Part shown: piece after piece, positions 1-64,000 of the stretch | Numbering within the stretch: position 1 is the first letter of the stretch | How the letters are laid out: every line of letters begins with the position of its first letter | Source: a virus | DNA: 64,000 nt | Strand: one strand, 5' to 3' | IMG/VR virus record: IMGVR_UViG_3300045125_000039 | Location: 4,475 to 68,474 of that record | Translations under genes and position numbers: made by a program | The notes under the pieces: generated by a model | What the model saw: the letters and a program-made list of their open reading frames with translations, nothing else | Databases searched by the model: none | Told to the model about the DNA's origin: nothing

Positions 1-209
1 GCACCATTCGTACTACCATTCTTCGGTGTTCCTACATTCGTTGAAGTAGATGCAAAGACTCCAGAGGGACTCTTTGGTTTATTCCCGAAACTACCAAGAA
101 GTTCTTTGTTGAAGTAAATGGTTATCTGTTTACTAGCGAGAACCGTCAAATTCTATTAAGCATCGTCGGATTCTACTTTGGATCTGCTGCTGCTTCAAAC
201 AAGTCATAA
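1..209 (+). CDS. C-terminal part of a small membrane protein, holin-like (5' end outside window; one frameshift)
   Basis: Reassembled translation APFVLPFFGVPTFVEVDAKTPEGLFGLF...ENRQILLSIVGFYFGSAAASNKS*. The hydrophobic segment ending GFYFGS resembles 3-TM phage holins. Confidence 0.4.
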
Positions 210-219
210 GGAGTAACCA

Positions 220-565
220 ATGAAATACTTAACACTATTAGCATCATTGTTTCTCTTAATAGCTTGTAATACAACACCAGTAATTCTTCCAGACACTACT
301 TCAAGATAGTGTTCAAATGAAGAAGATCAAATTGGGAGATTGTCAACATGGTGCGTCATGTCAGCAATAACTGGATGGCAATGGATTCTATGGTACATCT
401 CCTGTTCTCTTCCTAGTTGTTGTCTGGAGGCATATAATCAGAAATTGCACTGAAACAGAGCAAAGATTAGGTAAAGAAGTAGAGTCTTTAAAGACTCCAA
501 AGACTGAACAAACTACTCAAGATCTAACGGATAAGTTAGAGTATCATACAACTTTTTACAAATGA
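220..565 (+). CDS. Putative lipoprotein with a second hydrophobic segment (frameshifted; 3' end uncertain)
   Basis: AGGAG RBS, then MKYLTLLASLFLLIAC (lipobox LIA-C), and later TGWQWILWYI/PVLFLVVVWR. Confidence 0.5.
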
Positions 566-1081
566 AATACGAGTCCACGATGTCTGAAACTGGACTCGTT
601 ATTTCTTTTTGTCAGGTGTAATTGTCATGCGAAGAGGACTACCAGTATCCTGAACAAATGAATCATACATCATTTGTTTATCTGCATTACCCTTACCTGT
701 TGCATATTTCTTGACTTCCGTTGGTGGCATGATAGTCAGTGGGAGTCCCATTTCATAGATCTTGTACTTTCAATAGTCCAGTATTTTCTGCAATATGGAA
801 TACTCTGCCACTAGCAGAATATGCATAACCTTCTAGTGCTACATGCGAACATCCCATTACTATTTCTAATGCTGTAGTCTGCTATTGTCTTATATCTTTC
901 TTGTTCAGAGTTCCAATCCATGAATCTCTCACCAAAGATATTGCCACCATAAGCATCTGCATATTTCTTAATATCCGTTAGATAAGTAGAATGAGCATTT
1001 GTTATATGAAAATGAACCATTACCATCGAATACACAGATGGCTGGTGCACAAAGGGAGTAATCTATTCCTGCTATTACCAT
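513..1081 (-). CDS. RuvC-like (RNase H fold) Holliday junction resolvase/nuclease, frameshifted
   Basis: Reassembled MVIAGIDYSL...VALEGYAYSASGRVFHIAENTG...PTEVKKYATGKGNADKQMMY...DIVDSYFIC matches the RuvC-type acidic motifs (GID, E, D..D) and the ATGKGNADK motif. Confidence 0.75.
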
Positions 1082-1092
1082 GTAAGTATTTA

Positions 1093-1173
1093 TCAGAATC
1101 CTAATGATCTGGCCAAAAGTACTCCAATGAGAAACGAACATGCACACACTAAAATCTTTTGTAATCTGTTCAT
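1093..1173 (-). CDS. Small hydrophobic peptide (26 aa)
   Basis: MNRLQKILVCACSFLIGVLLARSLGF*; start overlaps the stop of the upstream protease gene. Confidence 0.35.
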   Translation of the reverse strand: MNRLQKILVCACSFLIGVLLARSLGF

Positions 1174-1930
1174 TGATGTTCCTCTATTGTTTCTTTTATC
1201 CAATCTTCGTGATAGAATAAAGGAGTTGCTGACATTTCTGTAATTGTTAAATCGTGTAATCTAAAAGATGAAATAAGTCCACACAATTTTCCAGAATCTT
1301 CAAATACTGCTCCACCAGAATCACCAAACCAAACATGTGCATTTTTTGTTGAGTTAAATTTAAATTCAAATGGATCTTCTAGCACCACACCAAAGTAATA
1401 AAAGGAGCCAGGATTGCTTTTCTTTTTGGTGCAATGAGAAAATCCAATAGTAGTTAATTCTTCATATCTTTTTAAATCTGTTTTATCGTAAGTAATTTCT
1501 GGTAATTCTTTTATACAAGTTTCTTCTTCGAGTATAAGAATTCCAATATCATTTACTATAAGTTCACCAATTTTATATTTGGGGTGAAGAATTTGTTCTT
1601 TAATTACATAGTCTTGTTCACGCAACTCTGAAATACATCAGGTTGTTTCCGTCTATGCAATGACCTGCAGTGAGTACGATGTTCTTAGCAATCTGAACTG
1701 CACTGCTCACCATAACATGATCTTTATCATATACTTGCCCCACACAACGATAGGGATCTTGACCCTCCTCTAGTACTGTGAACCCTTCAAATTCTTTTGG
1801 TTCTTTGATAGGTGTCAGAATGTCTACTATCGGTGGTGGGGGGGTTTCCCTGCTTATCGACACTGATATTGTTGCAAGATGTACTTGTCGCAAGGATCAG
1901 ACTCAGAACTTTGAGTAGTCTGCTGTCATG
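1170..1930 (-). CDS. Trypsin-like (S1) serine protease with N-terminal signal/lipoprotein-like segment, frameshifted
   Basis: VLTAGHC (catalytic His) in ORF 1618-1893; NDIGILIL (Asp) and GDSGG (Ser) in ORF 1170-1625. Confidence 0.85.
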
Positions 1931-1937
1931 ACATTAT

Positions 1938-1945
1938 TATTTATA
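1938..1945 (-). promoter_or_regulatory. T4-type late promoter (TATAAATA) upstream of the protease
   Basis: + strand tatttata at 1938-1945, just upstream of the protease start. Confidence 0.6.
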
Positions 1946-1965
1946 TTACTTTTAAATAAAAATAT

Positions 1966-1994
1966 AAAAAAATCCAGCCCCGAAGGGCTGGATT
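1966..1994 (-). terminator. Rho-independent terminator
   Basis: Hairpin aatccagccc-cgaa-gggctggatt (1971-1994) followed on the minus strand by a T run. Confidence 0.85.
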
Positions 1995-2016
1995 AAATTC
2001 CCGATTATACGGGTGT

Positions 2017-2380
2017 TTAGTTAGACTTTGGTGAACACCTACAAGAAGGGGCAGGTGCCGGTTGCTGAACCACCACTGGTTGCACATAACATGGTGCAAC
2101 TGCTATATGGGGTCACTGGCTGTGCGATAGGAAGCACTTGCGGAACAGGAGCAGCATAAAGAGGACTGCTGTAGTAATGGGGATACCAACCACCTACAGG
2201 GGCTACACATATCCCCACTAGTAGCCACCATAATATCCACCGGAGTATGCATAAGCACCCCCGTAACCACCAGCTCCAACTGCTACTCCACCCCAACCAC
2301 CACCACGCAACTGCGACTTGAGCAGGGGCAGCAGAGGCGAGACAGAGAGAAACGATTGCTGCGAGAATTGTCTTAAGCAT
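2017..2380 (-). CDS. Small secreted Gly/Tyr/Trp-rich then Pro/Val-rich protein, frameshifted
   Basis: AAGGAG RBS; signal peptide MLKTILAAIVSLCLASAAPA; then GGGWGGVAVGAGGYGGAYAYSGGYYGG...GGWYPHYYSSPLYAAPVPQVLPIAQPV...PAPSCRCSPKSN*. Confidence 0.7.
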
Positions 2381-2399
2381 AGTGATCTCCTTTACTTAA

Positions 2400-2427
2400 A
2401 CTATACCACAAGTATTTAGAATGTCAA
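2400..2427 (-). promoter_or_regulatory. Sigma70-type early promoter
   Basis: TTGACA-N16-TATAGT on the minus strand upstream of the 2380 start. Confidence 0.7.
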
Positions 2428-2568
2428 GGAACATTATCAAATAAAGTTGGTTCTTTATTTGAATTATTATATTCAATTTGATCAATTCTTCTATCTGCAT
2501 CAACTAGTGCATTTGAAAATGAACGAAGTCTCTTATCCATTTGTGTATACATTTCATTTTCTACATTA

Positions 2569-2760
2569 TCAACTTTTTGTAGTTAATCTTTCAACATCCT
2601 TTTCTAAATTGCTACGAACATCATCGATTGATCTATAGACAATATCCATTTCTCTATCTAGATCATTTCTTGCAATTTCCTTTTTCATTTCAAAATACTT
2701 AACCATGAAGAAACCCAAAAGACCAGACACAACTATTATTACTAAAGTATTATTATCCAT
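2569..2760 (-). CDS. Hypothetical membrane-anchored protein
   Basis: AAGGAG RBS; N-terminal TM (LVIIVVSGLLGFFMV) followed by a coiled-coil-like charged segment. Confidence 0.6.
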   Translation of the reverse strand: MDNNTLVIIVVSGLLGFFMVKYFEMKKEIARNDLDREMDIVYRSIDDVRSNLEKDVERLTTKS

Positions 2761-2772
2761 AATTATTCTCCT

Positions 2773-4697
2773 TTAATTTGTTAAATCTACTAATTCACAT
2801 TTATCACGCACTACAAGCAAAAGTTTGTGTACCAACAGTTTGATCTACTTTCTCATACTTTTGTGAGTTCAGACCATTCAACATTCTTTGGCATCTTCTC
2901 AAGGAACGCTTCATAGTGTTCCTTTGTACAATCCTGATATGGTGCTTGACGATACGAGTGATCTGAGTGTGGTAGGAAGAAATACCACTGATCTCGTCAA
3001 AGTGCTTGTACACCCATGCACCAACCTCCATCCATTCATGCTCACGAACAGTTACTGTAATAGATGGCTTGTGCTCACACCAGTTACGCTGATATGCTAA
3101 CCAGAGTTCCAGAGTGTTCAATAGCACTCATGTCATTACGAGTAACAGATCCCTCTGCCTTCATTGGGAATGAGAAAACCATAACTGAGTCTGGCTTCAT
3201 GACACAAGGCTCGTGGGGAAACCCTTGTCAATCATGAGTTGACACAGAGGATCCTTACGATCTGCACGAACGGTGCGGATGTAGTATTGATTGTGACGAG
3301 CATGAATACCTGATGCTGCATCAGTAAGTTGTGATACAGTACCACTCGGCTTGATGCAGGTGATTGCTGCAGCAGGATTGATGCCCAACTTCTTTGCCCA
3401 TTCCTTGTTGGTATCGATTGCATGTTGCTTCAGATTCTCAAGTTTAGCGCTTGAGTCCATGCATGATCACGCATCATAGCGTTATCAAGAATACCTGTTA
3501 GAGATACACCAAGTAGTGCTTCTTCTTCACAGTTCTTTTTCCACTCTGATGAAAGATATGGGAAATGCAATAACGATGCTTGCCATGTTCCTAGAATAGT
3601 AGCAAGTTTAACCTTACGGGTTAGACTTTCTACAGTGTCATTTGTGCGAACAATCACTTCTGTGAGATTGCAGAACTGACGATCTACGTAGAATAATTTC
3701 TGAGCAAGGATTAGTACCGAACTCATAGGTTGGCATCACGACGATCACCTAGTTTGGCTACAGTCTTCTGGCAAGCGTCACGATTAAAGATACCACGCTC
3801 ACCACTCTTGCTCTTGTACAGCGACACCCATTCTTCCATGAATGTGCCGATCTCTGGCTTCTCCTTGTACACTACACTATTATTCGCAAGTGCTCTTTGA
3901 GGATTAGCTCCCACCATGCTCCAGTCTTAGCATCACGCATCCGTTCATCGGTAAGATTTGAAAGGCTGATAAGAGCCGATCTACGGACTCCTCCGACCAC
4001 CACAACTTCCGCAATCTTACAGACGATATCGTGGCATTCGATGGAGGTGAGTTTGCGTCCAGCTGCTCTTCTAAATGTATCCACAGTGAACCTAAACAGA
4101 TCATCCAGTGGCTTTGGGCCAGATGCACGACCTCCGAAAGTTTTGAGTCTGGCACCAGCAGGGCGTATCTTAGATAAGTCCCATCTTGGAATTTGACCAC
4201 CAATGAGTAGGGAGACAAGTTCCTTGTAAGCATTAGCCCAACCAGCTCTTACTGTCTTGTACAATGATTGTTGTATCTGAGTCAGTAAACTCTTCAGCGA
4301 TTGTAGGAAGTTTATCAACATAATGCCGCTCCACTGGAGAAACCGACGCCGGTTCCGCACATAAGAATGTATAGAATTTCATCGAAAGCACGAACACGAT
4401 TTACTGCAACATATGAGCAGTTGTAACCTGCAGTGTTGTCTCTTTCAGTGCTTCACCTGCTGTCATAAGAGCACGCATTGAAGGCATGATTTCAAGATTA
4501 AGAACTGCTTGACGAAGTTCTTCTCTTGTTGCCTTGTCCAACTTACTGCACATTGTATTCTCTTTGAGATGCTTATCAAAGTGATTAAAATATCGATCAA
4601 CAGTTTCTTCCCAAGTTTCTCTACGACCTTCGGTTTCCAACCAACGGCTGTAGCGTGAAAGATGAATAAACTCTTGATAGTAAGTTGGTAAATGCAT
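2773..4697 (-). CDS. nrdJ: Class II (adenosylcobalamin-dependent) ribonucleotide reductase, multiply frameshifted
   Basis: YQEFIHLSRYSRWL..GRRETWEETVDRY, PSMRALMTAG, GGVRRSALISLS, QRALANNS, DRQFCNLTEV, AITCIKPSGTVSQL, WCEHKPSITV, and a C-terminal ACSxDKCELVDL. Confidence 0.92.
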
Positions 4698-4756
4698 AAA
4701 TTTTCTCCTTCTTATGTAAAGTATATCTTCGCTTTTAAGTTTGTCAACTATTTAGA

Positions 4757-5934
4757 TCAGAAAGTTCCACCATCTAGATCTGTGAATTCCACCACCTGTA
4801 ATATTTACAGTTGCTTTCACACCATCAGGAGAAACTTCAACTCCTGTTCCTGTAAAATTAATAGATCTTAAATTCTTAACTGCTTTTTCTCCATTAACAT
4901 ATAAATCAACATTTCCGCCGCTCAGAAGAATATGCGTACCTTTGATATTTCGAACTTATCTTAGTGATTAAATTCTTCTAAAAATTTATTATCAAATGAA
5001 AGATGTTTGCTTACATCCTCATATGCTAGGGGTAAGATACTGATACAATCCCCGAGTCTCCTGTATCTCCCTTGTCTCCCTTTTCGCCTCTCTCTCCTCT
5101 TTCGCTCAGTATCTCCCTTATCACCTTTCTCACCCTTCTCGCTGCAATGCCATCTTTACCATCTCTACCAGAAAGGCGGGTTCCTTGGTCGCCTTTGTCT
5201 CCTTTTTCTCCTTGATCACCTTTCTCTCCTCTTTCTCCTTGCTCACCAACATCTCCACGATCTCCTCGTTCGCTTTATCGCCCCTTCTCGCCCTTGTCGC
5301 CTGCATCGCCCTTCTCTCCTTTATCTCCTTGAGGACCTGAGGTTCACCACGATCTCCCTTTTCTCCACGCTCTCCTGCTATTCACCTTTATCTCCTTTTT
5401 CACCCTTTTCGCCTTGTACACCTGCTCACCTTTGTCACCCGGCCCAACCTGTCCAACCAGTTTCTCTCGTTCACCAACATCACCCTTGTCGCCCTTATCT
5501 CCAAGCATACCAGGCATACCACGATCACCTTTATCACCTTTTAGACCGGGAAGTGGACTGTTTCTTTCTTAGTTGTTTACTAATTTTTTTTGAAGACCTC
5601 AGATCTTCAACTAAAAATGAATCGTATCTTCTTTTTCTCTTCAGCAATTTCCAATTGGTGGTTCTTTGAACATTTTCAAATACTTCATTTATGAATTTTT
5701 TGTTACCTTGGATAAAGAACAGAACCATTATTGTCCTCCGAATAGTGTCCCCAATAGCTCAGGCGTACTGGTTGAAAATGTTGGTGTAGATTCATTGACT
5801 ACAGTAAAAGCCTCTCCCGGTTCATATACGGAAAGATTTGCTACAAGATTTAATTTTTTTACCAATTTCGAAATCTGCATGGTGGTAAATTTACAAATTC
5901 TTCTTTTTTTATTGAATTTACTAAAGTCTTGCAT
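4757..5934 (-). CDS. Collagen triple-helix (Gly-X-Y) repeat protein, frameshifted
   Basis: Minus strand 5040-5550 reads as repeated GDKGDRG/GEKGEKGDKG/GEQGEKG triplets; the gene ends ...DLDGGTF*. Confidence 0.8.
5040..5550 (-). repeat. Collagen-coding low-complexity repeat (GGN-GAR-AAR)n
   Basis: Pyrimidine-rich + strand (tctcccttgtcgccc, cacctttctc repeats) encoding G-E/D-K triplets on the minus strand. Confidence 0.85.
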
Positions 5935-5942
5935 ATCCTTAT

Positions 5943-6620
5943 TTATTTTTCAGTTAATACTTTCCAACAAACTGGATACAGAGGCAAGCAATAATATTTG
6001 AAATTGCAGCAGCATATTGCTGAACTTCCCACTGGAGCATGGGCATCTATACGCTGTTTAAAGACACGGGCGAACGCTGAGAGCGATCCCGTCCACCACC
6101 ACTCGGTGTATGTCCCCTTGGTAATACGGCTTAGCCTGCTCTGGAGCAACTCCCTTTTTAATAAATTATTGTAAATATTAATACAATCTAAGACTGTGGA
6201 ATGTACATATTATCAATATCATCAGTATCTTCAATAAATCCAGAACTTCCTGTTTTGCACCATCTGTAGGAGCAAATCTCCCACCTGGGGTATAGATTTC
6301 GGACTAAATGTAACATAACGACGAGATATCTCATTTTCTGTAAAACCAACCTTATGCTTAAAAAGTTGAGTTCTTACAAAAATAGGGCTCTTGATTCTTA
6401 TCGTAATCTGTGGATGTGAGAATGGTGTCCAGTGATTGTGCTTAGCCAAGATAAGCAACTTGAGTCTTTCATCTCGACTCCCAAATGATTCCACTTTCCT
6501 TATTGAAAGGAGAACTCTAGCCGCATTTACAACGGTTAGGTCATGTGTCCCATGTGAGAAACATATTGAACAAAACCATGATCTAAAACTCTAACTTTAT
6601 CCGTAGTACTGGTCAGTCAT
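5943..6620 (-). CDS. thyX: FAD-dependent thymidylate synthase, frameshifted
   Basis: VVNAARVSFNKES, HNHWTPFSH, PIFVRTQLFKHKVGFTENEISRRYV (ThyX RHRx7SxR-type motif), WWWTGSLSAFARVFKQRID. Confidence 0.93.
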
Positions 6621-6922
6621 TGTAAAAATCTCCACCTTCTTCTTCATCCTCATCCACTGGGTTATAGTCCTTACCATAAGCGACCCATTGTCTGCTATAT
6701 CTTCGAGACGAAGTCAACACTATCTCTTTGTTTCTGCTTCTGATTTTTTCCTCTAATGAGAAATCGTTTATGATAACTCCTGTTAGATCCTCAGCATAGT
6801 TGACCGCCCTTCTTGAACAGTTCAGGATTTACACTTCTTAAATATTCCATAACAGCAAAGCAGCATGAAACCATAGGATGTTCAATATGGAAACTTTCTT
6901 CGTCTTCTGACATATCTGACAT
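6613..6922 (-). CDS. Hypothetical protein with acidic C-terminus, frameshifted
   Basis: MSDMSEDEESFHIEHPMVSCCFAVMEYLRSVNPELF...AYGKDYNPVDEDEEEGGDFYND*; tightly packed between primase and thyX. Confidence 0.5.
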
Positions 6923-6923
6923 A

Positions 6924-7974
6924 TTACACCTTCTTCCATTGTTGGAGTTTTAGTTTTGCTTCAATACCGGAATATGCATTTTTGGGTTATGATATTCTTC
7001 AATTCTTCACTACTGCATCCATTGAGTATCATATCATTGATATCTTTTTCGTCTATGTTGTTTGGTAAATAACACAAATCGTTCTTTCGTTATTTATTAG
7101 TACTCTCTATCTGAGAAATAACTTGCTTGTTTACTGGTTCGTTATCTACACCGCATCATTAATTCCTTTCCTTCAAAGGATCTGGAATTTGTGAACCCTC
7201 ATTCAAACCAATCATGGCTACACAGTTGTCAAAGGAATAAAAAGAATCCAAAAGGACCTTCGACCACAAAAAATATTTCTTGTCATCGTTTAGACGACAG
7301 AAACCATACCACAATCTTTCCTCACTTCTTTATCTGCTTTTGGATCGTGATGTAACGAATAAGAACTCTTCTTCTTTGATAATGTTCTGCGCTTGCATAG
7401 CAATAACTCGATTCTTTTTGTATTGAGGACGGGAATCACAAGACGAGGTTCCTTTTCCCAACTTTACTATCACTGGATCTAGTTTATGTTAGCAAGAGAA
7501 CCAAAATCATCCGTATAGTAAAGTGCAGCTGTAGAACTGCTCGGGGATCTTTCGACTACCACAAACTTTCTACACGGATGATCTTTGTCCAATTCATTGA
7601 TATTCTTTAAACCATCAAGAACATTGTCTGAAATTTTGAACTTAGGTTGTTCAAATTTAAACTCTGGTTTCTTGTAATTTGAATTTATCAGTTTCTCCAT
7701 TCTTCCATCGTTCTAGAGAATATTCCTTTACAAAGAGCAGCGATACAGATTCTAGGAACTTATACATTGTGGTCGATACACCACAGTTGTGACAACGATA
7801 GAACATATCATTATTCTTTGCAAAGAAGAATCCTCTGAGCCTTGCTCTTATTCTTCTTCGAATCACCACAGATAGGACATCTACAATTTGCAAGATTCTC
7901 TTTCTTCCAAGCAAACTCTTGGAAGCATCGGAGAAACCATATTAATAAATTTTTTATCAGTTATTAAGAGACAT
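6924..7974 (-). CDS. gp61: T4-like DNA primase, frameshifted
   Basis: Zn-finger NCRCPICGDS...KARGFF...YRCHNCG; C-terminal YSGIEAKLKLQQWKKV*; syntenic position after gp41. Confidence 0.88.
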
Positions 7975-8130
7975 TATCTTACATTAGGAAAGTTATACTT
8001 TGCCCATTCCTGCCACTCTGGCAGTTCTTCATCACGAATATGTAGGCAGAGTACTTAAACGCTCTTCTAGAGTGCGACTATCGTCCTCACCTATAAACTG
8101 AACTTGCTTCATATTGATTTCATCTGACAT
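7975..8130 (-). CDS. Small hypothetical protein
   Basis: GGAG RBS; MSDEINMKQVQFIGEDDSRTLEERL...PEWQEWAKYNFPNVR*. Confidence 0.45.
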
Positions 8131-8139
8131 AATATCTCC

Positions 8140-9562
8140 TTAATTTGTCCAATCTTCTGATTTTTTAAATTTACGAACACTAAACTTTGAAGTGTACTTA
8201 TTTTCATGACCATCCGAACCAACATCTTCATCCTCTCCTGTACCAACCAATCCCTCCTGTGCTGATGCATCAAGATTATACAACTTCATCTTTGCTCTAT
8301 TGATACCAATAACAAATTTGCGATTTGTTGCAAGATCATTATATCGATTCTTCAACTGCTTGACCATGACTTGATTTCTCTTGTCTAGTTCTTCAGTTGC
8401 GATGATAGCAAACATGAAATCTGCTGTTGCTGGCTAGACCAAACGACTCTGAAGTATTCTCAAGACCGAAATCGGTATTGTTGTATCCTTCACGATTCAC
8501 CTGAGTTGCCGAGAACACCGGAACACCAAGTTCAACTGCAAGACCACGAAGTTCTTCTGCGATTGACTTGATGTAAGTATAGGAATTCACAGAACCACCC
8601 TGCTTCATACGAGCAGATGCACAGATGTTCAGATAGTCAATGAAGATGATATCAGGAATAAATTTCTTCTTGAGTTTCAACTCATTGACAAGATATCTGA
8701 AGTGATTCACATGTGCAGTTGCAGTTGGATACTCCTTGATGATAAGTTTACCAGTCACGCCTCTAGTTGCATTGAATAACTTCTTTGCATAGACTTGCTT
8801 TGGTAGAGACTTCAAGTTCATCAATGGTGACATCCATGATGTTAGCATCGATGCGCTCTGCAATTCTTTCTTCTGCTTGCATCTCACAAGTGATGTACAG
8901 AACATTCTTGTTTTGTATCAAGACAATTTGCTGCTTGATGGCAGAGGAACAGAGACTTACCAACACCAGTACCTGCGATTACAATGTTCAGAGTCTTTGT
9001 AGCAACTCCACCCTTTGTAATGTCATTGAAGAATTCCAAATCAAACGGAATCTTCTTTTCTACTGTGTGATAGAATTCATATCGCTTTTCAGCATCCTTG
9101 ATGTAATCGTGACCGATGTTTGTATCAAAGGATACTGCTAGAGCATCTGAAAGAATAGATGGAAGTGCTTCCTTAGTTATGTGTCTGTAGACTTACCATC
9201 TATGATATGAATGGACTCAAGGATTGCATTGTAGATTGCTTTATCCTTGCAGAACTTTTTCTGTTTCATCCACGAGCCACTGCTCATCCTGCTCGGAGGT
9301 TGAGAAGTCGTTGATCTTCTGCAACCATAGAATCATACTCTTGTTGAGTTAGATTCTTGTTGTTTGACAGATCTACCAGTAAGTGCTTCTTTAGTCGGAA
9401 GTTTATTATACTTTGGAGACAAACTCGGATATGGTCTTGTAGATGACCTTATCCTCCTTTGACTTGGAAGTACTCATCCTTTAGGAATGGTACAACCTTC
9501 CTAGTATAATTCTCGTTGTAAAGAAGATTTCCGAGAATTACTTTTTCAACAATAGAATTCAT
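8140..9562 (-). CDS. gp41: T4-like replicative DNA helicase, frameshifted
   Basis: Walker A region (AGTGVGKS-like), YITCEMxEERIAERIDAN, IIFIDYLNICAS, IAEELRGLAVE, FSATQVNREG, TSESFGL, VKQLKNRYND. Confidence 0.93.
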
Positions 9563-10610
9563 TCTGCAGTTTCTTGTTCAGCTTGCTCCTGCTCCGTACT
9601 TGAACTCGACAGCAACCGCTGCTTCGAGTTTTTCCATTACTTCCTTGGTAAAATACTTCTCTGGCTCTTCGATGAGGTTCTTCTCGAATGCGCTTGCTAC
9701 CATCTGGAAGTTCAATACGGGTTGAAACCTTCTTGAATATACCATGCTTTAGATGCCAAGTCAACTAGTCCATAGTACTTATTTAAGCCACTATCGTAGT
9801 TCAACCTGACATCTACCATCTGATTTTCCTTGGTCAGACGACTCTTGTATAACTTGCAGTGAATGATGTTACCAACTACCTGACCATCTGAATTCTTATC
9901 CTTCTTCTTTGAAAGATAAACAATAGTCGAAGCAGCATACTTTAGACCAGAACCACCACTCATTTCCTTGGTCGGAACATAAGAACCAACAACATCATAG
10001 AAGTGTGATTAGTCATGAGTAGAGGAATACCTGCCTTGCCCAACTCGAGAGTTAGAACACGGAAGGTGCTCTTGATGACTTGTGAACGAGTCATATCACG
10101 GACTTCCTTACCCTCTGCGGTATCTGCCATTTCCTTACTGGTTGACAACATACCAAGTGAGTCTAGAACAACCATCATTGGCTTTCGTGCTTCCTTTGGT
10201 TGCTCCATGTACTTGTCGATGATCTTGATCAACTGTAGACGGAACTCTTCGATAGTTGCTACAGGGAATACAGCAACTTGCTTTGGGTTCACGCCGCGAG
10301 AGATGAACATGTCAGAGGTGACTGCTTGTTCTGTATCGAAGTAAAGAACGATACCGTCTTGACGATCATCTAGGAACTTCTTCACAATACCGATTGAGAA
10401 GTAAGTCTTAACCTGTTGCTGACTCACCTGCTAGAGCGATGATCTTATTATCAGGAATACCACCATAAAGTGAACCGATAACTAGAGCATTGAAATGCAT
10501 ATAGAACCAGTGTCAACGAATCCCTTCACATCACTTCCTTCAAGACCGTCTTCAACTAATCCTGCAAACTCATTACCCGAAGTCTTAATGATATCATTAA
10601 TAAATGACAT
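9559..10610 (-). CDS. uvsX: RecA-like recombinase UvsX, frameshifted
   Basis: DTGSYxFNAL..[67 protein letters not shown]. Confidence 0.95.
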
Positions 10611-10622
10611 AATATTCCTTTC

Positions 10623-10821
10623 TCAAATTATTCCACTTTGTACTGCCTTGTCCAACCACAATGCTGCTTCTCTGCACTTCTTTCGCTCGTCAACTAACTC
10701 TTCATAATAATCTAGACTTGCCTTCTTATCTCTCTGTGATCTATGTGATGTAACTCTCAAGATCAAGAAGACGATTGCGAATCAACTGTTGTAGATATTC
10801 AATTGTATCATTATCTTTCAT
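10623..10821 (-). CDS. Small hypothetical protein
   Basis: [26 protein letters not shown]...[26 protein letters not shown], between gp43 and uvsX. Confidence 0.45.
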
Positions 10822-13394
10822 ATGAATAAACTCTCCAATGTTGTCCTTCTCTCAAGATCCCAACCAATGACCTTAACGATAGTAGAGAGAGTTCTATAAA
10901 GCTCTTTTCGAACTGCTTAGTATAGTCAATGTAGTTATGCAGTTCAAGTTCTTTTGGCAAAGTATTTGTAAACGAAATTACATGTTCACCAATTGGATTC
11001 GGTGTTTTTAAATAAACAAACTTCACCTTTTCACCATCCTTGATGGTCGAATACTTCTTTGTTAATTTATGCTTTCTTGATGTGATGGTTGAACAATAAA
11101 GCACCTTTCACAGCAATAGGGGTTGACTTCTTGTAAATACTAGAAGAATCTGAATATTCATTCACACCATTGCATCCTCTTGGGAATGCAATCGCTTCAA
11201 CTGGTGATTCACTAAATTGTTTCTTGAATTCATCTTTGAAATTGATAAGTGCATCTTCATCAGAATTCATAATGATGTGAATCGCTTTCTTCAAACCATC
11301 ACGGACAATTTGTGGAGTTGAAGATCGGGTTGTTTCGATACCCATGATCTTCATCTCTGGTTCCTTCAGAAGAACATTGTCTTCACCCATGAGAACATTC
11401 AACATGTATCGCTTCTTTGCAGTCCAGATACCCTTACTAGAAATTGACTCACGCTTCATATGCATCTTCTGACCAAAAGCATTCATGATCTCATAGAGTT
11501 CAACATACTTCTTTTCGATGAATGGGTTGATGATTTCATTACATGCTTTATCAAGGAACTTGACTACCTTCTCGTTGTCTGGAGTCTTACCCTTGAATGA
11601 TTTGTCTACAAGTTTATCAAGGCAAAGATAAACAGAGTCTGTGTCAGATGCGATCACATAATCAACATCGGTTGTACCGACAGTCTTGTTGAGGAATGCA
11701 TTCAAAGCATTCTCAATCCAACGGATGGACAACTGACCGGATACAGTAATTGCTTCTGCAAGATCAAGATCATAATATCGGAAGTATTGATTACCCACAG
11801 CACCGAAGGCTGAGTTCAATTGAATCTTTCGAACCAACTGGAAGTTATGATACTTGCTAATATCAAACTTGATCTGCTGCTCTTCTTCCTTGCTGAGATT
11901 CTTCTCATTCTTCAGTCTACGCTTTGCGTCCAACATCTTTCCTTGTACATCTTGCGTTCTTTGTACATGGTTTCCATGAGTTCAGGAAGGAATCCCTGCT
12001 TGTCCTTCTTGAAGTAGACACCATTCGCAGCCATACTGAGATTCTTCTGACGAATGGTTTCCTGATGATCTTTTAGAAGTAGGAACTGCTTCTTTGCTTC
12101 TTCACTGTCTGGATAGAGAACATCCTCTGGTCGAAGAGTACCACGCTTACCCATCTCATGCTTCATCTCCGGTGAGATGTTGTATTGCATGATAAGATGT
12201 GGGTAAAGCGAGTCCAAGTCGAAGGATACGATCCATTTGTGCATACCAACCTGTGGTTCTTTAACATAAGCACCGACGAATGCAGTATCTTTCTCTTCAA
12301 TGTTCTTTTGTGGAATTACAATCTTCTTGCTGTTCAAATAATGATAGATGATGGTATCCCAAGTTCTAACTTGAGAAAACACATCGACTAGATTTACTTT
12401 TGCGGAATACGCAAGTGCAAGAGCAAGTTCAAGGAGTTTAAGTTTCTGCTCTAGTTTGACTACGAGATCAACATCCTTGACATTATACTGGACAAACTTC
12501 TGGAAGTCTCTGGTATACATGTCAAGAATACCATCGAATCCCTCGAAGGATGCTTTCTTCTCACCAAGTTCTGCATATGAAATATGATTGAGACTGTAGG
12601 ATTCTTGAGTTACGAATGTGAACTTCTTGTAAAGATCAAGATAGTCTAGAATAGAAACACCAAGAAGATCGTAAGCAATCTGCTCTCTGCATGATATAAA
12701 CCTTACGAGGCTTTACGATACCCCAAGGAGAGAGTTTACCTGCTTCACCATCACCAAACAGATTTGTAATCCGATTTACAAGATACGGAATATCAAAGAA
12801 CTGAATGTTCCATCCTGTGATGATGTCGAAGTCATAATACTTCCACTGCTCAATGAATGCTTGAAGCATTTCCTTCTCACAATCATACTCAAACACCATA
12901 TGATTGTTCTGAACTTAGCTTTGCTCGACCAAGACAATAAGTATGAATAGTTTCCTTGCCTTGCTGTAGGAAACGAACAGTGATAATGTTGACCTTCTGA
13001 TCTGCTTTTTCTACAGTTGGGAACCCATCTTCACATTGAGTTTCAATATCAAGATAACACACCTTCAGAGTGTTTGGATCATACTCTAGATTTGGAAAAC
13101 GATCACCAATGAACTGATATTGATAATCAGTATTACCATAAGATCTGATAACCAGAAACATCCTTGTATTCTTCGATCATCTCTCTGCAATCAGAGATAG
13201 AATCAAATTCAAAAGGAACAACTGGAAGATTATCCAAAGTCCTCCAAGGCGTTGTCTTGATCTGGTCAGGACTAAGCGGGAACATAAAGAGTTGGAGAGA
13301 ACTTGACTTTCTCTCTTACTCTCTTACCATTCTTGTAACCCGTGTACAGAATAGTGTTACCACGGACAGAAACATGTGTATAGAATTCACTCAT
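10818..13394 (-). CDS. gp43: Family B DNA polymerase, multiply frameshifted
   Basis: Exo motifs [24 protein letters not shown]; pol motifs [45 protein letters not shown]. Confidence 0.97.
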
Positions 13395-14239
13395 TCCATT
13401 ATTGTAGTAAGTGGGGACACTTCTTCAGCGTAACGCTTGTATGATAACGCATGATACTCGGAATTCAACTCTATTCCTAGATAATTCCTGTCATTCATAC
13501 ACGCTACGATCCCCGTAGTTCCAGAACCAGAGAATGGATCTAGAACAGTTCCTCCCACCGGACAACCTGCTACGACGCAAGGTTTGATTAAATCCAATGG
13601 GAATGTTGCAAAGTGTGCTCCCTTGTATGTATTTGTGGCGATGCTCCAAACATCACGCAAGTTTGCAGTTTCATAATTTTTATCAAAACCAGAATGTGCA
13701 GAAAGACCAGTCTGTTCTTGCCCATTCTTTAGTTTTTCTCTTATGTCCATTTTGAACTCTCTTATCTTCTGGATGCTTTGCAGCAGTTCTAGTGGACTCA
13801 ATATCATAATAATAATTCTTGTTCTTTGCAAACAAAAAGAAATATTCATGTGCTCTTGTTGGTCTGTCCTTTACACTTTCTGGCATTGGATTTGGTTTGT
13901 GCTTCAAACGATATCACTGCGTAGAATCCAACCATCCTTCTGCAAAGCAAAAGCAACCAACCAAGGAATACCAAGGAGGTTCTTGTTCTTTCCGAATGTA
14001 TCACCGATGTTCAACCAGAGAGTACCATCATCACGAAGAACTCTCTTTACACCTTGAAATACTTTCACCATTTCACTTACATACTCTTCGGGAGTATCTT
14101 CAGTTCCAATCTGATCATCATTGTGATAATCACGAAGAGCAAAGTATGGTGGTGAAGTAACACAAGTATTAATAGAACACTCTGGAAGAGTGTTTAGAAT
14201 CTCTCTGTTATCACCAAGTAGTACTTCAAACTTTGCCAT
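13391..14239 (-). CDS. Beta-class amino-methyltransferase (N4-C/N6-A DNA methylase), frameshifted
   Basis: Motif IV VTSPPY near the N-terminus, LWLNIGD, HEYFFLFAK, RDVWSI, HFATFP, and motif I VLDPFSGSGTT near the C-terminus. Confidence 0.9.
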
Positions 14240-14549
14240 TCTTATCCTTCACATATGAGTGCAGAAGAACCATGTAATTAATTACATCCACTATTGTATC
14301 CTCAAATGATTCATTTGCAACCTCCATCTTGCCAGATTCTACAAATGAAGAAAGGCGACTCATTTTATCTGTAAGTCTAACAAGCATTCCGCGCTCAGTT
14401 GAACAAATGCCCATTGCTTCTACACGAGTAAAATTTGCAAATGGTTCTGTTCCAGACCGACCTGCATAATCTGCATTTTTCTTTTTCATTAATTCTCTTG
14501 CAGTTTCACAAAGATGTTCATGATTTTCAATCAATTCTTGTTTAGTCAT
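14226..14549 (-). CDS. DUF1599/MazG-like 'nucleotide-modification-associated' all-alpha protein
   Basis: KKNADYAG...PFANF...LVRLTDKMSRL...ESFEDTIVDVINY pattern; probable start MTKQE at 14549. Confidence 0.65.
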   Translation of the reverse strand: MTKQELIENHEHLCETARELMKKKNADYAGRSGTEPFANFTRVEAMGICSTERGMLVRLTDKMSRLSSFVESGKMEVANESFEDTIVDVINYMVLLHSYVKDKNGKV

Positions 14550-15083
14550 AAATGAAACTCCAGCTAGATCCGAAACCACCAGCCTTCGATCTCGTCTTTT
14601 GTACGTGGCTTATCCGACTGTCTCTTGGATATCATATAGTTTCGCACTCGAACCAGTTCTGCTTGTGCTATTCTGACTCACCATGATGTACATATATAGT
14701 TTCTCGTTTGAAATATTATGCAACATAATCTCTAGATTCTTCAACATAATCAGAATCAATAATACCTTGTGCATTTGCCATAACCAGCCCCTTGCTTAAG
14801 AGACAGCCCAGAACGAGCATGAATACGCACAGAATAACCAACAGGAATATCAAAATAATCCCAGTCGGAACTAAAAGTCTCTGACCGGGATCAATCGCAA
14901 TGAATCTATTTTCTTCTTTTGATTCTGCAATTCTTCGCAGCACATTCTCTATTATTTGCACAATAACCTTTTACTTCATAGAGAGGTTGGACCAAGATAA
15001 GCATGTAAATCGAAGCATGCAGCCTGTGCAGTTGCTTTCTTTGGTGTCTTTACTTCAGGGTATAACTTGTAGATTTTTAACAT
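14546..15083 (-). CDS. dut: Trimeric dUTPase, frameshifted
   Basis: Reassembled AACFDLHA, LVPTGI, RSGLSLKQGLVMANAQGIIDSDY, GDRIAQAEL-like and C-terminal GGFGS: the five dUTPase motifs. Confidence 0.88.
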
Positions 15084-15089
15084 GATAAA

Positions 15090-15117
15090 AGTATAACCTC
15101 ACAAACAAAAATGTCAA
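15090..15117 (-). promoter_or_regulatory. Sigma70-type early promoter for the dut-DUF1599-MTase-gp43 unit (probably leaderless)
   Basis: TTGACA-N16-TATACT, then 6 nt, then the ATG of dut; no SD sequence in between. Confidence 0.75.
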
Positions 15118-15124
15118 GGAGTTT

Positions 15125-15306
15125 CTAAAATTTCTGGTTCAACAAATCTTGGATTGCTGTTTGGATCATATGTCCAACCGGAGTTTCACAACGCTCATCA
15201 TCACCTAAATGAATATTGGTTGTTCCTTGAAATAAATCTCCACCACCATCCCAAATTACTACATTGTCTACTATATTATTATGCATCTACTAACGCTCCA
15301 TCTCAT
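15125..15306 (-). CDS. Small tail-fibre/adhesin-associated protein, frameshifted
   Basis: AAGGAG RBS; MRWALVDANNNIVDNVVIWDG...GWTYDPNSNPRFVEPENF*, a type commonly found after Gly-rich fibre genes. Confidence 0.55.
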
Positions 15307-15324
15307 ATGTTTTTCTCCTTTATA

Positions 15325-16227
15325 TTAAAAGACATTATAACAACAATAACCATCTCCACCATTACCACCATCTCCTGCTGTAGTATGGGTTGACCAAGCA
15401 GCACCTCCACCTCCACCTACCACTACCTCTATATCCTCTACCGCCGTTACTTGCGGTTCCTGTTAGTGCTGCATTATTTCCACCAGCACCACCATACCCC
15501 GTAGAATATTTTCTCAATATCATGGTTGGAAATCCGCTTTCACCATTACTTTTTATTACAGTGTTTACTGGTAAATCTGGATTTAATACTTGTGTTTGTG
15601 CGGTGGATCCTGTCAATAATCTTCCACCTGCTGCACTGGTGAGTTCTGCAGATTGTCCTGCACCACCACCACCAAAAGTAGAATTAATACCTTGGACTCT
15701 AGAATCTGCTACAGCACCAACTGCTCCAGCAACTCCTGCCCAATCCACCAACAGGAAATCCATAATAAACTTGCCCTGTTCTAGCAGTTCCTCCTGATCC
15801 ACCAGTAGTTGTTCCACCACCACCAATTTGCACCCTAAACAAACCATCATTGTTCCTGGTCTACCTGTAATACCAACCGTGGTATTTCCTCCGGGGACTT
15901 CCACCTGTTCCGTTTTGATTGCCGATAGCACCACCTCCACCGGGACTACCACCAGCACCAATAACAACAGTCAATGTTGTTCCAGGGCCACCTAAAGCAT
16001 CAGCAAAAAATTCATGCAAAATAATACCACCCCACTTCCGACTCCTCCACCATAAGAAGAACCGGAACCAGAACTTTTTCTTCCCCCTCCACCACCACCA
16101 CCTGCACCAACTGCTAGAATTCTAATAATTTTAGAATTTTGAGGAATAGTATATGTGCCACTAACATCAAATTCTTTGATGTCTATGTTTACATTGAAGT
16201 TGGAAAATTAAAAAATCCGTTATTCAT
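15325..16227 (-). CDS. Glycine-rich adhesin-like protein, paralogue C (frameshifted)
   Basis: MNNGFFNFP..IDIKEFDVSGTYTIP...ILAVGAGGGGGGG...; ends GDGGNGGDGYVV-like. Confidence 0.7.
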
Positions 16228-16235
16228 TTTATCCT

Positions 16236-17185
16236 TAAATGCTGCTATTGCACATAACCATTTCCGCCACGACCACCAATCCCAGAAGAAAATCCATTTC
16301 TAGACCCCACCACCACCGCCGCCACCACCGCACTCTATATCCATTACCACCATTTCCCAGCGTTTACGCTTGCTTCCACCACCACCGCCCCTACCACCAA
16401 CACCCGGAGAATATCTTCCAATAATTGTCTTACCACCTTGCTCAGTTGCGCTTCCAGCATTTCCTCCAACTACTCCCTGATTTACCAAATTGTTTCCTCT
16501 TGTATAAAATGAATTGAGAATGCTGAGAACAGTCCTCCTGCTACTATTGAACCACCTTGACTGGCTGTTCCTGGAGTTCCGTTGTCTACTCCACCACCAC
16601 CTGCACCGCCCATTGTCTCTAAAATGGTAGATAGCAGAAGAAGTTGGAGTTCCACTAGAACCTGCTGATCCTGCACCATGTGCAGTTCCTATAATTGATA
16701 AAAATAATCCATACACCCAACTATTTTTGCCCAGTTGCACCAGCAGCAGTAGTTGCAGATGCGCCGGTTGTTCCATTTCCACCAGAAGCAACGATAAAAT
16801 AGTTTTCATTACCACCTATTGCTAATAATGTTGACCCTCCTCCACTGCCGTTACCTCCATTAGAACTATCACCTGTTGCAGCAGCACCACCATCACCACC
16901 TGCTCCAATAGTTACATATATTGTAGAACCCAGGTTCCTAATTCTTCTACTAAATATTCCATTAAAACTATAGTACCTCCACCACCACCGCTACCACCAA
17001 ATGCTGCAGTTCCAGCAGCACTTCTTCTTCCACCCGCACCACCACCTCCTGCTCCTATCCGCCAAAACCCATAATCGTTTTGCACCATTTGGAATTATAA
17101 AAGAACCACTCTGGTCAAACTCTTGTATGTTCAACACATTTTTATTTGTTAAATTGTCTGGAAAACTAAAAAATCCGTTATTCAT
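16236..17185 (-). CDS. Glycine-rich adhesin-like protein, paralogue B (frameshifted)
   Basis: MNNGFFSFPDNLTNKNVLNIQEFDQSGSFIIPNGAKRLWVL..GGGGGG...; ends GGRGGNGYV.IAAF. Confidence 0.7.
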
Positions 17186-17189
17186 ATTA

Positions 17190-18171
17190 TTATCCGTATG
17201 CTGCAATGACTACATATCCGTCCCCACCTTTTCCACCACGACCTGCTGTAAATCCATTTCTACAACCACCACCACCACCGCCACCGCCGCCTCTATACCC
17301 TCTGCCACCATTTCCACCGTTTGCGTAGATCCACCGCGCCGCCTGCACCACCTAATCCCGAGAATATTTATCAAAAAGAGTATATCCTAAAGAATCTAGT
17401 GGAGCAACACCACTGTTTGCAGTTGACCCAGTTATGATTGCTGCATTTCTAACATAGTTAGAATTTAAAATAGCAGTTCCACCAGTTGAAAGAGCAGATT
17501 GATTTCCTCCATTAAAAACACCACCGCCAGATGAAACTCCTCCACCACCTGCACCACCATTTCCATAATATGCAAGAGATTGTGAACCACCTGTTGCAGA
17601 AGCAGATCCTGCAGCCCCTGCTCCAAGATTTTGATTAGGGGTAAATCCAAAATTAGGAAATGTAGTTGCACCTCCAGCAGTTCCTGAAGAAGTACCTCCT
17701 CCTTGACCTGCTGCTGAAGATCCAGAATGTATTGAATACAATATATATCCTGGAGAACCTGTTATTGATATAAAACTAGCACCACCTATTGAACCAGCAC
17801 TTCCATTCGTACCATCGCTTGCTGCAGGATCACCACCATCTCCACCTGATCCGATTCCAACAGTTAAGGAAATATTTGGAGTACTTGATAAATCCAATCT
17901 ATTTGAATTGTGACCAGAACCGTATAATTGATCAACCCAAAAATTATAAACATTCACAATACCACCTGCTCCACCTCCACCCCCAGATGCACCAGTTCCT
18001 GATGGTTGTCTTGCTCCTCCTCCACCACCTGCACTGGACCTAACAACCATTACCCAAATACGCTTTGCTCCAGTGGGAATCATATAAGTTCCACTAGTAT
18101 CGTATTCTTTAATATCTAATAAATTGGTAAATCCTAGAACACTAGGAAAACCAAAAAATTCCATTGTTCAT
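17190..18171 (-). CDS. Glycine-rich adhesin-like protein, paralogue A (frameshifted)
   Basis: MNNGIFGFPSVLGFTNLLDIKEYDTSGTYMIPTGAKRIWVMVV..GGGGGARQPSG...; ends GGDGYVVIAAYG*. Confidence 0.72.
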
Positions 18172-18620
18172 AATAATCCAGATTCAATAATTACATGATA
18201 ATTTGCACGAAGTATGTAAAGTTGCATATAAAATGGCTCAGATACTTACCTGGCAAAATTAATCCAACTAATTCTGGAACTTCTGTTCTATAACCAATAG
18301 CAGTACTAGATGATGTTACTAATGGAACTGCTTTTTCACATACTAAGTCTTTGGTACTTGAGTTCCGCGCATCAGTTCGAGATATAAAATCTTAACAACA
18401 TTTGCAGTTCCTGCACCAACTGCAGTCTGTACTTCAAGTACGTGAAACTCTTAAAATTCTTTTCCTACTCCGTTTGCTGCGGTTGTTGATGGTCTGCAGA
18501 GGATAAAGTAGCAAATGTAGATCGAGTTCCGCTTCCATCTCTTGCTGCATTCACATGTGTTGAACTGAGTGCAAATGTTTCAACTATTGGTTGTGCTGTA
18601 TATTGTGCTGTTGTTGCCAT
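18172..18620 (-). CDS. Hypothetical virion protein preceding the Gly-rich genes (frameshifted)
   Basis: AGGAG RBS; MATTAQYTAQPIVE...ARDGSG...GKRILRV...ELVGLILPG, a type recurrently seen upstream of MNxG-F Gly-rich genes in phages. Confidence 0.55.
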
Positions 18621-18641
18621 TGTTGTTTTCCTTTTCTCCTA

Positions 18642-21600
18642 TTATATAATACCCATTGCAAAAGCAAGTAATCTGCTCCAGATGATGCACCAGTTGTTTG
18701 GGTTGTGCGCATCCGAGAATGCAATACTAGAAATACCAGTTATTGCTTGATTTGTACTGCTTGTTTGTAATGTAGTTGTACCCAAATAAAGTGTCACTGA
18801 ACCACCCAAACTTGTGCTAGAACTATTTATAGTGATTGCAGAGTTAGCCAATTTATTATTGGCAATTGAACCTGCCCAACATTGTATTTGTAACAGTTCC
18901 TGTATCCCCTGATGTGATTACTGTTCCTGTTGTATCTGGTAATAGTTAGAGTTCTGACTCCTGACAGAGTGGTTGGTTGAATATTAACAGTATAATTAGA
19001 AGTTCCTCCTGCTCTGGGTAGTAATGCTATACTATCTCTTGTTGAGTCATTAAAATCATACACAATAACCCCACCAAATGTATATAACGTATCATACACA
19101 TATGTACCACCCAAACCATTTGCTTCCCATGTAGATGTCTACATTTCCAGCAACTCTCCATCACCAGTAGCATTAGCACCTATGTTGATATTCCCATATA
19201 GTAGAAGTATCTGTACAGCATCATGCAATATTAACAAATATTTCCCAGCAGTTGTGAGTAATTAGATGAATGAATTGTGTCCTAGAATATTAACAAATCT
19301 ATTTCCCACAAAATTATTTGCTAAGTTAATCGTTCTATTTCCAGCAGCACCTGTGGCAATATTTACTGTAGAAGTTCCACCAGCTTAACATTTATGTTGT
19401 GGTTGTAGTTCCTGTTGCACTGATCTCTAATAGTCAGAGTTGTTGCTGCACCGAATGCGTTTATAGTTGTTGTTGTTGTATCAAATACATCAAATGAAGT
19501 GCTTCCTATTATTAGATGTTGTTATAGATGGAGAGGTTATTGCTGGGAACTGTAGCTCTCACAACGCTTCCCGTTCCGGTGTTTGCTGTCCAAACTGGAT
19601 TTGTGTCCATCTGATGTAAGAACATAATTATTAGCACCAATTGTTAATTTTGATAATGCTGTTGTGGTTGATGCATACAATAGATCACCAACAGCGTATA
19701 CTGTTTGTCCAGTTCCACCTTTAGTTGCACCTATAGCAGTTGCATTCCATGTACCAGTTGCAATGGTTCCTAATGTGGTAATATTTGTCTGATCCTGACA
19801 TATGATGTTTTTAATACTAAAAACACTACCCGATAATGTTAGTGTAGTTTCGTCTGCATGTGAATGTTCCAGCACCTGAGAATTGTTGGAAAGCGATTGG
19901 ATCTAGCATCAAGATTTGTTACTTTATTTGTCTGAACCCAGACCAGTATTGTCATAAGTAGTTCCGTCTGTTACGAATACGAAATCACCACCCAACCAAT
20001 CCGATGCAGCATCACCATCAGATGATCTTCTTAATTCTCTTGCAGCATAGACATAATACACACCATTTTTGCTTGCACCAAGACCACCACCGCTTGCTTC
20101 ATTCTTTACAAGTATCTTATCTGCTAATGATTCTGTATTGTTTGCAGTTAATGTTGTACCATCACAAAAACTAGCGTCAGTTGCTGCTTTTCCACCCGTC
20201 CATGTGATCGCTCCACCAGAATACGAAACTGTTGTTGTTGTAAGCACTGCTAAAGTGTCAGTTGTTGCGGTCTTCACTGTTGAGTGAACATGGAGTCCCT
20301 TGAGCAACAGAATCTACATATCCCTTAGTTGCTGCATCGGTTGAAGATGATGGTGTTGTAAGATTTATAATTTTCTTGGAGGAGACATCCACACTTCCTG
20401 TACCATTTGGCACTAATGTAACATTTGTATTAGTACCACCGGCTGTAAATGTAAGTGCTCCAGTACCAGTTATACTTCCTGTGACTGTACCAGTTCCACC
20501 ATAAGCAACGCCTATTGTTTGACCGTTCCATGTTGCATTTGAAGGAATTGTGTTTGGAACATCGTTTGTACGACCAGCACCAGAAACAATGATTTGACCT
20601 GTGTTCTGATTAACTCTACCGACTCTACCAATATTTTGAATTAAATTAGAACCTGTTGGTTTAGTTGCAGTTAAGCCACCACCAGGAGCAACATATGTTA
20701 CTTGACCTACAGTATAACCTTGTGTATCTACACCAGATACAGTGCCTGCTATAGTGACATATCCGGTTGTGCCTGCTGCTATTGCTCGAAGTTGTCAAAC
20801 CAATTGCAGGCATTGTTGAAGAACTTGAAGAATTTGCTGGAGCAATTTCTAATACAGCAGTATTACCAACTGTTCCTGTAATATAAACAGGAGTACCGAT
20901 AGCAATAGAAGATGCTGTATTATTTTTTACTTCTACTTGAAGTTCCCCTACAAGATCTGAAGTAATACGATTTGCTGTTATATCTCCACTAAAGTTTGCA
21001 TCTGCTGCAGTTATAGTTCCAGTAAATGTAGGAGAAGCTCTGAGAATACTAAACTGCCTGCTGTTCCTGTTTCATCTGTAACTGCTGCTGCTAGATTCGC
21101 ACTTGAAGGTGTTGCTAGGAATGTTGCTATTCCTGTTCCTAAACCAGATACGCCTGTTGTGATTGGTAGACCAGTGCAGTTGGTTAATGTACCCGATTGC
21201 GGTGTACCTAGAATTGGTGTGGTTAGTGTTGGAGAGGTGGCAAAACACTAAAGCACCAGAACCTGTTTCATCTGTGACTGCTGTTGCCAAATTTGAACTT
21301 GAAGGTGTTGCTAGGAATGTTGCTATACCAGAAGCAAGTCCAGACACACCAGTTGATATTGGTAAACTTGTACAGTTACTTCAAGTTGCTAGATTGAGGT
21401 GTACCTAGAATTGGTGTGGTTAATGTTGGGGATGTTAATGTTTTATTTGTTAGTGTCTGTGTACCTGTTAGGGTAACTACAGTTGAATCTATTGAAAGAT
21501 TGATTGCATTGTTTGTGTCTGGATAAGATACTGTGATTCCTGTATGTGTTCCAGATGTGAATAAAGATGCTGCTGCGTCCTGTATAGTTTCTGTACTGAC

Positions 21601-21861
21601 TCCACTAATAGGAGTAAATCCAAGAGCAGTAGTGACATCAGAGGAGTTTGAAGATACATGCACCAGTTCTTGTGTTAAAAGACGATACTCCACCCCCGCC
21701 AACAGCATTACCATCAATTAATAATATAGCTAGAATCATTTGTGTCACCCGAACCAATATATATTTTTTATCTGGTATGTTAATAGCAACTTCACCATAT
21801 TCTAATGCGTTGCCGGTGTGTTTCCTGGGGTATCTGATCTTTTGAGTTTGATTACTGCCAT
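18642..21861 (-). CDS. Long tail-fibre-like protein (about 1070 aa), multiply frameshifted
   Basis: N-terminal IKLKRSDTPG..P..LEYGEVAINIPDK, TQTLTNKTLTSP, DAATKGYVDS, KNGVYYV, GDFVFVTDGT, GTWNATAIG..KGGTGQT.YAVGDLLYAS: Thr/Gly-rich fibre motifs. Confidence 0.8.
21050..21430 (-). repeat. Tandem duplication of an about 65-aa unit in the fibre gene
   Basis: Identical 30-mer acttgaaggtgttgctaggaatgttgctat at 21101-21130 and 21297-21326; unit PTLTTPILGTPQSG...GIATFLATPSS.NLA.AVTDETG. Confidence 0.85.
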
Positions 21862-22244
21862 TAGAATGTCCCACCATCTAAATCTATTGTAGATTCACTT
21901 ATTGGTACAAAACTTCCTTCTGTTGTTGCATTTCCTGTTCCAACCCATACTTGATTGTCAACAGTATTTATGATCAATGTTCCTGCGTTATAGGTGAGTT
22001 GGTTGTATCTGGTGTTTCTCCAGATTGATCTAAAATTAAAACATTTGTTAATTCAAATGCAGGTGATTGATCTGTCCCATACCAACCCATAATCGTTTTA
22101 AATATGGGTTTATATTGGTTTCACCTAATGTCAAACCGATCTGTGTTATTTGCAACATTTGTTTAGATTTAGTTCTGGCAAATCGTTGACATTATCGAAA
22201 ATATATGTACTTAAATTTTCTGGATTTGCTTTTCTTCTTGGCAT
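21861..22244 (-). CDS. Small fibre-associated protein ending DLDGGTF (frameshifted)
   Basis: MPRRKANPENL...LTLGETNINPYLKRLWVG...TLIINTVDNQVWVGTG...TIDLDGGTF*. Confidence 0.5.
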
Positions 22245-22359
22245 ATTATTTTACCAAAACTGTTGTGCTTTTTACCTTTATAATTTTTATTTTATTGCCA
22301 TTATAATCTGGTTGAATCTTATTTGGTTCTTTTGATGTTACTTTTATAAATTTCATTTT

Positions 22360-22758
22360 TACACTAGACTCCACAGTAAATCTGCCTTTACAAAGAGGAG
22401 TTGCAGACAGAATCGTTCAATAGTCTTATATAATAAAAATATGTTCCCTGATTTAATTCAGCCATAGTATCTGCATTGATTGTTAATTTAAATGAACCAA
22501 CTGTTCACCTGTCTTTGTTAAAGAACCAAATGTGTTTTGTGTATCTGGATACAACATAGTTCCTCTGTTTGTTCGCCGGTTGAATTCTATACCAAATAGA
22601 AAAATATCAGTATTTGTTTGAAGTTTTTTCAATAAAAAATCAATTATATAAGAATTTGATGTTATGTTTACAGGAGAACTATTTTCATCTAGATATTCAA
22701 ACTGAATCTCTAGTGTAGAACCTTCTTCTGCTAATATATCGTATGTTCCGCCTCTCAT
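22360..22758 (-). CDS. Adaptor/baseplate-upper-like protein (YDI..EEG.T type), frameshifted
   Basis: MRGGTYDILAEEGSTLEIQFEYLDENSSPVNIT...FKLTINADTMA...YFYYIRL..; heads the fibre cassette. Confidence 0.5.
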
Positions 22759-23164
22759 CGTTTCTTACCTATATGATATTTGGGACAAAGTTCCCAATCT
22801 TGTTTTTCTTTAAATGGAATAATTTTAATTTGATTTATTGGTGTGAGAATACTATTCATCTTATCCTTATCTGCTACTGCTAATAATCCCCACTCTTCCA
22901 ATAATTTAGCAATCATGTTTCTTCTTCCTATATCTGATTCATTTATATCAGATGGCAATCCATCCAAAGAAAATAATTCTTTAAAATGAACTATATAATA
23001 TTTTACCCTTTTTGTGTAATATATGACAGGATTGATATAGTTTTTTATCTTTTTTTTGAAGAAACTCCTATTCTAGTCAATGTTTCTTTTACCTTTAGGA
23101 AATCGTCTTCGTTTTTTAGGGTTATTTCTAATAATGAACCCACATCAAATGAGTCGTTTTGCAT
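22755..23164 (-). CDS. regA: RegA translational repressor, frameshifted
   Basis: DDFLKVKETLTRIGV...LYQSCHILHKRGKYYIVHFKELF.LDG...RRNMIAKLLEEWGL...IIPFKEKQDWELCPKYHIG. Confidence 0.93.
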
Positions 23165-23220
23165 GATTATTCTTTCTACAAAAATGAAATAGTATCATTT
23201 ATATGTATAAAAAATAATCA

Positions 23221-23594
23221 TTAGTCCTGCACGGACATTATATCTCTTATTTTTTGTAATTCAGATTTGGTAAGAAGAGTTTTATATTCTGTGGCTCTTT
23301 TATTTGAAATATTATAGTATTTACTGATATACTCAATATCTTTGTCTTCTGTTTTCTTTAGCCACTTGGAAAACCTCTTCCGAGGACGAATCTGATGAAT
23401 TAAATATTCATATTGCATTTGTTTTGGTAGATGATAATGAATATTCATTTCATTCGCATGAAATAAGGTATCATTAAAATATGATAAACTCTTGTTTACT
23501 ATGAATGGTAGATATTCCTTGTCAGTCATATCACCAGTTTCATACAAATTTTCTTTGAAAGATTGATTGAGTTTATGATATCCCAAATGTTCAT
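23221..23594 (-). CDS. gp62: Clamp loader small subunit
   Basis: KEYLPFIVNKSLSYFNDTLFHANEMN...QYEYL...RPRKRFSKWLKK; syntenic after gp44. Confidence 0.9.
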
Positions 23595-24552
23595 TTTTCA
23601 AAATCACATTCCATTGCAAGTTGAACAATACAAGCAACCAGATTGATTTCCTGATCGGCAACAAACGCAGACTTGTATTGATAATCCGCAATAATTAAAA
23701 TTGCTGTTGGAATAGATGCGGTAGTAAGTTTCTTTGAAAGAACATCATATAGTTTACGGAAGATCATCGACTGATCATTATCAAGATTTGAGAAAACCCA
23801 AGAACGAATATTTGTAATATTCTTGGTTTTCATATGATTCATCAGATCCTCAATATCAATATCTCCTGCTTCAGCAAGGATACCAGAATCAATATCACCA
23901 CTTGTAGAATATCTCTGAAGTTCATTGATAAGTCTACGGAAATCTGGTGTATGCTTCATTACCAGTTTTGCTAGAACCTTGTTATCATATTTTACATTTT
24001 CGTTTTCAAGAATGAACTTTGTTCTATCAAAGAACTGTGATGATATTTCCTTCTTTTCCTTACCATCGTAACGGAAATCAAGACATGTACATCGTGAATG
24101 AAGTGGCTTCAATGACCTTGTTCTTGAAGTTGCAAGTTAGAATGAATCTACAGTTCTTTGCAAACTCTTCCATGAAGCCCACGAAGAGCAGGTTGCATAC
24201 TGGATGGATTTGCATAATCAAACTCATCTAGGATGACAACCTTACCATTACCGGAAAGAGAAACACTACTGGCAAAGTTTCGAATCTTCACCCGTAGTGT
24301 ATCAATGTTTCCGTCTTCTGTATGCAGTTGATCATGATATGATCCATGCCCATTTCAGCACAGAGTGCTTTGCTACCACTGGTCTTACCACAACCGGCTC
24401 CACCAGATAGTAGCATGTTGGGCATATCCTGCAATCGCCCTTAGACTATCTCCGAAAAAGAAAGACTTTAGACGATTTGGCAGAATACAATCCGCAACTT
24501 TCTGTGGTCGATACTTTTCGACCCAGATAAACATGTCATTGTTTGTTTCCAT
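23591..24552 (-). CDS. gp44: Clamp loader large subunit (AAA+), frameshifted
   Basis: WVEKYRPQKVADCIL, GGAGCGKT, VILDEFDY, QPALRGFMEEF, PLHSRC, PDFRRLINELQRYS. Confidence 0.95.
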
Positions 24553-24554
24553 TC

Positions 24555-25256
24555 TCAATCCTTATAGGTCGAATCTGCTTGCAGAGCAATCCAGTAGCAA
24601 AGATCCATATCCTTGTGACTGAACTTACTAACGATCTGCTTGCAAAGTTCAACTTCATAATCACCAGGGAACAACTTAAGATCTTCAGTCTTAAAGTACA
24701 TCTTGAATGATTCATCACCGTCGTGATCACCAACAGGGAATGAATAGAAGTTTGAACTTGGATCAGACTTATCAGTTGCAAACATTTCAATCTTACCTTC
24801 CTTACAATCATCGATGTTGTAACGAACACCAATGTCTGGAAGTTGAAGAACTGTACTGCCTCAAGTAGTTCAGCAAATGCCTTCTGAGTCAACTCAAAAG
24901 AAACTGCTACCTTTGGCATCTGTAGCCTTCTTGGTTGGAACAGTCAGCAACTTTGGTTCACAGTAACGATAAACAACAGATGAACTGTTTGAACCACTGA
25001 TTGTGACCGACTTCTCACCAAACTCAAACTCAGGATCATTGAAAGAGATTGTACCAAGGAACTTGTTGAGATCCCAGATACCAAACTCAACCTCAAAGGT
25101 TTCATCGACCTCGACCTCTGAAAGAATGTTCTTTACTGGTGAGATTGTACTGAGTCGTGTTGCCGGCTTTACAAGCAGGTTTGAGTTGACTGACGCATAG
25201 TTCTTTAGAATGTCTAATGTACGCTTGGAAATTTTCATAGTTGTAGATGTCATCAC
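24555..25256 (-). CDS. gp45: Sliding clamp, frameshifted
   Basis: MKISKRTLDILKNYASVNSNL...FGIWDLNKFLG...FKTEDLKLFPGDYEV...YWIALQADS. Confidence 0.92.
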
Positions 25257-25266
25257 AGTCTCCTAA

Positions 25267-25774
25267 TTACTTAGAATTATTTTCTAACAAAATCTACGAC
25301 CATAGGTAAGTTCAATGAATACCTTTCTTGCGATTATTGAAACTCCCTTAATTCGGACTTGTATGAACATAATTAGTAAATCCAGGCATCTTTAGAGGAC
25401 AATGTACCTTTGGATATTCCAGTTTGATAATAAGCAGTCCTCTCCATTTTCCAACTTCCTTGGTGACTAGTTGAGTCATCTCTTTATCACCACAGCCCAC
25501 AAGCACCACAGAAAATGAGAGCTGGGAATTTTCACTATTCTTTCTCTCAGAGCAAGGTGGTAGTTTACGATTTGACGGATCACCATGACAACTCAGAGTT
25601 GACGCAATTCTTAGTCAATGGTGCATCTGCTTGTTTGGCTGTCAACACCTTTTGAGGCTACTGACTCTGCAAATGTCTGCTGCTTTCTGTAAGATATTGG
25701 TTTCTCTTGTCTCTATCTTTTCATCTGTTTGTTTGTTTGTATTCTTCTTGTATTTCCTTTTCTAGTTCAGCCAT
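25267..25774 (-). CDS. Hypothetical Cys/His-containing, probably metal-binding protein (frameshifted)
   Basis: Reassembled ...LSCHGD...PPC...HFCGACGCGDKEMTQL...KLEYPKVHCPLKMPGFTNY. Confidence 0.55.
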
Positions 25775-25959
25775 ATTAATCGTCCATATCATACCATTAC
25801 ATCATGCAGTCTTCGTCCTGACACCATGTACTTTAAAGTCATCCAGATTCATCTTTTGCTACTCGTCTTCTGTTTACCACAGCATGCTTTCTATTTGACT
25901 TTCTTTGCTAAACCTCTTATCCTCAAATTTGATCATCAAATGTAGTCGTCAGACATGGC

Positions 25960-26415
25960 TCAAACAAATTCTCCTGGATAGGCATGTTTTTAGATGTTCT
26001 CAAATGCAAGATCCAACATCTGCTGAAGTATCTTCTTCAGAACATGTCTCAAGAGCAATGCAGATTCAGTCCAGTGCAATGATTCTAGACAGTAATACGA
26101 AGTTTTCTCTCTTGCTTCTTTTATGACTGTAGCGGGCGTTGCTACATTTGTTCATAGAAAGTTGGAACACGTTCTATAACTCTTTAGTTAGAGATGCATT
26201 TATAATTCATTCCAAATGGAGAATCATCTGGAACTTTATATTCTGGTTACTCTATCTAATTTTGCATAATTTGATCTAGAAAATGCATAACTTCATTAAT
26301 TCGATAAAATGCAGGAACATTATTATATTTTCTCGAAGAATCTTTGCTTTGTTCTTCTGGTGATCCAGCATCTCTTAACTTCGTACATTATTTCTGCTAA
26401 ATATATTTTAGCCAT
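25960..26415 (-). CDS. Conserved T4-like hypothetical protein (frameshifted)
   Basis: MAKY.SEIM.EVKDAGSPEEQK...PEYKVPDDSPFGMNY...LESLHWTES.LL resembles the ...P.APxG.....LEGLH..EA.LL protein of marine T4-like phages. Confidence 0.5.
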
Positions 26416-26417
26416 AT

Positions 26418-27263
26418 TTAAAAATCCTGTATTACATCCATCAAATCCCTTCAGTCTATTGTCAACGAAGTAGTCGAACAAGCTTGGATCTATCTCCACT
26501 CCGGCAGGTTCACTATGAACTCCTGCAGAATAGCGTTCTCATACTCCACAGGTATATATGCAGTGATCTACCAACATTTGATTCCTATTAATATTTGTTT
26601 GATGTTCTTGTGGGACATCACTAAAAGTCTTCCATTGGTGCGAGCTTCTTTAGCAGCAAGTGGCTTCTGTCGTTTTCCATCTACAGCAAATGTATCATCT
26701 GCTGATAGAATATTTGGAATTCCGTCAGTGGCATCACCCTTGATAATATGTTCAAAAGATAACGGTCTGGTTCTGCACAAGTTACCAGACTCTTCTTGAT
26801 CGGACTGTACTGTTTACATTTGGATAACGGAATAGTTGCTGAAAGTCTTTGTCGCTAGACACAATCATGATCTTTTCCTTATCATGATGATGCTTTACTA
26901 GTGTAGCAATAATATCATCTGCTTCACATCGCTCAACTTTAATTGACTTATATGGAAAGTTTTCAGAAACTTCATTTCTAATTGTATCAAGAATCTCAAA
27001 GATACGATCCCAGTTGTAATCGTCAACTGCTCGTGTCTTCTTTCGGTTGATCTTATAATGCGGAAAGATATCTCGTCGCCAAGTAATTACCAGCATCCTG
27101 ACATAGAACAAGTTCTCCATATTCCTTGTGGAACTATGTTGCGATACATTCTATATGTGGATAGGGTAACATGTCTTGCAAGATCAAGGGTTACATCCAT
27201 AGGTGAATCATACTGAGCAAAGATCGTACCGAGAATAATTTGTGTATTGTCGACTAGAATCAT
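26418..27263 (-). CDS. rnh: T4 RNase H / 5'-3' exonuclease, frameshifted
   Basis: MILVDNTQI, WRRDIFPHYKINRKK, EADDIIATL, IVSSDKDFQQL, KGDATDGIPNILS. Confidence 0.92.
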
Positions 27264-27281
27264 TTTGAATTAAGAATATCT

Positions 27282-28004
27282 TTAAGGTCTTCGAGGTGCT
27301 TCGATTACAACCTTGATCTTACGCTTACCAGGAAAGAGAATCCCTCCTTAAGATCCAGGATCGCCCTTATATGCTTGCTGCAGTTCCTTGATATGTGGAT
27401 CAAGAACCTTTGCAAGTTTCTTGTGGTGTACTGACTTGATACCTTCCATACGCAACCACTCTGAGTGGTCTATATTCTTTTAGATTACCATCATTTTCGT
27501 GCTAAGTCAAATAAATCATCGACTCTTTGTTCGATTACGAGACATATATTCTACAGTTTTCTTTTGAATTCTTTCTTGAACATTGACCTTTTCTTTATTT
27601 GGATCCTCTACCTTTGCTGGCTTATGAGTACCCTCATGAATAATTTGTTCAATATTCTTTTTGATCATATCAACAGTTTCCGGTCGCAACTTACCGCCCA
27701 GATTCATGATACGACATCGACTACCAATATAAATGAATTCCATAGCATTGATATCACATGCTGCTGCAGCCTTGACATCCTTCTTGGAATAACCATTCTT
27801 CATCATCCAATCAATAGTCCAAGGCTTGCACATATTATTATCGCAAGAATAACTGTACCAGTTGATTGCACGAAGAATCTTGGTATCGAGTTCTTCTGGT
27901 GTAAGTTTATCTGCATCCTTCCACACGGGTTCGCTACCCATGATCAGAGAATCAACAGAATCACCTCGACCAATACGACGAGACTTTTTCTTTTTCTTTT
28001 TCAT
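27282..28004 (-). CDS. Conserved T4-like hypothetical protein (frameshifted)
   Basis: 163-aa ORF 27516-28004 (...LRAINWYSY...KEKVNVQERIQKKT), continuing in another frame to EGIKSVHHKKLAKVLDP..KELQQAYKGDPGxKEG. Confidence 0.6.
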
Positions 28005-29724
28005 GTATCAATTCTACTAAAATTGTTTCGTTTGATGAATGTAATATGATCTTGGAACTTGTCCTGTAATAGTTCCTTCGACTTATGAGATATTACAAAG
28101 ATGTTAGTACCTTTGTCAAGTCCTTTCAAAATAGAAAGAAAAGATTCTGTAGCCACATCATCCAGACTACCATCTAATACTTCATCAAATATTAGTAAAT
28201 TACAATTAAGTGAATTCTTTAATTGTGCTACTGCGACGCCATGCAAATAATAATGACAAATCAATCTTTCGTTTTTCACCTTCACTAAAACTATCATATG
28301 TGAAGATGTCACGATGACGACTCTTGATTGTTTCTTCAAATGAATCATTCAATTCCAAATTGAACAAAGAAATCCATTTGTGCAAGATATTTGTTAATTA
28401 TTTTATTCATAATTGGAAGATAATACTTTATAATCTTGCTCTTAATTCCTGTATCTTTCATCAAGAAAGATGCAAGAGAATAGTAATGCATGTCATCATT
28501 TAGTTTCAACTTATTCTCAACAAGTTCCTTTCCAGCCTGACCCATCTCTTTGAGTTTTGTCTGCTCCTCATCAATGTTCTTTGTGTCGGACTGAATGCTA
28601 CCAATATCAGTACGCAACTTCTTTACATACTTATTAGTTGCACTTACTTGACTTTCGATATCCTGTATCATCTTCTGTTCCAGATGAATCTTATTATTGA
28701 GGGTTGCCTTCTCTGAAAGTTTTTCATTCAACTTGGTCATTTGCTTTTGTTGAAGTTGAACTGCTTTCTCCAACTCTGATTTCTTATTATTTCTTTCAGA
28801 CAGAACCTTGTCCTTATGCTCACAATCAATCTTCTGTGAACAGGATGGACAATGATCGTTTGTCGAATAGAATGATATATCCTTTTCAATCTTCTTCATT
28901 TCAGATTGGATGCTCCTACCAAGATCCGTCAACTGCTGAATCTCTGTATCAACATTGATCTGTGAAGATAGTTGAATAAGTTCATCCATCTTCTTTTGTT
29001 TCTCTTCTATCTCTTTTTGATATTCTTCTATCTGCTTGTAGGATTCTTGAATTTCCTTCTCATGACGATCTATTGTTTCTTTATTCTTACTAGCAAGGGT
29101 TTCGATATGTCGCTTCTGAGCAATAGTCTTTTCCTTCTGGAGTTCAATCTTATGCTCCAGTTCTGAAATATCAATCTTCATTTGAGCCATACGACCCTTG
29201 AGAAGAGTATTCATCATAGAGAATACATTGATGTCTAGTAGGTCTTCTACGATGCTTCTACGGTCTGCTGCGGGTAGACGCATGAAAGGAACATAGTTAG
29301 TAGAACCAAGAATAACCACCTGACAGAATGATTTGTAATTCATTTTCAGTATAGTTTCTTCCAACATCTTTTGATAGTCTTTGGACTTAAGCATCCTGAT
29401 CTACCAGTTTACCAGACTTTGTAAACTTCAAATAGTTTTGGTGCTAGTCCTCTGCGAATCTTATATTCAACACCACCAGACAAGAATTCAATCTCAACCA
29501 GACAGTCTTTCTCATTAATAGAGTTTGCTAACTGTGGAATGTTGATGTTTCTGTATGGTTTACCAAATAGAACAAAGGTTATGTAAGCATCCAACAGAGG
29601 TTGTTTTACCAGCACCATTTTCACCACTGATTAAGGTAGTTCGATTTTTATCTAATTGTATTTCCGTGAAATTGTTTCCTGTAGAAAGGAAATTTTTCCA
29701 GCGTACTTTTTTGAATGTAATCAT
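28001..29724 (-). CDS. gp46: Recombination endonuclease ATPase subunit (Rad50/SbcC-like), frameshifted
   Basis: MITFKKVRWKNFLSTGN..GENGAGKTT, SFCQVVILGS..YVPFM, zinc hook CPSC, LIFDEVLDGSLD, FVISHK. Confidence 0.95.
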
Positions 29725-29740
29725 AATGAATAATTAAAAA

Positions 29741-30029
29741 TCACCTTTTTGGAGTTCTTGGGATATTTCTCCTACGACGGAGAGAAATCTTTCTCCTTCT
29801 TGTGCACGCATTCTTTTAGTTTTTGGCTTTTCTTGCAGCCCGTCTTGCTTTTCTCTTTAGTTTATTGAGATCCGAGGATGAGCGCCTTCTGCATTGTCTC
29901 GTCCAACTTTTTTTCACCAGGTTTACACTTTAGCAACACTTTTCTTTTACCACCACGAATAACTAGAGATCGTTTTACCGATCCTTCTAGTAAATCAAGT
30001 ATGGTTGTTGTTTCAGACTGTTGCTCCAT
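29741..30029 (-). CDS. Small highly basic Arg/Lys-rich protein (frameshifted)
   Basis: MEQQSETTTILDLLEGSVKRSLVIRGGK...KCKPGEKKVG...KRKARRAARKAKTKRMRA..RRKISLRRRRNIPRTPK. Confidence 0.6.
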
Positions 30030-30612
30030 TTAGTGTATCCTTTTCACTATTTAGTAAAGAACTTTCTTTGAGTCCTTGACTATACCATAAAGGAACATTT
30101 CCCAGTTTCCACTTTGCAAATCTTGATTTTTCAAAAATATAATAATCACGATACGCTCGAATGGCGTCTAGATTCTTGTATTGATCTGGCATTGCTTGAG
30201 CAAATGGAGTTAACCCCTCAATCTTTAAATTGGTCGGTGGGTGTCTGAATAACCACTCTGCTAGTTGAGTTGATACATGAGTTTTACCATATCTCTTAGT
30301 ATATTCGCTGCAAAGAGCAAGAGTGTGCTTGCATAACCAATCATAGTTTCTGGTCGATTGTCTTGTCCAGATTGTGCAGGGATGGTTGATCATTGTAGAC
30401 TTGTAAATATAATCATCTACCTTTACATCTTCCAATTTATAATAAGTGTATCTGCGACCATTCTTGGTTTGTCTCTCAACCTTCTGACCATCTAATACAC
30501 GATGTGCTGTAGATAGTAACTGACAACTTTCAAGAATCATCTTTACGATGTGCTTGTCACACATATACTCTGCTGCTGTTACAGGGTTCTTGTCCAGTAC
30601 AAATATGTTCAT
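30013..30612 (-). CDS. Pyrimidine-dimer DNA glycosylase/endonuclease V family protein
   Basis: Intact ORF MNIFVLDKNP..AAEYMCDKHIVKMILESCQLLSTAH...NHPCTIW...FAQAMPDQYK..DAIRAYRDYY. Confidence 0.75.
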   Translation of the reverse strand: MNIFVLDKNPVTAAEYMCDKHIVKMILESCQLLSTAHRVLDGQKVERQTKNGRRYTYYKLEDVKVDDYIYKSTMINHPCTIWTRQSTRNYDWLCKHTLALCSEYTKRYGKTHVSTQLAEWLFRHPPTNLKIEGLTPFAQAMPDQYKNLDAIRAYRDYYIFEKSRFAKWKLGNVPLWYSQGLKESSLLNSEKDTLNGATV

Positions 30613-31649
30613 TGTGAAAGACTTTCCATATAGAGTTCATGGATGATACTCTTGAGTTTATTCTTGTTTTGTACTTCTTCCATAGCATCAATTTCCGAGT
30701 TGATGATTGTAAGTGTATCCTTTGTATTGTCAACAGTTTGTTCTGAACTAAGTTCAACATTGTTCTCTTCAATAATGTTTAAACTAGCAACAGCATTACC
30801 ATACAACGAATCCATGAACTTGTCAAATATATAAGGCTTAGTTTTATTTTCTACAATTAGTTTAACAAAACAGTTCTTATACTTTGCAAAGTCAGTCTTC
30901 ATCATATCTCGTTCTGCATCATTATAGCGAATAGAATAGAATATGCGATTTGGGTTTTCAATAAACTCTAGTTCACGAGTTTCTGTATCAAGAATATGGA
31001 ATCCTTTTCTTTCTTTTAGATCTGAGAAGGTAATTTGATATGGTGTACCAAGATATGAAACATTCTTTTCACTCTGTTTACAATGAAAATGACCAGAGTA
31101 AACTGTTTCAAACCGAGATAGAATAGCAGGACTCATACCATCTTCATGTTTGACACCACGGAGAACTTCAAATCCTGTTAGTTCGAAATGACCCATAATA
31201 AAAGGCGAAGGCGTAGTTTTAATAAAGTCCAAAGTCTTTTCATAATTTTCCTTATTGATCCAGGGGACTAATGCAATTGATAAACTATCCATTTGAAGAT
31301 TAATTGGATGTTCTACAATCTTAATCTTGGTATTATCAAATAATTGTGTTATAGAGTTAATCTGATTGGTATTTTTATAATAGGTATCATGATTGCCAAG
31401 AAGACACCATAGATTGAATTCACCAGAATCAAATTGAGATATAAATCTCTTTCTAACCTCTGCTAGAGTTTGAAAGTTAACAAATTTACGACGATCCATA
31501 AGATCACCAAGGTGTATTACATTTGTAATTCCATGTTCACGAAGATATGGAAAAAATTGATTCTCAAAGAACTCTAAAAAGTAATTTAAGAACAGTGGCG
31601 AATCATTTCTAACTCCAAAGTGTGTATCACAAATGATTGCGATTTTCAT
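30609..31649 (-). CDS. gp47: Recombination endonuclease nuclease subunit (Mre11/SbcD-like)
   Basis: Intact ORF with metallophosphoesterase motifs DTHFG, HLGDLMDRRK, GNHD, GHFEL, SGHFH. Confidence 0.97.
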   Translation of the reverse strand: MKIAIICDTHFGVRNDSPLFLNYFLEFFENQFFPYLREHGITNVIHLGDLMDRRKFVNFQTLAEVRKRFISQFDSGEFNLWCLLGNHDTYYKNTNQINSITQLFDNTKIKIVEHPINLQMDSLSIALVPWINKENYEKTLDFIKTTPSPFIMGHFELTGFEVLRGVKHEDGMSPAILSRFETVYSGHFHCKQSEKNVSYLGTPYQITFSDLKERKGFHILDTETRELEFIENPNRIFYSIRYNDAERDMMKTDFAKYKNCFVKLIVENKTKPYIFDKFMDSLYGNAVASLNIIEENNVELSSEQTVDNTKDTLTIINSEIDAMEEVQNKNKLKSIIHELYMESLSQ

Positions 31650-32281
31650 TTAGTCCTCCATGAAGGATTCTAGTGTCTTTTCTTTTCTTTCGTTTCTTAC
31701 GCTTCTTTTCTGGTCTTTTCTTGTTCTCATCTTTTGATAATTTTCTTGTTCTTCTTCACTTATACCAACAGCCTTCAAGATACTCGTGTAAAGTCCCCTT
31801 CATGTGTCCATGGTGTTCTAAGAACTTATATTTGATATAGTTTTGTTTCTTTTCTTTTTGTATTCGACGTAGAAACGCATAATATATTATTTGTGTAAAG
31901 TAAGAGAAATGGATTGTTTGATTTGTCTGGATCAAAGTTTTCACAATACATTAAACAGTTTTCTATGCCATCACCAATCATTTCATCTTTGAACGCATAG
32001 TTCATGAAGTTTGGTTTCTTTGAAAGATTCTCTGCTATTTCTAGGAAACATCTACCAATATATTCGCTCACTGGTGGTATCGAATCTCCAGATTCTCTTG
32101 CTTCTTTTACAGATTCTTTCCACTTTACCATCTCTGCATAGAATTTTTTATTATCAATATAGTGTCCGTTTTTCTTTTTAGTTGGTGTTTCTACTATATC
32201 CAAATTCGCTTCAGTTTTGATTTGTTTGGATTTTTTCTTCTTCACCACTTTTTTCTTTTTCTTTTTCACTTTTAACTCCAT
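31650..32281 (-). CDS. gp55: Late sigma factor, frameshifted
   Basis: HYIDNKKFY, EYIGRCFLEIAENLSKKPNFMNY.FKDEMIGDGIENCL.Y..NFDPDKSNNPFSYFTQIIYYAFLRRIQKEKKQ. Confidence 0.95.
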
Positions 32282-32293
32282 TCTGTTGCTGGA

Positions 32294-32321
32294 AGTATAC
32301 ACTCTCTAAAAATATTTTCAA
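32294..32321 (-). promoter_or_regulatory. Sigma70-type promoter for gp55
   Basis: TTGAAA-N16-TATACT on the minus strand, 12 nt upstream of the ATG at 32281. Confidence 0.6.
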
Positions 32322-32331
32322 GGAAAATCTA

Positions 32332-32359
32332 TTGACATTTGCTTTTCGCTCGTTACACT
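32332..32359 (+). promoter_or_regulatory. Sigma70-type promoter on the + strand (antisense to the upstream genes)
   Basis: TTGACA (32332-32337)-N16-TACACT (32354-32359), back to back with the gp55 promoter. Confidence 0.55.
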
Positions 32360-32377
32360 TAGTGTGTCACGGTTCAC

Positions 32378-33037
32378 CTAATGATCTATTCTAGATATAG
32401 TCTTTAGGATCAGGACTCCAATCATTGAAGTCGTTACCGAACTCTTTGGGGTCTTTTTATTTTTCTTTTGTGGTGGTTGTTTAGAAGACTTGATTTGGCT
32501 TCTTTTATTTTTCTTTTTTTGGGGTTTTACCTCCGGAAAAAGATCTTCATCGCCCAACTCATCATCCATATCCCACTCCTTTGCATCTGCCATCATTTCA
32601 ATGATTTCTTCTGCCATTTCTTGAGGTACATTGAAAGTTACATTTATGTTATCAGGTGGAACATTAGGATTTATTTTTTGTTGTTCAGTCATCAATTCCG
32701 TTATATCCTTTAATGGTAGTTCTGGTTGGTCTATGGGTTTTGGAGTGTCTTCCTTTTCCTTTTCCATTTCATAACACATTATTATTTTTGTATCTGGTTT
32801 TGTTATAGCAATTATACCATCTGTTGGTATTTCAATAATTCTATCAAGAGAATAATCTATCCATGTCTTAAACACAAGCATATCTGTGTTGTTCATTGTA
32901 TTTTGATCGACCAATATTACATTTTTATATTGCATAGGTCTTTCTAGAATTAGTGTTTTCTTTCTAATTTCTAAAATCCTAGTTATGAGTGAATCACCGT
33001 TTTTTAATTTAATGATTCTGTATCCGTTATCTTGCAT
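32378..33037 (-). CDS. Conserved T4-like hypothetical protein between uvsW and gp55
   Basis: Intact 219-aa ORF (YRIIKLKNGDSLI...FKTWIDYS...IIAI); conserved position. Confidence 0.75.
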   Translation of the reverse strand: MQDNGYRIIKLKNGDSLITRILEIRKKTLILERPMQYKNVILVDQNTMNNTDMLVFKTWIDYSLDRIIEIPTDGIIAITKPDTKIIMCYEMEKEKEDTPKPIDQPELPLKDITELMTEQQKINPNVPPDNINVTFNVPQEMAEEIIEMMADAKEWDMDDELGDEDLFPEVKPQKKKNKRSQIKSSKQPPQKKNKKTPKSSVTTSMIGVLILKTISRIDH

Positions 33038-34530
33038 GTGCTCTCCAATTTAATGTTTAACTTCTTGTGTGAGAACTTCTCGGATTCATAAATTTTAAGT
33101 CGCTCATTGTAATGACGAAGAGTATGATTTTGATAAGACTTCCAGTGAAGGTCATCTGCTATATCGAATAGTCTAGCCTTATCTTTGTGTTCAGACTTTC
33201 TAAGTTGTCTACCAATACTTTGTAAGACCCGTATTCTACTCTTTGATGGAGAGGAGAATACAATATTATGTAGTCTTCTTATTGAAATGCCCGTAGAGAA
33301 GGTGCCGTATGAAGCAATGATGATTGCGTTGTCTTGTTTTTCACATAACTTACGAACTTGCTCACGCATCTCAACATCAGTGCCACCATAGACAAAGAAA
33401 ACTTTCTTGTCCTTAGTATTTAGTTTTTCTATGAGTTGGTGAAGAATCATGCCATGCTTTTCAACAAACTGAAATAATACTAGTGTATTGCCTTTTAGAT
33501 TCAGAGCAAGATTTGAAATAAATTCATTCCGTGCTTGATTTGAAATTAACCAATCAATTTCTTCTTTGTAAGTTAATTTTTTAATCCCTCTTCTTACTTC
33601 TTCTGAATATTGAAGAACTAAACAGTCAATTGAGAGTTCAGAAAGAATATCTTTATCCATCAATTCTTTTGTTGATGTAACTTTCTTGACTCTACCAAAC
33701 AAACCTTCGATAACAAGTTTATGTGTCATGCTTCCATCAAGTGTACCTGTGGTTCCAATACGCCAGTCACATGTTGTAAGTTTTGACATAATAGCAGTCA
33801 ACGATTTTGATTTAAACAAATGACATTCATCACCTATGACTGCTTCAAACTGATCAAAGTATTTCTTTGGCATCTTATAGATGCTTTGCCCAAGTTGAAA
33901 TAATAATTTTTTTATCTGAATCTTTATCCTGACCCCCGTGAATCTTATGACAATGATCTCTGGTCTTCCAACCTGTCTTGGATGCATATTCAAAAAAGTC
34001 TGAATACATCTGGGTGACTAGGGATATGGTTGGGACTATTATTAGTATTTTTTTATCTTCTGGTAGAAGATTTAACAAATAACGGCAGAGGACATATATG
34101 ATTAGACTCTTACCCGACCCTGTGGGGGACAATAGGAGGCTCCTACGCTCGTTTAAAGCGTGTAGGATCGCTTCTAACTGGTGCTGGTGGGGTTCTAGAC
34201 GCTTTCCTGCTGCGTGGGGGTTCAGAGTCTTAATATACTCTATAACCTGTTCAAGAGTGATTCTATCTTTATTTTTGTAATTCGGTTCTCAACCGAATAT
34301 GACCTATCCTTGGCAAACTGGATAACATAGTCTTCAAGTCCTGCGTAGATAGTTTGTCCGTAGATGTTATACAACTTGATCTGTCCGTCCCACAGTTTGT
34401 TTCTGTAGGCGGGCATGAACTTATGTCCGGGGACTTTGAAGGTAAAGTAGTCAGATAACTCCTTTGCAAAACTTCTATCACAGTCCACCTTTATATAAAC
34501 AGAGTCTAAGGGTTCAATCACTAAATCCAT
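33004..34530 (-). CDS. uvsW: UvsW SF2 helicase, frameshifted
   Basis: FKVPGHKFMPAYRNKLWDGQIKL, SPTGSGKSLI, DECHLFK, GTTGTLDG, ASYGTFSTGISIRRLHN, SRIRVLQSIGRQLR. Confidence 0.96.
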
Positions 34531-34537
34531 ATACCAT

Positions 34538-34545
34538 TATTTATA
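34538..34545 (-). promoter_or_regulatory. T4-type late promoter TATAAATA upstream of uvsW
   Basis: + strand tatttata 34538-34545, 8 nt above the uvsW ATG. Confidence 0.6.
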
Positions 34546-34978
34546 TGGTTCCATTCATGAACTTTCGCCATGCAATAGCATCTCTTATATGAAATTGACG
34601 ATTCATGATACCTTTAAGAACTGAACTGAGGTATTCTACTTTTTCTTCTTGAATGGACATCTTGTTCTTTAGTTCAACAAGATCCTTATCTGCATCTAGG
34701 TAAATGTCTACATCTTGTCGTAGGATCTTAAGATCAAAGGGTTCCCAACCAAGTTCTTTTAATTGATCCTCGCTGAGTTTACCAGTGTAGTATTCCCATT
34801 TGAGTTTGAACATTCGGGAATAGTTTGTCTTGTATCCCTGAAATCGCAACTTCTCTTCATGATAGAAGTTAAGATACTTGTTGTGTAATTGAGGAATACG
34901 CAGAGACTCCTTATCGAGTTCTGTATCGTCAAATGCCATGTCTTGTTTTGCTTGTTCAATTAATTCATTTAAAGTCAT
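34541..34978 (-). CDS. uvsY: Recombination mediator UvsY
   Basis: Intact ORF: ELDKESLRIPQLHNKYL...KWEYYTGK...RQFHIRDAIAWRKFMNG. Confidence 0.93.
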   Translation of the reverse strand: MTLNELIEQAKQDMAFDDTELDKESLRIPQLHNKYLNFYHEEKLRFQGYKTNYSRMFKLKWEYYTGKLSEDQLKELGWEPFDLKILRQDVDIYLDADKDLVELKNKMSIQEEKVEYLSSVLKGIMNRQFHIRDAIAWRKFMNGTI

Positions 34979-34984
34979 GATGTA

Positions 34985-35012
34985 AGTATAACACAGAAAA
35001 TTAATTAGTCAA
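34985..35012 (-). promoter_or_regulatory. Sigma70-type early promoter for uvsY (probably leaderless)
   Basis: TTGACT-N16-TATACT, then 6 nt, then the ATG of uvsY. Confidence 0.7.
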
Positions 35013-35525
35013 CTTTTCAACATAATAACCTGTATATCCGAATGATGCTGAACATGCTACAGGAACTATGTCATTTACAGTTGTCAATAATTCAATATTT
35101 GAAAGTGATATTGGAAAACAGTTTCTAAATGTAACTGCAAAAAATGGTTTTGACACACTATTCATTATCAATAAAGTTGCATCTGAATAATAGTCTTTTT
35201 CTTTTTTGGCATTACTAAAATCTACTGTTGGTGGTATGGATGTTACCCAATCATGTAATTGTTTCCAGTTTTCCATATCTTCTGCAACAAGAAAGTCCAT
35301 GTCAAAATTATCATATGTTATCTGTCCTGCAGGTCTTCTCACAGGTGTGGCAAATGGAGTTGGTTGTTGGAATTCATTTAATGATAAACCGGGCAGATTT
35401 GCTCTTTGACAAAAATAAACTACATGTGGAATTCTAGAGAACACAACACGGAACTCATTTGGTTGCAATGTATTCAGTGTTTGTGGTTGTCTTGCTATTA
35501 CAGATTTTAAATATGATCTATCCAT
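35001..35525 (-). CDS. gp3: Tail completion/sheath stabiliser (gp3-like)
   Basis: Intact ORF: LQPNEFRVVF...YFCQRANLPGLSL...FLVAEDMENWKQLHDW...SDATL; position after gp23. Confidence 0.85.
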   Translation of the reverse strand: MDRSYLKSVIARQPQTLNTLQPNEFRVVFSRIPHVVYFCQRANLPGLSLNEFQQPTPFATPVRRPAGQITYDNFDMDFLVAEDMENWKQLHDWVTSIPPTVDFSNAKKEKDYYSDATLLIMNSVSKPFFAVTFRNCFPISLSNIELLTTVNDIVPVACSASFGYTGYYVEKLTN

Positions 35526-35530
35526 GTAAG

Positions 35531-35538
35531 TATTTATA
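35531..35538 (-). promoter_or_regulatory. T4-type late promoter TATAAATA upstream of gp3
   Basis: + strand tatttata 35531-35538. Confidence 0.7.
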
Positions 35539-35546
35539 AAATGATA

Positions 35547-35568
35547 AGGGAGGTCTTTCGACCTCCCT
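35547..35568 (-). terminator. Hairpin terminator downstream of gp23
   Basis: agggaggtc-tttc-gacctccct stem (GAAA loop on the minus strand) followed by an AT-rich tract. Confidence 0.65.
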
Positions 35569-35591
35569 CTCAGATGAGAGTTACCTATTTA

Positions 35592-37028
35592 TCAAGCAGT
35601 TCCACCGTAACTTGCGTCGTTGCCGTGGAGGTTGTCTACACGGAAGATGCGGTAGTATTGGTTTCTTCTGCGTTGTAGTCTCATTGCGTCTGGAGCATTG
35701 TCTGAACCGAGGACGAATGGATTGCTTACGATACCGTAACGAGTCTTGAATCCAATCTTTGGTTGGAATGTACCAGTATCGACTGCTCTTACCATTTGTA
35801 GAGGTACATATGGGCAGTAGAAGATACCTGCATCGTATGGGCTTGTACCCTTATATCCAACGCAAACATAGTTAACTGGATTCCAGTTTTCGATGTGTGT
35901 TGGCATGGAGTATGGATCGAGGTAGACCTTGATCTTACCACCAGCGATTGTACCTGCTAATGTGCTACCGTTTACATCGGTGCTCATTGCAGAGTTGAAT
36001 GCTGGGCTAAAGTCGAGGATACCACTCATGCTGAGTGCAGAGATAACATCTGGTGATGCTACCATCATATTTGCACGACCTCTACGAGTTTCTGAACCGA
36101 CGACATTTGCTTCTCTTTCAATTTGGAAGAGAAGACCACGGAACTTCTCAGCACTCCAACGACCGTCAGAATCCTTCTCTAGATCGTATACGCCACCTCT
36201 GGTTGAACCAAAGACTGGTGTGCTATATGAAGTTAGATCGTTTTGTTGGCAACCCAACTTAGCAACATCGTAAATCATTCTTACGAGTACTCGCGGTTGA
36301 TTTCGAACATAATCTCGGTTGAGAGAATGTTTGCGAGTTCTGTTTCTGCATCTAGACCGTGAACTGCCTTGAGGTCTTGTGCAAGTTCTAGAGTGTATTC
36401 TGCCTTGAGAGCACGAGTCTTTGCTTCAACTGCTGTCTTCTCAATTGTGAAAGACATTTCACTGAAGTTGTATGTACCACCACCAAGTTGTTCTGCGCTT
36501 GGATGTTTCCATACCGCGACCTGGCTCGAAGCGACCATCGGTTGTACCTAGATCGTCTTGGAAGAGATCACCCATGTTACCAGCGTGAGTACCACCGAGG
36601 TTGCTACCGCTGTGACCTGTATCTGCTTCACCCATGAATGCTTCGCTACCAGTTCTTACACCAGAACTATTGACTGAATTATAACGGCTCTTCATTGCGA
36701 AGATGAGTCCGGTTGGTCCTGTCATTGGTTGAACGCCAGCAAGATCGTATGCCATTAGATTTGGCATTGCACGACGAACGAGGCTGATGAGGATTGGATC
36801 GAATGAATCGATACCAGTTGTTGTACCTGCACCTGGGTTTGATGTACCAAGTTGTGTACCTGCGATACCTTGATAGGTTTCTCTTAGGTGTCTCTCTTGG
36901 TTCTCAAGAAGAACTGTTGTGCAGTACTTCTTGTAGTTGTCTTTGATTTCTGGAAGCGAATTGTGTTCAAGGATTGGCTTCCACTTATTCTTAACTGATT
37001 CTGATAAAACTTGACGAGTAGGTTCCAT
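35592..37028 (-). CDS. gp23: Major capsid protein, frameshifted
   Basis: FDPILISLVRRAMPNLMAYDLAGVQPMTGPTGLIFAM, KTRALKAEYTLELAQDLKAVHGLDAETEL, FYCPYVPLQMVRAVD..TFQPKIGFKTRYG. Confidence 0.98.
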
Positions 37029-37083
37029 CTTTTTTTGCTCCTTTTATGGTTCTATTTCTATATATAAAATTAATAATTTAGAC

Positions 37084-38300
37084 TTATCCTTGAAGTGTCC
37101 TTCCGAGAACTTCAGAGTAAAGTTTGATATTATCGTTTACGAAAACTTGTTCTGGGTTATTGTCGGTTTCTTCCATTAAAGTGTCGATTACTTGACCAAC
37201 ATTTTTTGCATCTGCTGGTTTTTCTGCTATCTTTGTTGGAGTTGACTTAACCTTTGTATAATTCTCAACCAATAGTTTGACTTTTGAGCGGAAGTCTTCG
37301 GTGCTGGAGAACTCAACATTCTCTGCTAGTTTACGAAGATTCTCAGCGTCAATTGCTTTAGAGTCTTTGTTTCATCTGCAAATACTGCTTGTGCTTCTAG
37401 AAGAGCGATCTTCTCAGATAGAGCAATATTTGTTTGAAGTTCTTCATTTACTCTAGTTTCTAAAGTTTCTACTGCATCGACTAACTCATCAAATGCATTT
37501 TGCTTATCTTCAGGAACTTCGATATAAGACTCTGCAAAGAGATTCTTTAGTCCTTCAATGAAGTTTTCAGCAATCTCTGTTCTTAAACCATTGTCTACTG
37601 CTAACTTGTTTTCCTGTAATCCATTCTTGAACAACATAACTTAGATAATCGCTAATGTTTTGATTCAAGTTCTTCTGCTACTTGAACTACTGATTCTGCT
37701 AATCTTTCTTCAAAGATTGATGCCATTTGTTCAGTAATTGCTTGTAGATTTGTATTGATTGATGCCTCATAAAGTGCTGCTGCTTTATCAACAAATTCAT
37801 CAGATACATCAGCACCGAATAGTGTTTTTACTTCCTCTTGCATTTGTGCTTTGTTTAGAGATGGAAGTTCAACACCAGCAAATGATGGTTTCATTTGTAA
37901 TGTTGCTTGATTTGCACCTGCATTAACATTTGTTACTTCTGTTGTTTGGAATGCTGGTTTGCCGTTGACAGGAGTTGGTGTACCACCATGTGCATCTTGA
38001 ACAGCATTGCCAGTTGATGTTGCACCACCTGTGCTGCTGATGCCATAGATGGCTTCATTGATACTGATGCTTGGTTCTTACCTGCATTGCCACCTTAGAT
38101 TCTGATCCTGTTGATTGAGATTGAGCAGGTTCTTCATCAGCACCTTCGTCCTCGCCCTCATCTTCATAATCTTCACCTTCGTCTTCACTTTCTTCACTCT
38201 CTTCTTCTTCACCTTCCTCTTCGTCTTTTTCTTCGAAGAGTTCTTCGTTTTGTGGGAAGAGTTGTTCTAAAATTTCGTCTGCTAGTTTCTTTGGATCCAT
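37084..38300 (-). CDS. gp22: Prohead core scaffold protein, frameshifted
   Basis: Acidic N-terminus; FVDKAAALYEA, ENKLAVDNGLRTEIAENFIEGLKNLFAESYIEVPEDK; position between gp21 and gp23. Confidence 0.9.
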
Positions 38301-38329
38301 TTTTAATATCTCCTGTTCTTAGTCTGCAT

Positions 38330-38337
38330 TATTTATA
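38330..38337 (-). promoter_or_regulatory. T4-type late promoter TATAAATA upstream of gp22
   Basis: + strand tatttata 38330-38337. Confidence 0.65.
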
Positions 38338-38987
38338 TATTTTTAAATTTTGACAAAAAGTGTTCAAATATCTTTAATTGGGTTTCTTCTTGTAGTCTCT
38401 TTGGGGTTTTATTAAGTTTATTTTTATAATTCTCTAATTGGACTTCCTTAATAATTCCATTTTCCCATACCCATTCTTTACCTTCCATAATACCGTTTAC
38501 GAAAGCACCTGGGGCTGATGGGTCTGCTACGATGTCAACGGCTGCCAACATAAAGTCTGGTTGAACATAATTGACACCATTCATTTCCTTCAAAGAACCC
38601 ATACCGCGGCTAGAAACCCCTAGTTTTACACCTTCTTTAATTAAAGATTCTGCAATTTTACCCATAGGGGTTGTAGTTAAAATTTTGGCTTTTCCTACAC
38701 AAACATTACCCTCAAAGGTTAAACTTTTGATTGAATGTGATACTTGATTCAAATTTACTGTTGGGTTTTCTGGGTGTCCTAATTCACCTAAAGCACGACC
38801 TGCTTTTACGAAATTATCAACATAAGATTTTACTGCTGATTCTAGAATTTGTTGAGTATAAACTCTACCGTTACGGTTCTTTTCTTCAGCAACCATGTAT
38901 GGATTCAACAATGTACATAGACTTGGAACCTTCAGATTCCTCAGTAATATACTTAATATCTTGAATGGTTTCGGTAATTAGTTTCAT
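38333..38987 (-). CDS. gp21: Prohead protease, frameshifted near the start
   Basis: MKLITET..., KNRNGRVY, RALGELGHP, GVSSRGMGSL, DIVADPSAPGAFVNGIMEGKEWVW. Confidence 0.96.
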
Positions 38988-39261
38988 TTATTTTTTCCCT
39001 TTAATTGCTTTGCCAATTGCTTTTCTACGATTTAGGAGATACTTATCAGTACCATCAACATTACCGTCATTGTCAACATCCTTATCTTCTTTTCCGACAG
39101 GATCTAATCCTTCTTCAACTTGTTTTTTGTAAATTTCTGCTGAAAGTTGAACTCTTCTTTTCGTTTAAAGCATCATATGCTTTTGCGTATAATGTATCGA
39201 ATATATTCTTACGAAACTCTTCTACATCACCGTCTACCAATGATTCTATAAAATTTGACAT
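38988..39261 (-). CDS. Prohead core protein (gp67/gp68 position), frameshifted
   Basis: [28 protein letters not shown]...[36 protein letters not shown]. Confidence 0.7.
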
Positions 39262-39289
39262 ATTTTTTCCTCTCTTTTGGGGTCTGTTA

Positions 39290-39297
39290 TATTTATA
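39290..39297 (-). promoter_or_regulatory. T4-type late promoter TATAAATA upstream of the prohead core gene
   Basis: + strand tatttata 39290-39297. Confidence 0.65.
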
Positions 39298-39309
39298 TAG
39301 TTAATTATT

Positions 39310-42300
39310 TTAACCCACTTCACTTGGTGCTCTTGCACAGCAACAATAACCAGGACAACCAGATCTACAATCATCAAATGGTGCATTTCCACAATTACAT
39401 ATAATAACATTGAGTCCTTGACTACATGGGTTTCCTGCACATACACAATTTGTTGTGCTATAACCGGGAGTTCCTTTTGGACAATATTCACCAGAACATT
39501 CGGGTTCCTCGCCACCCCCACCACATCTGTCTTCATTGTAACAGAAAGCACAACTAGTAGATAAAGGACATCCAGTAGCACACGGAGTTACGCCGCAATC
39601 TACTCCACACCCTGAACCATTTGGACAAACAGCACAATTATTTGCATCTGGACAACCGCTATTGCAAGGGTTTGTTGCACATGCACCACCACAGTTTGGA
39701 CTATCCGGACATACCGAACAATTATCTGCATCTGGACAACCAGATGTACATGGACTTATTAAACACTGATCTTCTGTTTCATTACAATTTGGACCATTTG
39801 GACAGACTGTGCAGTTATTTTCATCAGGACATCCGGCTGTACAAGGTGATGATAAACACAAATCAATAGAAATTTCAATTTCAGGTAATTCTATGCAACC
39901 ATTTTCATCACAGTCACAATGTATTCTATTTTGCATATTGTATAACAAATTATCAGACAAAAGAGTATAGTCTGGTGTCTCTGGAAATAAAGTAACACTC
40001 ACTGGTGAATCATATATCTTCTCAAGTACTGGACTCGTTTGGAGGTCTTCCAGTGTTTTTTATAGACTCTTCTATCGCTGAGAATAATGCATTTTTATAA
40101 TTTGTTTCTAGATGAAATGGTGCTTGTTTTTTGGTACACAACATTTGTGTTGATCTGATAATCTATTTCCTTCTGGATTTAAATTCATAGCATAAGAATT
40201 ACAATTTCTAAGATAATATCTAATACCAGAAGATATTCCTCTATCATTATTTCCTACATTTTCTACACATTGATTTGCATATATTACTTTATTTTGTTTT
40301 GTCGAAGACGCTGTTTGAATACAATCTCTTCTCCAATAATCATTCGAAACCAATTTGATTATATGACTTGATGTTTTTGGTGTCTTATAATCTTGACCAC
40401 CGGGTGATGGTATTACAGTAGTGCCAACTACACTATTGTTATAATCTCTAAATTGATTACAACCACAATCTTGACCTGTAGGACAATCTGAACCAACTCT
40501 ATTATCAAAAGGATATCCTGATGTATCCGATCCCGGTGATTGACAATATTTTACATCACCAGTGAATCCAGTTACATTTAAATCTACTTCTTTTCTAAAG
40601 ACAGTAGCACATGGTAATCCCACACACATGTGTTTTGATACTGCTCAAAACCCAGGAGAACCACCAGGTTTTTTCTCAAGATTAATATTTTGCACCACAG
40701 ATGGAGCACCACATTCACCACAAGAACTTGTTGCGGTTGTACACCACTCATCTTGTATGTTTGATGTTCTTGGTAGTGGTTGATTATGGCATACTTTATG
40801 GGCACGAAGTGCACCCTCCTGGTCTTTGTCTTGGGCAATTATTAAGACATGATTGTAAATTAAAATAATAAGTTCCAGAAGTTGGTTCAACTGTTGTGCA
40901 TTGACAGCATTGACAATTTGGCACAGAACCACATGTAGTTGGTTGGCATATTTTGACATGTATAATATTGACACTTGTAAAAACTTGCTCCAAGTTTATC
41001 AATACAAGTTTGGAAAACTAAACTATCCAAATTCAATCCAAGTGAAGTTGCTCTTTCTAATGTCCAGAAACAATCATAATTACTAAAATCTGTAGGAACA
41101 CCATTTATTACAACTGTTCCTAATGCTTTAATTGCATCACATGTCATAAGTTCACATGGAGAAGTTGGTACACCAGATGAATCTACCTCTTGTAGGATCA
41201 CAATCTGTGCTGTTATATAAATCTCTTACTTTCATCGTTCTCAGAGCACAAAGATTTGTAGAATCTGATATGTTTATTACTTGTCCTGTCTTTGGATTTG
41301 TTCTACAAACTGTTGAAACATCTGGTTGCATACTACCACACCCACACCAATTTTCGCTAGCACAATTACAACCACTTGAATTAAAAGTAGTAAATGCTTC
41401 TGATGTGTTTGTTCTAATATAACTGTATGATGTATTTGATACTGGTTGAGATTTGTGATTACCGGGACACAAATCCCAGGTTATTATATCTCTGATATCT
41501 GGTGTTGACCAATTTCCTGTTTTTGGAAATGGATTTTCTTCATCTATTCTTGGTATGTTAAAACTTTCACATGGATTTGTACAGCAATTTTTAGAGTTCA
41601 CATTCTTCAACAGGAGGTTGTAACTCTCATCTATTTCTGAAGTAACAGTATAGTTTTGACAATCTTGAACTACTAGATTTTAAACTAGTTATACCAGTAT
41701 TCATGCATGAAATATCCTGGCAATCTGTTACCAGATTCATCATATCTTGGTGCTCTGTTACAATCATCAGTTCCACCAGCACCTACAACCTCATCTACTG
41801 AACATGGAAAAAGAATTTACAACATTGTGAATTGCAAAATCCTGAAAGTTGACTACCTGATTTTATACAATTTTCATAGGTGTCAACATTAAATAATCCA
41901 GAAGCAGACAACTCTTCTATTCTTCTCCTACAAGAATCACATGGGAATGGATTTAATTCGCCATTTCCACTAGATGCTATACAACTTGTATCTGGACAAC
42001 ATTTATACCATTTACAACCACCTTCATTTGCGGTTTTACCACAACCAGATGCTCTAGCAGAAAATACTCCGCTTTTACCATTATAATTTAGCGTTAAATT
42101 AATTGTATTCATCCTCCACCATTTCCACAACTACCAGGAGAACCTATGTTGCTATCTATTATTGCAACTATTATATTTGTTATCACTTCCACTCAATATT
42201 GGTGCTATTTCTGCTGCACTCAAAACAGTAGACCCTGATGGACTACCAACTCCACACCCACCTGCACATGCAGATACTGCTCCTATTGCACCTTTTGGTA

Positions 42301-45300
42301 CATATGTTTCGGTAGTTGAATTATATTGAAACCACTCAAAGCCAAATCTACCACATGAGTCACATCTTCCGGAAAATTTAAAGTTGCATTGGCAGATGAA
42401 TTATAAACAAACGATTGACTTGGTTCATATGAACAACCACCATTTTGTCCACTACTATTTAAAAAACTTACAGGAAACCCTGCTGCATATTCTAATAGAT
42501 CTTTAGTTACACCTTGACCTAAAATCATCAAAGAAATATTACCAACAAACCCACAGCAAGTATTTGGTCTATACCCATTACAAGCAGATCTTGGTTTATA
42601 ACCATTGCGCTTTTAAATTATCAAATATATACATGGGCCAGGATTTGAAAAACCAGATAACCCATTAGAGGCAGTTACTATACTGTAATCTTTATAAACT
42701 CCTGGCATAATTTACCCCCTCTAGGTATAAATGGTGCACACCCCTCAGCATTGCATGTTGGATCTGCCAAGCATTCCGATCTAGTCCAAGATCTTGGTTG
42801 TCCATCTGGTGTAGTTTTGTCAATATTCCTTCTGCTCTATATTTATCACAAGGGTTTGCACAGCAACAATTTTCACCACATTCATTTTTTGGATATAAGT
42901 CATAATTGTTTTTTCTTGTTATACAGTTCCAATAATCAGTCAAAGACTTATTAACATATACTGGTGGATATACATCAATACCACTTCCAGGATTTTGTGC
43001 TTCTGCTGCATTTCTTAAAGCCCTAAGTGTTGGATGTCCAGATGAACCATATTCATCCTTGAGATCACATGACGCATCACAGTTAAATTTGCAGCAACCA
43101 GATCTTGAACAAATATCAATTTGTGAACATGTAAGATTATATCTTTTGGACAACCGCTACAGTTTATACTACAACAATTTCTATCTTTACATTTTCTAGA
43201 TGCAAACACTCCTGATTGTTTAAACATTGCTCATATTCTGATATATTATCAGCAACACAAAATCTGCACACTCTTGACAACATCCCTTTCTATCATAAGA
43301 ACCACCATCTGCAGCAACACATTCAACATAATCAAGTGGCGCACCTACGCAAGGATTTACACAACAACTACTTAGATCTGGATTGCCTGCACATTCTGGT
43401 GATTGTAGACATGCATCATATTCCATCTTTGTATTGCTTGGACATGAATAACACTTACTCCTCTTGCACTCAGGATCATCACATTCACAATCTATTCTGT
43501 TCTCTAAAATATATGATAAATTTTTACTATAATAGTTCAAGTTTGGTCTATAATTTGATTGTATATCTGAACCATCGTGTAGAGCATCTGCTCTAAACAT
43601 TGTGTTTGTTTCGCCATAAGGAGTAAATTCTTTAATAAATGGTCGCTTATCTTTGGCAAACAGCATCTACTCACATTTGAAATTTCTGCGTTCGGACTTA
43701 TGTTCATAGAATATGAAGCACACTTTTCTATAAAATACATACCCAAAGCATTTCCGCTGCTTCTAAAGATGTATCGTTTAAATAAGGATCTCCAACATCT
43801 TCAAAACAATTCGATGTGTATATAACTGAATTTTGTGAAGCATCTAAACTATCTGCTATGTTTGGAGACATTCTAATTGTACAATCTCTTTCATAATAGT
43901 CATTAGAAACTATTTTCATTATATGACTACCCTGAAAGGAGATCTCCAGAGTTGATCGGCTTCACTTCCGTCAACTGGTCTTTTCTGTCTATAGTTTTGT
44001 CCATCTGGATACAAGACCAATCAACATTTCTTGTTTGACTACAACCAACAGATTCCTCTAGATATTCTGGAACACTAATTGAAAAATTACAGCCACATAA
44101 AACATAGTCGCCACCACCATATTGTGACCAAGGTAATCCCGTTGTTTTAAACCCACCCTGTGTATTCCAATTAGAGTTTGTTATGTTTGGCTCGGTGATC
44201 TTTTCTACTATTGCTGTATCTACCAAGTGATGGAATTTATTTCCAACAAAAACAACCATGATTGTATTATCATCAAAAAATGGTTCTAGTGGAAGAGTGA
44301 CAGTTGCATTTGCAGTTTGACCAGTATTGCCCTTATTTGCACCATTTCTAAACCAACCAGAGTACAACAAATATTTCATAAAACACTTGTTGGATGTGCA
44401 TCTCCATCTATTGTTTTTTCTGATAAAATATTAAATGTATCTCTTTCTCTTCCGTCTATAACAACTCTTCCGTATGTTCTACAACTGTAGAAAAGATCCC
44501 ATTTAAAAAATGCAATAGAAACAGTCAATGCTTCAGAATGCATACAACCAAAATTTATATTTACTGTTGAACCCGGTGCTGCAACTAAGACATTATCAAA
44601 TTCATTTTCATTTACACCAAAGAACCTAAGTTCTTCTCTATTCATTCTTGGATGTCTTATTATAGGATGAACTTTTAAATCACCAGGATGATTTGGATTG
44701 CTTATTCTATTTACTCTTTTTATTACAGGAGTAATTTCTTGAAATTTTATTCTATATCTTTAATTATTGAATGGATTAAGCTGATTCCTCTTGTTCTTTT
44801 TCTTCTAGGTTGATCTGGATTAGTAGATAAGTGGTTGTCATTGTTTCAGAAACATTATTTCTCTTCCAACCAGCAGGATTATCTTTAAAACAACCATAAA
44901 AAACATGACAGAAAAAATCAAACCACTGACTACACCCTGCTTGTCCACCCTCCCATAATGCTGAACCGTTGGCAGTGACATTTCTTGAATAGTCAAAGTA
45001 ACCACATGCATAAGGATAATTGCTTCTTGGCACTCCAGGATCATCATCTTCTCAAAACTGTTTTACCAAGTGTTCTTCCCTGTGGATTATCTCCACCCTG
45101 AACAGTTCCAAAATAACCACTATCAATAGAGTTACCAACACACATGTGTCTTGATATATTAAAAAATCCAGGCTTACCGCCAACTGCTTTTTCCAAATTT
45201 ATATTACTAATTGTAGTTGGAGCACCACATGGTTGATATTGACATTGAATATCACTAGCAGGAACAGTTCCTTGAGGTGAAATTAATGGTAATGGTGGTG

Positions 45301-45322
45301 GTATATTGTCTTGTGCACTCAT
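39310..45322 (-). CDS. Giant cysteine-rich protein X (about 2000 aa if one gene), multiply frameshifted
   Basis: Plausible start MSAQDNIPPPLP at 45322. Successive Cys-rich ORF fragments join across frames to the clean stop after GYCCCARAPSEVG at 39310. The last 230-aa fragment has about 39 Cys by my count. Confidence 0.6.
39525..39860 (-). repeat. Four tandem 6-Cys repeats (about 28 aa): C..PC.xGCP...NC.VCP....C
   Basis: PCTAGCPDENNCTVCPNGPNC / PCTSGCPDADNCSVCPDSPNC / PCNSGCPDANNCAVCPNGSGC / PCATGCPLSTSCAFC. Confidence 0.9.
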
Positions 45323-48300
45323 GGACTCGATCCAGATTTAGTATCGTATTTTTTAAATCTACCATTTCTCTTATCGGATTGATAAGGGTTTCCACAGACC
45401 AATATTTAGAGTGTTTCTGTTTTGTATTAAATCCAGTTTAGTTGTCATATTGACATAGTTGCTACAGCACCAGCCAACCAGTATTTGTGTTTCTAAATGT
45501 TGGATCATAATCATTTTCTTTACAAAATTCAGTATAATCATTTAATGGAATAAATGAAGAGCAATCGATTTTAGATGCTTTTGTTTTTGTATTCTTCCAT
45601 CCACATGTTCCTTTGTTATTGTCTCCATCAACTTCCCATATCCACAAATCGATTAAATTACCATCTTTGTTTTTTAAATTTCTAACATATTTGTTCGTCG
45701 CATATGTTATAGCACTACCAGTATTCACCATCTCTGTTCAGTGTATGACCATGAAAATTAAAACCACCAACTACTCCTGTGTACATTTCTTGTTTCAAAT
45801 GCATCGTTGCCATCTTTATCTTTTACTTTTAATTGTGTTTTCCATTCAACATACCAGAACAAGTAGTTTTCAGTTATTTGTTTGTTTGCTGCTTGTATTG
45901 CTTCTTCTTTAGTAGAAAACGCGACCAAACCATCCATAGTCGCTCCAAGGTAAACTTTTTGATTATACTTATCTGGATCTATTGCCATTCTTTGAAATAA
46001 ATCTATATCAGATGTTATTTGTTCACCGAGGATAATCTTTCCATCTACTATAAAGACAACACCAAGAATTTATATGTGCTTGATATGGTAACACAGAAGA
46101 ACATTTTTGACCAACTCCTAACTGTATAGACAGCAGGAGTTCCTCTTCCACCTTTTCTATCAAACTCTATGCAGGAACAATAGTTCTCGGTTATTACTGT
46201 TGACATTAGTTTGGGTCCTACTATATTTGGTACTACAGGTCCTGTAATATAGGAGTCACATCACCAGTTGATGCTTTCATTGAACATAGAATTGTTTTTG
46301 TTAATAGCACGCCTGGTTTATAGCCCCATTCACCCCATTCTTCCGTGCCTTTATCTCTACAATTAATATGATAAGCATCATGTAATCTTCCCAATTTAAA
46401 TAATGTTTCATTAAACTCTTGAATTTGATTACTCTTCATCAACACACCAGAGTTCAAGAATGAGATTGGTCTATTCCAGAAATATAGTGGATCAAAGTTA
46501 TCGACATAGAAATTCTGGAAGTAACCACTGTTCAATCCATTATTCAATAGGAAAGAAGTTACATATTGATATTTGTATGCTCTCTGCTGGACCCGGTTCA
46601 TTTGAATTTTCTGCTTGTAGTCTTGAATTCTTATATGAGTCCCAATTTAATCCAACATTAAATGTTCTAAGCGGAGTTCCGTTTATGTACTTATTTGGAC
46701 CAACAAGAGGATACAACTTATCTGTTTCTGGACTAATTGTTATAGTTTTTGTTCCATCAATTTGTAATTCATAAACACTTGGGAACGCTTCAGTTCCTGG
46801 ACTTAGAGTGTTACAACCAGTAACTCCTGTATATGTTTCAGAATTCCAATATTTAATAGGAACAGCAGCAATCATTACTTCGTCCATACATGGTAGAGGT
46901 GAGCAAGAGCATCTAGATGAACCAATAAAAGATCCTGCACCAGCAGAGGTATTATCACATGGATAATATGATGTAGATGCTCTTCTACTATAATACAAAT
47001 ATGTTCTAGGAACACCTGCAGTATAGTTAGGATCTGTTGCTGCATATACAGATGGTAATCCCTTATATGCCAATTCTGCTGATGTAAATTCATTTTCAGG
47101 TGCTAACTTGACGCCAGTAACTACACTTAATGTTGAATGTGTTAATATTGAATTTGTAGAATCTGCTTCTGTTCTTAACTTCTCATAGCAAGAAATACAG
47201 AAAGGAACAACTGCTCTATCATTTTCTTTATTGTTTCCACAACAATTCCATAAATTATTTGCATTAAACAAATGTTCATACCATAATTTAGATGTTCCTG
47301 TTGATCCAGATGCTGCCAGTTCCAATAAGAACCCATAGGAACTAAAGATCTAAAACCAAGATCTGTAAACTTCTTGGACTTATCAAAGAACCACCATATT
47401 CTCTATATTGTGATTCATTAGAATCCCAACAGAAAGGACTCTTATCTCTTGCATATGGGAAGTATGGATTTTCTTCTGGAACAGGATTTTTTGATGGTAC
47501 ACAATCTGGGTCTGCAGCACTAGTTCTAATTTATTATCGACTATTGCTTCAACTTTTCTTATTTGAGGAAGATTTGCCTTCCATAAAGAAACATTATTCG
47601 CCTCAAGAGGTTGTTTGTGATTTGGAACCCAAGGTTCTGTTATAGACCAGTAGGTATTATTTTTATAAATTGGTGTCACCAGTTATATAAATGTCACCAC
47701 AACGAACACATCTACAATCTATGTTATATTTTAAATGTATAGAGGAACCAAGAACATCTATTCCAGACTTATTATAAAATGGACTCAATCTAGCAGATTC
47801 ATTTCTGCCAACATTTTTTAGTTCATAGATTGCATTTGTTTTCTTTTCCAAACACTCCATGCAGTCATCAAAGTAGAATCCTTCTGCCAATCCAAGATCT
47901 GAATATGTTGCTTGTTTGTATCCTTTTGCAAATGTAGCATCTGTTCCCACCACCAAGTAAGAATCTTCCAACATTGGAATCCAGTATTGATTTTGGGAAA
48001 TAACAGTTATCACCGTCCGTGAATATTTTACCAACAACATCACCAACAACTGTGAACTTTAATTTTCTAAATTCATCAACAGGTATATCTTTCAATTCAA
48101 ATGCAGAGTAATCTGGTGCTTCTTTATCTGCAAATTTTAACATCTTATCAATACTTCTTAATGGTTTGTATGAATTTACATCACACGATGAACATCTATC
48201 ATCTGTTGATCTTTTCTTACCACCAGACAAACAATTTGTATCTCTAAGGTAATCTGCATCACCAAAGTCTAAAGAGGTTCTACTTGGTCTGCAATATTCG

Positions 48301-49207
48301 AATGCAGTTTGATCAGCAATTTCCCCAGAACCAGTTCCAGTTATATAACCATTGAATGGTAAAGTTGGATTTAATGGAATTATAAGTTCCTTTGTTAATT
48401 TAACTCCTGCTGCTATTATTTGTGCAGGATCATATATTTGATAATATCTGACAGTTTGTGGATATGCTGCTTCGAGTCCCTTGAATCCCCAAACAGATCC
48501 AAAACGAGACTTCACCATATGCGTCTAGTGGATTTTCACCTTCTTCTCTTTGAAGATCGCTCTACTTGCCCAACAACCAACTACTTCACCAGAATTACAA
48601 CTAACCGCACACTGATAAAGTCTATTTGCACCATGGCACGGTCCATAACCAAGCCCAAAATCCAGACATTGCATAGAATTTATTAAAAACTTACTTCACC
48701 GTTTGCACTGGGAAATTTCTCCAACCAGTTGTGCTACTAGGAGTCCATGATTGACCATTGTATAATTTGTATTCAATATAAGCATCGGAGTAATAATAAT
48801 CGGTAGTGTTTGTTTCAATTCTGTTATCCACTATAGGCATGCCGCCGCCGTAATCTGGTGATCTATCTTCATCTAATACGCCAGATATTGAATAATCTAC
48901 TCTTGCCAATAAAATATCTGCAAGACATGATACTTTTTTATCACTGAATGGAGGGAATAGTGGTTTTTCACATTCGCCACAACTAGGAACATAATTAAAC
49001 CCTTGAGTATAATCAGAACAACCTAGAGAAGTACATCTGTTAAAACTAGCTCGATAACTTGGATCTCTGTGAGATTGACTCTTGACTATATCTTGTTTTG
49101 GTATTGTGGTGGATATAATCAAACCATTACTACCATCTACTCTTGATTTAAAAATAGGAGTAGTAGATTCTATAGTGATATAAAATGTTGATAGGTCTGT
49201 TGCTCAT
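45319..49207 (-). CDS. Large moderately Cys-rich protein Z (about 1300 aa if one gene), frameshifted
   Basis: Start MSNRPINIL at 49207. ORF fragments 48691-49122, 47868-48518, 47663-48049, 47383-47679, 46540-47325, 46233-46601, 45758-45988 and 45462-45731 overlap end to end. No family recognised. Confidence 0.5.
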
Positions 49208-49208
49208 A

Positions 49209-49792
49209 TTATCTTGTGATTGCTGGTGTTACTACGAATCTTCCTTGTAATATTCTAAAAACTACTGTATTGGAATCCAAACCATCAGTTATATTCTGAA
49301 AGTTTGCACATCAGTAGCAACGTGCTGGTAATTTATAAAACACTAGTTCAAGATCATACAGATAATTACCATAGTTTATTCTTCTTGTTATAAAAGATGA
49401 TAATGATATTTTTAAATTTGGTGTTGGTATTTGTTGTATTCCAACTGGTAATCCGTCTGATAGACTCAAATCAATTGCATTTGACCCTAGAGGATTATAA
49501 CTTTCCCCGTATAATGAAACAGGACCAGAGTCTGTTGCGTTCAGGGATTCAATTCTACTATTCCACCGTTTACAGAATTTCTAACTTGCATTTTTGCAAA
49601 TACACCACACTTACCTGCTCTAGTGGATTGTGCTAATTCTGTTTCAAATCCAGATGGTATTGCTGTTATCGAAGGTGCACGAGTATTGCCTTCATTTAAA
49701 TTAACAACTATATTTGTTGCGTCTTTAAATTTTAATTTAAGTTTATAACTAGTGCCTTCTTCAATTTGTATGTCATAATAGGCTGCTGGCAT
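49209..49792 (-). CDS. Adaptor/baseplate-upper-like protein (YDI..EEG type), frameshifted
   Basis: MPAAYYDIQIEEGTSYKLKLKFKD...AKMQVRNS...YDLEL...LQGRFVVTPAITR*. Confidence 0.55.
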
Positions 49793-51413
49793 CGAAAGGT
49801 TTACCTCCTGTTGGATCTGCTTGTGGTGCTACCGTATTTATACCACCTGCAGAGGTCTGACCACCAGTAGGTGCTCCGGGTTGACCCATTTCTTGTCCTT
49901 GTGGAGATAAACCAGCAGCAATTGATGCTTCTTGTTGCTTTTGCATCTGTATCATCTGTTCTTCAGTAATTTCAGCATCAATTTGTACAATATCTTGATC
50001 TGTTTGACGCAATAGATTCTTTCTTAACCATCTATCAGAATAGAATTTACCAGAATAGTCTGCTGCATCTCTTAGAATTGATATTCTATCTCTTAATATT
50101 TCATGCTTGCTTGGATTCTGCAAAGTAGGAGTCTGTAGCAAACTTAAAGTGTTATGTCTTGCTCGATACTCTTCCAATCATCCTCACTCATTACTTGTTT
50201 TGCTAATAATTGAACTCTCAAGAAGTTCAAGAATAATTCACTAAACTTTCAAACGAAGTCTATTAATAAACTTTGAAAATTTTAATTCATCTCTTGTAAT
50301 TTCAGATGCTCTTCCCATATTGAAATCCGTATTTCGGCTTCGATTCTGACTAATAGGAATGTTGAGTGACTTTAACAATTTCTTTTGGAAGTAAAGAACA
50401 TCTTCCATCTCTCCAAGATTTTGACCACCGGGTAAAGTTGAAATTTCTGTTCCTTGACCACCTCTCTACGGGGTAACCAATAATCTTCCAACATGCTCAT
50501 GTGTTTACGATCATCACGAATTTCTCCGGTATTTGCATCGTAAACAAGTTTATTGCGAAATCTATTCATCTGATCACGCATATATTGTTCTGCTTTATTC
50601 TTTGGCAATGAACCAACATCGATATAAAATACGCGACGCTCTGGTGCTCTTGACCTAACGGTAGATTACAGTAGCATCTTCAACCATTCTCAATTGATTG
50701 AGTGGCTTAATTGCTTTGTGTAAATAACCAACTATTCTTTTACTTGCAGTAGTCATATAACCCAGAATGGACATAGTTTATGCTATCTGCTGGATATTCT
50801 TAATCCCTTTGTATCATATGGATTTAATTTTTCATAGTTAGAAAATACATAATATTCCTTTACATCTTTGACTAGTGGAACATTTGCAAGTGTTGTATCT
50901 TTCTTTACTTCTCTTATCTTCTTTATTAGAAGCGGATCTATAAGACGAACTTCCTTCAATCCCATCGTTGGGTCGTCGTGTAATATGTGATGATAATACA
51001 TTCTACCATCAACATACCATTTTCTAAAAATTTCAATACCCTTCTTACTAAAATTTAGTAGAGTATAAAATTATATCAAATTCACCATAGATAATATCTT
51101 TTATTTCATCTGGTATATTTACTTTATCCAAATCTAATTGAAGAACTTTACCAGTTGCATCTTCTGTTATTGCATCATTGCAATATCGTCAATTGCAGCA
51201 TCCACTTCTGAATGCAGAGACATTTCTCTGTATTTTCTTATTAGTTCAACATCACCTTTGAGTGTTCCATCCAAGTCAATATATTGACCTTGAAAGCCCA
51301 CCACCTTCGACAACACTAGCACCGTCATCAATTGCTTTCGGTACAAATGACTCTACTTTGTCTTGTGTGTCGTTCTTTTTTCCAAATGTAAAACCAAATA
51401 ACTCAAATGCCAT
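49773..51413 (-). CDS. gp20: Portal protein, frameshifted
   Basis: MAFELFG, WYVDGR.YYH, RAPERRVFYIDVGSLPKNKAEQY, RNKLVYDANTGEIRDDRKHMSMLEDYWLPRREG. Confidence 0.96.
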
Positions 51414-51429
51414 AATAAAGATCCTTTTC

Positions 51430-52169
51430 TAGAAGAAGAGTAAGGGGTTTGTGATGTCTAATTCCAAACCCATTACCACCTGCTGTTGATATACCGAAGG
51501 AATTGTTTCCACTACCTCCACCAGTACTTATGCCGAATGAATTTCCTCCTGCGGTGGTAACACCGAATGAGAATCCATTTCCTGATTGTGACTGGTTGTT
51601 TACGCTAGGCACCAACACCAGCAACATTGACTGCACTGTTTGTTTGGTATGGTGAGAGGCTCTGTCACGAAATATGAGTACTTAAAGGTTACTTGGAATT
51701 CTGAAACAGTATCATTTTGATCATAACCTAGTTGTACGGATGATACTAATTCTTACTTTATATCAAAGAACTGATACCATTTTACTATTTTGTAACTTCT
51801 GTCTAACTGTGCTACAGTAGCAACACCGAATGCTTGTCTTGGGTTTGGATACTGTGTTGAGTTACCAGCATGGGTATTAAACAATTCATTCCACAATTCA
51901 AATGTATTTCTTAATGTCATATTTTGATCATTGATTACATCAATAGTCCAATCATCATATGTACGATCTCCGGGATAACAGTGCCATACGACCGAGGTAT
52001 GGAACATTTACTTCACCAAGATATGATTGTGGTAACATTGCTGCTTTGCAGAAAAACTGTAATTGTGGAAGTGGACTCAACGGGACAAACCAAATTTACA
52101 GAGTAAAGATTTGGTCTTGAACCGCCGTCGAAAGCGGACATGAATGAATTGATTGAAGAGTCGAGCCAT
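51430..52169 (-). CDS. gp19: Tail tube protein with Gly/Phe-rich C-terminal extension, frameshifted
   Basis: GGSRPNLY, FFCKAATLP, PGDRTYDDWTIDVINDQNM.LRN.FELW, F.VTF.Y; follows gp18. Confidence 0.88.
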
Positions 52170-52214
52170 TTTTATTTTCTCCTTGATACCTCTATTTATG
52201 CCCTTTTTTTATAA

Positions 52215-54060
52215 TTATCCACCGAATTCTGCGAAATGTAACACCAGTTGGTGTTGCAACAAAGTTAAGACGAATGAAGTTGATGCTTCTTGCTGGTGCA
52301 ATGAAGATATCTGCTACGAATTGATTTTGATCAATTACAGATGGTGTGTTGTTTGTTTCATCACATATAATTGCATATGATGTTACACCTCTCTTGCCCT
52401 GTACATCTCTTAAGAATGGTTCTACGAGTTGACGGAACTGAGCTCTTGTAAACGAATCGTTGAATTCGAAGAGTTGGAACTTAGCAGCAGTTGCAATGGT
52501 CTTTTCTAGAACATTGAAGAGTCTGCGTACATTGATTCTATCGAAAGCACTTGGTTTAGTTTGTAGTGTCTTATCACCAAAGAGAATTGCTCCTGATCCT
52601 TGGAAAGAAACTACTGGATTGATATTTACAGAATACAATTTATCTCTATATTCCTTTGATGGGTTCCATACCAACTTTACTATGTTATTGATACGACCAC
52701 GATCTATAACCTGCTGAGTGAATACCAAGGTTCTTTTGTATTGTCTGTTCTTACACAGCAACCTGCAATATCACCACATAGTGGAACATAGATGAATCTA
52801 TCATTGAATCTGTCGTATTGATATTTTGCATTTCCATCCATAACACCATATGAGGATGAGACCGATTACACCTCTATAGGTATTTAAAACATCGAAAACA
52901 TCATCATCTGTTGTTGTTGTACCAATTTCATTTACAATTTCTAGTGGTTTTGCAGATACGAAAGCGATGCAGTCTTGTCTAGCAGCAGCAATTTCTATTA
53001 CTTTCTTTGCATTTGTTGCATTCATGTGACCTGCGATTAGGAGAGAAACATCTACTTCTTCTGTGTTGCTAAACTCTCTTTCAAATGTATCAGCCTTTAG
53101 TGTAAATATACCTGCTTCATCATTTGAAGTAATTGGTAGTGTTTGTCCTCTACCATTCATTGTATATTGCTTTGTATAAAGAATTTCATAAGGAATTACT
53201 TCACCTGTTGAAGAATTAAATCCAATTTCGCTTCCCCATGATCTTTGTGTTTCCTGCTTGTGTTGTGTAGGTTCCTGCATTGTCTGTATCGTTACCTGTT
53301 CCTGGGTGTTCTCCACACCAAACATACAGCAGACTTGTTGTTATATAACATTTCTATAATAAATTGAAACACCATCTGCAGATTTTGCATCTGATGCTTT
53401 GGAAAGGTTTGGAATACCTCCAACACTGTTCCTTTTTGTCCTGAGAATGTACCGAGTTCATCGATAACTACTATGTGAATTTCGTCATCAACATTTGATG
53501 AGCCTGTTAAATTTTGCATAGTCTGATGTACCCAGGAGTTCCTAATTTATTAATCCATGTATCATGATATGCAGTTGAAATCGCATCTGTTTGATCTGGA
53601 TCTGCCTGATCCACTACAATGACTGTTAGGCTTGTTTCTAGTGATCCTGGGTACTTAGCAGCAAATCTCCAATTGCAATCTGTATCAATATGTTCCAGCG
53701 ATTGATTGTCTCTCGTAATCTTCTTGATTTGCAATTGTAAAGTCTGTACCAGAACCACAGTCTGTTGCATTATAAGAGTTGGTTTGGTTTTGCTCTTACA
53801 ACTGTTAGAGCACCGCCGTAGGAAAGATAGTTAGCAGCAACGAACCAATCTATTGAATAGAAGACATCTGTTACGCTTCTAAATGGTTTGCCAAAACATT
53901 TTGTAACTTTTTCTTCTGAGTCGATTAGTACTTTTGGTCTACTGGGACCCCATTGAAATACGCCAACATAACCTGCTGAGTGTGGTTGCAATTTGTTGGA
54001 ATCACACTGGTTAAGTCAAATTCTTTAATTTCTACTGCCGGGACTTAATTGGAATGCCAT
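52215..54060 (-). CDS. gp18: Tail sheath protein, frameshifted
   Basis: MAFQLSP..EIKEFDLT, GVFQWGP, DEIHIVVIDE.G.FSG..GTVLE, LFGDKTLQTKPSAFDRINVRRLF, DIFIAPARSINFIRLNFVAT. Confidence 0.96.
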
Positions 54061-54120
54061 TTTCTCTCCTTATTCGCCCTATTTTGGCCTAAGGTTATGT
54101 ATAAAAATCATTATTTCTAT

Positions 54121-55756
<1,636 letters not shown>

Positions 55757-55767
<11 letters not shown>

Positions 55768-56215
55768 CTGTTTCTAATTGTTTAATTTCTTGCATCTTAC
55801 CCTTCAATAACTTCTGTAATTCTGTAGTACTACCAACAAATATGGATTGATTGGTAATATTTTGGTGCAGATTGAGTAGAAGCAGGAGATTCTTGTTTTT
55901 ATTTCCTTTTAATTGTTTATGTAATTGTAGAAGATCCTTATTTGCATCCGCTACACTTTTAATCAACTGTGATACGACTTCATATGCTCTTGGAGAATCA
56001 CCTTCAGAAGCAACATGAAGAATACCGTTAATTGCTTTATTTCCCTTTTCTATAATACTATACAAATTTAGTCTTACGGCTTCAAAATCAGTAGTAGCAA
56101 CATCCTGTTTTTCAACTGGTGTTAGTACTAATGGCTCTTGTTCTATTATTTCATTGGAAGTTTCTACATTAAAAACTTCGCTCAATTTTTCATCAATAGA
56201 TTTTTTATCTTCCAT
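55757..56215 (-). CDS. gp16: Terminase small subunit
   Basis: DFEAVRLNLYSIIEKG..AINGILHVA.E.DSPRAYEV..QLIK...TNQSIFVGSTTELQKLLK. Confidence 0.9.
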
Positions 56216-56227
56216 AATATACCTCTC

Positions 56228-56379
56228 AATTATCTATAATTACGAATTTGTATCGTCACTATAGATTATATCTTGAAACAAATTTAATTGTTTATTTGCT
56301 GTATATTCAATAAAATTTTCTTTTAAATTTTGAATTAATTTTTCTTGTTGTTGTTGTAAAATTGTTTTTCGTCAGCCAT
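56228..56379 (-). CDS. Small hypothetical protein (frameshifted)
   Basis: AAGGA RBS then ATG at 56379 (MADE...), ending near ...FVIIDN* just upstream of gp16. Confidence 0.35.
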
Positions 56380-56391
56380 ATACTATATCCT

Positions 56392-59300
56392 TTAAGTTGC
56401 TTGTTTGCAGCAGCAATAAACTCTACATACATCATTTGATATACATTCTTCATAGTTGTCAGAACATGTTGTGCATGTGGCTCTGGTGGACAACATTCAT
56501 TTTCCACACAGTAAACATCTGTTTGACATTCTTTGTAATAATAGTTATTGCAAAGATCGCATGGGTTATTACAACAATTATTTTGAACACATACTGGATC
56601 TGCTGAACACTCTGCATACCCTTCTTTAGTTCTACTCTTGTTGCATGGTGTACATGGATTTGGTGGGCAACAACCTTTTGTAACACATGTTGCATTTTGT
56701 ATGCATGTAGCATAATCCCCTGGACAATTTTCACATGGTGGGGTTTCTCTGCAACATATATTCTTTACACATTCAAGTTATATTAGAACAATTTTCATTT
56801 CTACAACCAAAACATGGATCGGGTGGTGGTGCATTACAACATCCCTTATCTGCACAACCAGAAGTTGTTATACAAGTTGGATATGCTGATTCTTTATATG
56901 GTGGACAACTTGAACAAGGATTTGTACAACATGGTTGACCTGTTCCCCATGTATCAATACAGAAATTCTTATTTTGTTTATTAATACATGTTATATATTG
57001 ATTTCTAGTATCGTCTTGACAACGACTAGATTTACAACTACAGCAACCAGGAACACCAGCATCTGGTGAGTTGCTACATCTTGGATCTGGGTGTGTGCAT
57101 GAAGCATTAGGATGATCTGGATCATTCTTACAATCTAAGCATGTTGGTGTAGTTGGACAACATCCTGCTGCAACACATGCTGAATTTTTGTTACATTCGA
57201 AGTAATTTGTTGAACAACCTAAACATGGATTTGTACAACATGGATGATCCGGACTCTGTTGTGGTGGGACACAATCTGGGTTTGCTAAACATGCTTCATA
57301 TTCTGCTTTAGTAGAGGATCTGCAATTATTTAAAATACAAGGAGCAAGACCACAACATCCATTCAGATTACATCCAGGATTTAATATGCATGTATAATAA
57401 GAATTGGGATCTGCATCTAAACAACCTTCGCATGGATCTATTGAGCAACAACCATTGGATGCACATGTTAGATTAGAATAACAATCTTGTGGATTTTCAT
57501 AATCACAACCAGCACATGACGGAGGTTCTGCATATACAGCAACCTGCATTCTTACAGAATGAATCTTGCATACATGTTGTAAAGTCTTTGGAGCAGTTTG
57601 TACATGGATATACACAGCACCCTGCTTCATTGCAGCATTGATTTTGTTTACATGCCTTCCAGCCCATTTATTGTGGCTAGAATCTGGACAATTCATATTT
57701 GTACAATTGCAGTGTGAACAACAACCATTTTGAACACATTGTGCGTTTGCTTTGCATTCTGCACATGTATTTGGACAACCGGAACAAGGTTCTGTTTCTC
57801 TTCTAATACAACATTTGTTAGTTGCACAATAGGAACTTTCAATACACAATTGATATTCTTGTTCAGTATCACATACACCACCATTGTCTCTGCAATGGTT
57901 GCAAAGATCACATGGTCCGGGTGGTGGAGCATCACAGCAACCTTTAGCAGCATATGGTGATCTTTAAACACTGATTATAATCTTTTGGTTTTCCTATGCA
58001 TGGATTTGTACAGCAACCAGCAGTTACACATGAAGGAGTTGTTCTACAAATATCATATCTTAATTTTGTATCAGTTAAACACTGTGATCTATTACATACA
58101 CAACATGATTGATCTTGACATAAAGAATCTGCATTACCGCATGCAGTTGGGCTTACACAATGCACATGTAAACACACCACATGAACATCCTTTCTGTCTG
58201 TATATTGTTTAAATTCATTATTTGTTCCAGATTCTGCGGCCTTACATGCTCTCCATTTTTCTATGGTATCAATAATTGGCATACCTGAGCATGGATCACT
58301 ACAACAACCAGAACTTAAACATGTAGTATTCGTTAAACAATTTTGATATTGTGTTACAGTTGTACTAGCACAAGCAGAGTCATTGCATGGACAACAATCT
58401 GTTTCTGGTGCTGAATTATTTTTACATCTTGTATCGGTACTTGTACACGAAGTAGAACCACAATACGAACACAAGAAAGAACCACAACATGCGTTATCTC
58501 TTAAACCACTGAATATACCAGTGTTTTGCAATACACTGGTCATATAATTGTGGTGTGGTTATTAAAGATAAAACTGGAACACCACTTAACTTACAAGGAT
58601 CATCACAGCACGAAGATTGTGGACAATTTACTACACAATTCTCATATTCTGCCTTTGTGCTAGTTGCACATTCACTCTTTGAACAAATACAACATCCACC
58701 TTCCCATGTTTGACAAATTTGGGGCAGGTACACTGTTCAAAGTTTCTTGAACATTCACAATATGAAGTATCCAATTCACCATCACCATCCCTATCAAATG
58801 GTTGAGTACAATAAGAACAATTAAAATTACAACACTCTAATAGACTCCACTGTATATTATTAGCATTAGTATTAGCGGTATCTACACAATTCCAATAAAT
58901 TGATGGAGCACCTGTACATGGATCTGGATCCACAACAATTAATATTTGGACAAGATGCAATACAATTTAACCATTCAGATTTTGTAAATCCCATTGATGT
59001 ATCTGATGCGCTGACAAACTGGATTATCATCACATGTACAACACGATGGACATTGTGAAAATGTGGTGTTTGCACAAACTGTCACCGGATCCGAACCACA
59101 CCATGAACAATTCCAATTTCCACAACATGCTGTATCAAAGCCTTCCAAATCCAGAGTAAGCACCAGTTCTTGTTATGCACTGATTATATGTCACTCCATC
59201 TGTTGGTGCTGGTATAGATGCACATGGAGTTTACACAACAAGCCTGGAGTTGGACAACCACCTTGTGCTATAGATTTGATGCAATTTTCATATTGTGCTT

Positions 59301-61240
59301 TTGTTGTTGTAGCACATGCTGGAATATTACAGACACAACAACCATTACTGGAACATAGTGGTTCAGAATTGGCACACACTGCTACTGGATTAGCACCACA
59401 CCATGTGCAGTTAAATGATCCACAACAAGCAGGATCATAACCAGCGTATATTCCCTGACCTGCTATGCATTGTTTGTAAGAGGTTATACTTGTTGGTGGT
59501 GTTCTTGTACATGGATTTGTACAGCAGTTACTATCTCTACAAATTTGAGTTGCAGAATTTAGAGCGTTTATACAATTTTCATATTGTGCTTTTGTTGAAG
59601 TTGTACAAACAGAATCATTGCATACACAACAATCTGTTCCAGGACTTGAAGGGTTCTTACATCTTACATCTGTGTTTAAACATATATTTGGTTGAGTACC
59701 ACAGTATTCACACTTGAATGTTCCGCAGCATGTACTGTCAGTTACTGTACTGAATTTACCTGTCTTTGCTAAACAAGCATCATAGTCTGCTACTGTCTTG
59801 ATTTCTGACTGTGCTTCTTTTCCACCAGTTGTTAAACATGGATTTGTACAGCAGCCATTTGTTGTGCATTCTGTATGTGTTAAACAATTCTGATATTCTG
59901 TTATTGTATCTGATGCACATTGTGGGTCAGCACATGCACAGCATCCACCTTGAGGAATACTTGTATCACTAAATCCTTTTCTACAATTTGGATTTGGACT
60001 ATTGCATGGATCTGAACCACAATCTCTTAAACAATCTTTTATACAACACCCAAACTGCATGCATATTGAATCCTCTTCACATAACCAATAATCATAAGTA
60101 TTAACACATAATGGTTCTAAAGTTGCACAACTATCTACACAACATTCCTGACAAGGACATGATATAATGCAATTTTCATATTCTTGTTTAGTATTTGTAA
60201 AACATTCTGTTCTTACTTGGCCGTCTGCCTTAACACATGGACTTTGACCACATGAACATCCAGTTATATCTGGGTCACAGATACCACCAGATGCATAATC
60301 TCCCAATCTATTCTCGCAATTAAAATATTTTGTACAATAATCTGGATCGGTTGGATTTATTAGACAAGTTCCCGGACATGCTATAGCACAAACCAAGACC
60401 CCAATCTTCCCAAAATTTACAATTTGGAGAATTTTGTGTTTCTGAAAAATTTAAATCACTACAATAAACTGGTTCATTATTTGCATCCATGTATGCTATT
60501 GTTGTTTGACAGGAACAACCCAAATCATCACCTATTGAACCCAATCCACATGGTTTATAGTTTCCAAGAGAACCACATAAACTGCCACAAGAATTGGAAA
60601 CACAGAAATAAGAATCCGATCCCGGTTGTAAATTTATTGGTTTATTTATTCTAGAATAACAAAGTCTTTTTAAATCTCTATCTGTTATATCTTCGCAATT
60701 TTCTAAATTATCACAACCATAATCTGCTGCATCATCATAAAGTGCAGAGGAATCTGAAAATATACTATTACATGTAATTGCTTCTATGTAAAGTGTATCA
60801 TAAACTGCACCATATGTCTCACCAGCATCACTATAACCTTCTGCACAACCTGTATCTGCTGGAAAAAGTTTAGAGTGAATACCATCAGCTTAGTGGTTTG
60901 TAGCATCTTACTTCGCTAACTGCATGGCCAATTTGTTTTTTTCTCCGAAGCAGGATAAAAGGTTTGTTGATTTGTACCTATATACCAAAATTGTTTACAT
61001 TTACAACAAGCATTTGGTGAAGTTGCGTGACAGTCTCCCCCTTCCTACACCATTAGCACAACAATTTTCTTTCATTATTATTTAATGAATTTGGTTTGCA
61101 ATAATGTCTTCAACAGGGTTTGTTGTTCCAACAGCATGGTGACTCTCCTACAATTACAGTTACCATCAGAACAAGGTTTTATACATGAGTCAGGTGTACA
61201 ATCTGGACACGGATTTGGTGTGCAAATGAACTATATCTAA
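56392..61240 (-). CDS. Cysteine-rich repeat region of a giant protein (about 1600 aa; start not resolved), multiply frameshifted
   Basis: Fragments 59191-60396 (about 64 Cys in 401 aa by my count), 57944-58543 and 56773-57849 among others join into a continuous Cys-repeat reading that ends ...VCRVYCCCKQAT* at 56392. Confidence 0.75.
57950..59960 (-). repeat. About seven copies of a roughly 100-aa Cys-rich unit
   Basis: Unit CC.C....C...TK..YENC......C....CC.NPC......Y..C......CCG.F.C..CG..P..C; examples CCVCNDSVCTTSTKAQYENC, CCVCNIPACATTTKAQYENC, CCICSKSECATSTKAEYENC, CCPCNDSACASTTVTQYQNC. Confidence 0.85.
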
Positions 61241-64000
61241 CAGAATCTAATTGTTTTATTGTATCTTCTACTATTTCTCTTTTTACATCAGAAATATTTT
61301 GAATTAAATTTGGATTATTTAGATCAAGATTTGGTGCTGCTTGTCCTGTCATAAATGATGACAACATATTGATAGATTTATTATCAAGTTGCTGTTCATT
61401 AGCATTTTGAGTTGGTTGATTATCTATAAAATCGTTTAAATTAATTCTATTAATTTCTGGGTTTGTCATTTTATCCCGCACTTGTTGTATATTCTGGCGG
61501 TGTAGATATATTTCTCTTTATCCAAACTCCCCTCTTGATTGTGATGTGATATCTATGACTATAGTTTGTGGTATATCAGTATCAGTTCCAACTCTTGTTA
61601 ATTTTACTTTACCTGTTTGATAGAATTTTTCTGGTGGTATAGTAATTCTCCAAATGTATATATCAGTACCTTCAAGTTTACCTCATGATTAAATATTTTG
61701 TAAATACATCTGGGAATGTAATTCTATCAACAACTGTGGTTATATCACCTGTTGAATTTGAACAAGGAATTGTTAATCTATTATCACTTAATACTCTCCT
61801 CATCTAAAATTTGCTGCATTTTTAAAGTGCTTCCTGCAAATAGATTTAAATGTCTTGGTGCGTGTAGTAAGTGTGATATATTTGTTCAAACCAATGTGCA
61901 TAATATGAAATTTCATTATTATCATACACCAAACCACCTAATTCTCTTGTTGGCTATGGTTGCAAATGGCTGATTTATAATAATTAATATCTGATCTTAA
62001 AGTGTGCTCATTTCTTTAAGTTCATCTACAATAATTTTATGTGATAACTCTTGCTTCCACTTTGAAATAAAGAGTATCATCTTACTTTCCCAATAATAAC
62101 CTTTGATTGTTAATGGACTTGTGACATTGGCCAAAGGAATACGAAACTACCCAATTATTGCACCACTACCACCCACAATTTCCAAAACTTTAGATGTTGG
62201 ATCTTTTGTTCATCCTGATGGTGCATGTAATTGCATCTTTGGTATTATTGTTCCCGATATCAATTGAGTAACTGCCATATTTTTGCCCGAGTATTGTTGC
62301 TTTAAATTCTGCTGTTCTCATTGGATCTGAAACTGGATATCTCTGAATACCACTTTCTCCTGATTCACCACCATATGGAGATAGAACATGTGGAATCCAC
62401 TCTATATTTTTCTAAATCATTTTTGGAGGTTAGAGCATAACCAGATCTTATTAAAGTATATGTTTCTATACCAATATTCTATTGGCATTTTAATAATATT
62501 TGAACAATTACCATCTGGAGAATAAAATGGAGTATCTGCTGCATAAGTTTGGTTCATCATAATTTGAAACTGGATATGAAGGTCTACCACACCCCATATC
62601 GTAAGTATATAGGCCATATTATATTTTTTAATCCACTTACACTGCATTGTATAAATTAACTCTCTGTCATAGTTCTATCGTTATGTACATTAGGAACATA
62701 TTTCATTGCATCGTTAGAATCTTGCTAGAGTCAATGCTTCTTCTGCTGAAACAGGTTCTACTTCATAATGAATATATCTTACACATTGTTAAATTCTGGG
62801 AATTTATCTAATGCTTCAACGAACTGTTTATTAATATAAACATTGAAATACTGATGTCACCTGCCCACCGCATTCCAAGCAGCAATAACATCTGTTGCCC
62901 AAAAGAATAAGCACTAAGTCCTGCACCGATCGCCCAATCCGGTTGGCCCGAATTTGAGTCTTAATCTTCCTGCTGTTTTTCTTGGTATCAGCGAAACATG
63001 AATCTGGAGAACCTGTTTGACTGTTTCCAGTTGATGGTGCACAACCATAATGTGTCCAATATGTTGAAGGATATTTGCCAACAGGTGGGTGCAGTTTCTC
63101 CGGGTTTTACAGCTGCGTTTATATATGGTTCTAGTAAATAATACCAATCAGATGTAACCTAAATTTCTACCAGTTAGATCATTGAATCTAGAAACAAATT
63201 CTTCTGCAAATGTTTTATTGGTTACTGGGCTTTTAGTGTTGTAAATCTTGAGTCTGCAGTTATTGCTTTAAATATTCTAGAGTCCTGTAGTCTTCTAGTT
63301 CCATCTCTATTTGGGAAATATCTTCCTGCACTTTCTAAATGCCATATGTATTGTGATTCTTTATCATCCAATAAATAATCAAATTTTAATCCTTCATCTT
63401 TACACCTTTGTAAGAATGCAGTTACAGATGATTGACCATCTTCTGCATTTTTATTGAACCAAAGTGTTGGGAATCTTTTTCCATCATATACTGTTCCATC
63501 TGTCGTATTTGCATAATAATCAACTGTAACATCTTCAAATACTTATCTCTCCACCAAGGAAATAAACCAATCTTCTACCTTCTGGTATTGCATTTAACCA
63601 AGATTTAAATGTGCCAATCGAATCCTTTACTCCTGTCAAGGAGTAATGGATCTCTTTGACCATTGCTTCCATTAAATCTTACATTTACTAGAGGAACTAT
63701 TGCTTTTGTATTGCATAATTTGCAGGATTACCATGAAGAAATTCATTACCCCACCAATGCATAATCTGCAACATTTATTGGAGTAGAAAATTTTAATTCT
63801 GCCAGTAACTTCCCTGAACTAGAAGAACCAGAAGTAACAGTTTTATAAACATAAGTTTTGAAGCAGACAATGTTGGATCTATATCATAATATGTTGATAT
63901 ATCATTTTCTATTATTTTGTTGCTATCTTTTTGGAATGAAGAACTAGTTTCTGTTGTTTTTCCTATAAATTTCTAAACTATAATCCAGGAGTACAATAGA
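61240..64000 (-). CDS. Unrecognised coding sequence, heavily frameshifted; probably the non-Cys N-terminal part of the giant protein and/or upstream genes
   Basis: Protein-like fragments (61179-61481, 62417-62647, 62914-63147) on the minus strand run directly into the Cys repeats near 61240; no family recognised. Confidence 0.4.

Follow-up and report, generated by a model that had tools for sequence, protein, structure and literature searches.

Several described phages offer points of comparison for a gene block rich in cysteine. In the freshwater cyanophage Pam3, a myophage, the fibre protein gp24 has a TNF-like jelly-roll besides an N-terminal domain for attachment, and the fibres are linked to Cys-rich wedge regions by disulfides that necessarily form outside the reducing cytoplasm (PMC9942802). 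The Agrobacterium phage Milano carries a disulfide network in its sheath and baseplate, with virion stability and triggering dependent on many Cys-Cys bonds between structural proteins (PMC10811340). The Methylophilales phage Melnitz (MZ577097.1 genes 184-188), a related Kyanoviridae-type phage whose capsid protein is 54% identical to the one studied here, has a small beta protein encoded first and large fibre genes thereafter. The head operon of T4 runs gp20-gp67-gp68-gp21-gp22-gp23, and in T4, as in the nearest cultured relatives, the portal and protease genes are parted by nothing but small genes, over ~0.7 kb in the case of Melnitz and ~1.8 kb in that of S-SKS1. A conserved anchor with a variable distal end is the classical layout of a phage fibre, and the Ig-like domains found on phages, as in Hoc-type, fibre and tail proteins, are characteristic of surface-exposed proteins.

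The window analysed here, a stretch of 64,000 nucleotides of viral DNA, keeps the flanking genes of the T4 head operon and their order, but its portal gene is parted from the head genes by a block of ~10.5 kb on the minus strand (39310-49792), and the gap spans 8.5-11 kb in this clade. The head and tail core (terminase, sheath, tube, portal, prohead core, S77 protease, scaffold and gp23 capsid) is collinear by tblastn with that of L001, a relative with intact genes, and by this core module the phage is placed with the T4-like (Kyanoviridae-type) myoviruses, its capsid being ≤55% identical to those of S-SKS1 and Melnitz. A Cys-rich island between portal and prohead-core genes, as announced by the original prediction for this window, is real, with identified flanks on both sides. 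The features are as follows, in the direction of transcription.

49776..51413, minus strand: gp20-type portal gene (context), with PF07230 and phrog_213 on the portal C-terminus and a tblastn match to L001
49835..49842, minus strand: late-promoter-like TATAAATA of the T4 type, 43 nt upstream of A, within the 3' end of the portal gene
49209..49792, minus strand: gene A, ~194 aa, Cys-poor, its start overlapping the portal stop; tblastn 71-76% to L001 A
46233..49207, minus strand: gene B, ~990 aa, ~3% Cys, orphan; 25 of its Cys are invariant, and several of them cluster locally in fours
45319..46223, minus strand: gene C, ~300 aa, ~4% Cys, its stop overlapping the ATG of D
42692..45322, minus strand: gene D, ~876 aa, with an N-terminal anchor motif, predicted jelly-roll domain, conserved module M and six-Cys-unit tail, in that order
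40797..42665, minus strand: gene E, ~620 aa, boundaries approximate; tblastn 27-31% to L001 E, and junction sequences
39310..40792, minus strand: gene F, ~493 aa, paralogous to D but short; identified by tblastn (47% to L001 F), HMM matches and alignment
39313..39930, minus strand: Cys tail of F, 206 aa, 18.9% Cys, ending in GYCCC
39290..39297, minus strand: second TATAAATA motif, immediately past the stop of F
38990..39261 (approximate), minus strand: small gp67/68-like prohead-core gene (context), whose translation starts MSNFIESLV... and matches a small ORF of L001; orthologues match phrog_1064 'prohead'
38336..38987, minus strand: gp21-type prohead protease (context), 94% identical to the L001 protease; orthologues carry PF03420 Peptidase_S77

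The window is an unpolished contig, and an independent contig reaching from protease to portal differs from it by ~75 one-base indels. Every gene is frameshifted, including terminase, portal and capsid, the longest ORF anywhere in the window is ≤401 aa, and none of the stop-codon reassignments tried on the window opened the frames. Indel errors interrupt gene B as read in the window, and one lies immediately 3' of the ATG. Intact relatives carry six minus-strand genes (A ~195 aa, B ~1000, C ~295, D ~870, E ~620 and F ~490), and across the collinear relatives D ranges over ~860-1480 aa, E and F are variable, and each gene has its own start and stop. The proteins of ~1300 and ~2000 aa originally read from the island are therefore B+C and D+E+F, that is, sets of separate genes.

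In a window so full of frameshifts, a false Cys richness could be suspected to come from mis-assembly, from out-of-frame reading, or from the chimeric join that the original prediction had itself raised, yet the chance of any such artefact is vanishingly small and the explanation is rejected. An independent contig of 11,647 nt from run X1 covers window positions 38463-50118, that is, the whole island and both borders, each border is also bridged in other runs, and island sequence words recur in the sequencing runs of 12 studies. Six distinct relative phage contigs (L001, L002, L003, L005, L007 and L009; L004, L006 and L008 are further samplings) have intact ORFs in the same gene order and with the same Cys pattern, and the Cys columns are invariant across homologues. 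The GC content of the island resembles that of its flanks.

Genes A to F are transcribed in the same direction as the portal, protease and capsid genes and lie -20 to +12 nt apart. In L001, L003 and L007 a conserved TATAAATA motif precedes A by 17-50 nt and next appears only after F, and in the window all seven of its matches (7/7) are on the coding strand. At the second motif the island transcription unit ends and the prohead-core genes begin, and the island is laid out as one late structural operon of six genes. Late proteins made together with the head genes might instead be non-structural, serving as host-envelope factors at lysis, in superinfection exclusion or as released decoys; this is improbable, as no signal peptides, transmembrane segments or enzyme families were found, protein sizes, Ig-like arrays and a layout of anchor plus variable end are typical of structural proteins, and the coupling to the portal gene is tight.

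Among T4-like (Kyanoviridae-like) myoviruses, the cassette is confined to one uncultured clade, mostly from freshwater; of 1.84 billion representatives searched, 17 are relatives of D/F. Identities among relatives are 33-58% for D and 38-69% for B compared with 75-88% for the portal; thus, the island evolves faster than its neighbours. The E orthologues of L001 and L009 are 40% identical, and the most conserved island protein is C, with a mean column identity of 71%. The appendage was originally called undescribed, and the searches agree: for B-F, no known decoration or fibre family came up in Pfam, PHROGs, NCBIfam, PDB sequences and 50,697 phage records, no island protein has a match in cultured phages, and a PHROG match was obtained for A only. 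NCBIfam gave no match to a Cys-rich family, nor did PDB profile searches with A and C.

The cysteine content is extreme. In L001, 148 of the 2976 residues of B-F are Cys (5.0%), compared with 20 of 3047 in the seven flanking core proteins (0.66%; 0-1.3% individually). In the window, the open fragments of E have 7-10% Cys with a Cys-rich C-terminal end, and the last open fragment (39313-40059), originally given as ~17% Cys, was measured at 15.7% over 249 aa and at 18.9% over its 206-aa tail. This tail of F includes four 28-aa units with the spacing C-x4-C-x3-C-x5-C-x2-C-x5-C; it is missing from the L001 F orthologue and has no match in phages or protein databases, nor in Pfam even at E≤10. Cysteine is the most conserved residue, with 25/31 Cys invariant in B versus 23% of all residues, 11/12 versus 39% in C, and 9/19 versus 7% in the D core, and the Cys spacing is retained at 33-50% sequence identity. 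Since cysteine is the best-conserved residue, its abundance is not due to chance.

The chemistry of these cysteines can be read in two ways. In B, C338 and C509 are both absent from the same two homologues, the pattern expected of a bonded pair. By contrast, the Cys totals show no bias to even numbers (15/35 proteins) and several invariant Cys of B lie in local C-x2-4-C...C-x2-C groups of four resembling zinc knuckles or Zn(Cys)4 sites, so that disulfides are not established. An external appendage whose cysteines act as metal ligands (for Zn, Fe, Cu or Fe-S) and form no disulfides, its six-Cys arrays being metallothionein-like or cluster-binding and folding in the reducing cytoplasm, is accordingly a possibility, if an unlikely one. 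It would suit proteins that lack a signal peptide and whose folding has to occur in the cytoplasm, as well as tails of 16-19% Cys with almost no His. However, a Pfam scan at E≤10 of four Cys tails and two fragments of a second island found no metal-binding or Fe-S family, nor any relevant match to Cys-rich families (EGF, knottin, granulin, metallothionein, Zn2Cys6, 4Fe-4S ferredoxin and zinc ribbons). With six Cys each, loops of constant length and conserved aromatic and Pro/Gly positions, the units resemble small disulfide-stapled folds, C338 and C509 are lost jointly, and disulfide-built particles are documented for freshwater and soil phages (PMC9942802, PMC10811340). The scale differs from these precedents: Pam3 uses a handful of Cys compared with the 148 in five proteins and the arrays of six-Cys units of the island, which has another genomic position, no detectable sequence similarity to Pam3, and is known from its genes alone, while Milano places its Cys in core sheath and baseplate proteins and here they are concentrated in an added cassette beside a Cys-poor core.

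Common to D and F are an N-terminal motif (NLEK..GG.PGF...RHMCVG) and the module M of ~190 aa, but their middles and ends are wholly unlike, and F has no jelly-roll and its own Cys tail. Distal positions that hold Cys-repeat arrays in L001 and the window are taken in relatives by arrays of the Ig-like IPT/TIG domain (PF01833), with eight stretches in a 1233-aa protein of L002, four in D of L007 and one in E of L009; unlike in these variable distal genes, the domain was not found in the L001 proteins or the scanned window fragments. The D model has a mean pLDDT of 53, and its only confident globular part (residues ~160-440, pLDDT 70-86) is modelled as a jelly-roll sandwich. The structures closest to this sandwich are TNF/C1q-type trimeric knobs, CBM22, BclA, PRD1 P5 and a cyanophage short-fibre domain, at VIA-align Z 4.7-5.8 and rmsd 2.8-4.2 over 109-138 residues, values below the Z 8 guide and in the range of a common arrangement. 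The B model reaches a pLDDT of 28, and Foldseek searches gave nothing above noise.

The best reading, held with middling confidence, is that the virion bears on its outside an accessory fibre-like appendage that is encoded by the cassette and stabilised by disulfides or metals. It draws on the late operon, the synteny, the link through A, the anchor with variable ends, the TIG arrays, the jelly-roll, the fast evolution, the conservation of Cys and the disulfide precedents. Of the appendage or coat first proposed, an external appendage is the preferred reading; the two giant proteins named as its makers do not exist. In such an appendage, A would be a small leader or adaptor protein like those encoded first in the fibre gene clusters of cultured relatives, B and C would be conserved proximal or scaffold parts, and D, F (and E) would be interchangeable distal subunits, with D and F docking through their common N-terminal anchor motif. 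The outward modules would vary, being the jelly-roll/lectin-like domain, six-Cys mini-domain arrays or, in some relatives, TIG arrays. The invariant Cys may hold the distal modules together, most probably by disulfides formed once the particle is out of the reducing cytoplasm or, alternatively, through metal held by all-Cys sites.

Against the appendage, and in favour of internal proteins, the gap between gp20 and gp67/68/gp21 is the prohead-core site of T4. The cassette lies exactly there, with the portal on one side and the phrog_1064 prohead gene and protease on the other, and cultured relatives hold 3-4 small ORFs at the same site. Its products could be loaded beside gp67/68 and scaffold, as an enlarged prohead core or as ejected proteins, and the zinc-knuckle-like groups of four invariant Cys in B could be zinc sites that fold in the cytoplasm. 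An (I/V)-x-E near the N-terminus of A also resembles a gp21 cleavage site. A location inside the head is nevertheless quite unlikely. An (I/L)-x-E is not conserved in B, and a single motif of this kind within 20 residues is near chance; in some homologues three Cys belonging to CxxC pairs are replaced, as Zn ligands seldom are; and ~3000 aa of stapled Cys-rich modules would pass a tail tube poorly. TIG arrays, a lectin-like jelly-roll and a common anchor with variable ends are suited to surface fibres.

Where an external appendage would attach is a separate matter. Gene position is the single ground on which attachment to the head might be proposed, and the sole link from the island to a known gene, through A, leads to fibre clusters beside neck and baseplate genes. 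The C-terminal part of A matches phrog_1084 at E 1.1e-9, over profile positions 69-116 only, the N-terminal part matches positions 3-41 at 5e-5, and an insertion of ~85 aa separates the two; against phrog_3304 the E-value is 0.13. The A1 HMM built for gene A gives no direct match to Melnitz, and hhalign of A against Melnitz gene 184, a member of phrog_1084/phrog_3304, gives a Prob of 59%. Thus, A may be a distant small beta protein of the phrog_1084/3304 type with an insertion, the link being remote. Melnitz gene 184 immediately precedes fibre genes and neck genes, as judged from the depositor annotation and PHROG matches of genes 186 and 187. By contrast to the island, the Melnitz cluster lies upstream of neck genes and not after the portal, and its fibre proteins are unrelated to B-F and not Cys-rich. 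The A residues 10-12 read (I/V)-(E/Q)-E, a motif too short to be significant. A weak A-like paralogue is encoded at window positions 22486-22764.

The cysteine-rich island between the portal and protease genes is read here against an intact relative, the metagenomic phage contig L001 (IMGVR_UViG_3300023174_003074), which is 63% identical over a fragment of gene B and whose genes are collinear with the window minus strand. This collinearity places the island and its flanks as follows:

55767-54098, minus strand: terL
54060-52234, minus strand: sheath
52162-51523, minus strand: tube
51413-49776, minus strand: portal
49792-39310, minus strand: island
38987-38336, minus strand: protease
38318-37087, minus strand: scaffold
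37028-35601, minus strand: capsid

The L001 island consists of six ORFs, A to F, and the boundaries of the window genes were set by junction sequences and profile matches:

49209-49792, minus strand: gene A (in L001, 195 aa, 0.5% Cys)
~46233-49207, minus strand: gene B (1018 aa, 3.0% Cys)
~45319-46223, minus strand: gene C (295 aa, 4.1% Cys)
42692-45322, minus strand: gene D (863 aa, 6.4% Cys)
~40797-42665, minus strand: gene E (509 aa, 6.9% Cys)
39310-40792, minus strand: gene F (291 aa, 5.2% Cys)

The L001 ORFs, junctions and profile matches dissolve the two giant proteins of the original prediction (1300 aa and 2000 aa), which are really B plus C and D plus E plus F. Located 3' of F is a small gene starting MSNFIESLV..., followed by the protease; it is predicted to be gp67/68-like, as its orthologues match phrog_1064 ('prohead').

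The source record is a single 74.4-kb IMG/VR contig (completeness ~33%, CheckV estimate), and the longest ORF in the window is 401 aa. The conserved genes are all broken across several frames, including those for terminase, sheath, portal, scaffold and capsid (tblastn with L001 proteins). An alternative genetic code was rejected, as omitting any one or two stop codons leaves the frames closed. Public contigs were compared with window 38300-51500. An independent contig from one sequencing run (X1; 11,647 nt, depth 35) is unbroken across window 38463-50118 and shows 51 substitutions and 75 gaps relative to the window, the listed indels all being one base long; shorter contigs from three other studies agree with it at many of these positions. 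Gene B provides an example, in which an extra A stands straight after the ATG. Thus, the window frameshifts are errors of an unpolished assembly, not biology, and ORF-based annotation of the record is unreliable throughout. Independent data span both borders of the island, which removes the worry of a chimeric join and identifies the island as true phage DNA. Its GC content equals that of the flanks, and island words occur in runs of 12 studies (freshwater, riverine, estuary and lake water, and one with a 'soil' label). At one contig end in run X1, an apparent joint (38988->50281) skips 11,292 bases and would connect the start of the protease to a point within the portal gene. With only 21 letters on its shorter side and a truncated portal as its consequence, the joint is probably spurious rather than a sign of a variant lacking the island.

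The layout of the island is that of a late gene block. A copy of the T4 late-promoter motif TATAAATA is found 43 nt upstream of A (window 49835-49842), where it is conserved in L001 and two further relatives (L003 and L007), and the next copy directly follows F (39290-39297). The window copies (1938, 18824, 34538, 35531, 38330, 39290 and 49835) are on the coding (minus) strand in 7/7 cases, although their total is not above chance (7 observed, 5 expected). The five copies in and around the module (34.5-49.8 kb) are just upstream of gene starts and are consistent with T4-type late promoters. Given this placement and the spacing of -20 to +12 nt from A to F, the six genes are laid out as one predicted late, structural-type transcription unit.

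Structural proteins of tailed phages are normally Cys-poor, a property that follows from particle assembly in the reducing cytoplasm. The cysteine richness first noticed in the island is upheld by the intact locus, in which B-F have 148 Cys in 2976 aa (5.0%) compared to 20 in 3047 aa (0.66%) for seven flanking core proteins. Cys is the most conserved residue in the B, C and D/F core families alike: 25/31 Cys are invariant in B (81%; all residues, 23%), 11/12 in C (92%; all residues, 39%) and 9/19 in the D/F core (47%; all residues, 7%). The D tail is 16% Cys and is built of six-Cys units with the spacing C-x2-C-x6/10-C-x5/11-C-x4-5-CC-x2-3, which is kept in homologues at only 33-50% identity. 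The Cys-dense C-terminal tail of window F (206 aa, 18.9% Cys) differs from the D tail, is absent from L001 F, and has four 28-aa units of the form C-x4-C-x3-C-x5-C-x2-C-x5-C. Neither tail matches a Pfam family even at E 10. A second Cys-rich region, detected by tblastn with D tails, is upstream of the terminase genes (window 56392-61240, minus strand); its open fragments are 16-17% Cys and include the D-tail-type unit C-x2-C-x10-C-x5-C-x4-CC.

Two forms of cysteine chemistry may be considered. Disulfides formed after release are more likely; precedents for disulfides in virions come from the fibres of Pam3 (PMC9942802) and the sheath and baseplate of Milano (PMC10811340). All-Cys metal sites are a real alternative, especially in B, where several invariant Cys form local groups of four (58/63/76/79, 191/200/204/212, 305/325/338/341 and 762/776/778/783); C338 and C509 of this protein are replaced jointly in the same two homologues. 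His is nearly absent from the D and F tails. Total Cys counts are even in 15/35 proteins, with no bias to even numbers; thus, parity does not separate disulfides from metal sites. An Erv1/ALR sulfhydryl oxidase was not found in the contig, a negative that carries no information, as the record is only ~33% complete. Odd counts are noted in 5/6 homologues of C and in 4/4 short F-type proteins, from few sequences (alignments A2 and A3); with such a count, one Cys would stay unpaired and could bond to another molecule.

A Cys-rich cassette beside the portal was sought in metagenomic relatives and is present in contigs L001-L009. In L002-L009, the order is constant throughout: portal, A, B, C, D, variable E/F-type genes, a small prohead gene, S77 protease, scaffold, gp23, gp3-like, UvsY and UvsW. 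The nearest cultured phages are Synechococcus phage S-SKS1, Methylophilales phage Melnitz and cyanophages, with capsid identity <=55%. By contrast to the 8.5-11 kb cassette of this clade, the portal-protease gap of S-SKS1 and Melnitz contains just three or four small ORFs, and HMMs of A-F find no matches in these two loci. The window has no DNA similarity to phage records, and tblastn with A-E and the F tail as queries finds no match among 50,697 phage records. Consistent with the view that no well-described family accounts for the island, Pfam, PHROGs and NCBIfam are empty except for phrog_1084, matched by A; PDB profile searches with A and C return nothing, and D and C are without usable match in the ESM Atlas. 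Among 5.8 billion proteins, D has 12 relatives and B has 10, all metagenomic. The D/F core profile finds only 17 proteins among 1.84 billion representatives, each a member of this family. No polished copy of the window island was found: scans of viral and metagenome contigs give no match for the F tail and only L001/L010 for a B fragment, and the F tail is also without match in a protein search. Sequence divergence is faster in the island than in the portal: identity among relatives is 33-58% for D and 38-69% for B compared to 75-88% for the portal.

The D and F proteins are paralogous. An N-terminal motif and a module of ~190 aa that contains invariant Cys are common to both, but D carries an additional inserted domain and the two are unlike at their C-terminal ends. 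Fibres usually combine a conserved anchor with distal ends that vary, and IPT/TIG Ig-like arrays are present in the variable genes of relatives. The fifth island gene of L002 (13156-16854), which runs off the contig end, encodes a protein of >1233 aa with at least 8 TIG domains, indicating that the distal cassette genes vary widely. AlphaFold2 models D poorly as a whole (mean pLDDT 53); the only usable parts of the model are a jelly-roll and some of the helical Cys tail. The jelly-roll (residues ~160-440, pLDDT 70-86) has TNF/C1q-type knobs, CBM22, BclA, PRD1 P5 and a cyanophage short-fibre domain as its best neighbours, a likeness that is a hint and not an assignment at Z of only 4.7-5.8. The Cys tail is predicted to form short helices (pLDDT 56-82). 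Foldseek of the D model against viral, PDB, AFDB-cluster and Atlas libraries gives noise only, and the AlphaFold2 model of B, from twelve sequences, is unusable (pLDDT 28).

Gene A matches phrog_1084 in two parts with an insertion between them. A member of phrog_1084/phrog_3304, Melnitz gene 184, is annotated as a tail fiber and begins a fibre cluster that immediately precedes the neck genes; hhalign of A to this protein gives a probability of 59%. A weak paralogue of the A N-terminus (MRGGTYDILAEEGSTLEIQF...; HMM E 0.0085) is encoded at window 22486-22764 (minus strand).

That the cassette specifies an accessory virion appendage is the most parsimonious reading, at about even odds. In such an appendage, A would serve as leader or adaptor, B and C would form the conserved proximal portion, and the modular distal subunits would be D, E and F, with the invariant Cys stapling the modules. 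That A-F are instead internal head proteins is an explanation still alive, as the cassette adjoins the prohead-core genes; the Ig-like arrays, lectin-like jelly-roll and anchor logic argue otherwise. With position as the link to the head and surface-type features against internal proteins, the 'head-associated' label of the original prediction is not supported beyond gene position. A more speculative extension of the appendage reading, and one that is rather improbable, is that the six-Cys units, with two types of spacing, represent a new class of mini-domain that is made while the cytoplasm is reducing and is cured, by oxidation or metal capture, only once lysis has occurred. T4-like freshwater phages would thereby gain an adhesive appendage switched by redox state or metal, made from five protein families without relatives outside the clade.

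Elements of this kind are already known, namely clade-specific accessory structural cassettes in phage late operons, and so is virion architecture that depends on Cys. New are the scale and density of conserved Cys, the two six-Cys repeat modules and, as judged by homology searches, five protein families that have no relatives among cultured phages or in family libraries; a literature search found no paper describing such a cassette. The block is conserved, predicted to be late-expressed, and spans 8.5-11 kb with about 150 mostly invariant Cys and arrays of up to 16-19% Cys. If the proteins are on the particle, disulfide-based virion architecture, a recent discovery in Pam3 and Milano, would reach a far greater scale. 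The cassette would then also represent several new protein families and no fewer than two new Cys-repeat modules, and questions would arise as to how a phage folds and cures Cys-rich domains and whether redox state or metal availability gates adsorption. The portal-protease junction of T4-like phages can carry large accessory cassettes. Large surface-type genes are also wedged into the packaging module of relatives: upstream of terS, L007 (1-3033) encodes a protein of >1483 aa that has GH85_C, Ig and fn3 domains, and Melnitz (L012 3121-5154) has an F5/8 type C domain protein in the terS-terL gap.

Follow-up and report, generated by a model that had tools for sequence, protein, structure and literature searches.

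Cysteine-rich repeat modules and a closing YCCC unit in two gene islands of a T4-like phage

Gene content of the two islands

The window analysed here is a stretch of 64,000 nt from an indel-ridden, ~33% complete fragment of a T4-like phage. Using tblastn with P-TIM40 and L002 proteins, together with the Pfam labels on L002 and L004, we observed that the T4-like core module is collinear in the window (gp15-gp16-gp17-gp18-gp19-gp20 ... gp21-gp22-gp23). Two insertions lie in the conserved gp13-gp23 structural block: island 1 between gp20 and gp21, and island 2 between gp15 and gp16. Both slots are kept in L002, L003, L004, L005/L006, L008 and L013, and relatives carrying the two islands together are the IMG/VR contig of L005/L006 and L002. 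All the known relatives of the window phage come from freshwater metagenomes and the phage is rare; a megablast of the window against 50,697 phage genomes gave no close relative, only a 104-bp match in gp21.

All the conserved T4 genes in the window are frameshifted. Against a clean contig of 94.6% identity we counted 49 indels in 8.7 kb of the window (~1 per 180 bp), and comparison with the clean relatives attributes the fragmentation of the window ORFs to such indels and a few substitutions. An alternative genetic code was also considered and rejected: reassignment of TGA, TAG or TAA leaves the ORFs short and does not rescue the frames. The true gene structure was read from cleanly assembled relatives of the window phage. 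The case illustrates that an error-rich contig can make several genes resemble one 'giant protein'. Island 1, read from the clean relatives, consists of several genes, namely a 196-aa gene, Z, a 295-aa gene, A, B and C. It is listed below with its flanking genes.

49900..51298, minus strand: gp20 portal, frameshifted here, flanking island 1 (tblastn)
49212..49792, minus strand: 196-aa gene, first of island 1 and directly after gp20; 66-73% identical to the L002 196-aa gene; PHROG 1084 (function unknown)
46320..49197, minus strand: protein Z, about 1,000 aa, ~3% Cys; 57-60% identical to the L002 1,009-aa gene
45331..46157, minus strand: homologue of the L005 295-aa gene (tblastn)
42712..45322, minus strand: gene A, about 870 aa; L004 gene A (P0005), orthologues L005_863 and L008_879
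40796..42708, minus strand: gene B, about 626 aa, 8.5% Cys (P0006)
39310..40792, minus strand: gene C, 496 aa in the clean relative (P0004, 91% identical; mapping, alignment A1 and terminal pattern)
39337..39348, minus strand: YCCC codons of gene C (motif location)
38988..39261, minus strand: 90-aa small protein between gene C and gp21 (P0007; PHROG matches, function unknown)
38333..38987, minus strand: gp21 prohead protease, flanking island 1; 57% identical to P-TIM40 gp21; PF03420 in L004

Genes A and C are paralogous across their N-terminal ~290 aa, and alignment of their orthologues showed a conserved N-terminus and a variable C-terminus for both. In gene A this domain is followed by a Cys-rich tail with a super-repeat of the island-2 type, and gene A of the clean relative ends in ...CAPFIPRGG. 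In gene C the ~290-aa domain is followed by four PCxxGCPDxNNCxVCPxxxxC repeats and a terminal unit whose end, GYCCCARAPSEVG, directly precedes the stop at 39310-39312. The C-terminus of gene C is bounded by the start of the 90-aa gene, and an in-frame TAG of gene C at 40642-40644 is a Leu codon in the relative. Gene B has one CCTNPC (41586). Protein Z had zero matches in Pfam and PHROG. For gene C, AlphaFold2 with 7 aligned sequences gave no usable model (pLDDT 30), and a sequence search of the PDB with P0004 gave no match.

Island 2 is the Cys-rich end of one giant gene, with the following features.

61261..64000, minus strand: low-Cys stretch upstream, belonging to the giant gene itself or to a neighbouring one (tblastn searches with P0002 and the 1,899-aa ORF of L006; path translation)
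56392..61260, minus strand: island 2, formed by the last ~1,650 aa, rich in Cys, of the giant gene after gp15 (Cys density, frame path, repeat HMM, homologues P0002, P0003 and P0012)
56392..56475, minus strand: island-2 terminal unit, CTTCSDNYEECISNDVCRVYCCCKQAT and stop; same ending in P0002, P0003 and P0012
55760..56206, minus strand: gp16-like small terminase subunit (tblastn with L002 gp16, PF11053, 65% identity)

The start of the gp16-like gene lies just downstream of the island-2 stop and bounds the C-terminus of island 2. The low-Cys upstream part extends outside the window as far as ~69,530 (window numbering) and immediately follows gp15. Its homologous counterpart in P0002 is the N-terminal 2,100 aa, which contain a putative parallel beta-helix region: residues 5-91 of P0002 matched the parallel beta-helix repeat protein 9rx2_A weakly (E 1e-6, 87 residues), with no Pfam match. 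The beta-helix region and the Cys-rich part form one gene in L002 and are split in L006. The island-2 homologues are 3,687 aa (P0002), 1,220 aa (P0003) and 1,586 aa (P0012) long; like the gene C homologues, they carry no annotation ('hypothetical protein' or unnamed).

A cysteine-rich repeat shared by the islands

The motifs from which the initial annotation had linked the two islands were all confirmed on the minus strand: TKMEYDAC (43432) and CCVNPC (43366), both in gene A, and YVEC (about 43330) in island 1; TKAEYEAC (57312), TKAQYENC (59595 and 59304) and seven copies of CCTNPC in addition; and the YCCC ends of both islands. The basic unit of the repeat is ~28 aa long, [YF]xxC-x5-C-x4-CC with a CxxC ahead of it. 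Combined units make a super-repeat of 84-104 aa with about 16 conserved Cys, part of which reads TKxEYxxC...CCxNPC...NYFxC...GCC. Island 2, with 15-20 Cys per 100 aa, is built of such ~84-104-aa super-repeats, with ~28-aa units near its end; many super-repeat copies are present in the giant and one or two in gene A.

BLASTP of island-1 fragments against island 2 gave 42 bits (E 2e-9), and shuffles (n = 30) gave at most 30 bits, so the cross-island similarity is above that of shuffled controls. We then used a 43-aa repeat HMM trained on island-2 homologues only, with 200 block shuffles as control. Gene A (P0005) scored 38.3 + 14.1 bits against at most 8 for the shuffles (n = 200), its orthologue L005_863 scored 28.3 + 22.7 bits, and the island-2 ORFs of the window gave multiple matches. 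Gene B was marginal (11.6 bits). The best domain of gene C scored 0.1 bits, which was equalled by 43 of the 200 shuffles, and the repeat is absent from this gene. The cross-island HMM search thus connects island 2 with gene A and not with gene C. In alignment A3, P0005:245-330 and P0002:2691-2776 are 40% identical over the 86-aa super-repeat, and every invariant Cys column is matched.

Judged by these sequence comparisons, island 1 and island 2 have homologous Cys-rich modules of a previously undescribed family. The view that the islands are one family is supported for these modules; only short modules are common to both, and the greater part of island 1 shows no resemblance to island 2. The idea of two giant paralogous proteins had to be given up, as different genes carry the two features: the repeat is in gene A, two genes upstream of gene C with its YCCC tail.

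Neither the window fragments nor their clean homologues gave a Pfam or PHROG match for the Cys-rich proteins. Only two sequence clusters among 1.84 billion representatives are related to the family, and a profile search of 5.8 billion proteins with alignment A3 recovered nothing beyond the known members. AlphaFold2 modelled the repeat unit as a compact fold (pLDDT 84.7). With this model, Foldseek against the PDB found no match at E<=10, VIA-align against 48,161 chains found none at Z>=2, the best TM score in the ESM Atlas was 0.42, and two Atlas feature searches gave no usable match. In the literature we found nothing specific on cysteine-rich T4-like virion proteins. Phage structural proteins are normally Cys-poor, because they are folded in a reducing cytoplasm; here a single phage protein has 200-350 Cys, and its confidently predicted repeat fold resembles nothing solved.

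The terminal YCCC unit

Both the island-2 giant and gene C end in a closing unit, [YF]xxC-x5-C-xxY-CCC, with 3-8 further residues before the stop; in island 2 this tail is the last copy of its small repeat unit. All three island-2 homologues (P0002, P0003 and P0012) have the C-terminus ...CRLYCCC plus three residues. P0004, the gene C of the clean relative, ends in ...GYCCCARAPSQGA, where the spacing [YF]xxC-x5-C-xxYCCC is identical to that of island 2. The strict pattern [YFW]xxC-x5-C-xx[YFW]CCC occurs in exactly one copy, always as the last unit, in each of these four proteins.

In the window, the YCCC of island 2 lies at 56407-56418 on the minus strand, within VYCCCKQAT, and is followed by the stop at 56392-56394. 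It is out of frame with the upstream ORF; a single assembly frameshift at ~56476-56478 joins the two, in agreement with the homologues, and its correction gives the spacing of the closing unit. In gene C of the window a 6-nt gap relative to L004 leaves C-x3-C in place of C-x5-C, and the YCCC is intact. The initial annotation had described two giant proteins ending in YCCC. This applies to the island-2 giant, once the one frameshift is corrected, whereas the island-1 protein has only 496 aa. The expectations that homologues would keep the terminal YCCC, and that it would stay terminal in clean assemblies, were both borne out.

The shared ending might be a functionless coincidence of composition or an artefact of assembly. 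A terminal CCC arises in the last 13 residues of about 4.6% of shuffled tails, the window has ~1 indel per 180 bp, and the profile test of the tail was negative: 144 of 1,000 shuffles score as well as the gene C tail on an island-2 tail HMM, and the likeness is therefore confined to the spacing of Cys and aromatic residues. However, both termini are reproduced in clean assemblies, and just 0.4-0.5% of shuffles have [YFW]CCC in the last 14 residues. Defined from island 2 by itself, the general unit pattern occurred in 0.2-0.6% of shuffled P0004 tails and its terminal variant with full spacing in about 1-2.5e-5, these statistics being partly post hoc. Moreover, island-2 homologues with 51-61% identity over the rest of the C-terminal region all keep the motif unchanged, and a terminal CCC or CC appears again on two gene C orthologues with unrelated tails, of which P0008 ends in ...FTCCC and L013 in ...GGMCC after a poly-Thr/poly-Gly tether. 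Coincidence or artefact is therefore highly improbable in our view. Recent gene conversion between the two tails was rejected as well, DNA identity being confined to constrained codons.

An invariant Cys triplet thus closes a giant protein and recurs on unrelated tails. Since the relatives keep the YCCC, the closing tail is probably functional, perhaps as a putative covalent attachment point. Five short gene C orthologues have no Cys-rich tail and end in a single Cys or CI, so the tag is dispensable for the gene C family. A complex prediction for a homotrimer of the C-terminal 121 residues of P0003 scored 0.01, which speaks neither for nor against binding.

Among the roles first proposed for the terminal CCC was lipidation, in which S-acylation or prenylation of the terminal Cys would give a membrane anchor. 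The resemblance to the eukaryotic C-terminal CC, CXC and CCXXX signals is formal only. T4-like phages have bacterial hosts, where enzymes for such C-terminal lipidation are not known, no transferase is evident nearby, and anywhere from 0 to 8 residues follow the CCC. This proposal is without support, and we regard it as barely credible.

Possible roles of the Cys-rich proteins

The composition of the repeat leans towards disulfides: each unit has about 16 conserved Cys, an even number, and only 4 His are found in 1,220 aa. The total Cys count is odd in 11 of 13 family proteins, which are homologues and not mutually independent. From the N-termini, read directly, no hydrophobic h-region of a signal peptide was seen in the first 30 residues of P0002, P0003 and P0004. 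In the 74-kb record, which is ~33% complete and frameshifted, radical-SAM (PF04055) is absent, with positive controls, and no glutaredoxin or DsbA was found. An Erv1/ALR search of the same record gave no match, the Erv1 control likewise matching nowhere.

The explanation we prefer, tentatively and at a little short of even confidence, is that the products are accessory virion proteins forming disulfide-rich external appendages, with a terminal Cys cluster for covalent cross-linking or docking. Such appendages or adhesins would be held on the particle by the conserved N-terminal part, and disulfides would form in the variable Cys-rich stalk after it has left the reducing cytoplasm. The closing unit, having one Cys above the normal unit, could present a free thiol or a three-thiol patch. 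This patch might form an intermolecular disulfide, stapling chains together or docking the protein covalently to a partner, and the same tag would be used by both islands. Synthesis in a reducing cytoplasm, with neither a visible signal peptide nor an oxidase gene found in the ~33% fragment, counts against this model.

These same features are consistent with a rival in which the repeats and the terminal CCC bind metal at all-Cys sites (Zn, Cu or Fe) instead of forming disulfides, for example on the axis of a fibre tip; His-metal sites are present at the tips of T4 gp37 and gp12 and of the P2 and phi92 spikes. CxxC and CC pairs are frequent, and confident compact AlphaFold2 folds also arise for metal-stabilised mini-domains. 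However, His is nearly absent, neither Asp nor His is conserved as a ligand, zinc-finger and metallothionein families were unmatched in Pfam, and the conserved Cys per unit are even, with the extra Cys confined to the last unit. Metal binding thus appears somewhat unlikely, though it deserves to be taken seriously.

Because the genes lie beside those for terminase, portal, prohead protease and scaffold, the initial annotation had suggested co-assembly with the capsid, and internal, core or capsid-decorating proteins could be meant. Island 1 fills the gp20|gp21 slot, the site of the prohead core genes gp67 and gp68 in T4, and a small 90-aa core-like gene adjoins gp21. However, the suggestion was based on position in the gp13-gp23 block alone, and neck, sheath and tube are encoded in this conserved block too. 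Island 2's gene comes after the neck/tail-terminator genes gp13-15 and is fused to a putative beta-helix region in L002, one orthologue has a poly-Thr/Gly tether, and core proteins of 1,600-3,700 aa would be unusual. A candidate NLEK site is not conserved among the orthologues; therefore the conserved N-terminus shows no sign of a gp21 cleavage motif. We consider a head-associated role quite improbable, and the beta-helix fusion and Thr/Gly-rich tethers point to external appendages over capsid co-assembly.

For appendages with a terminal docking tag, the nearest mechanistic precedent is Pam3, a freshwater cyanophage whose trimeric tail fibres are tied to the baseplate via disulfides and are freed by DTT (PMC9942802). 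There, a single wedge region supplies three Cys as a platform for the trimer, and these pair with three Cys of the fibre (PMC9942802). Like this freshwater myophage, the phage described here would place Cys clusters on virion appendages, known in our case from genes alone. In Pam3, by contrast, the Cys are found in loops of the wedge and at residue 28 of the fibre rather than C-terminally; the proteins have no sequence relationship, and Pam3 has no Cys-rich repeat stalk and a gene order that is not T4-like.

Other parallels are more distant. C-terminal cystine knots staple the trimers of collagen III (GPCCG) and of Hydra minicollagen, whose Cys-rich domains have a CC end. These share vicinal chain-end Cys, interchain disulfides and rod-like repeat proteins with our model, but are eukaryotic, oxidised in the ER, and related neither in sequence nor in fold. 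Beta-helix phage appendages include the phi29 gp12 neck appendage and the P22 tailspike, and in the latter a C-terminal cysteine annulus acts in trimer assembly. The likeness would be a parallel beta-helix region in a large protein of the phage structural module; however, phi29 gp12 and the P22 tailspike have no Cys-rich repeat stalk, and the beta-helix match here is weak and N-terminal.

A bolder version, which we think unlikely, is that a small lineage of freshwater T4-like phages evolved a cysteine-knot fold that is new, together with a tri-cysteine tag at the C-terminus, portable between proteins, as a redox-dependent device for covalent docking or cross-linking. The tag would close unrelated stalks, i.e. 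the island-2 giant, the four-repeat tail of gene C, the P0008 tail and the L013 Thr/Gly tether, and would fix interchangeable appendages at one virion site after they leave the reducing cytoplasm, generalising the Pam3 tether.

Should the tag prove to be a site of covalent docking or cross-linking, redox-dependent virion assembly, with Pam3 as its single known example, would extend to T4-like phages, and protein engineering might gain a cysteine-knot scaffold that is compact and very stable.

Close counterparts are the uncharacterised homologues P0002, P0003, P0012, P0004 and P0008-P0011 and the L008/L013 ORFs, which have in common with the window proteins the repeat family, the gene positions and the ...CRLYCCC ending. 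Their domain make-up is variable: some have the putative beta-helix region fused and others separate, and gene C has the Cys tail, a different one or none.

Gene structure of the two islands

All the recognisable genes of the window, which spans bases 4475–68474 of one linear 74,392-bp IMG/VR virus record (33% complete by the CheckV estimate), are carried on the minus strand. Using tblastn with the proteins of cyanophage P-TIM40, we placed gp17, gp18, gp19, gp20, gp21, gp22 and gp23, and likewise gp3, UvsY, UvsW, gp55, gp47 and gp46, arranged as in T4-like phages; the major capsid protein shares 44% identity with its P-TIM40 counterpart. Every mapped essential T4-like gene has in-frame stops or is split over several frames, as in these examples:

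28010–29724, minus strand: gp46, broken by frameshifts or in-frame stops
35592–37043, minus strand: gp23, broken likewise
54125–55760, minus strand: gp17, broken likewise

Stop-codon reassignment restored no long ORFs, and an alternative genetic code was rejected as the cause of the broken frames. We compared positions 44223–35512 with L004, a cleanly assembled metagenome contig of 8.7 kb that is 94.6% identical, and observed 49 indel events, 42 of them with a length not divisible by three and only 12 associated with homopolymers. The frames are thus broken by assembly errors, which amount to about one indel every 180 bp, and clean relatives are needed to read gene structure, ORF lengths and termini.

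L004 carries, in this order, gene A (503 aa or more), gene B (626 aa), gene C (496 aa), a 90-aa gene, gp21, gp22 and gp23. Gene A is preceded by a 196-aa gene, protein Z (1,009 aa in the related contig L002) and a 295-aa gene. The initial annotation had described the two islands as two giant paralogous proteins; this is wrong for island 1, which consists of several genes, gene C being short. In the window they are placed as follows:

49212–49792, minus strand: gene of 196 aa following the portal; assigned to PHROG 1084 (unknown function)
46320–49197, minus strand: protein Z, about 1,000 aa, conserved
about 45322–42712, minus strand: gene A, mapped from L004
42708–40796, minus strand: gene B, mapped from L004
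40792–39310, minus strand: gene C, mapped from L004
38988–39261, minus strand: 90-aa gene adjoining gp21

Where gene C of the window has an in-frame TAG (40642–40644), L004 encodes Leu. As paralogues, genes A and C are 33–34% identical, with a common N-terminal stretch of ~60 aa and a domain of ~200 aa; gene A has an insertion of ~330 aa relative to gene C. We found no family assignment for protein Z or gene B, both large and conserved. The latter contains 8.5% Cys; its counterpart in the clean relative terminates in ...GGCTSCP. In the 90-aa protein, the last ~45 residues match the ends of much larger proteins in several PHROG families of unknown function (4359, 3326; E 1e-14), which suggests a common short C-terminal module. 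The N-terminus of the 196-aa gene resembles a segment (22651–22758) of the first fibre-cassette gene, at about 22.7 kb (33% over 36 aa, E 0.006), a similarity too weak to be relied upon.

Island 2 is the Cys-rich C-terminal part, ~1,650 aa with 15–20 Cys per 100 residues, of a gene that probably starts outside the window, directly after gp15 (~69,530 in window numbering). Its low-Cys upstream region corresponds by homology to the first two-thirds of P0002, the homologue from L002:

61261–64000 and on to ~69,530, minus strand: low-Cys upstream region, about 2,700 aa, by homology to P0002

In L002 the low-Cys and Cys-rich parts form one protein of 3,687 aa (P0002), whereas in the L005/L006 IMG/VR contig they are split into a low-Cys ORF (1,899 aa or more) and P0012 (1,586 aa, 17% Cys); the fused and split forms make a 'Rosetta stone' pair. 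A third form, P0003 of L003, has 1,220 aa and is followed directly by gp16. P0002 aligns at its N-terminus with a parallel beta-helix repeat protein (E 1e-6), and the window contains the homologous region. Residues ~1,960–2,310 of P0002 are a non-Cys segment inserted between the Cys-rich repeats, which by eye resembles beta-propeller (YVTN-like) repeats and seems to be missing from the window's island-2 protein.

A repeat common to both islands

The Cys-rich part of island 2 is built from a small unit of ~28 aa, CxxC followed by [YF]xxC-x5-C-x4-CC, whose pattern occurs 12–18 times in each island-2 homologue. These units are arranged in a super-repeat of 84–104 aa with about 16 conserved Cys columns. 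We built a 43-aa repeat HMM from the island-2 homologues only and scored the island-1 proteins against block shuffles. Gene A (P0005) gave best domains of 38.3 and 14.1 bits (200 shuffles, at most 8), and its orthologue L005_863 gave 28.3 and 22.7 bits (200 shuffles, at most 4.1). Gene B (P0006), at about 11 bits, was marginal relative to its shuffles, and gene C, protein Z and the 295-aa protein had no significant score above theirs. The gene A unit spans the full super-repeat in an alignment of full-length units, with 40% identity and all invariant Cys columns matched. By BLASTP, the raw window fragments of islands 1 and 2 matched at 42 bits, while shuffles reached at most 30.

The common repeat is thus real, and it lies in gene A; the YCCC-ending gene of island 1 is a different one. 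The proposal that the islands form one family thus stood for the gene A super-repeat and for the closing unit described below; it did not extend to the repeat in gene C, protein Z or the 295-aa protein. The islands are one family in modules only.

The terminal tri-cysteine

The motifs quoted in the initial annotation were all found where it had placed them. In the window, the gene C stop (39310–39312) follows GYCCCARAPSEVG, and the island-2 stop (56392–56394) follows VYCCCKQAT. The island-2 tail and its upstream ORF are in different frames; alignment to P0003 locates a single frameshift at ~56476–56478, and past it the window continues ...CCPPEP/CTTCSDNYEECISNDVCRVYCCCKQAT. Since a gp16-like gene from about 56206 bounds the island-2 C-terminus and the 90-aa gene from 39261 bounds that of gene C, both YCCC motifs are truly terminal, as had been claimed.

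The ending is also kept in homologues, so that the conservation check proposed in the initial annotation turned out positive. All three island-2 homologues end in ...[YQ/YE][QE]CISNEICRLYCCC plus three residues, yet they are only 51–61% identical over the C-terminal region. The last cysteines of an ordinary unit are C-x4-CC; the closing unit has an extra Cys before the final pair, with a Tyr before that Cys, and so contains seven cysteines, against six in an ordinary unit. In L004, gene C (P0004) ends in ...FDDCRGDSGCTGYCCCARAPSQGA, with the same spacing as island 2, [YF]xxC-x5-C-xxY-CCC. In the window copy, a 6-nt gap shortens x5 to x3.

In shuffled P0004 tails, the general unit pattern arose in 0.2–0.6%, [YFW]CCC within the last 14 residues in 0.4–0.5%, and CCC within the last 13 residues in 4.6%. 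The terminal variant with full spacing arose at about 1–2.5e-5, a figure that is partly post hoc. The gene C tail was not recognised by an island-2 tail profile, so the similarity is confined to the cysteine and aromatic skeleton, and the two tails, when aligned as DNA, showed no trace of recent gene conversion. Overall, the initial observation was largely right and is statistically supported.

Among the gene C orthologues, P0008 has an N-domain 56% identical and a quite different Cys tail ending in ...AAEGFTCCC. The L013 orthologue carries long poly-Thr and poly-Gly tethers and then a small 6-Cys knot ending in ...GGMCC. Five short orthologues (P0009–P0011, L008 and L009/L012) stop soon after a conserved ...NRI[DH]C[ED]C, with ends of ...C or ...CI. 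A C-terminal cysteine cluster thus recurs on three unrelated tail designs but is not universal. Residues ~330–420 of P0008 hold two copies of GAC[CI]xxxGxCxxxTQxxCTxxGGNYxGNGSxC, unrelated to the island-2 repeat. In L013 (2387–3670), very long poly-Thr, poly-Gly and (T6-RAP/AAP)n linkers form a mucin-like tether, unusual among phage proteins, between the conserved domain and the 35-aa terminal knot.

Rarity and possible role

The Cys-rich proteins had no match in Pfam, PHROG, PDB sequences or the ESM Atlas. Run exhaustively against 1.84 billion cluster representatives, phmmer returned only the window's own protein, P0002 and P0003, and searching 5.8 billion proteins with a profile yielded no members beyond those known. 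AlphaFold2 gave no usable model of gene C (pLDDT 30), and it confidently folded an 86-aa super-repeat, from an alignment of 24 paralogous repeats, as a compact domain with short helices (pLDDT 84.7, pTM 0.64). The latter model had no match in the PDB (Foldseek, VIA-align) and nothing above TM 0.42 in the ESM Atlas. This Cys-rich module family with its conserved terminal tri-cysteine is undescribed, very rare and belongs to a freshwater T4-like phage lineage.

Co-assembly with the capsid, which had been proposed earlier, is unsupported. Accessory external virion appendages would fit better than internal head proteins, because of the fusion to a putative beta-helix region, the position next to the neck genes gp13–gp15, the conserved N-termini and variable C-termini of genes A and C, and the Thr/Gly tether in L013. 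The repeats may form disulfide-rich stalks after leaving the cytoplasm, and the extra terminal thiol(s) of the closing unit could then make an intermolecular disulfide. The main rival to disulfides is metal binding by all-Cys sites. His is nearly absent (4 in 1,220 aa), and the total Cys count is odd in 11 of 13 family proteins, which are not independent of each other. No signal peptide is visible, and the partial, frameshifted record yielded neither a thiol oxidase nor DsbA, glutaredoxin or radical-SAM genes. For the proposed intermolecular disulfide, the disulfide-tethered fibres of the freshwater cyanomyophage Pam3 are a precedent: three wedge-region cysteines bond to the three Cys28 of the trimeric fibre, and DTT frees the fibres (PMC9942802).

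Follow-up and report, generated by a model that had tools for sequence, protein, structure and literature searches.

Organization of the locus

The window analyzed here (64,000 nucleotides of a virus sequence, positions 4,475 to 68,474 of IMG/VR record IMGVR_UViG_3300045125_000039) contains a very large cysteine-rich gene lying, as the initial annotation had stated, immediately upstream of the terminase genes (Table 1). It is separated from gp16 by a spacer of ~177 nt that holds a possible small ORF, and gp16 is itself 65% identical to its counterpart in a related contig, L008. Genes gp18–gp20 lie downstream of gp17 in the window, and the same gp16–gp20 run is seen in L008 and, judging by ORF sizes, in a second contig, L011. 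On the other side, one or more giant genes extend past the window end to window-equivalent position ~69560, where they adjoin gp15 (window-equivalent 69563–69917). L008, with which the window is collinear from gp15 to genes past the portal, has the Cys-rich gene after gp15 (plus a 58-aa ORF), with gp13 and gp14 just upstream of gp15. The Cys-rich gene thus sits between genes for the tail and for DNA packaging, flanked by gp13-gp14-gp15 and gp16-gp17-gp18-gp19-gp20, the order found in T4-like (Kyanoviridae-type) phages. The TerL of the window phage shares 55–59% identity with the TerL proteins of Methylophilales, Pelagibacter and cyano-myophages. Counts of the late-promoter sequence TATAAATA show no excess over chance, and no T4-type late promoter is located directly upstream of the Cys-rich gene in the window.

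Table 1. Features at the Cys-rich locus, in window coordinates.
Feature	Position	Strand	Remarks
gp17	54098-55767		Downstream of gp16
gp16-type small terminase subunit	55760-56215	-	Downstream neighbor; PHROG 445, E 1.8e-37
Whole Cys-rich gene	56392-61469	-	~1,704 aa with frames corrected; 269 Cys; stop codon 56392-56394
C-terminal tip	56395-56774	-	~125 aa; most conserved part; 61-74% identity to P0008 and P0009
Short modules (~17)	56406-57961	-	26-42 aa, mostly six Cys; from reconstruction
Super-units U1-U7 (seven)	57962-59937	-	~100 aa and 16 Cys each; from reconstruction and alignment
Irregular N-terminal Cys-rich region	59938-61225	-	Homologous to P0008 residues 1681-1948
Strain-variable block	60054-60322	-	Inside the irregular N-terminal region; from assembly comparison
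Acidic segment, 7% Cys	60323-60889	-	~190 aa; inside the irregular N-terminal region
Leader	61226-61469	-	~82 aa; Cys-free, N/Q/T/S-rich; from reconstruction
Upstream giant gene(s), 3′ part	61521-64000	-	Collinear with the N-terminal 1,320 aa of P0008

Reconstruction of the gene

Stop-to-stop ORFs and scans for Cys trace a chain of minus-strand frames from ~61230 down to 56392. A composition-aware, frameshift-tolerant DP joins these into a single continuous protein through 22 frame corrections, beginning at ATG 61469 (MTNPEINR...) and ending ...RVYCCCKQAT; 1,622 aa of it are Cys-rich, at 16.6% Cys, in agreement with the stretch of about 1600 aa described initially. A simple stop-avoiding frame DP misplaced the junctions and was dropped in favor of the composition-scored version. 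A compensating pair of frame errors lies inside the short-module region, at ~57657 and 57529.

The fragmentation of the gene in the window is an assembly artefact caused by single-base indel errors. Four independent metagenome assemblies agree with one another and contradict the window at the 1-base indels listed, and contig X1 shows 62 gaps against the window across 6.9 kb. This single 14-kb contig spans window positions 55588–62500 and covers gp16, the Cys-rich gene and the upstream neighbor. The X1 strain differences in the reconstructed frame comprise 20 synonymous and 15 non-synonymous changes, five of the six Cys-codon changes are synonymous, and purifying selection acts in this frame. 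Phage genes lie on the same contigs as the locus, and small shares of it are present in two metatranscriptomes, which is weak evidence of transcription. The badly broken ORFs of the window could point to contamination, to a chimera made during assembly, or to non-coding repeats with a merely apparent richness in Cys in one frame, but this explanation is already refuted and retains next to no probability: indel errors account for the broken ORFs, independent contigs connect the locus with gp16 on one side and the upstream genes on the other, there is in-frame purifying selection, and intact homologous ORFs exist. We conclude that one genuine gene is present here, part of the late module of an uncultured freshwater T4-like myovirus, and that giant genes can hide, as here, within an indel-ridden assembly.

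Modular architecture of the Cys-rich protein

The protein is composed of approximately 40 small Cys modules preceded by a Cys-free leader, in which no signal peptide is seen by eye. Where the gene is split off this segment is a leader, and where it is fused to the upstream gene the segment is an internal linker (P0008 residues ~1433–1540). The composition is hydrophilic and rich in T, N, S, P, G and D, with only 0.6% His. Most segments have 13–17% Cys, close to the 15–17% initially given for every segment, which does not hold for the acidic segment listed in Table 1.

The arrangement is otherwise as initially described, with about seven units of 100 aa followed by shorter PC..C....Y..C.....C...GCC units, both combining fixed Cys spacing with variable loops. 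Each super-unit consists of three sub-modules, A, B and C, with 6, 4 and 6 Cys respectively. The patterns are vCNxxxCxxxTKxxYxNC..C..CC for A, TNPC..Y.QC..CC for B and GSFNCxWCG..C..C..CC for C, and when 13 copies from three phages are aligned, 15 of the Cys columns are invariant. The short modules follow the pattern PC-x2-C-x5-12-(Y)-x2-C-x4-7-C-x2-6-CC. In a three-way alignment the C-terminal tip ends ...CISN(D/E)(V/I)CR(V/L)YCCC, and its last module has seven Cys. When MAFFT was applied to nothing but the frameshift-free window fragments, sub-modules A and C became mixed, and a single clean sequence was therefore used for the exhaustive search described below.

Relatives and variation

Intact homologues of 3,687 aa (P0008), 1,220 aa (P0009) and 1,586 aa (P0011) are encoded on other freshwater T4-like contigs, and a Cys-rich homologue lies directly upstream of gp16 in each of L008, L009, L011 and L012. 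The tip with its downstream gp16 is also present in L012, and the tip motif alone in L015. Among 1.84 billion representatives searched exhaustively, no more than two relatives came to light; a related-locus search of IMG/VR and JGI metagenomes confirmed none for P0002, and the same search confirmed none for P0008 residues 2600–3100; a word-indexed protein search with P0002 recovered only its own window protein, and one with the ~1,700-aa query, stops read as X, found nothing. Megablast of window positions 50000–64000 against the INPHARED phages gave no match. Near-identical sequence does occur in sequencing runs of 11 studies, most of them on metagenomes of freshwater, rivers or estuaries, and the phage lineage is therefore probably common in the environment.

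Variation within the gene takes two forms. P0009 and P0011 differ by a clean 365-aa indel (~4 super-units) and are otherwise 97–99% identical, and comparison of assemblies reveals block replacements between strains. Such variation in repeat number and in blocks is typical of host-interaction proteins.

A second Cys-rich island is located after the portal gene. It has a homologous A-type module at 43262–43528 (E 4e-8) that is matched by both P0008 and P0009, and its C-terminal fragment (39313–40059) has no significant BLASTP similarity to P0001 (E 0.17).

Comparison with known families and folds

The modules do not correspond to any family in the databases searched. Pfam has no family at E ≤ 1 for P0001–P0003 and none at E ≤ 0.01 for P0008 or P0011; PHROGs gave no match for five window fragments, P0008 or P0011; and a PDB sequence search gave none for P0011 or for a super-unit profile. 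An AF2 model of the super-unit (pLDDT 85.5, pTM 0.67) is a compact set of short helices, and a model of the C-terminal part reaches only moderate confidence (pLDDT 66). The super-unit model has no convincing structural neighbor: the best Foldseek match in the PDB has E 5.3 and the best in BFVD E 3.5, no neighbor was found among AFDB clusters, VIA-align found none at Z ≥ 2 among 48,161 chains, and TM values against the ESM Atlas do not exceed 0.39, with feature searches of that resource yielding nothing usable. We found no paper describing a bacteriophage protein, or a protein chemistry, of this kind, in keeping with the initial remark that no described T4-like virion protein of this type was known. 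By sequence and by model, the Cys modules appear to form a previously undescribed family, without sequence or structural relatives in the databases searched.

The initial annotation also drew an analogy to cnidarian minicollagen and NOWA domains and to protist cyst-wall or variant surface proteins. Eukaryotic Cys-rich modules, including the minicollagen/NOWA CRD, EGF, granulin, TNFR-CRD and Giardia VSP types, are extracellular, and the phage array is like them in its tandem ~30-aa six-Cys modules with fixed Cys spacing and variable loops; the minicollagen CRD also shares the CC doublet at module ends. The resemblance appears to go no further than analogy. The minicollagen signature CX3CX3CX3CX3CC occurs zero times in the window protein, P0011 and P0008; CxxC is depleted and there is no Pfam VSP match, unlike CXXC-type variant surface and cyst-wall proteins; no Pfam profile of EGF, laminin-EGF, granulin, TNFR-CRD or other curated Cys-rich domains matches; and the phage modules are predicted by AF2 to be short-helix bundles without a structural neighbor, instead of the folds named.

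The upstream lyase-like partner

The upstream gene has matches to Beta_helix (PF13229, 26.3 bits against a cutoff of 25.9) and to RCC1_2 (41.4 bits), and the partner in L011 has Hepar_II_III_C (PF07940, 34.1 bits in P0012) plus RCC1. A right-handed parallel beta-helix or a polysaccharide-lyase domain, the hallmark of depolymerases and tailspikes, is predicted only in this upstream or fused partner. P0008 is a fusion of a beta-helix-protein homologue to the Cys array in one polypeptide; in the window and for P0009 and P0011 the two are separate, 10–50 nt apart. The domain preceding the Cys array varies between relatives, and a conserved docking interface between the partner and the Cys-rich protein is for that reason not evident. 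The N-terminus of the partner is already of beta-helix type, with no virion-adaptor domain detected there, and neither Pfam nor PHROGs reveals a recognizable virion-attachment domain in P0008 or P0011.

A possible accessory appendage of the virion

We tentatively propose, at a little under an even chance, that an accessory appendage of the virion has the Cys-rich protein as its stalk and tip, with intramodule disulfides that form by oxidation after lysis. Its location in the virion is suggested by synteny and by the fusion to a beta-helix protein in one relative, and the stalk and tip assignment follows from this physical link with the lyase-like partner. The Cys-rich protein would belong physically with the upstream giant polysaccharide-lyase-like protein (beta-helix, RCC1), in an appendage that may serve in recognition or penetration of host-surface glycans. 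The number of super-units would determine the length of the appendage, and the C-terminal tip, with its odd Cys (YCCC), may be its docking or disulfide-anchoring end. A counterpoint is that typical phage fibers are trimeric beta-structures, unlike the predicted helical modules.

In being a string of small monomeric domains, the protein looks closer to Hoc-type decorations than to trimeric fibers, and it could be a Hoc-like or whisker-like decoration of the head or neck, mediating adherence to particles or glycans or environmental protection, and not a receptor-binding appendage on the tail side. The gene adjoins gp15, the tail-sheath stabilizer, with the neck genes gp13 and gp14 just upstream in L008, and the island after the portal gene carries a homologous A-type module. 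We consider a head or neck decoration fairly unlikely; fusion to a lyase-like protein is better suited to tail spikes.

Slightly less probable still is that the protein is not part of the virion at all, but is released at lysis or free outside the cell, alone or with the lyase-like partner, where it might modify the polysaccharide surroundings of the host or serve as a decoy, or as an adhesive, for progeny or debris. The hydrophilic composition, the failure to detect a virion-attachment domain and the immediate beta-helix-type start of the partner are all consistent with this. Against it, the gene is kept within the conserved gp13–gp20 structural block in every relative whose flanks were read; the beta-helix and lyase proteins of phages are typically carried on the virion; and strain block replacement with changes in repeat number is typical of exposed receptor-binding or decoration proteins of the virion.

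State of the cysteines

The distribution of Cys is far from random. The window protein has 24 modules with exactly six Cys, compared with 3.2 ± 1.8 in 1,000 shuffles (maximum 11), and across the proteins analyzed there are 24–28 against about 3.3 ± 1.8; the six-Cys pattern is far beyond chance. In P0011, an error-free homologue, 39 of 42 modules have an even number of Cys (20.9 ± 4.0 in shuffles), as do 40 of 46 in a second array (about 21 ± 4). Among three orthologues Cys is kept in 61 of 64 Cys columns, compared with 31% identity in the non-Cys columns. CxxC is depleted (35–38 observed, 45–48 in shuffles). Finally, the four-Cys B module corresponds to a six-Cys module lacking its second and fourth Cys, as would be expected if these two pair with each other. 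Because of the even counts, the conservation of Cys, the depletion of CxxC and the rarity of His, we infer disulfide stapling, as first suggested for these modules, and not metal sites as the best reading of the sequences.

Metal coordination deserves consideration, since the protein would be synthesized in the reducing cytoplasm with no export signal apparent by eye and the contigs searched yielded no oxidase. The Cys could in that case bind Zn, Cu, Cd or Fe in a metallothionein- or Zn2Cys6-like manner without disulfides, and the protein would be a structural one stabilized by metal, or else a sink or carrier for metal; six Cys could form a binuclear site, and a Cys content of 16–17% with CC and CxC motifs, which are present in metallothioneins too, is compatible with this. 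The search for an oxidase is of limited weight: an Erv1/ALR sulfhydryl oxidase was not found in the 74-kb contig of the window, L011 or L012, nor a thioredoxin-fold gene in the 74-kb contig, the only one searched for it, and these absences are uninformative because the contigs are only 6–33% complete. Metallothionein-like proteins have ~25–33% Cys in CxC/CxxC/CC clusters with few aromatics, and are without stable secondary structure when metal-free. In contrast, the window protein has a lower Cys content, fewer CxxC motifs than its shuffles, almost no His, conserved Tyr and other aromatic, Pro and Gly positions, and a confidently predicted helical packing; there is no match to a Pfam zinc or metallothionein family even at E ≤ 1; and both the even Cys parity and the paired loss of Cys 2 and Cys 4 in B modules fit pairwise bonding. 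These sequence and model features argue against membership of the metallothioneins, and we regard a metal-binding array as quite improbable.

If the Cys are paired, each module would be a pair or bundle of short helices held by intramodule disulfides, with three per six-Cys module, eight per ~100-aa super-unit and about 130 per chain. The protein, having no visible export signal, would be made in the cytoplasm and assembled or released upon lysis, whereupon oxic water may oxidize the chain into a protease- and shear-resistant beads-on-a-string stalk. A more specific version of this proposal is redox-triggered hardening of an appendage built from a new protein fold, in which the chain leaves the cell with ~270 free thiols, lake water oxidizes them to ~130 intramodule disulfides, and the conserved odd Cys of the terminal YCCC motif forms an intermolecular disulfide by which the appendage is covalently anchored or polymerized. 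Such hardening would resemble the maturation of the cnidarian capsule wall, and we know of no described counterpart in bacteriophages; in this full form it seems unlikely.

Relationship to known systems and significance

Phage proteins are made in the reducing cytoplasm and are generally Cys-poor. A phage protein of 1,200–3,700 aa with ~17% Cys in even-numbered modules would imply oxidative folding on a large scale, whether outside the cell or by another route. Among better-known virion proteins, T4 Hoc and other decoration proteins consist of tandem small Ig-like or BIG domains and are accessory, non-essential and strain-variable, with their genes in plastic regions. The Cys-rich protein is similarly a string of small independent domains that vary between strains, but it has no Ig-like or any other Pfam domain, its modules are predicted to be helical and Cys-stapled, it is 4–10 times longer, and any attachment to the capsid is hypothetical. 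Tailspikes and depolymerases resemble the upstream partner (the N-terminal half of P0008) in having Beta_helix, Hepar_II_III_C and an RCC1 propeller and in lying in a structural module, but described tailspikes have no counterpart of the Cys-repeat array.

The closest parallel for a dependence of virion architecture on disulfides is Pam3, also a freshwater myophage, in which cryo-EM, mass spectrometry and DTT treatment show that Cys-rich patches hold the fibers covalently to the baseplate and that DTT frees them (PMC9942802). Pam3 shows that phage virion proteins made in the cytoplasm can become disulfide-bonded. Pam3, however, uses a handful of intersubunit disulfides within ordinary baseplate and fiber folds, whereas the window protein is a dedicated tandem-module protein with ~130 presumed intramolecular disulfides and no similarity to Pam3 in sequence or fold.

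Since the module family is without sequence or structural relatives, it may represent a small disulfide-rich scaffold of a new kind, which would interest protein engineers. For the phages themselves, a conserved giant Cys-repeat array represents a chemistry for which we found no description in bacteriophages, most likely that of an oxidation-hardened surface appendage, and a phage protein so rich in Cys raises the directly testable question of how virions mature and stay stable in natural waters.

Assembly and reconstruction of the cysteine-repeat gene

The window lies within a 74,392-bp IMG/VR viral contig that is about 33% complete (CheckV), and most of its genes are on the minus strand, with ORFs broken up throughout. 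Between 56392 and 61240 on that strand, stop-free segments, most of them 13–17% Cys, are chained in alternating frames. We aligned 55000–62500 with contigs assembled from four independent public metagenomes; one of these, a 14,187-base contig from run X1, spans 55588–62500 without a break and differs from the window by 83 substitutions and 62 gaps. Wherever a single-base indel is listed, all four runs concur with one another and against the window, which marks the frame breaks as errors of the window assembly. The locus is not a chimera. Relative to the four short-read assemblies there is about one such indel per 110 bases, so that every ORF call in the window is unreliable and long genes show as fragments. 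At 57710 the window has C and all four runs have A, changing a Cys codon to Phe; the window Cys is thus probably an error or a private variant. The stretch turns up in the index of 20 runs, drawn from 11 studies; most are metagenomes of freshwater, rivers or estuaries, and a few carry soil or outdoor labels.

The protein was reconstructed by a dynamic programme in which codons were scored by the amino-acid composition of clean in-frame versus off-frame stretches, with a penalty for each frameshift. After 22 corrections of frame, the output is a single continuous protein of about 1,704 aa, starting at ATG 61469 (MTNPEINR...) and ending ...RVYCCCKQAT before a stop codon at 56392–56394. Its 269 Cys amount to 16.6% of the Cys-rich part (1,622 aa); among the other residues T, N, S, P, G and D are abundant, and His makes up just 0.6%. 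The reconstructed frame is under purifying selection, since 20 of the 35 X1 strain differences listed within the gene are synonymous and five of six Cys-codon changes are TGT/TGC swaps. Two metatranscriptomes contain 5–10% of the gene's sampled words, lending weak support to its transcription.

Relatives and genomic context

Searches of Pfam and PHROGs with the Cys-rich protein gave no match, and phmmer, run exhaustively over 1.84 billion cluster representatives, returned only two relatives, P0008 (3,687 aa) and P0009 (1,220 aa), both encoded directly upstream of gp16 and gp17 on freshwater T4-like contigs (L008 and L009). A third homologue, P0011 (1,586 aa), occupies the same place on IMG/VR contig L011; on contig L012 the C-terminal tip is present and gp16 comes after it, and the tip motif also occurs in L015. 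The gene order in L008 is gp13, gp14, gp15, a 58-aa ORF, P0008, gp16, gp17, gp18, gp19, gp20, and the window is collinear with it from gp15 (at window-equivalent 69563–69917, past the window end) through the genes after the portal. The Cys gene thus forms the gp16-side end of an insertion of ~13 kb that sets gp15 apart from gp16. Among cultured relatives, S-SRM01 and Melnitz for example, these two genes are adjacent or have only small ORFs between them (~2.3 kb in Melnitz). TerL shares 55–59% identity with its counterparts in Methylophilales, Pelagibacter and cyano-myophages.

The 177-nt spacer from the Cys-gene stop to gp16 holds a small ORF of about 45–55 aa with a probable frameshift (56240–56371). 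All seven exact copies of the late-promoter motif TATAAATA in the window are on the coding (minus) strand (e.g. 49835–49842 and 39290–39297), at a total count not above chance; in L008 a copy at 21060–21067 overlaps the P0008 stop just upstream of gp16.

Collinearity with P0008 extends over the whole island: residues 1 to ~1,320 of P0008 correspond to the upstream gene(s) of the window, and from residue ~1433 onward the protein corresponds to the leader and the Cys array. A separate ORF, starting 10–50 nt past the upstream stop, encodes the Cys protein in the window, L009 and L011, the window case being provisional given its indel rate. The upstream partner has RCC1 repeats and a right-handed beta-helix in the window, and a heparinase II/III-type domain with an RCC1 propeller in L011, a domain set that is the repertoire of phage polysaccharide depolymerases. 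Between gp15 and the Cys gene, from 61521–64000 on to position ~74030 of the window's contig, minus-strand coding sequence runs almost unbroken for ~8 kb, with RCC1 repeats, a right-handed beta-helix and ~950 aa lacking a P0008 counterpart. These ~8 kb probably represent a single giant gene, depolymerase-like, that is joined to the Cys array in L008 and separate from it in the window. Amid its Cys-rich region P0008 also has a Cys-poor insertion of ~340 aa (residues ~1960–2300), with beta-propeller repeats by eye, no Pfam match and no counterpart in the window.

Module architecture and predicted structure

Regions of the reconstructed Cys protein, with window coordinates
Region	Location	Strand	Description
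Leader	N-terminal	minus	82 aa, Cys-free, N/Q-rich
Irregular Cys-rich region	After leader	minus	Includes acidic segment of ~190 aa with 7% Cys
Seven super-units, ~100 aa each	59937–57962	minus	Sub-modules A (6 Cys), B (4) and C (6), all ending CC
About 17 short six-Cys modules	57933–56406	minus	PC-x2-C-...-Y-x2-C-x4-7-C-...-CC
Terminal module	C-terminal	minus	Ends YCCC

The module pattern is not a by-product of composition, because shuffled controls give far fewer regular modules: 24–28 modules have exactly six Cys versus 3.3 ± 1.8 in shuffles, and 39 of 42 and 40 of 46 modules of the error-free homologues contain an even number of Cys, versus ~21 ± 4.

An AF2 model from a 13-row super-unit alignment (A3) of three phages, with 15 invariant Cys columns, shows six short helices packed into a compact domain (pLDDT 85.5, pTM 0.67). 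It has no structural neighbour in the PDB, AFDB clusters or BFVD (Foldseek for the PDB), none at Z >= 2 among 48,161 PDB representatives (VIA-align), and none in the ESM Atlas (TM <= 0.39). Confidence is lower for the model of the C-terminal tip (pLDDT 66, ~80 over residues 110–200), which again has paired short helices per module; a search found no structural neighbours for it.

Variation and conservation

Of the 64 Cys columns in an alignment of three orthologues, 61 are conserved, versus 31% identity in other columns, and conservation is highest in the last ~120 aa (61–74% identity). P0009 and P0011 are 97–99% identical apart from one clean 365-aa indel of about four super-units, and repeat number therefore varies among very close strains. 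In strains of the window's own phage, blocks 57759–57891 and 60054–60322 are swapped for unrelated sequence of nearly equal length. In runs X6, X13 and X4 these two blocks and 58694–58931 are either other sequence of nearly the same length or skipped; all three are localised hypervariable cassettes within the Cys-rich gene.

A related Cys-rich island after the portal gene has an A-type module (43262–43528) matched by P0008 and P0009 (E ~4e-8). The genes of this island that follow the portal (46320–49792) are kept in L008 and L011: a 196-aa 'adaptor' (69% identity) and an ORF of 1,000 aa or more (58%). Its C-terminal fragment (39313–40059) is not significantly similar to the Cys gene by BLASTP; it likewise ends YCCC.

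Probable disulfides and a possible role

Intramodule disulfides are favoured over metal sites. First, the Cys parity of each module is even. Second, the four-Cys B module corresponds to a six-Cys module that has lost Cys 2 and Cys 4 jointly. Third, CxxC is depleted and His is scarce. Finally, Tyr, Pro and Gly positions are conserved. Since no signal peptide was seen by eye, oxidation would coincide with lysis or follow it, or else depend on an oxidase encoded off the partial contigs, on which none was found. Virions of freshwater myophages can depend on disulfides, as in Pam3 (PMC9942802).

The initial annotation had likened the repeats to minicollagen/NOWA and to variant surface or cyst-wall proteins; these analogies failed tests for their defining motifs. 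We found no description of such a Cys-repeat phage protein in the literature, and the module family and its predicted fold are new. The kind of protein is familiar: hypervariable accessory structural proteins of tandem small domains, in plastic regions of T4-like genomes. Four observations point to an exposed virion appendage: the gene's place within the structural block, the fusion to a lyase-like protein, the polymorphic repeat number and the block replacement among strains. Virion association is itself something we infer, and the site could be head, neck or tail. In such an appendage the Cys array would form a stalk of adjustable length bearing a conserved tip.
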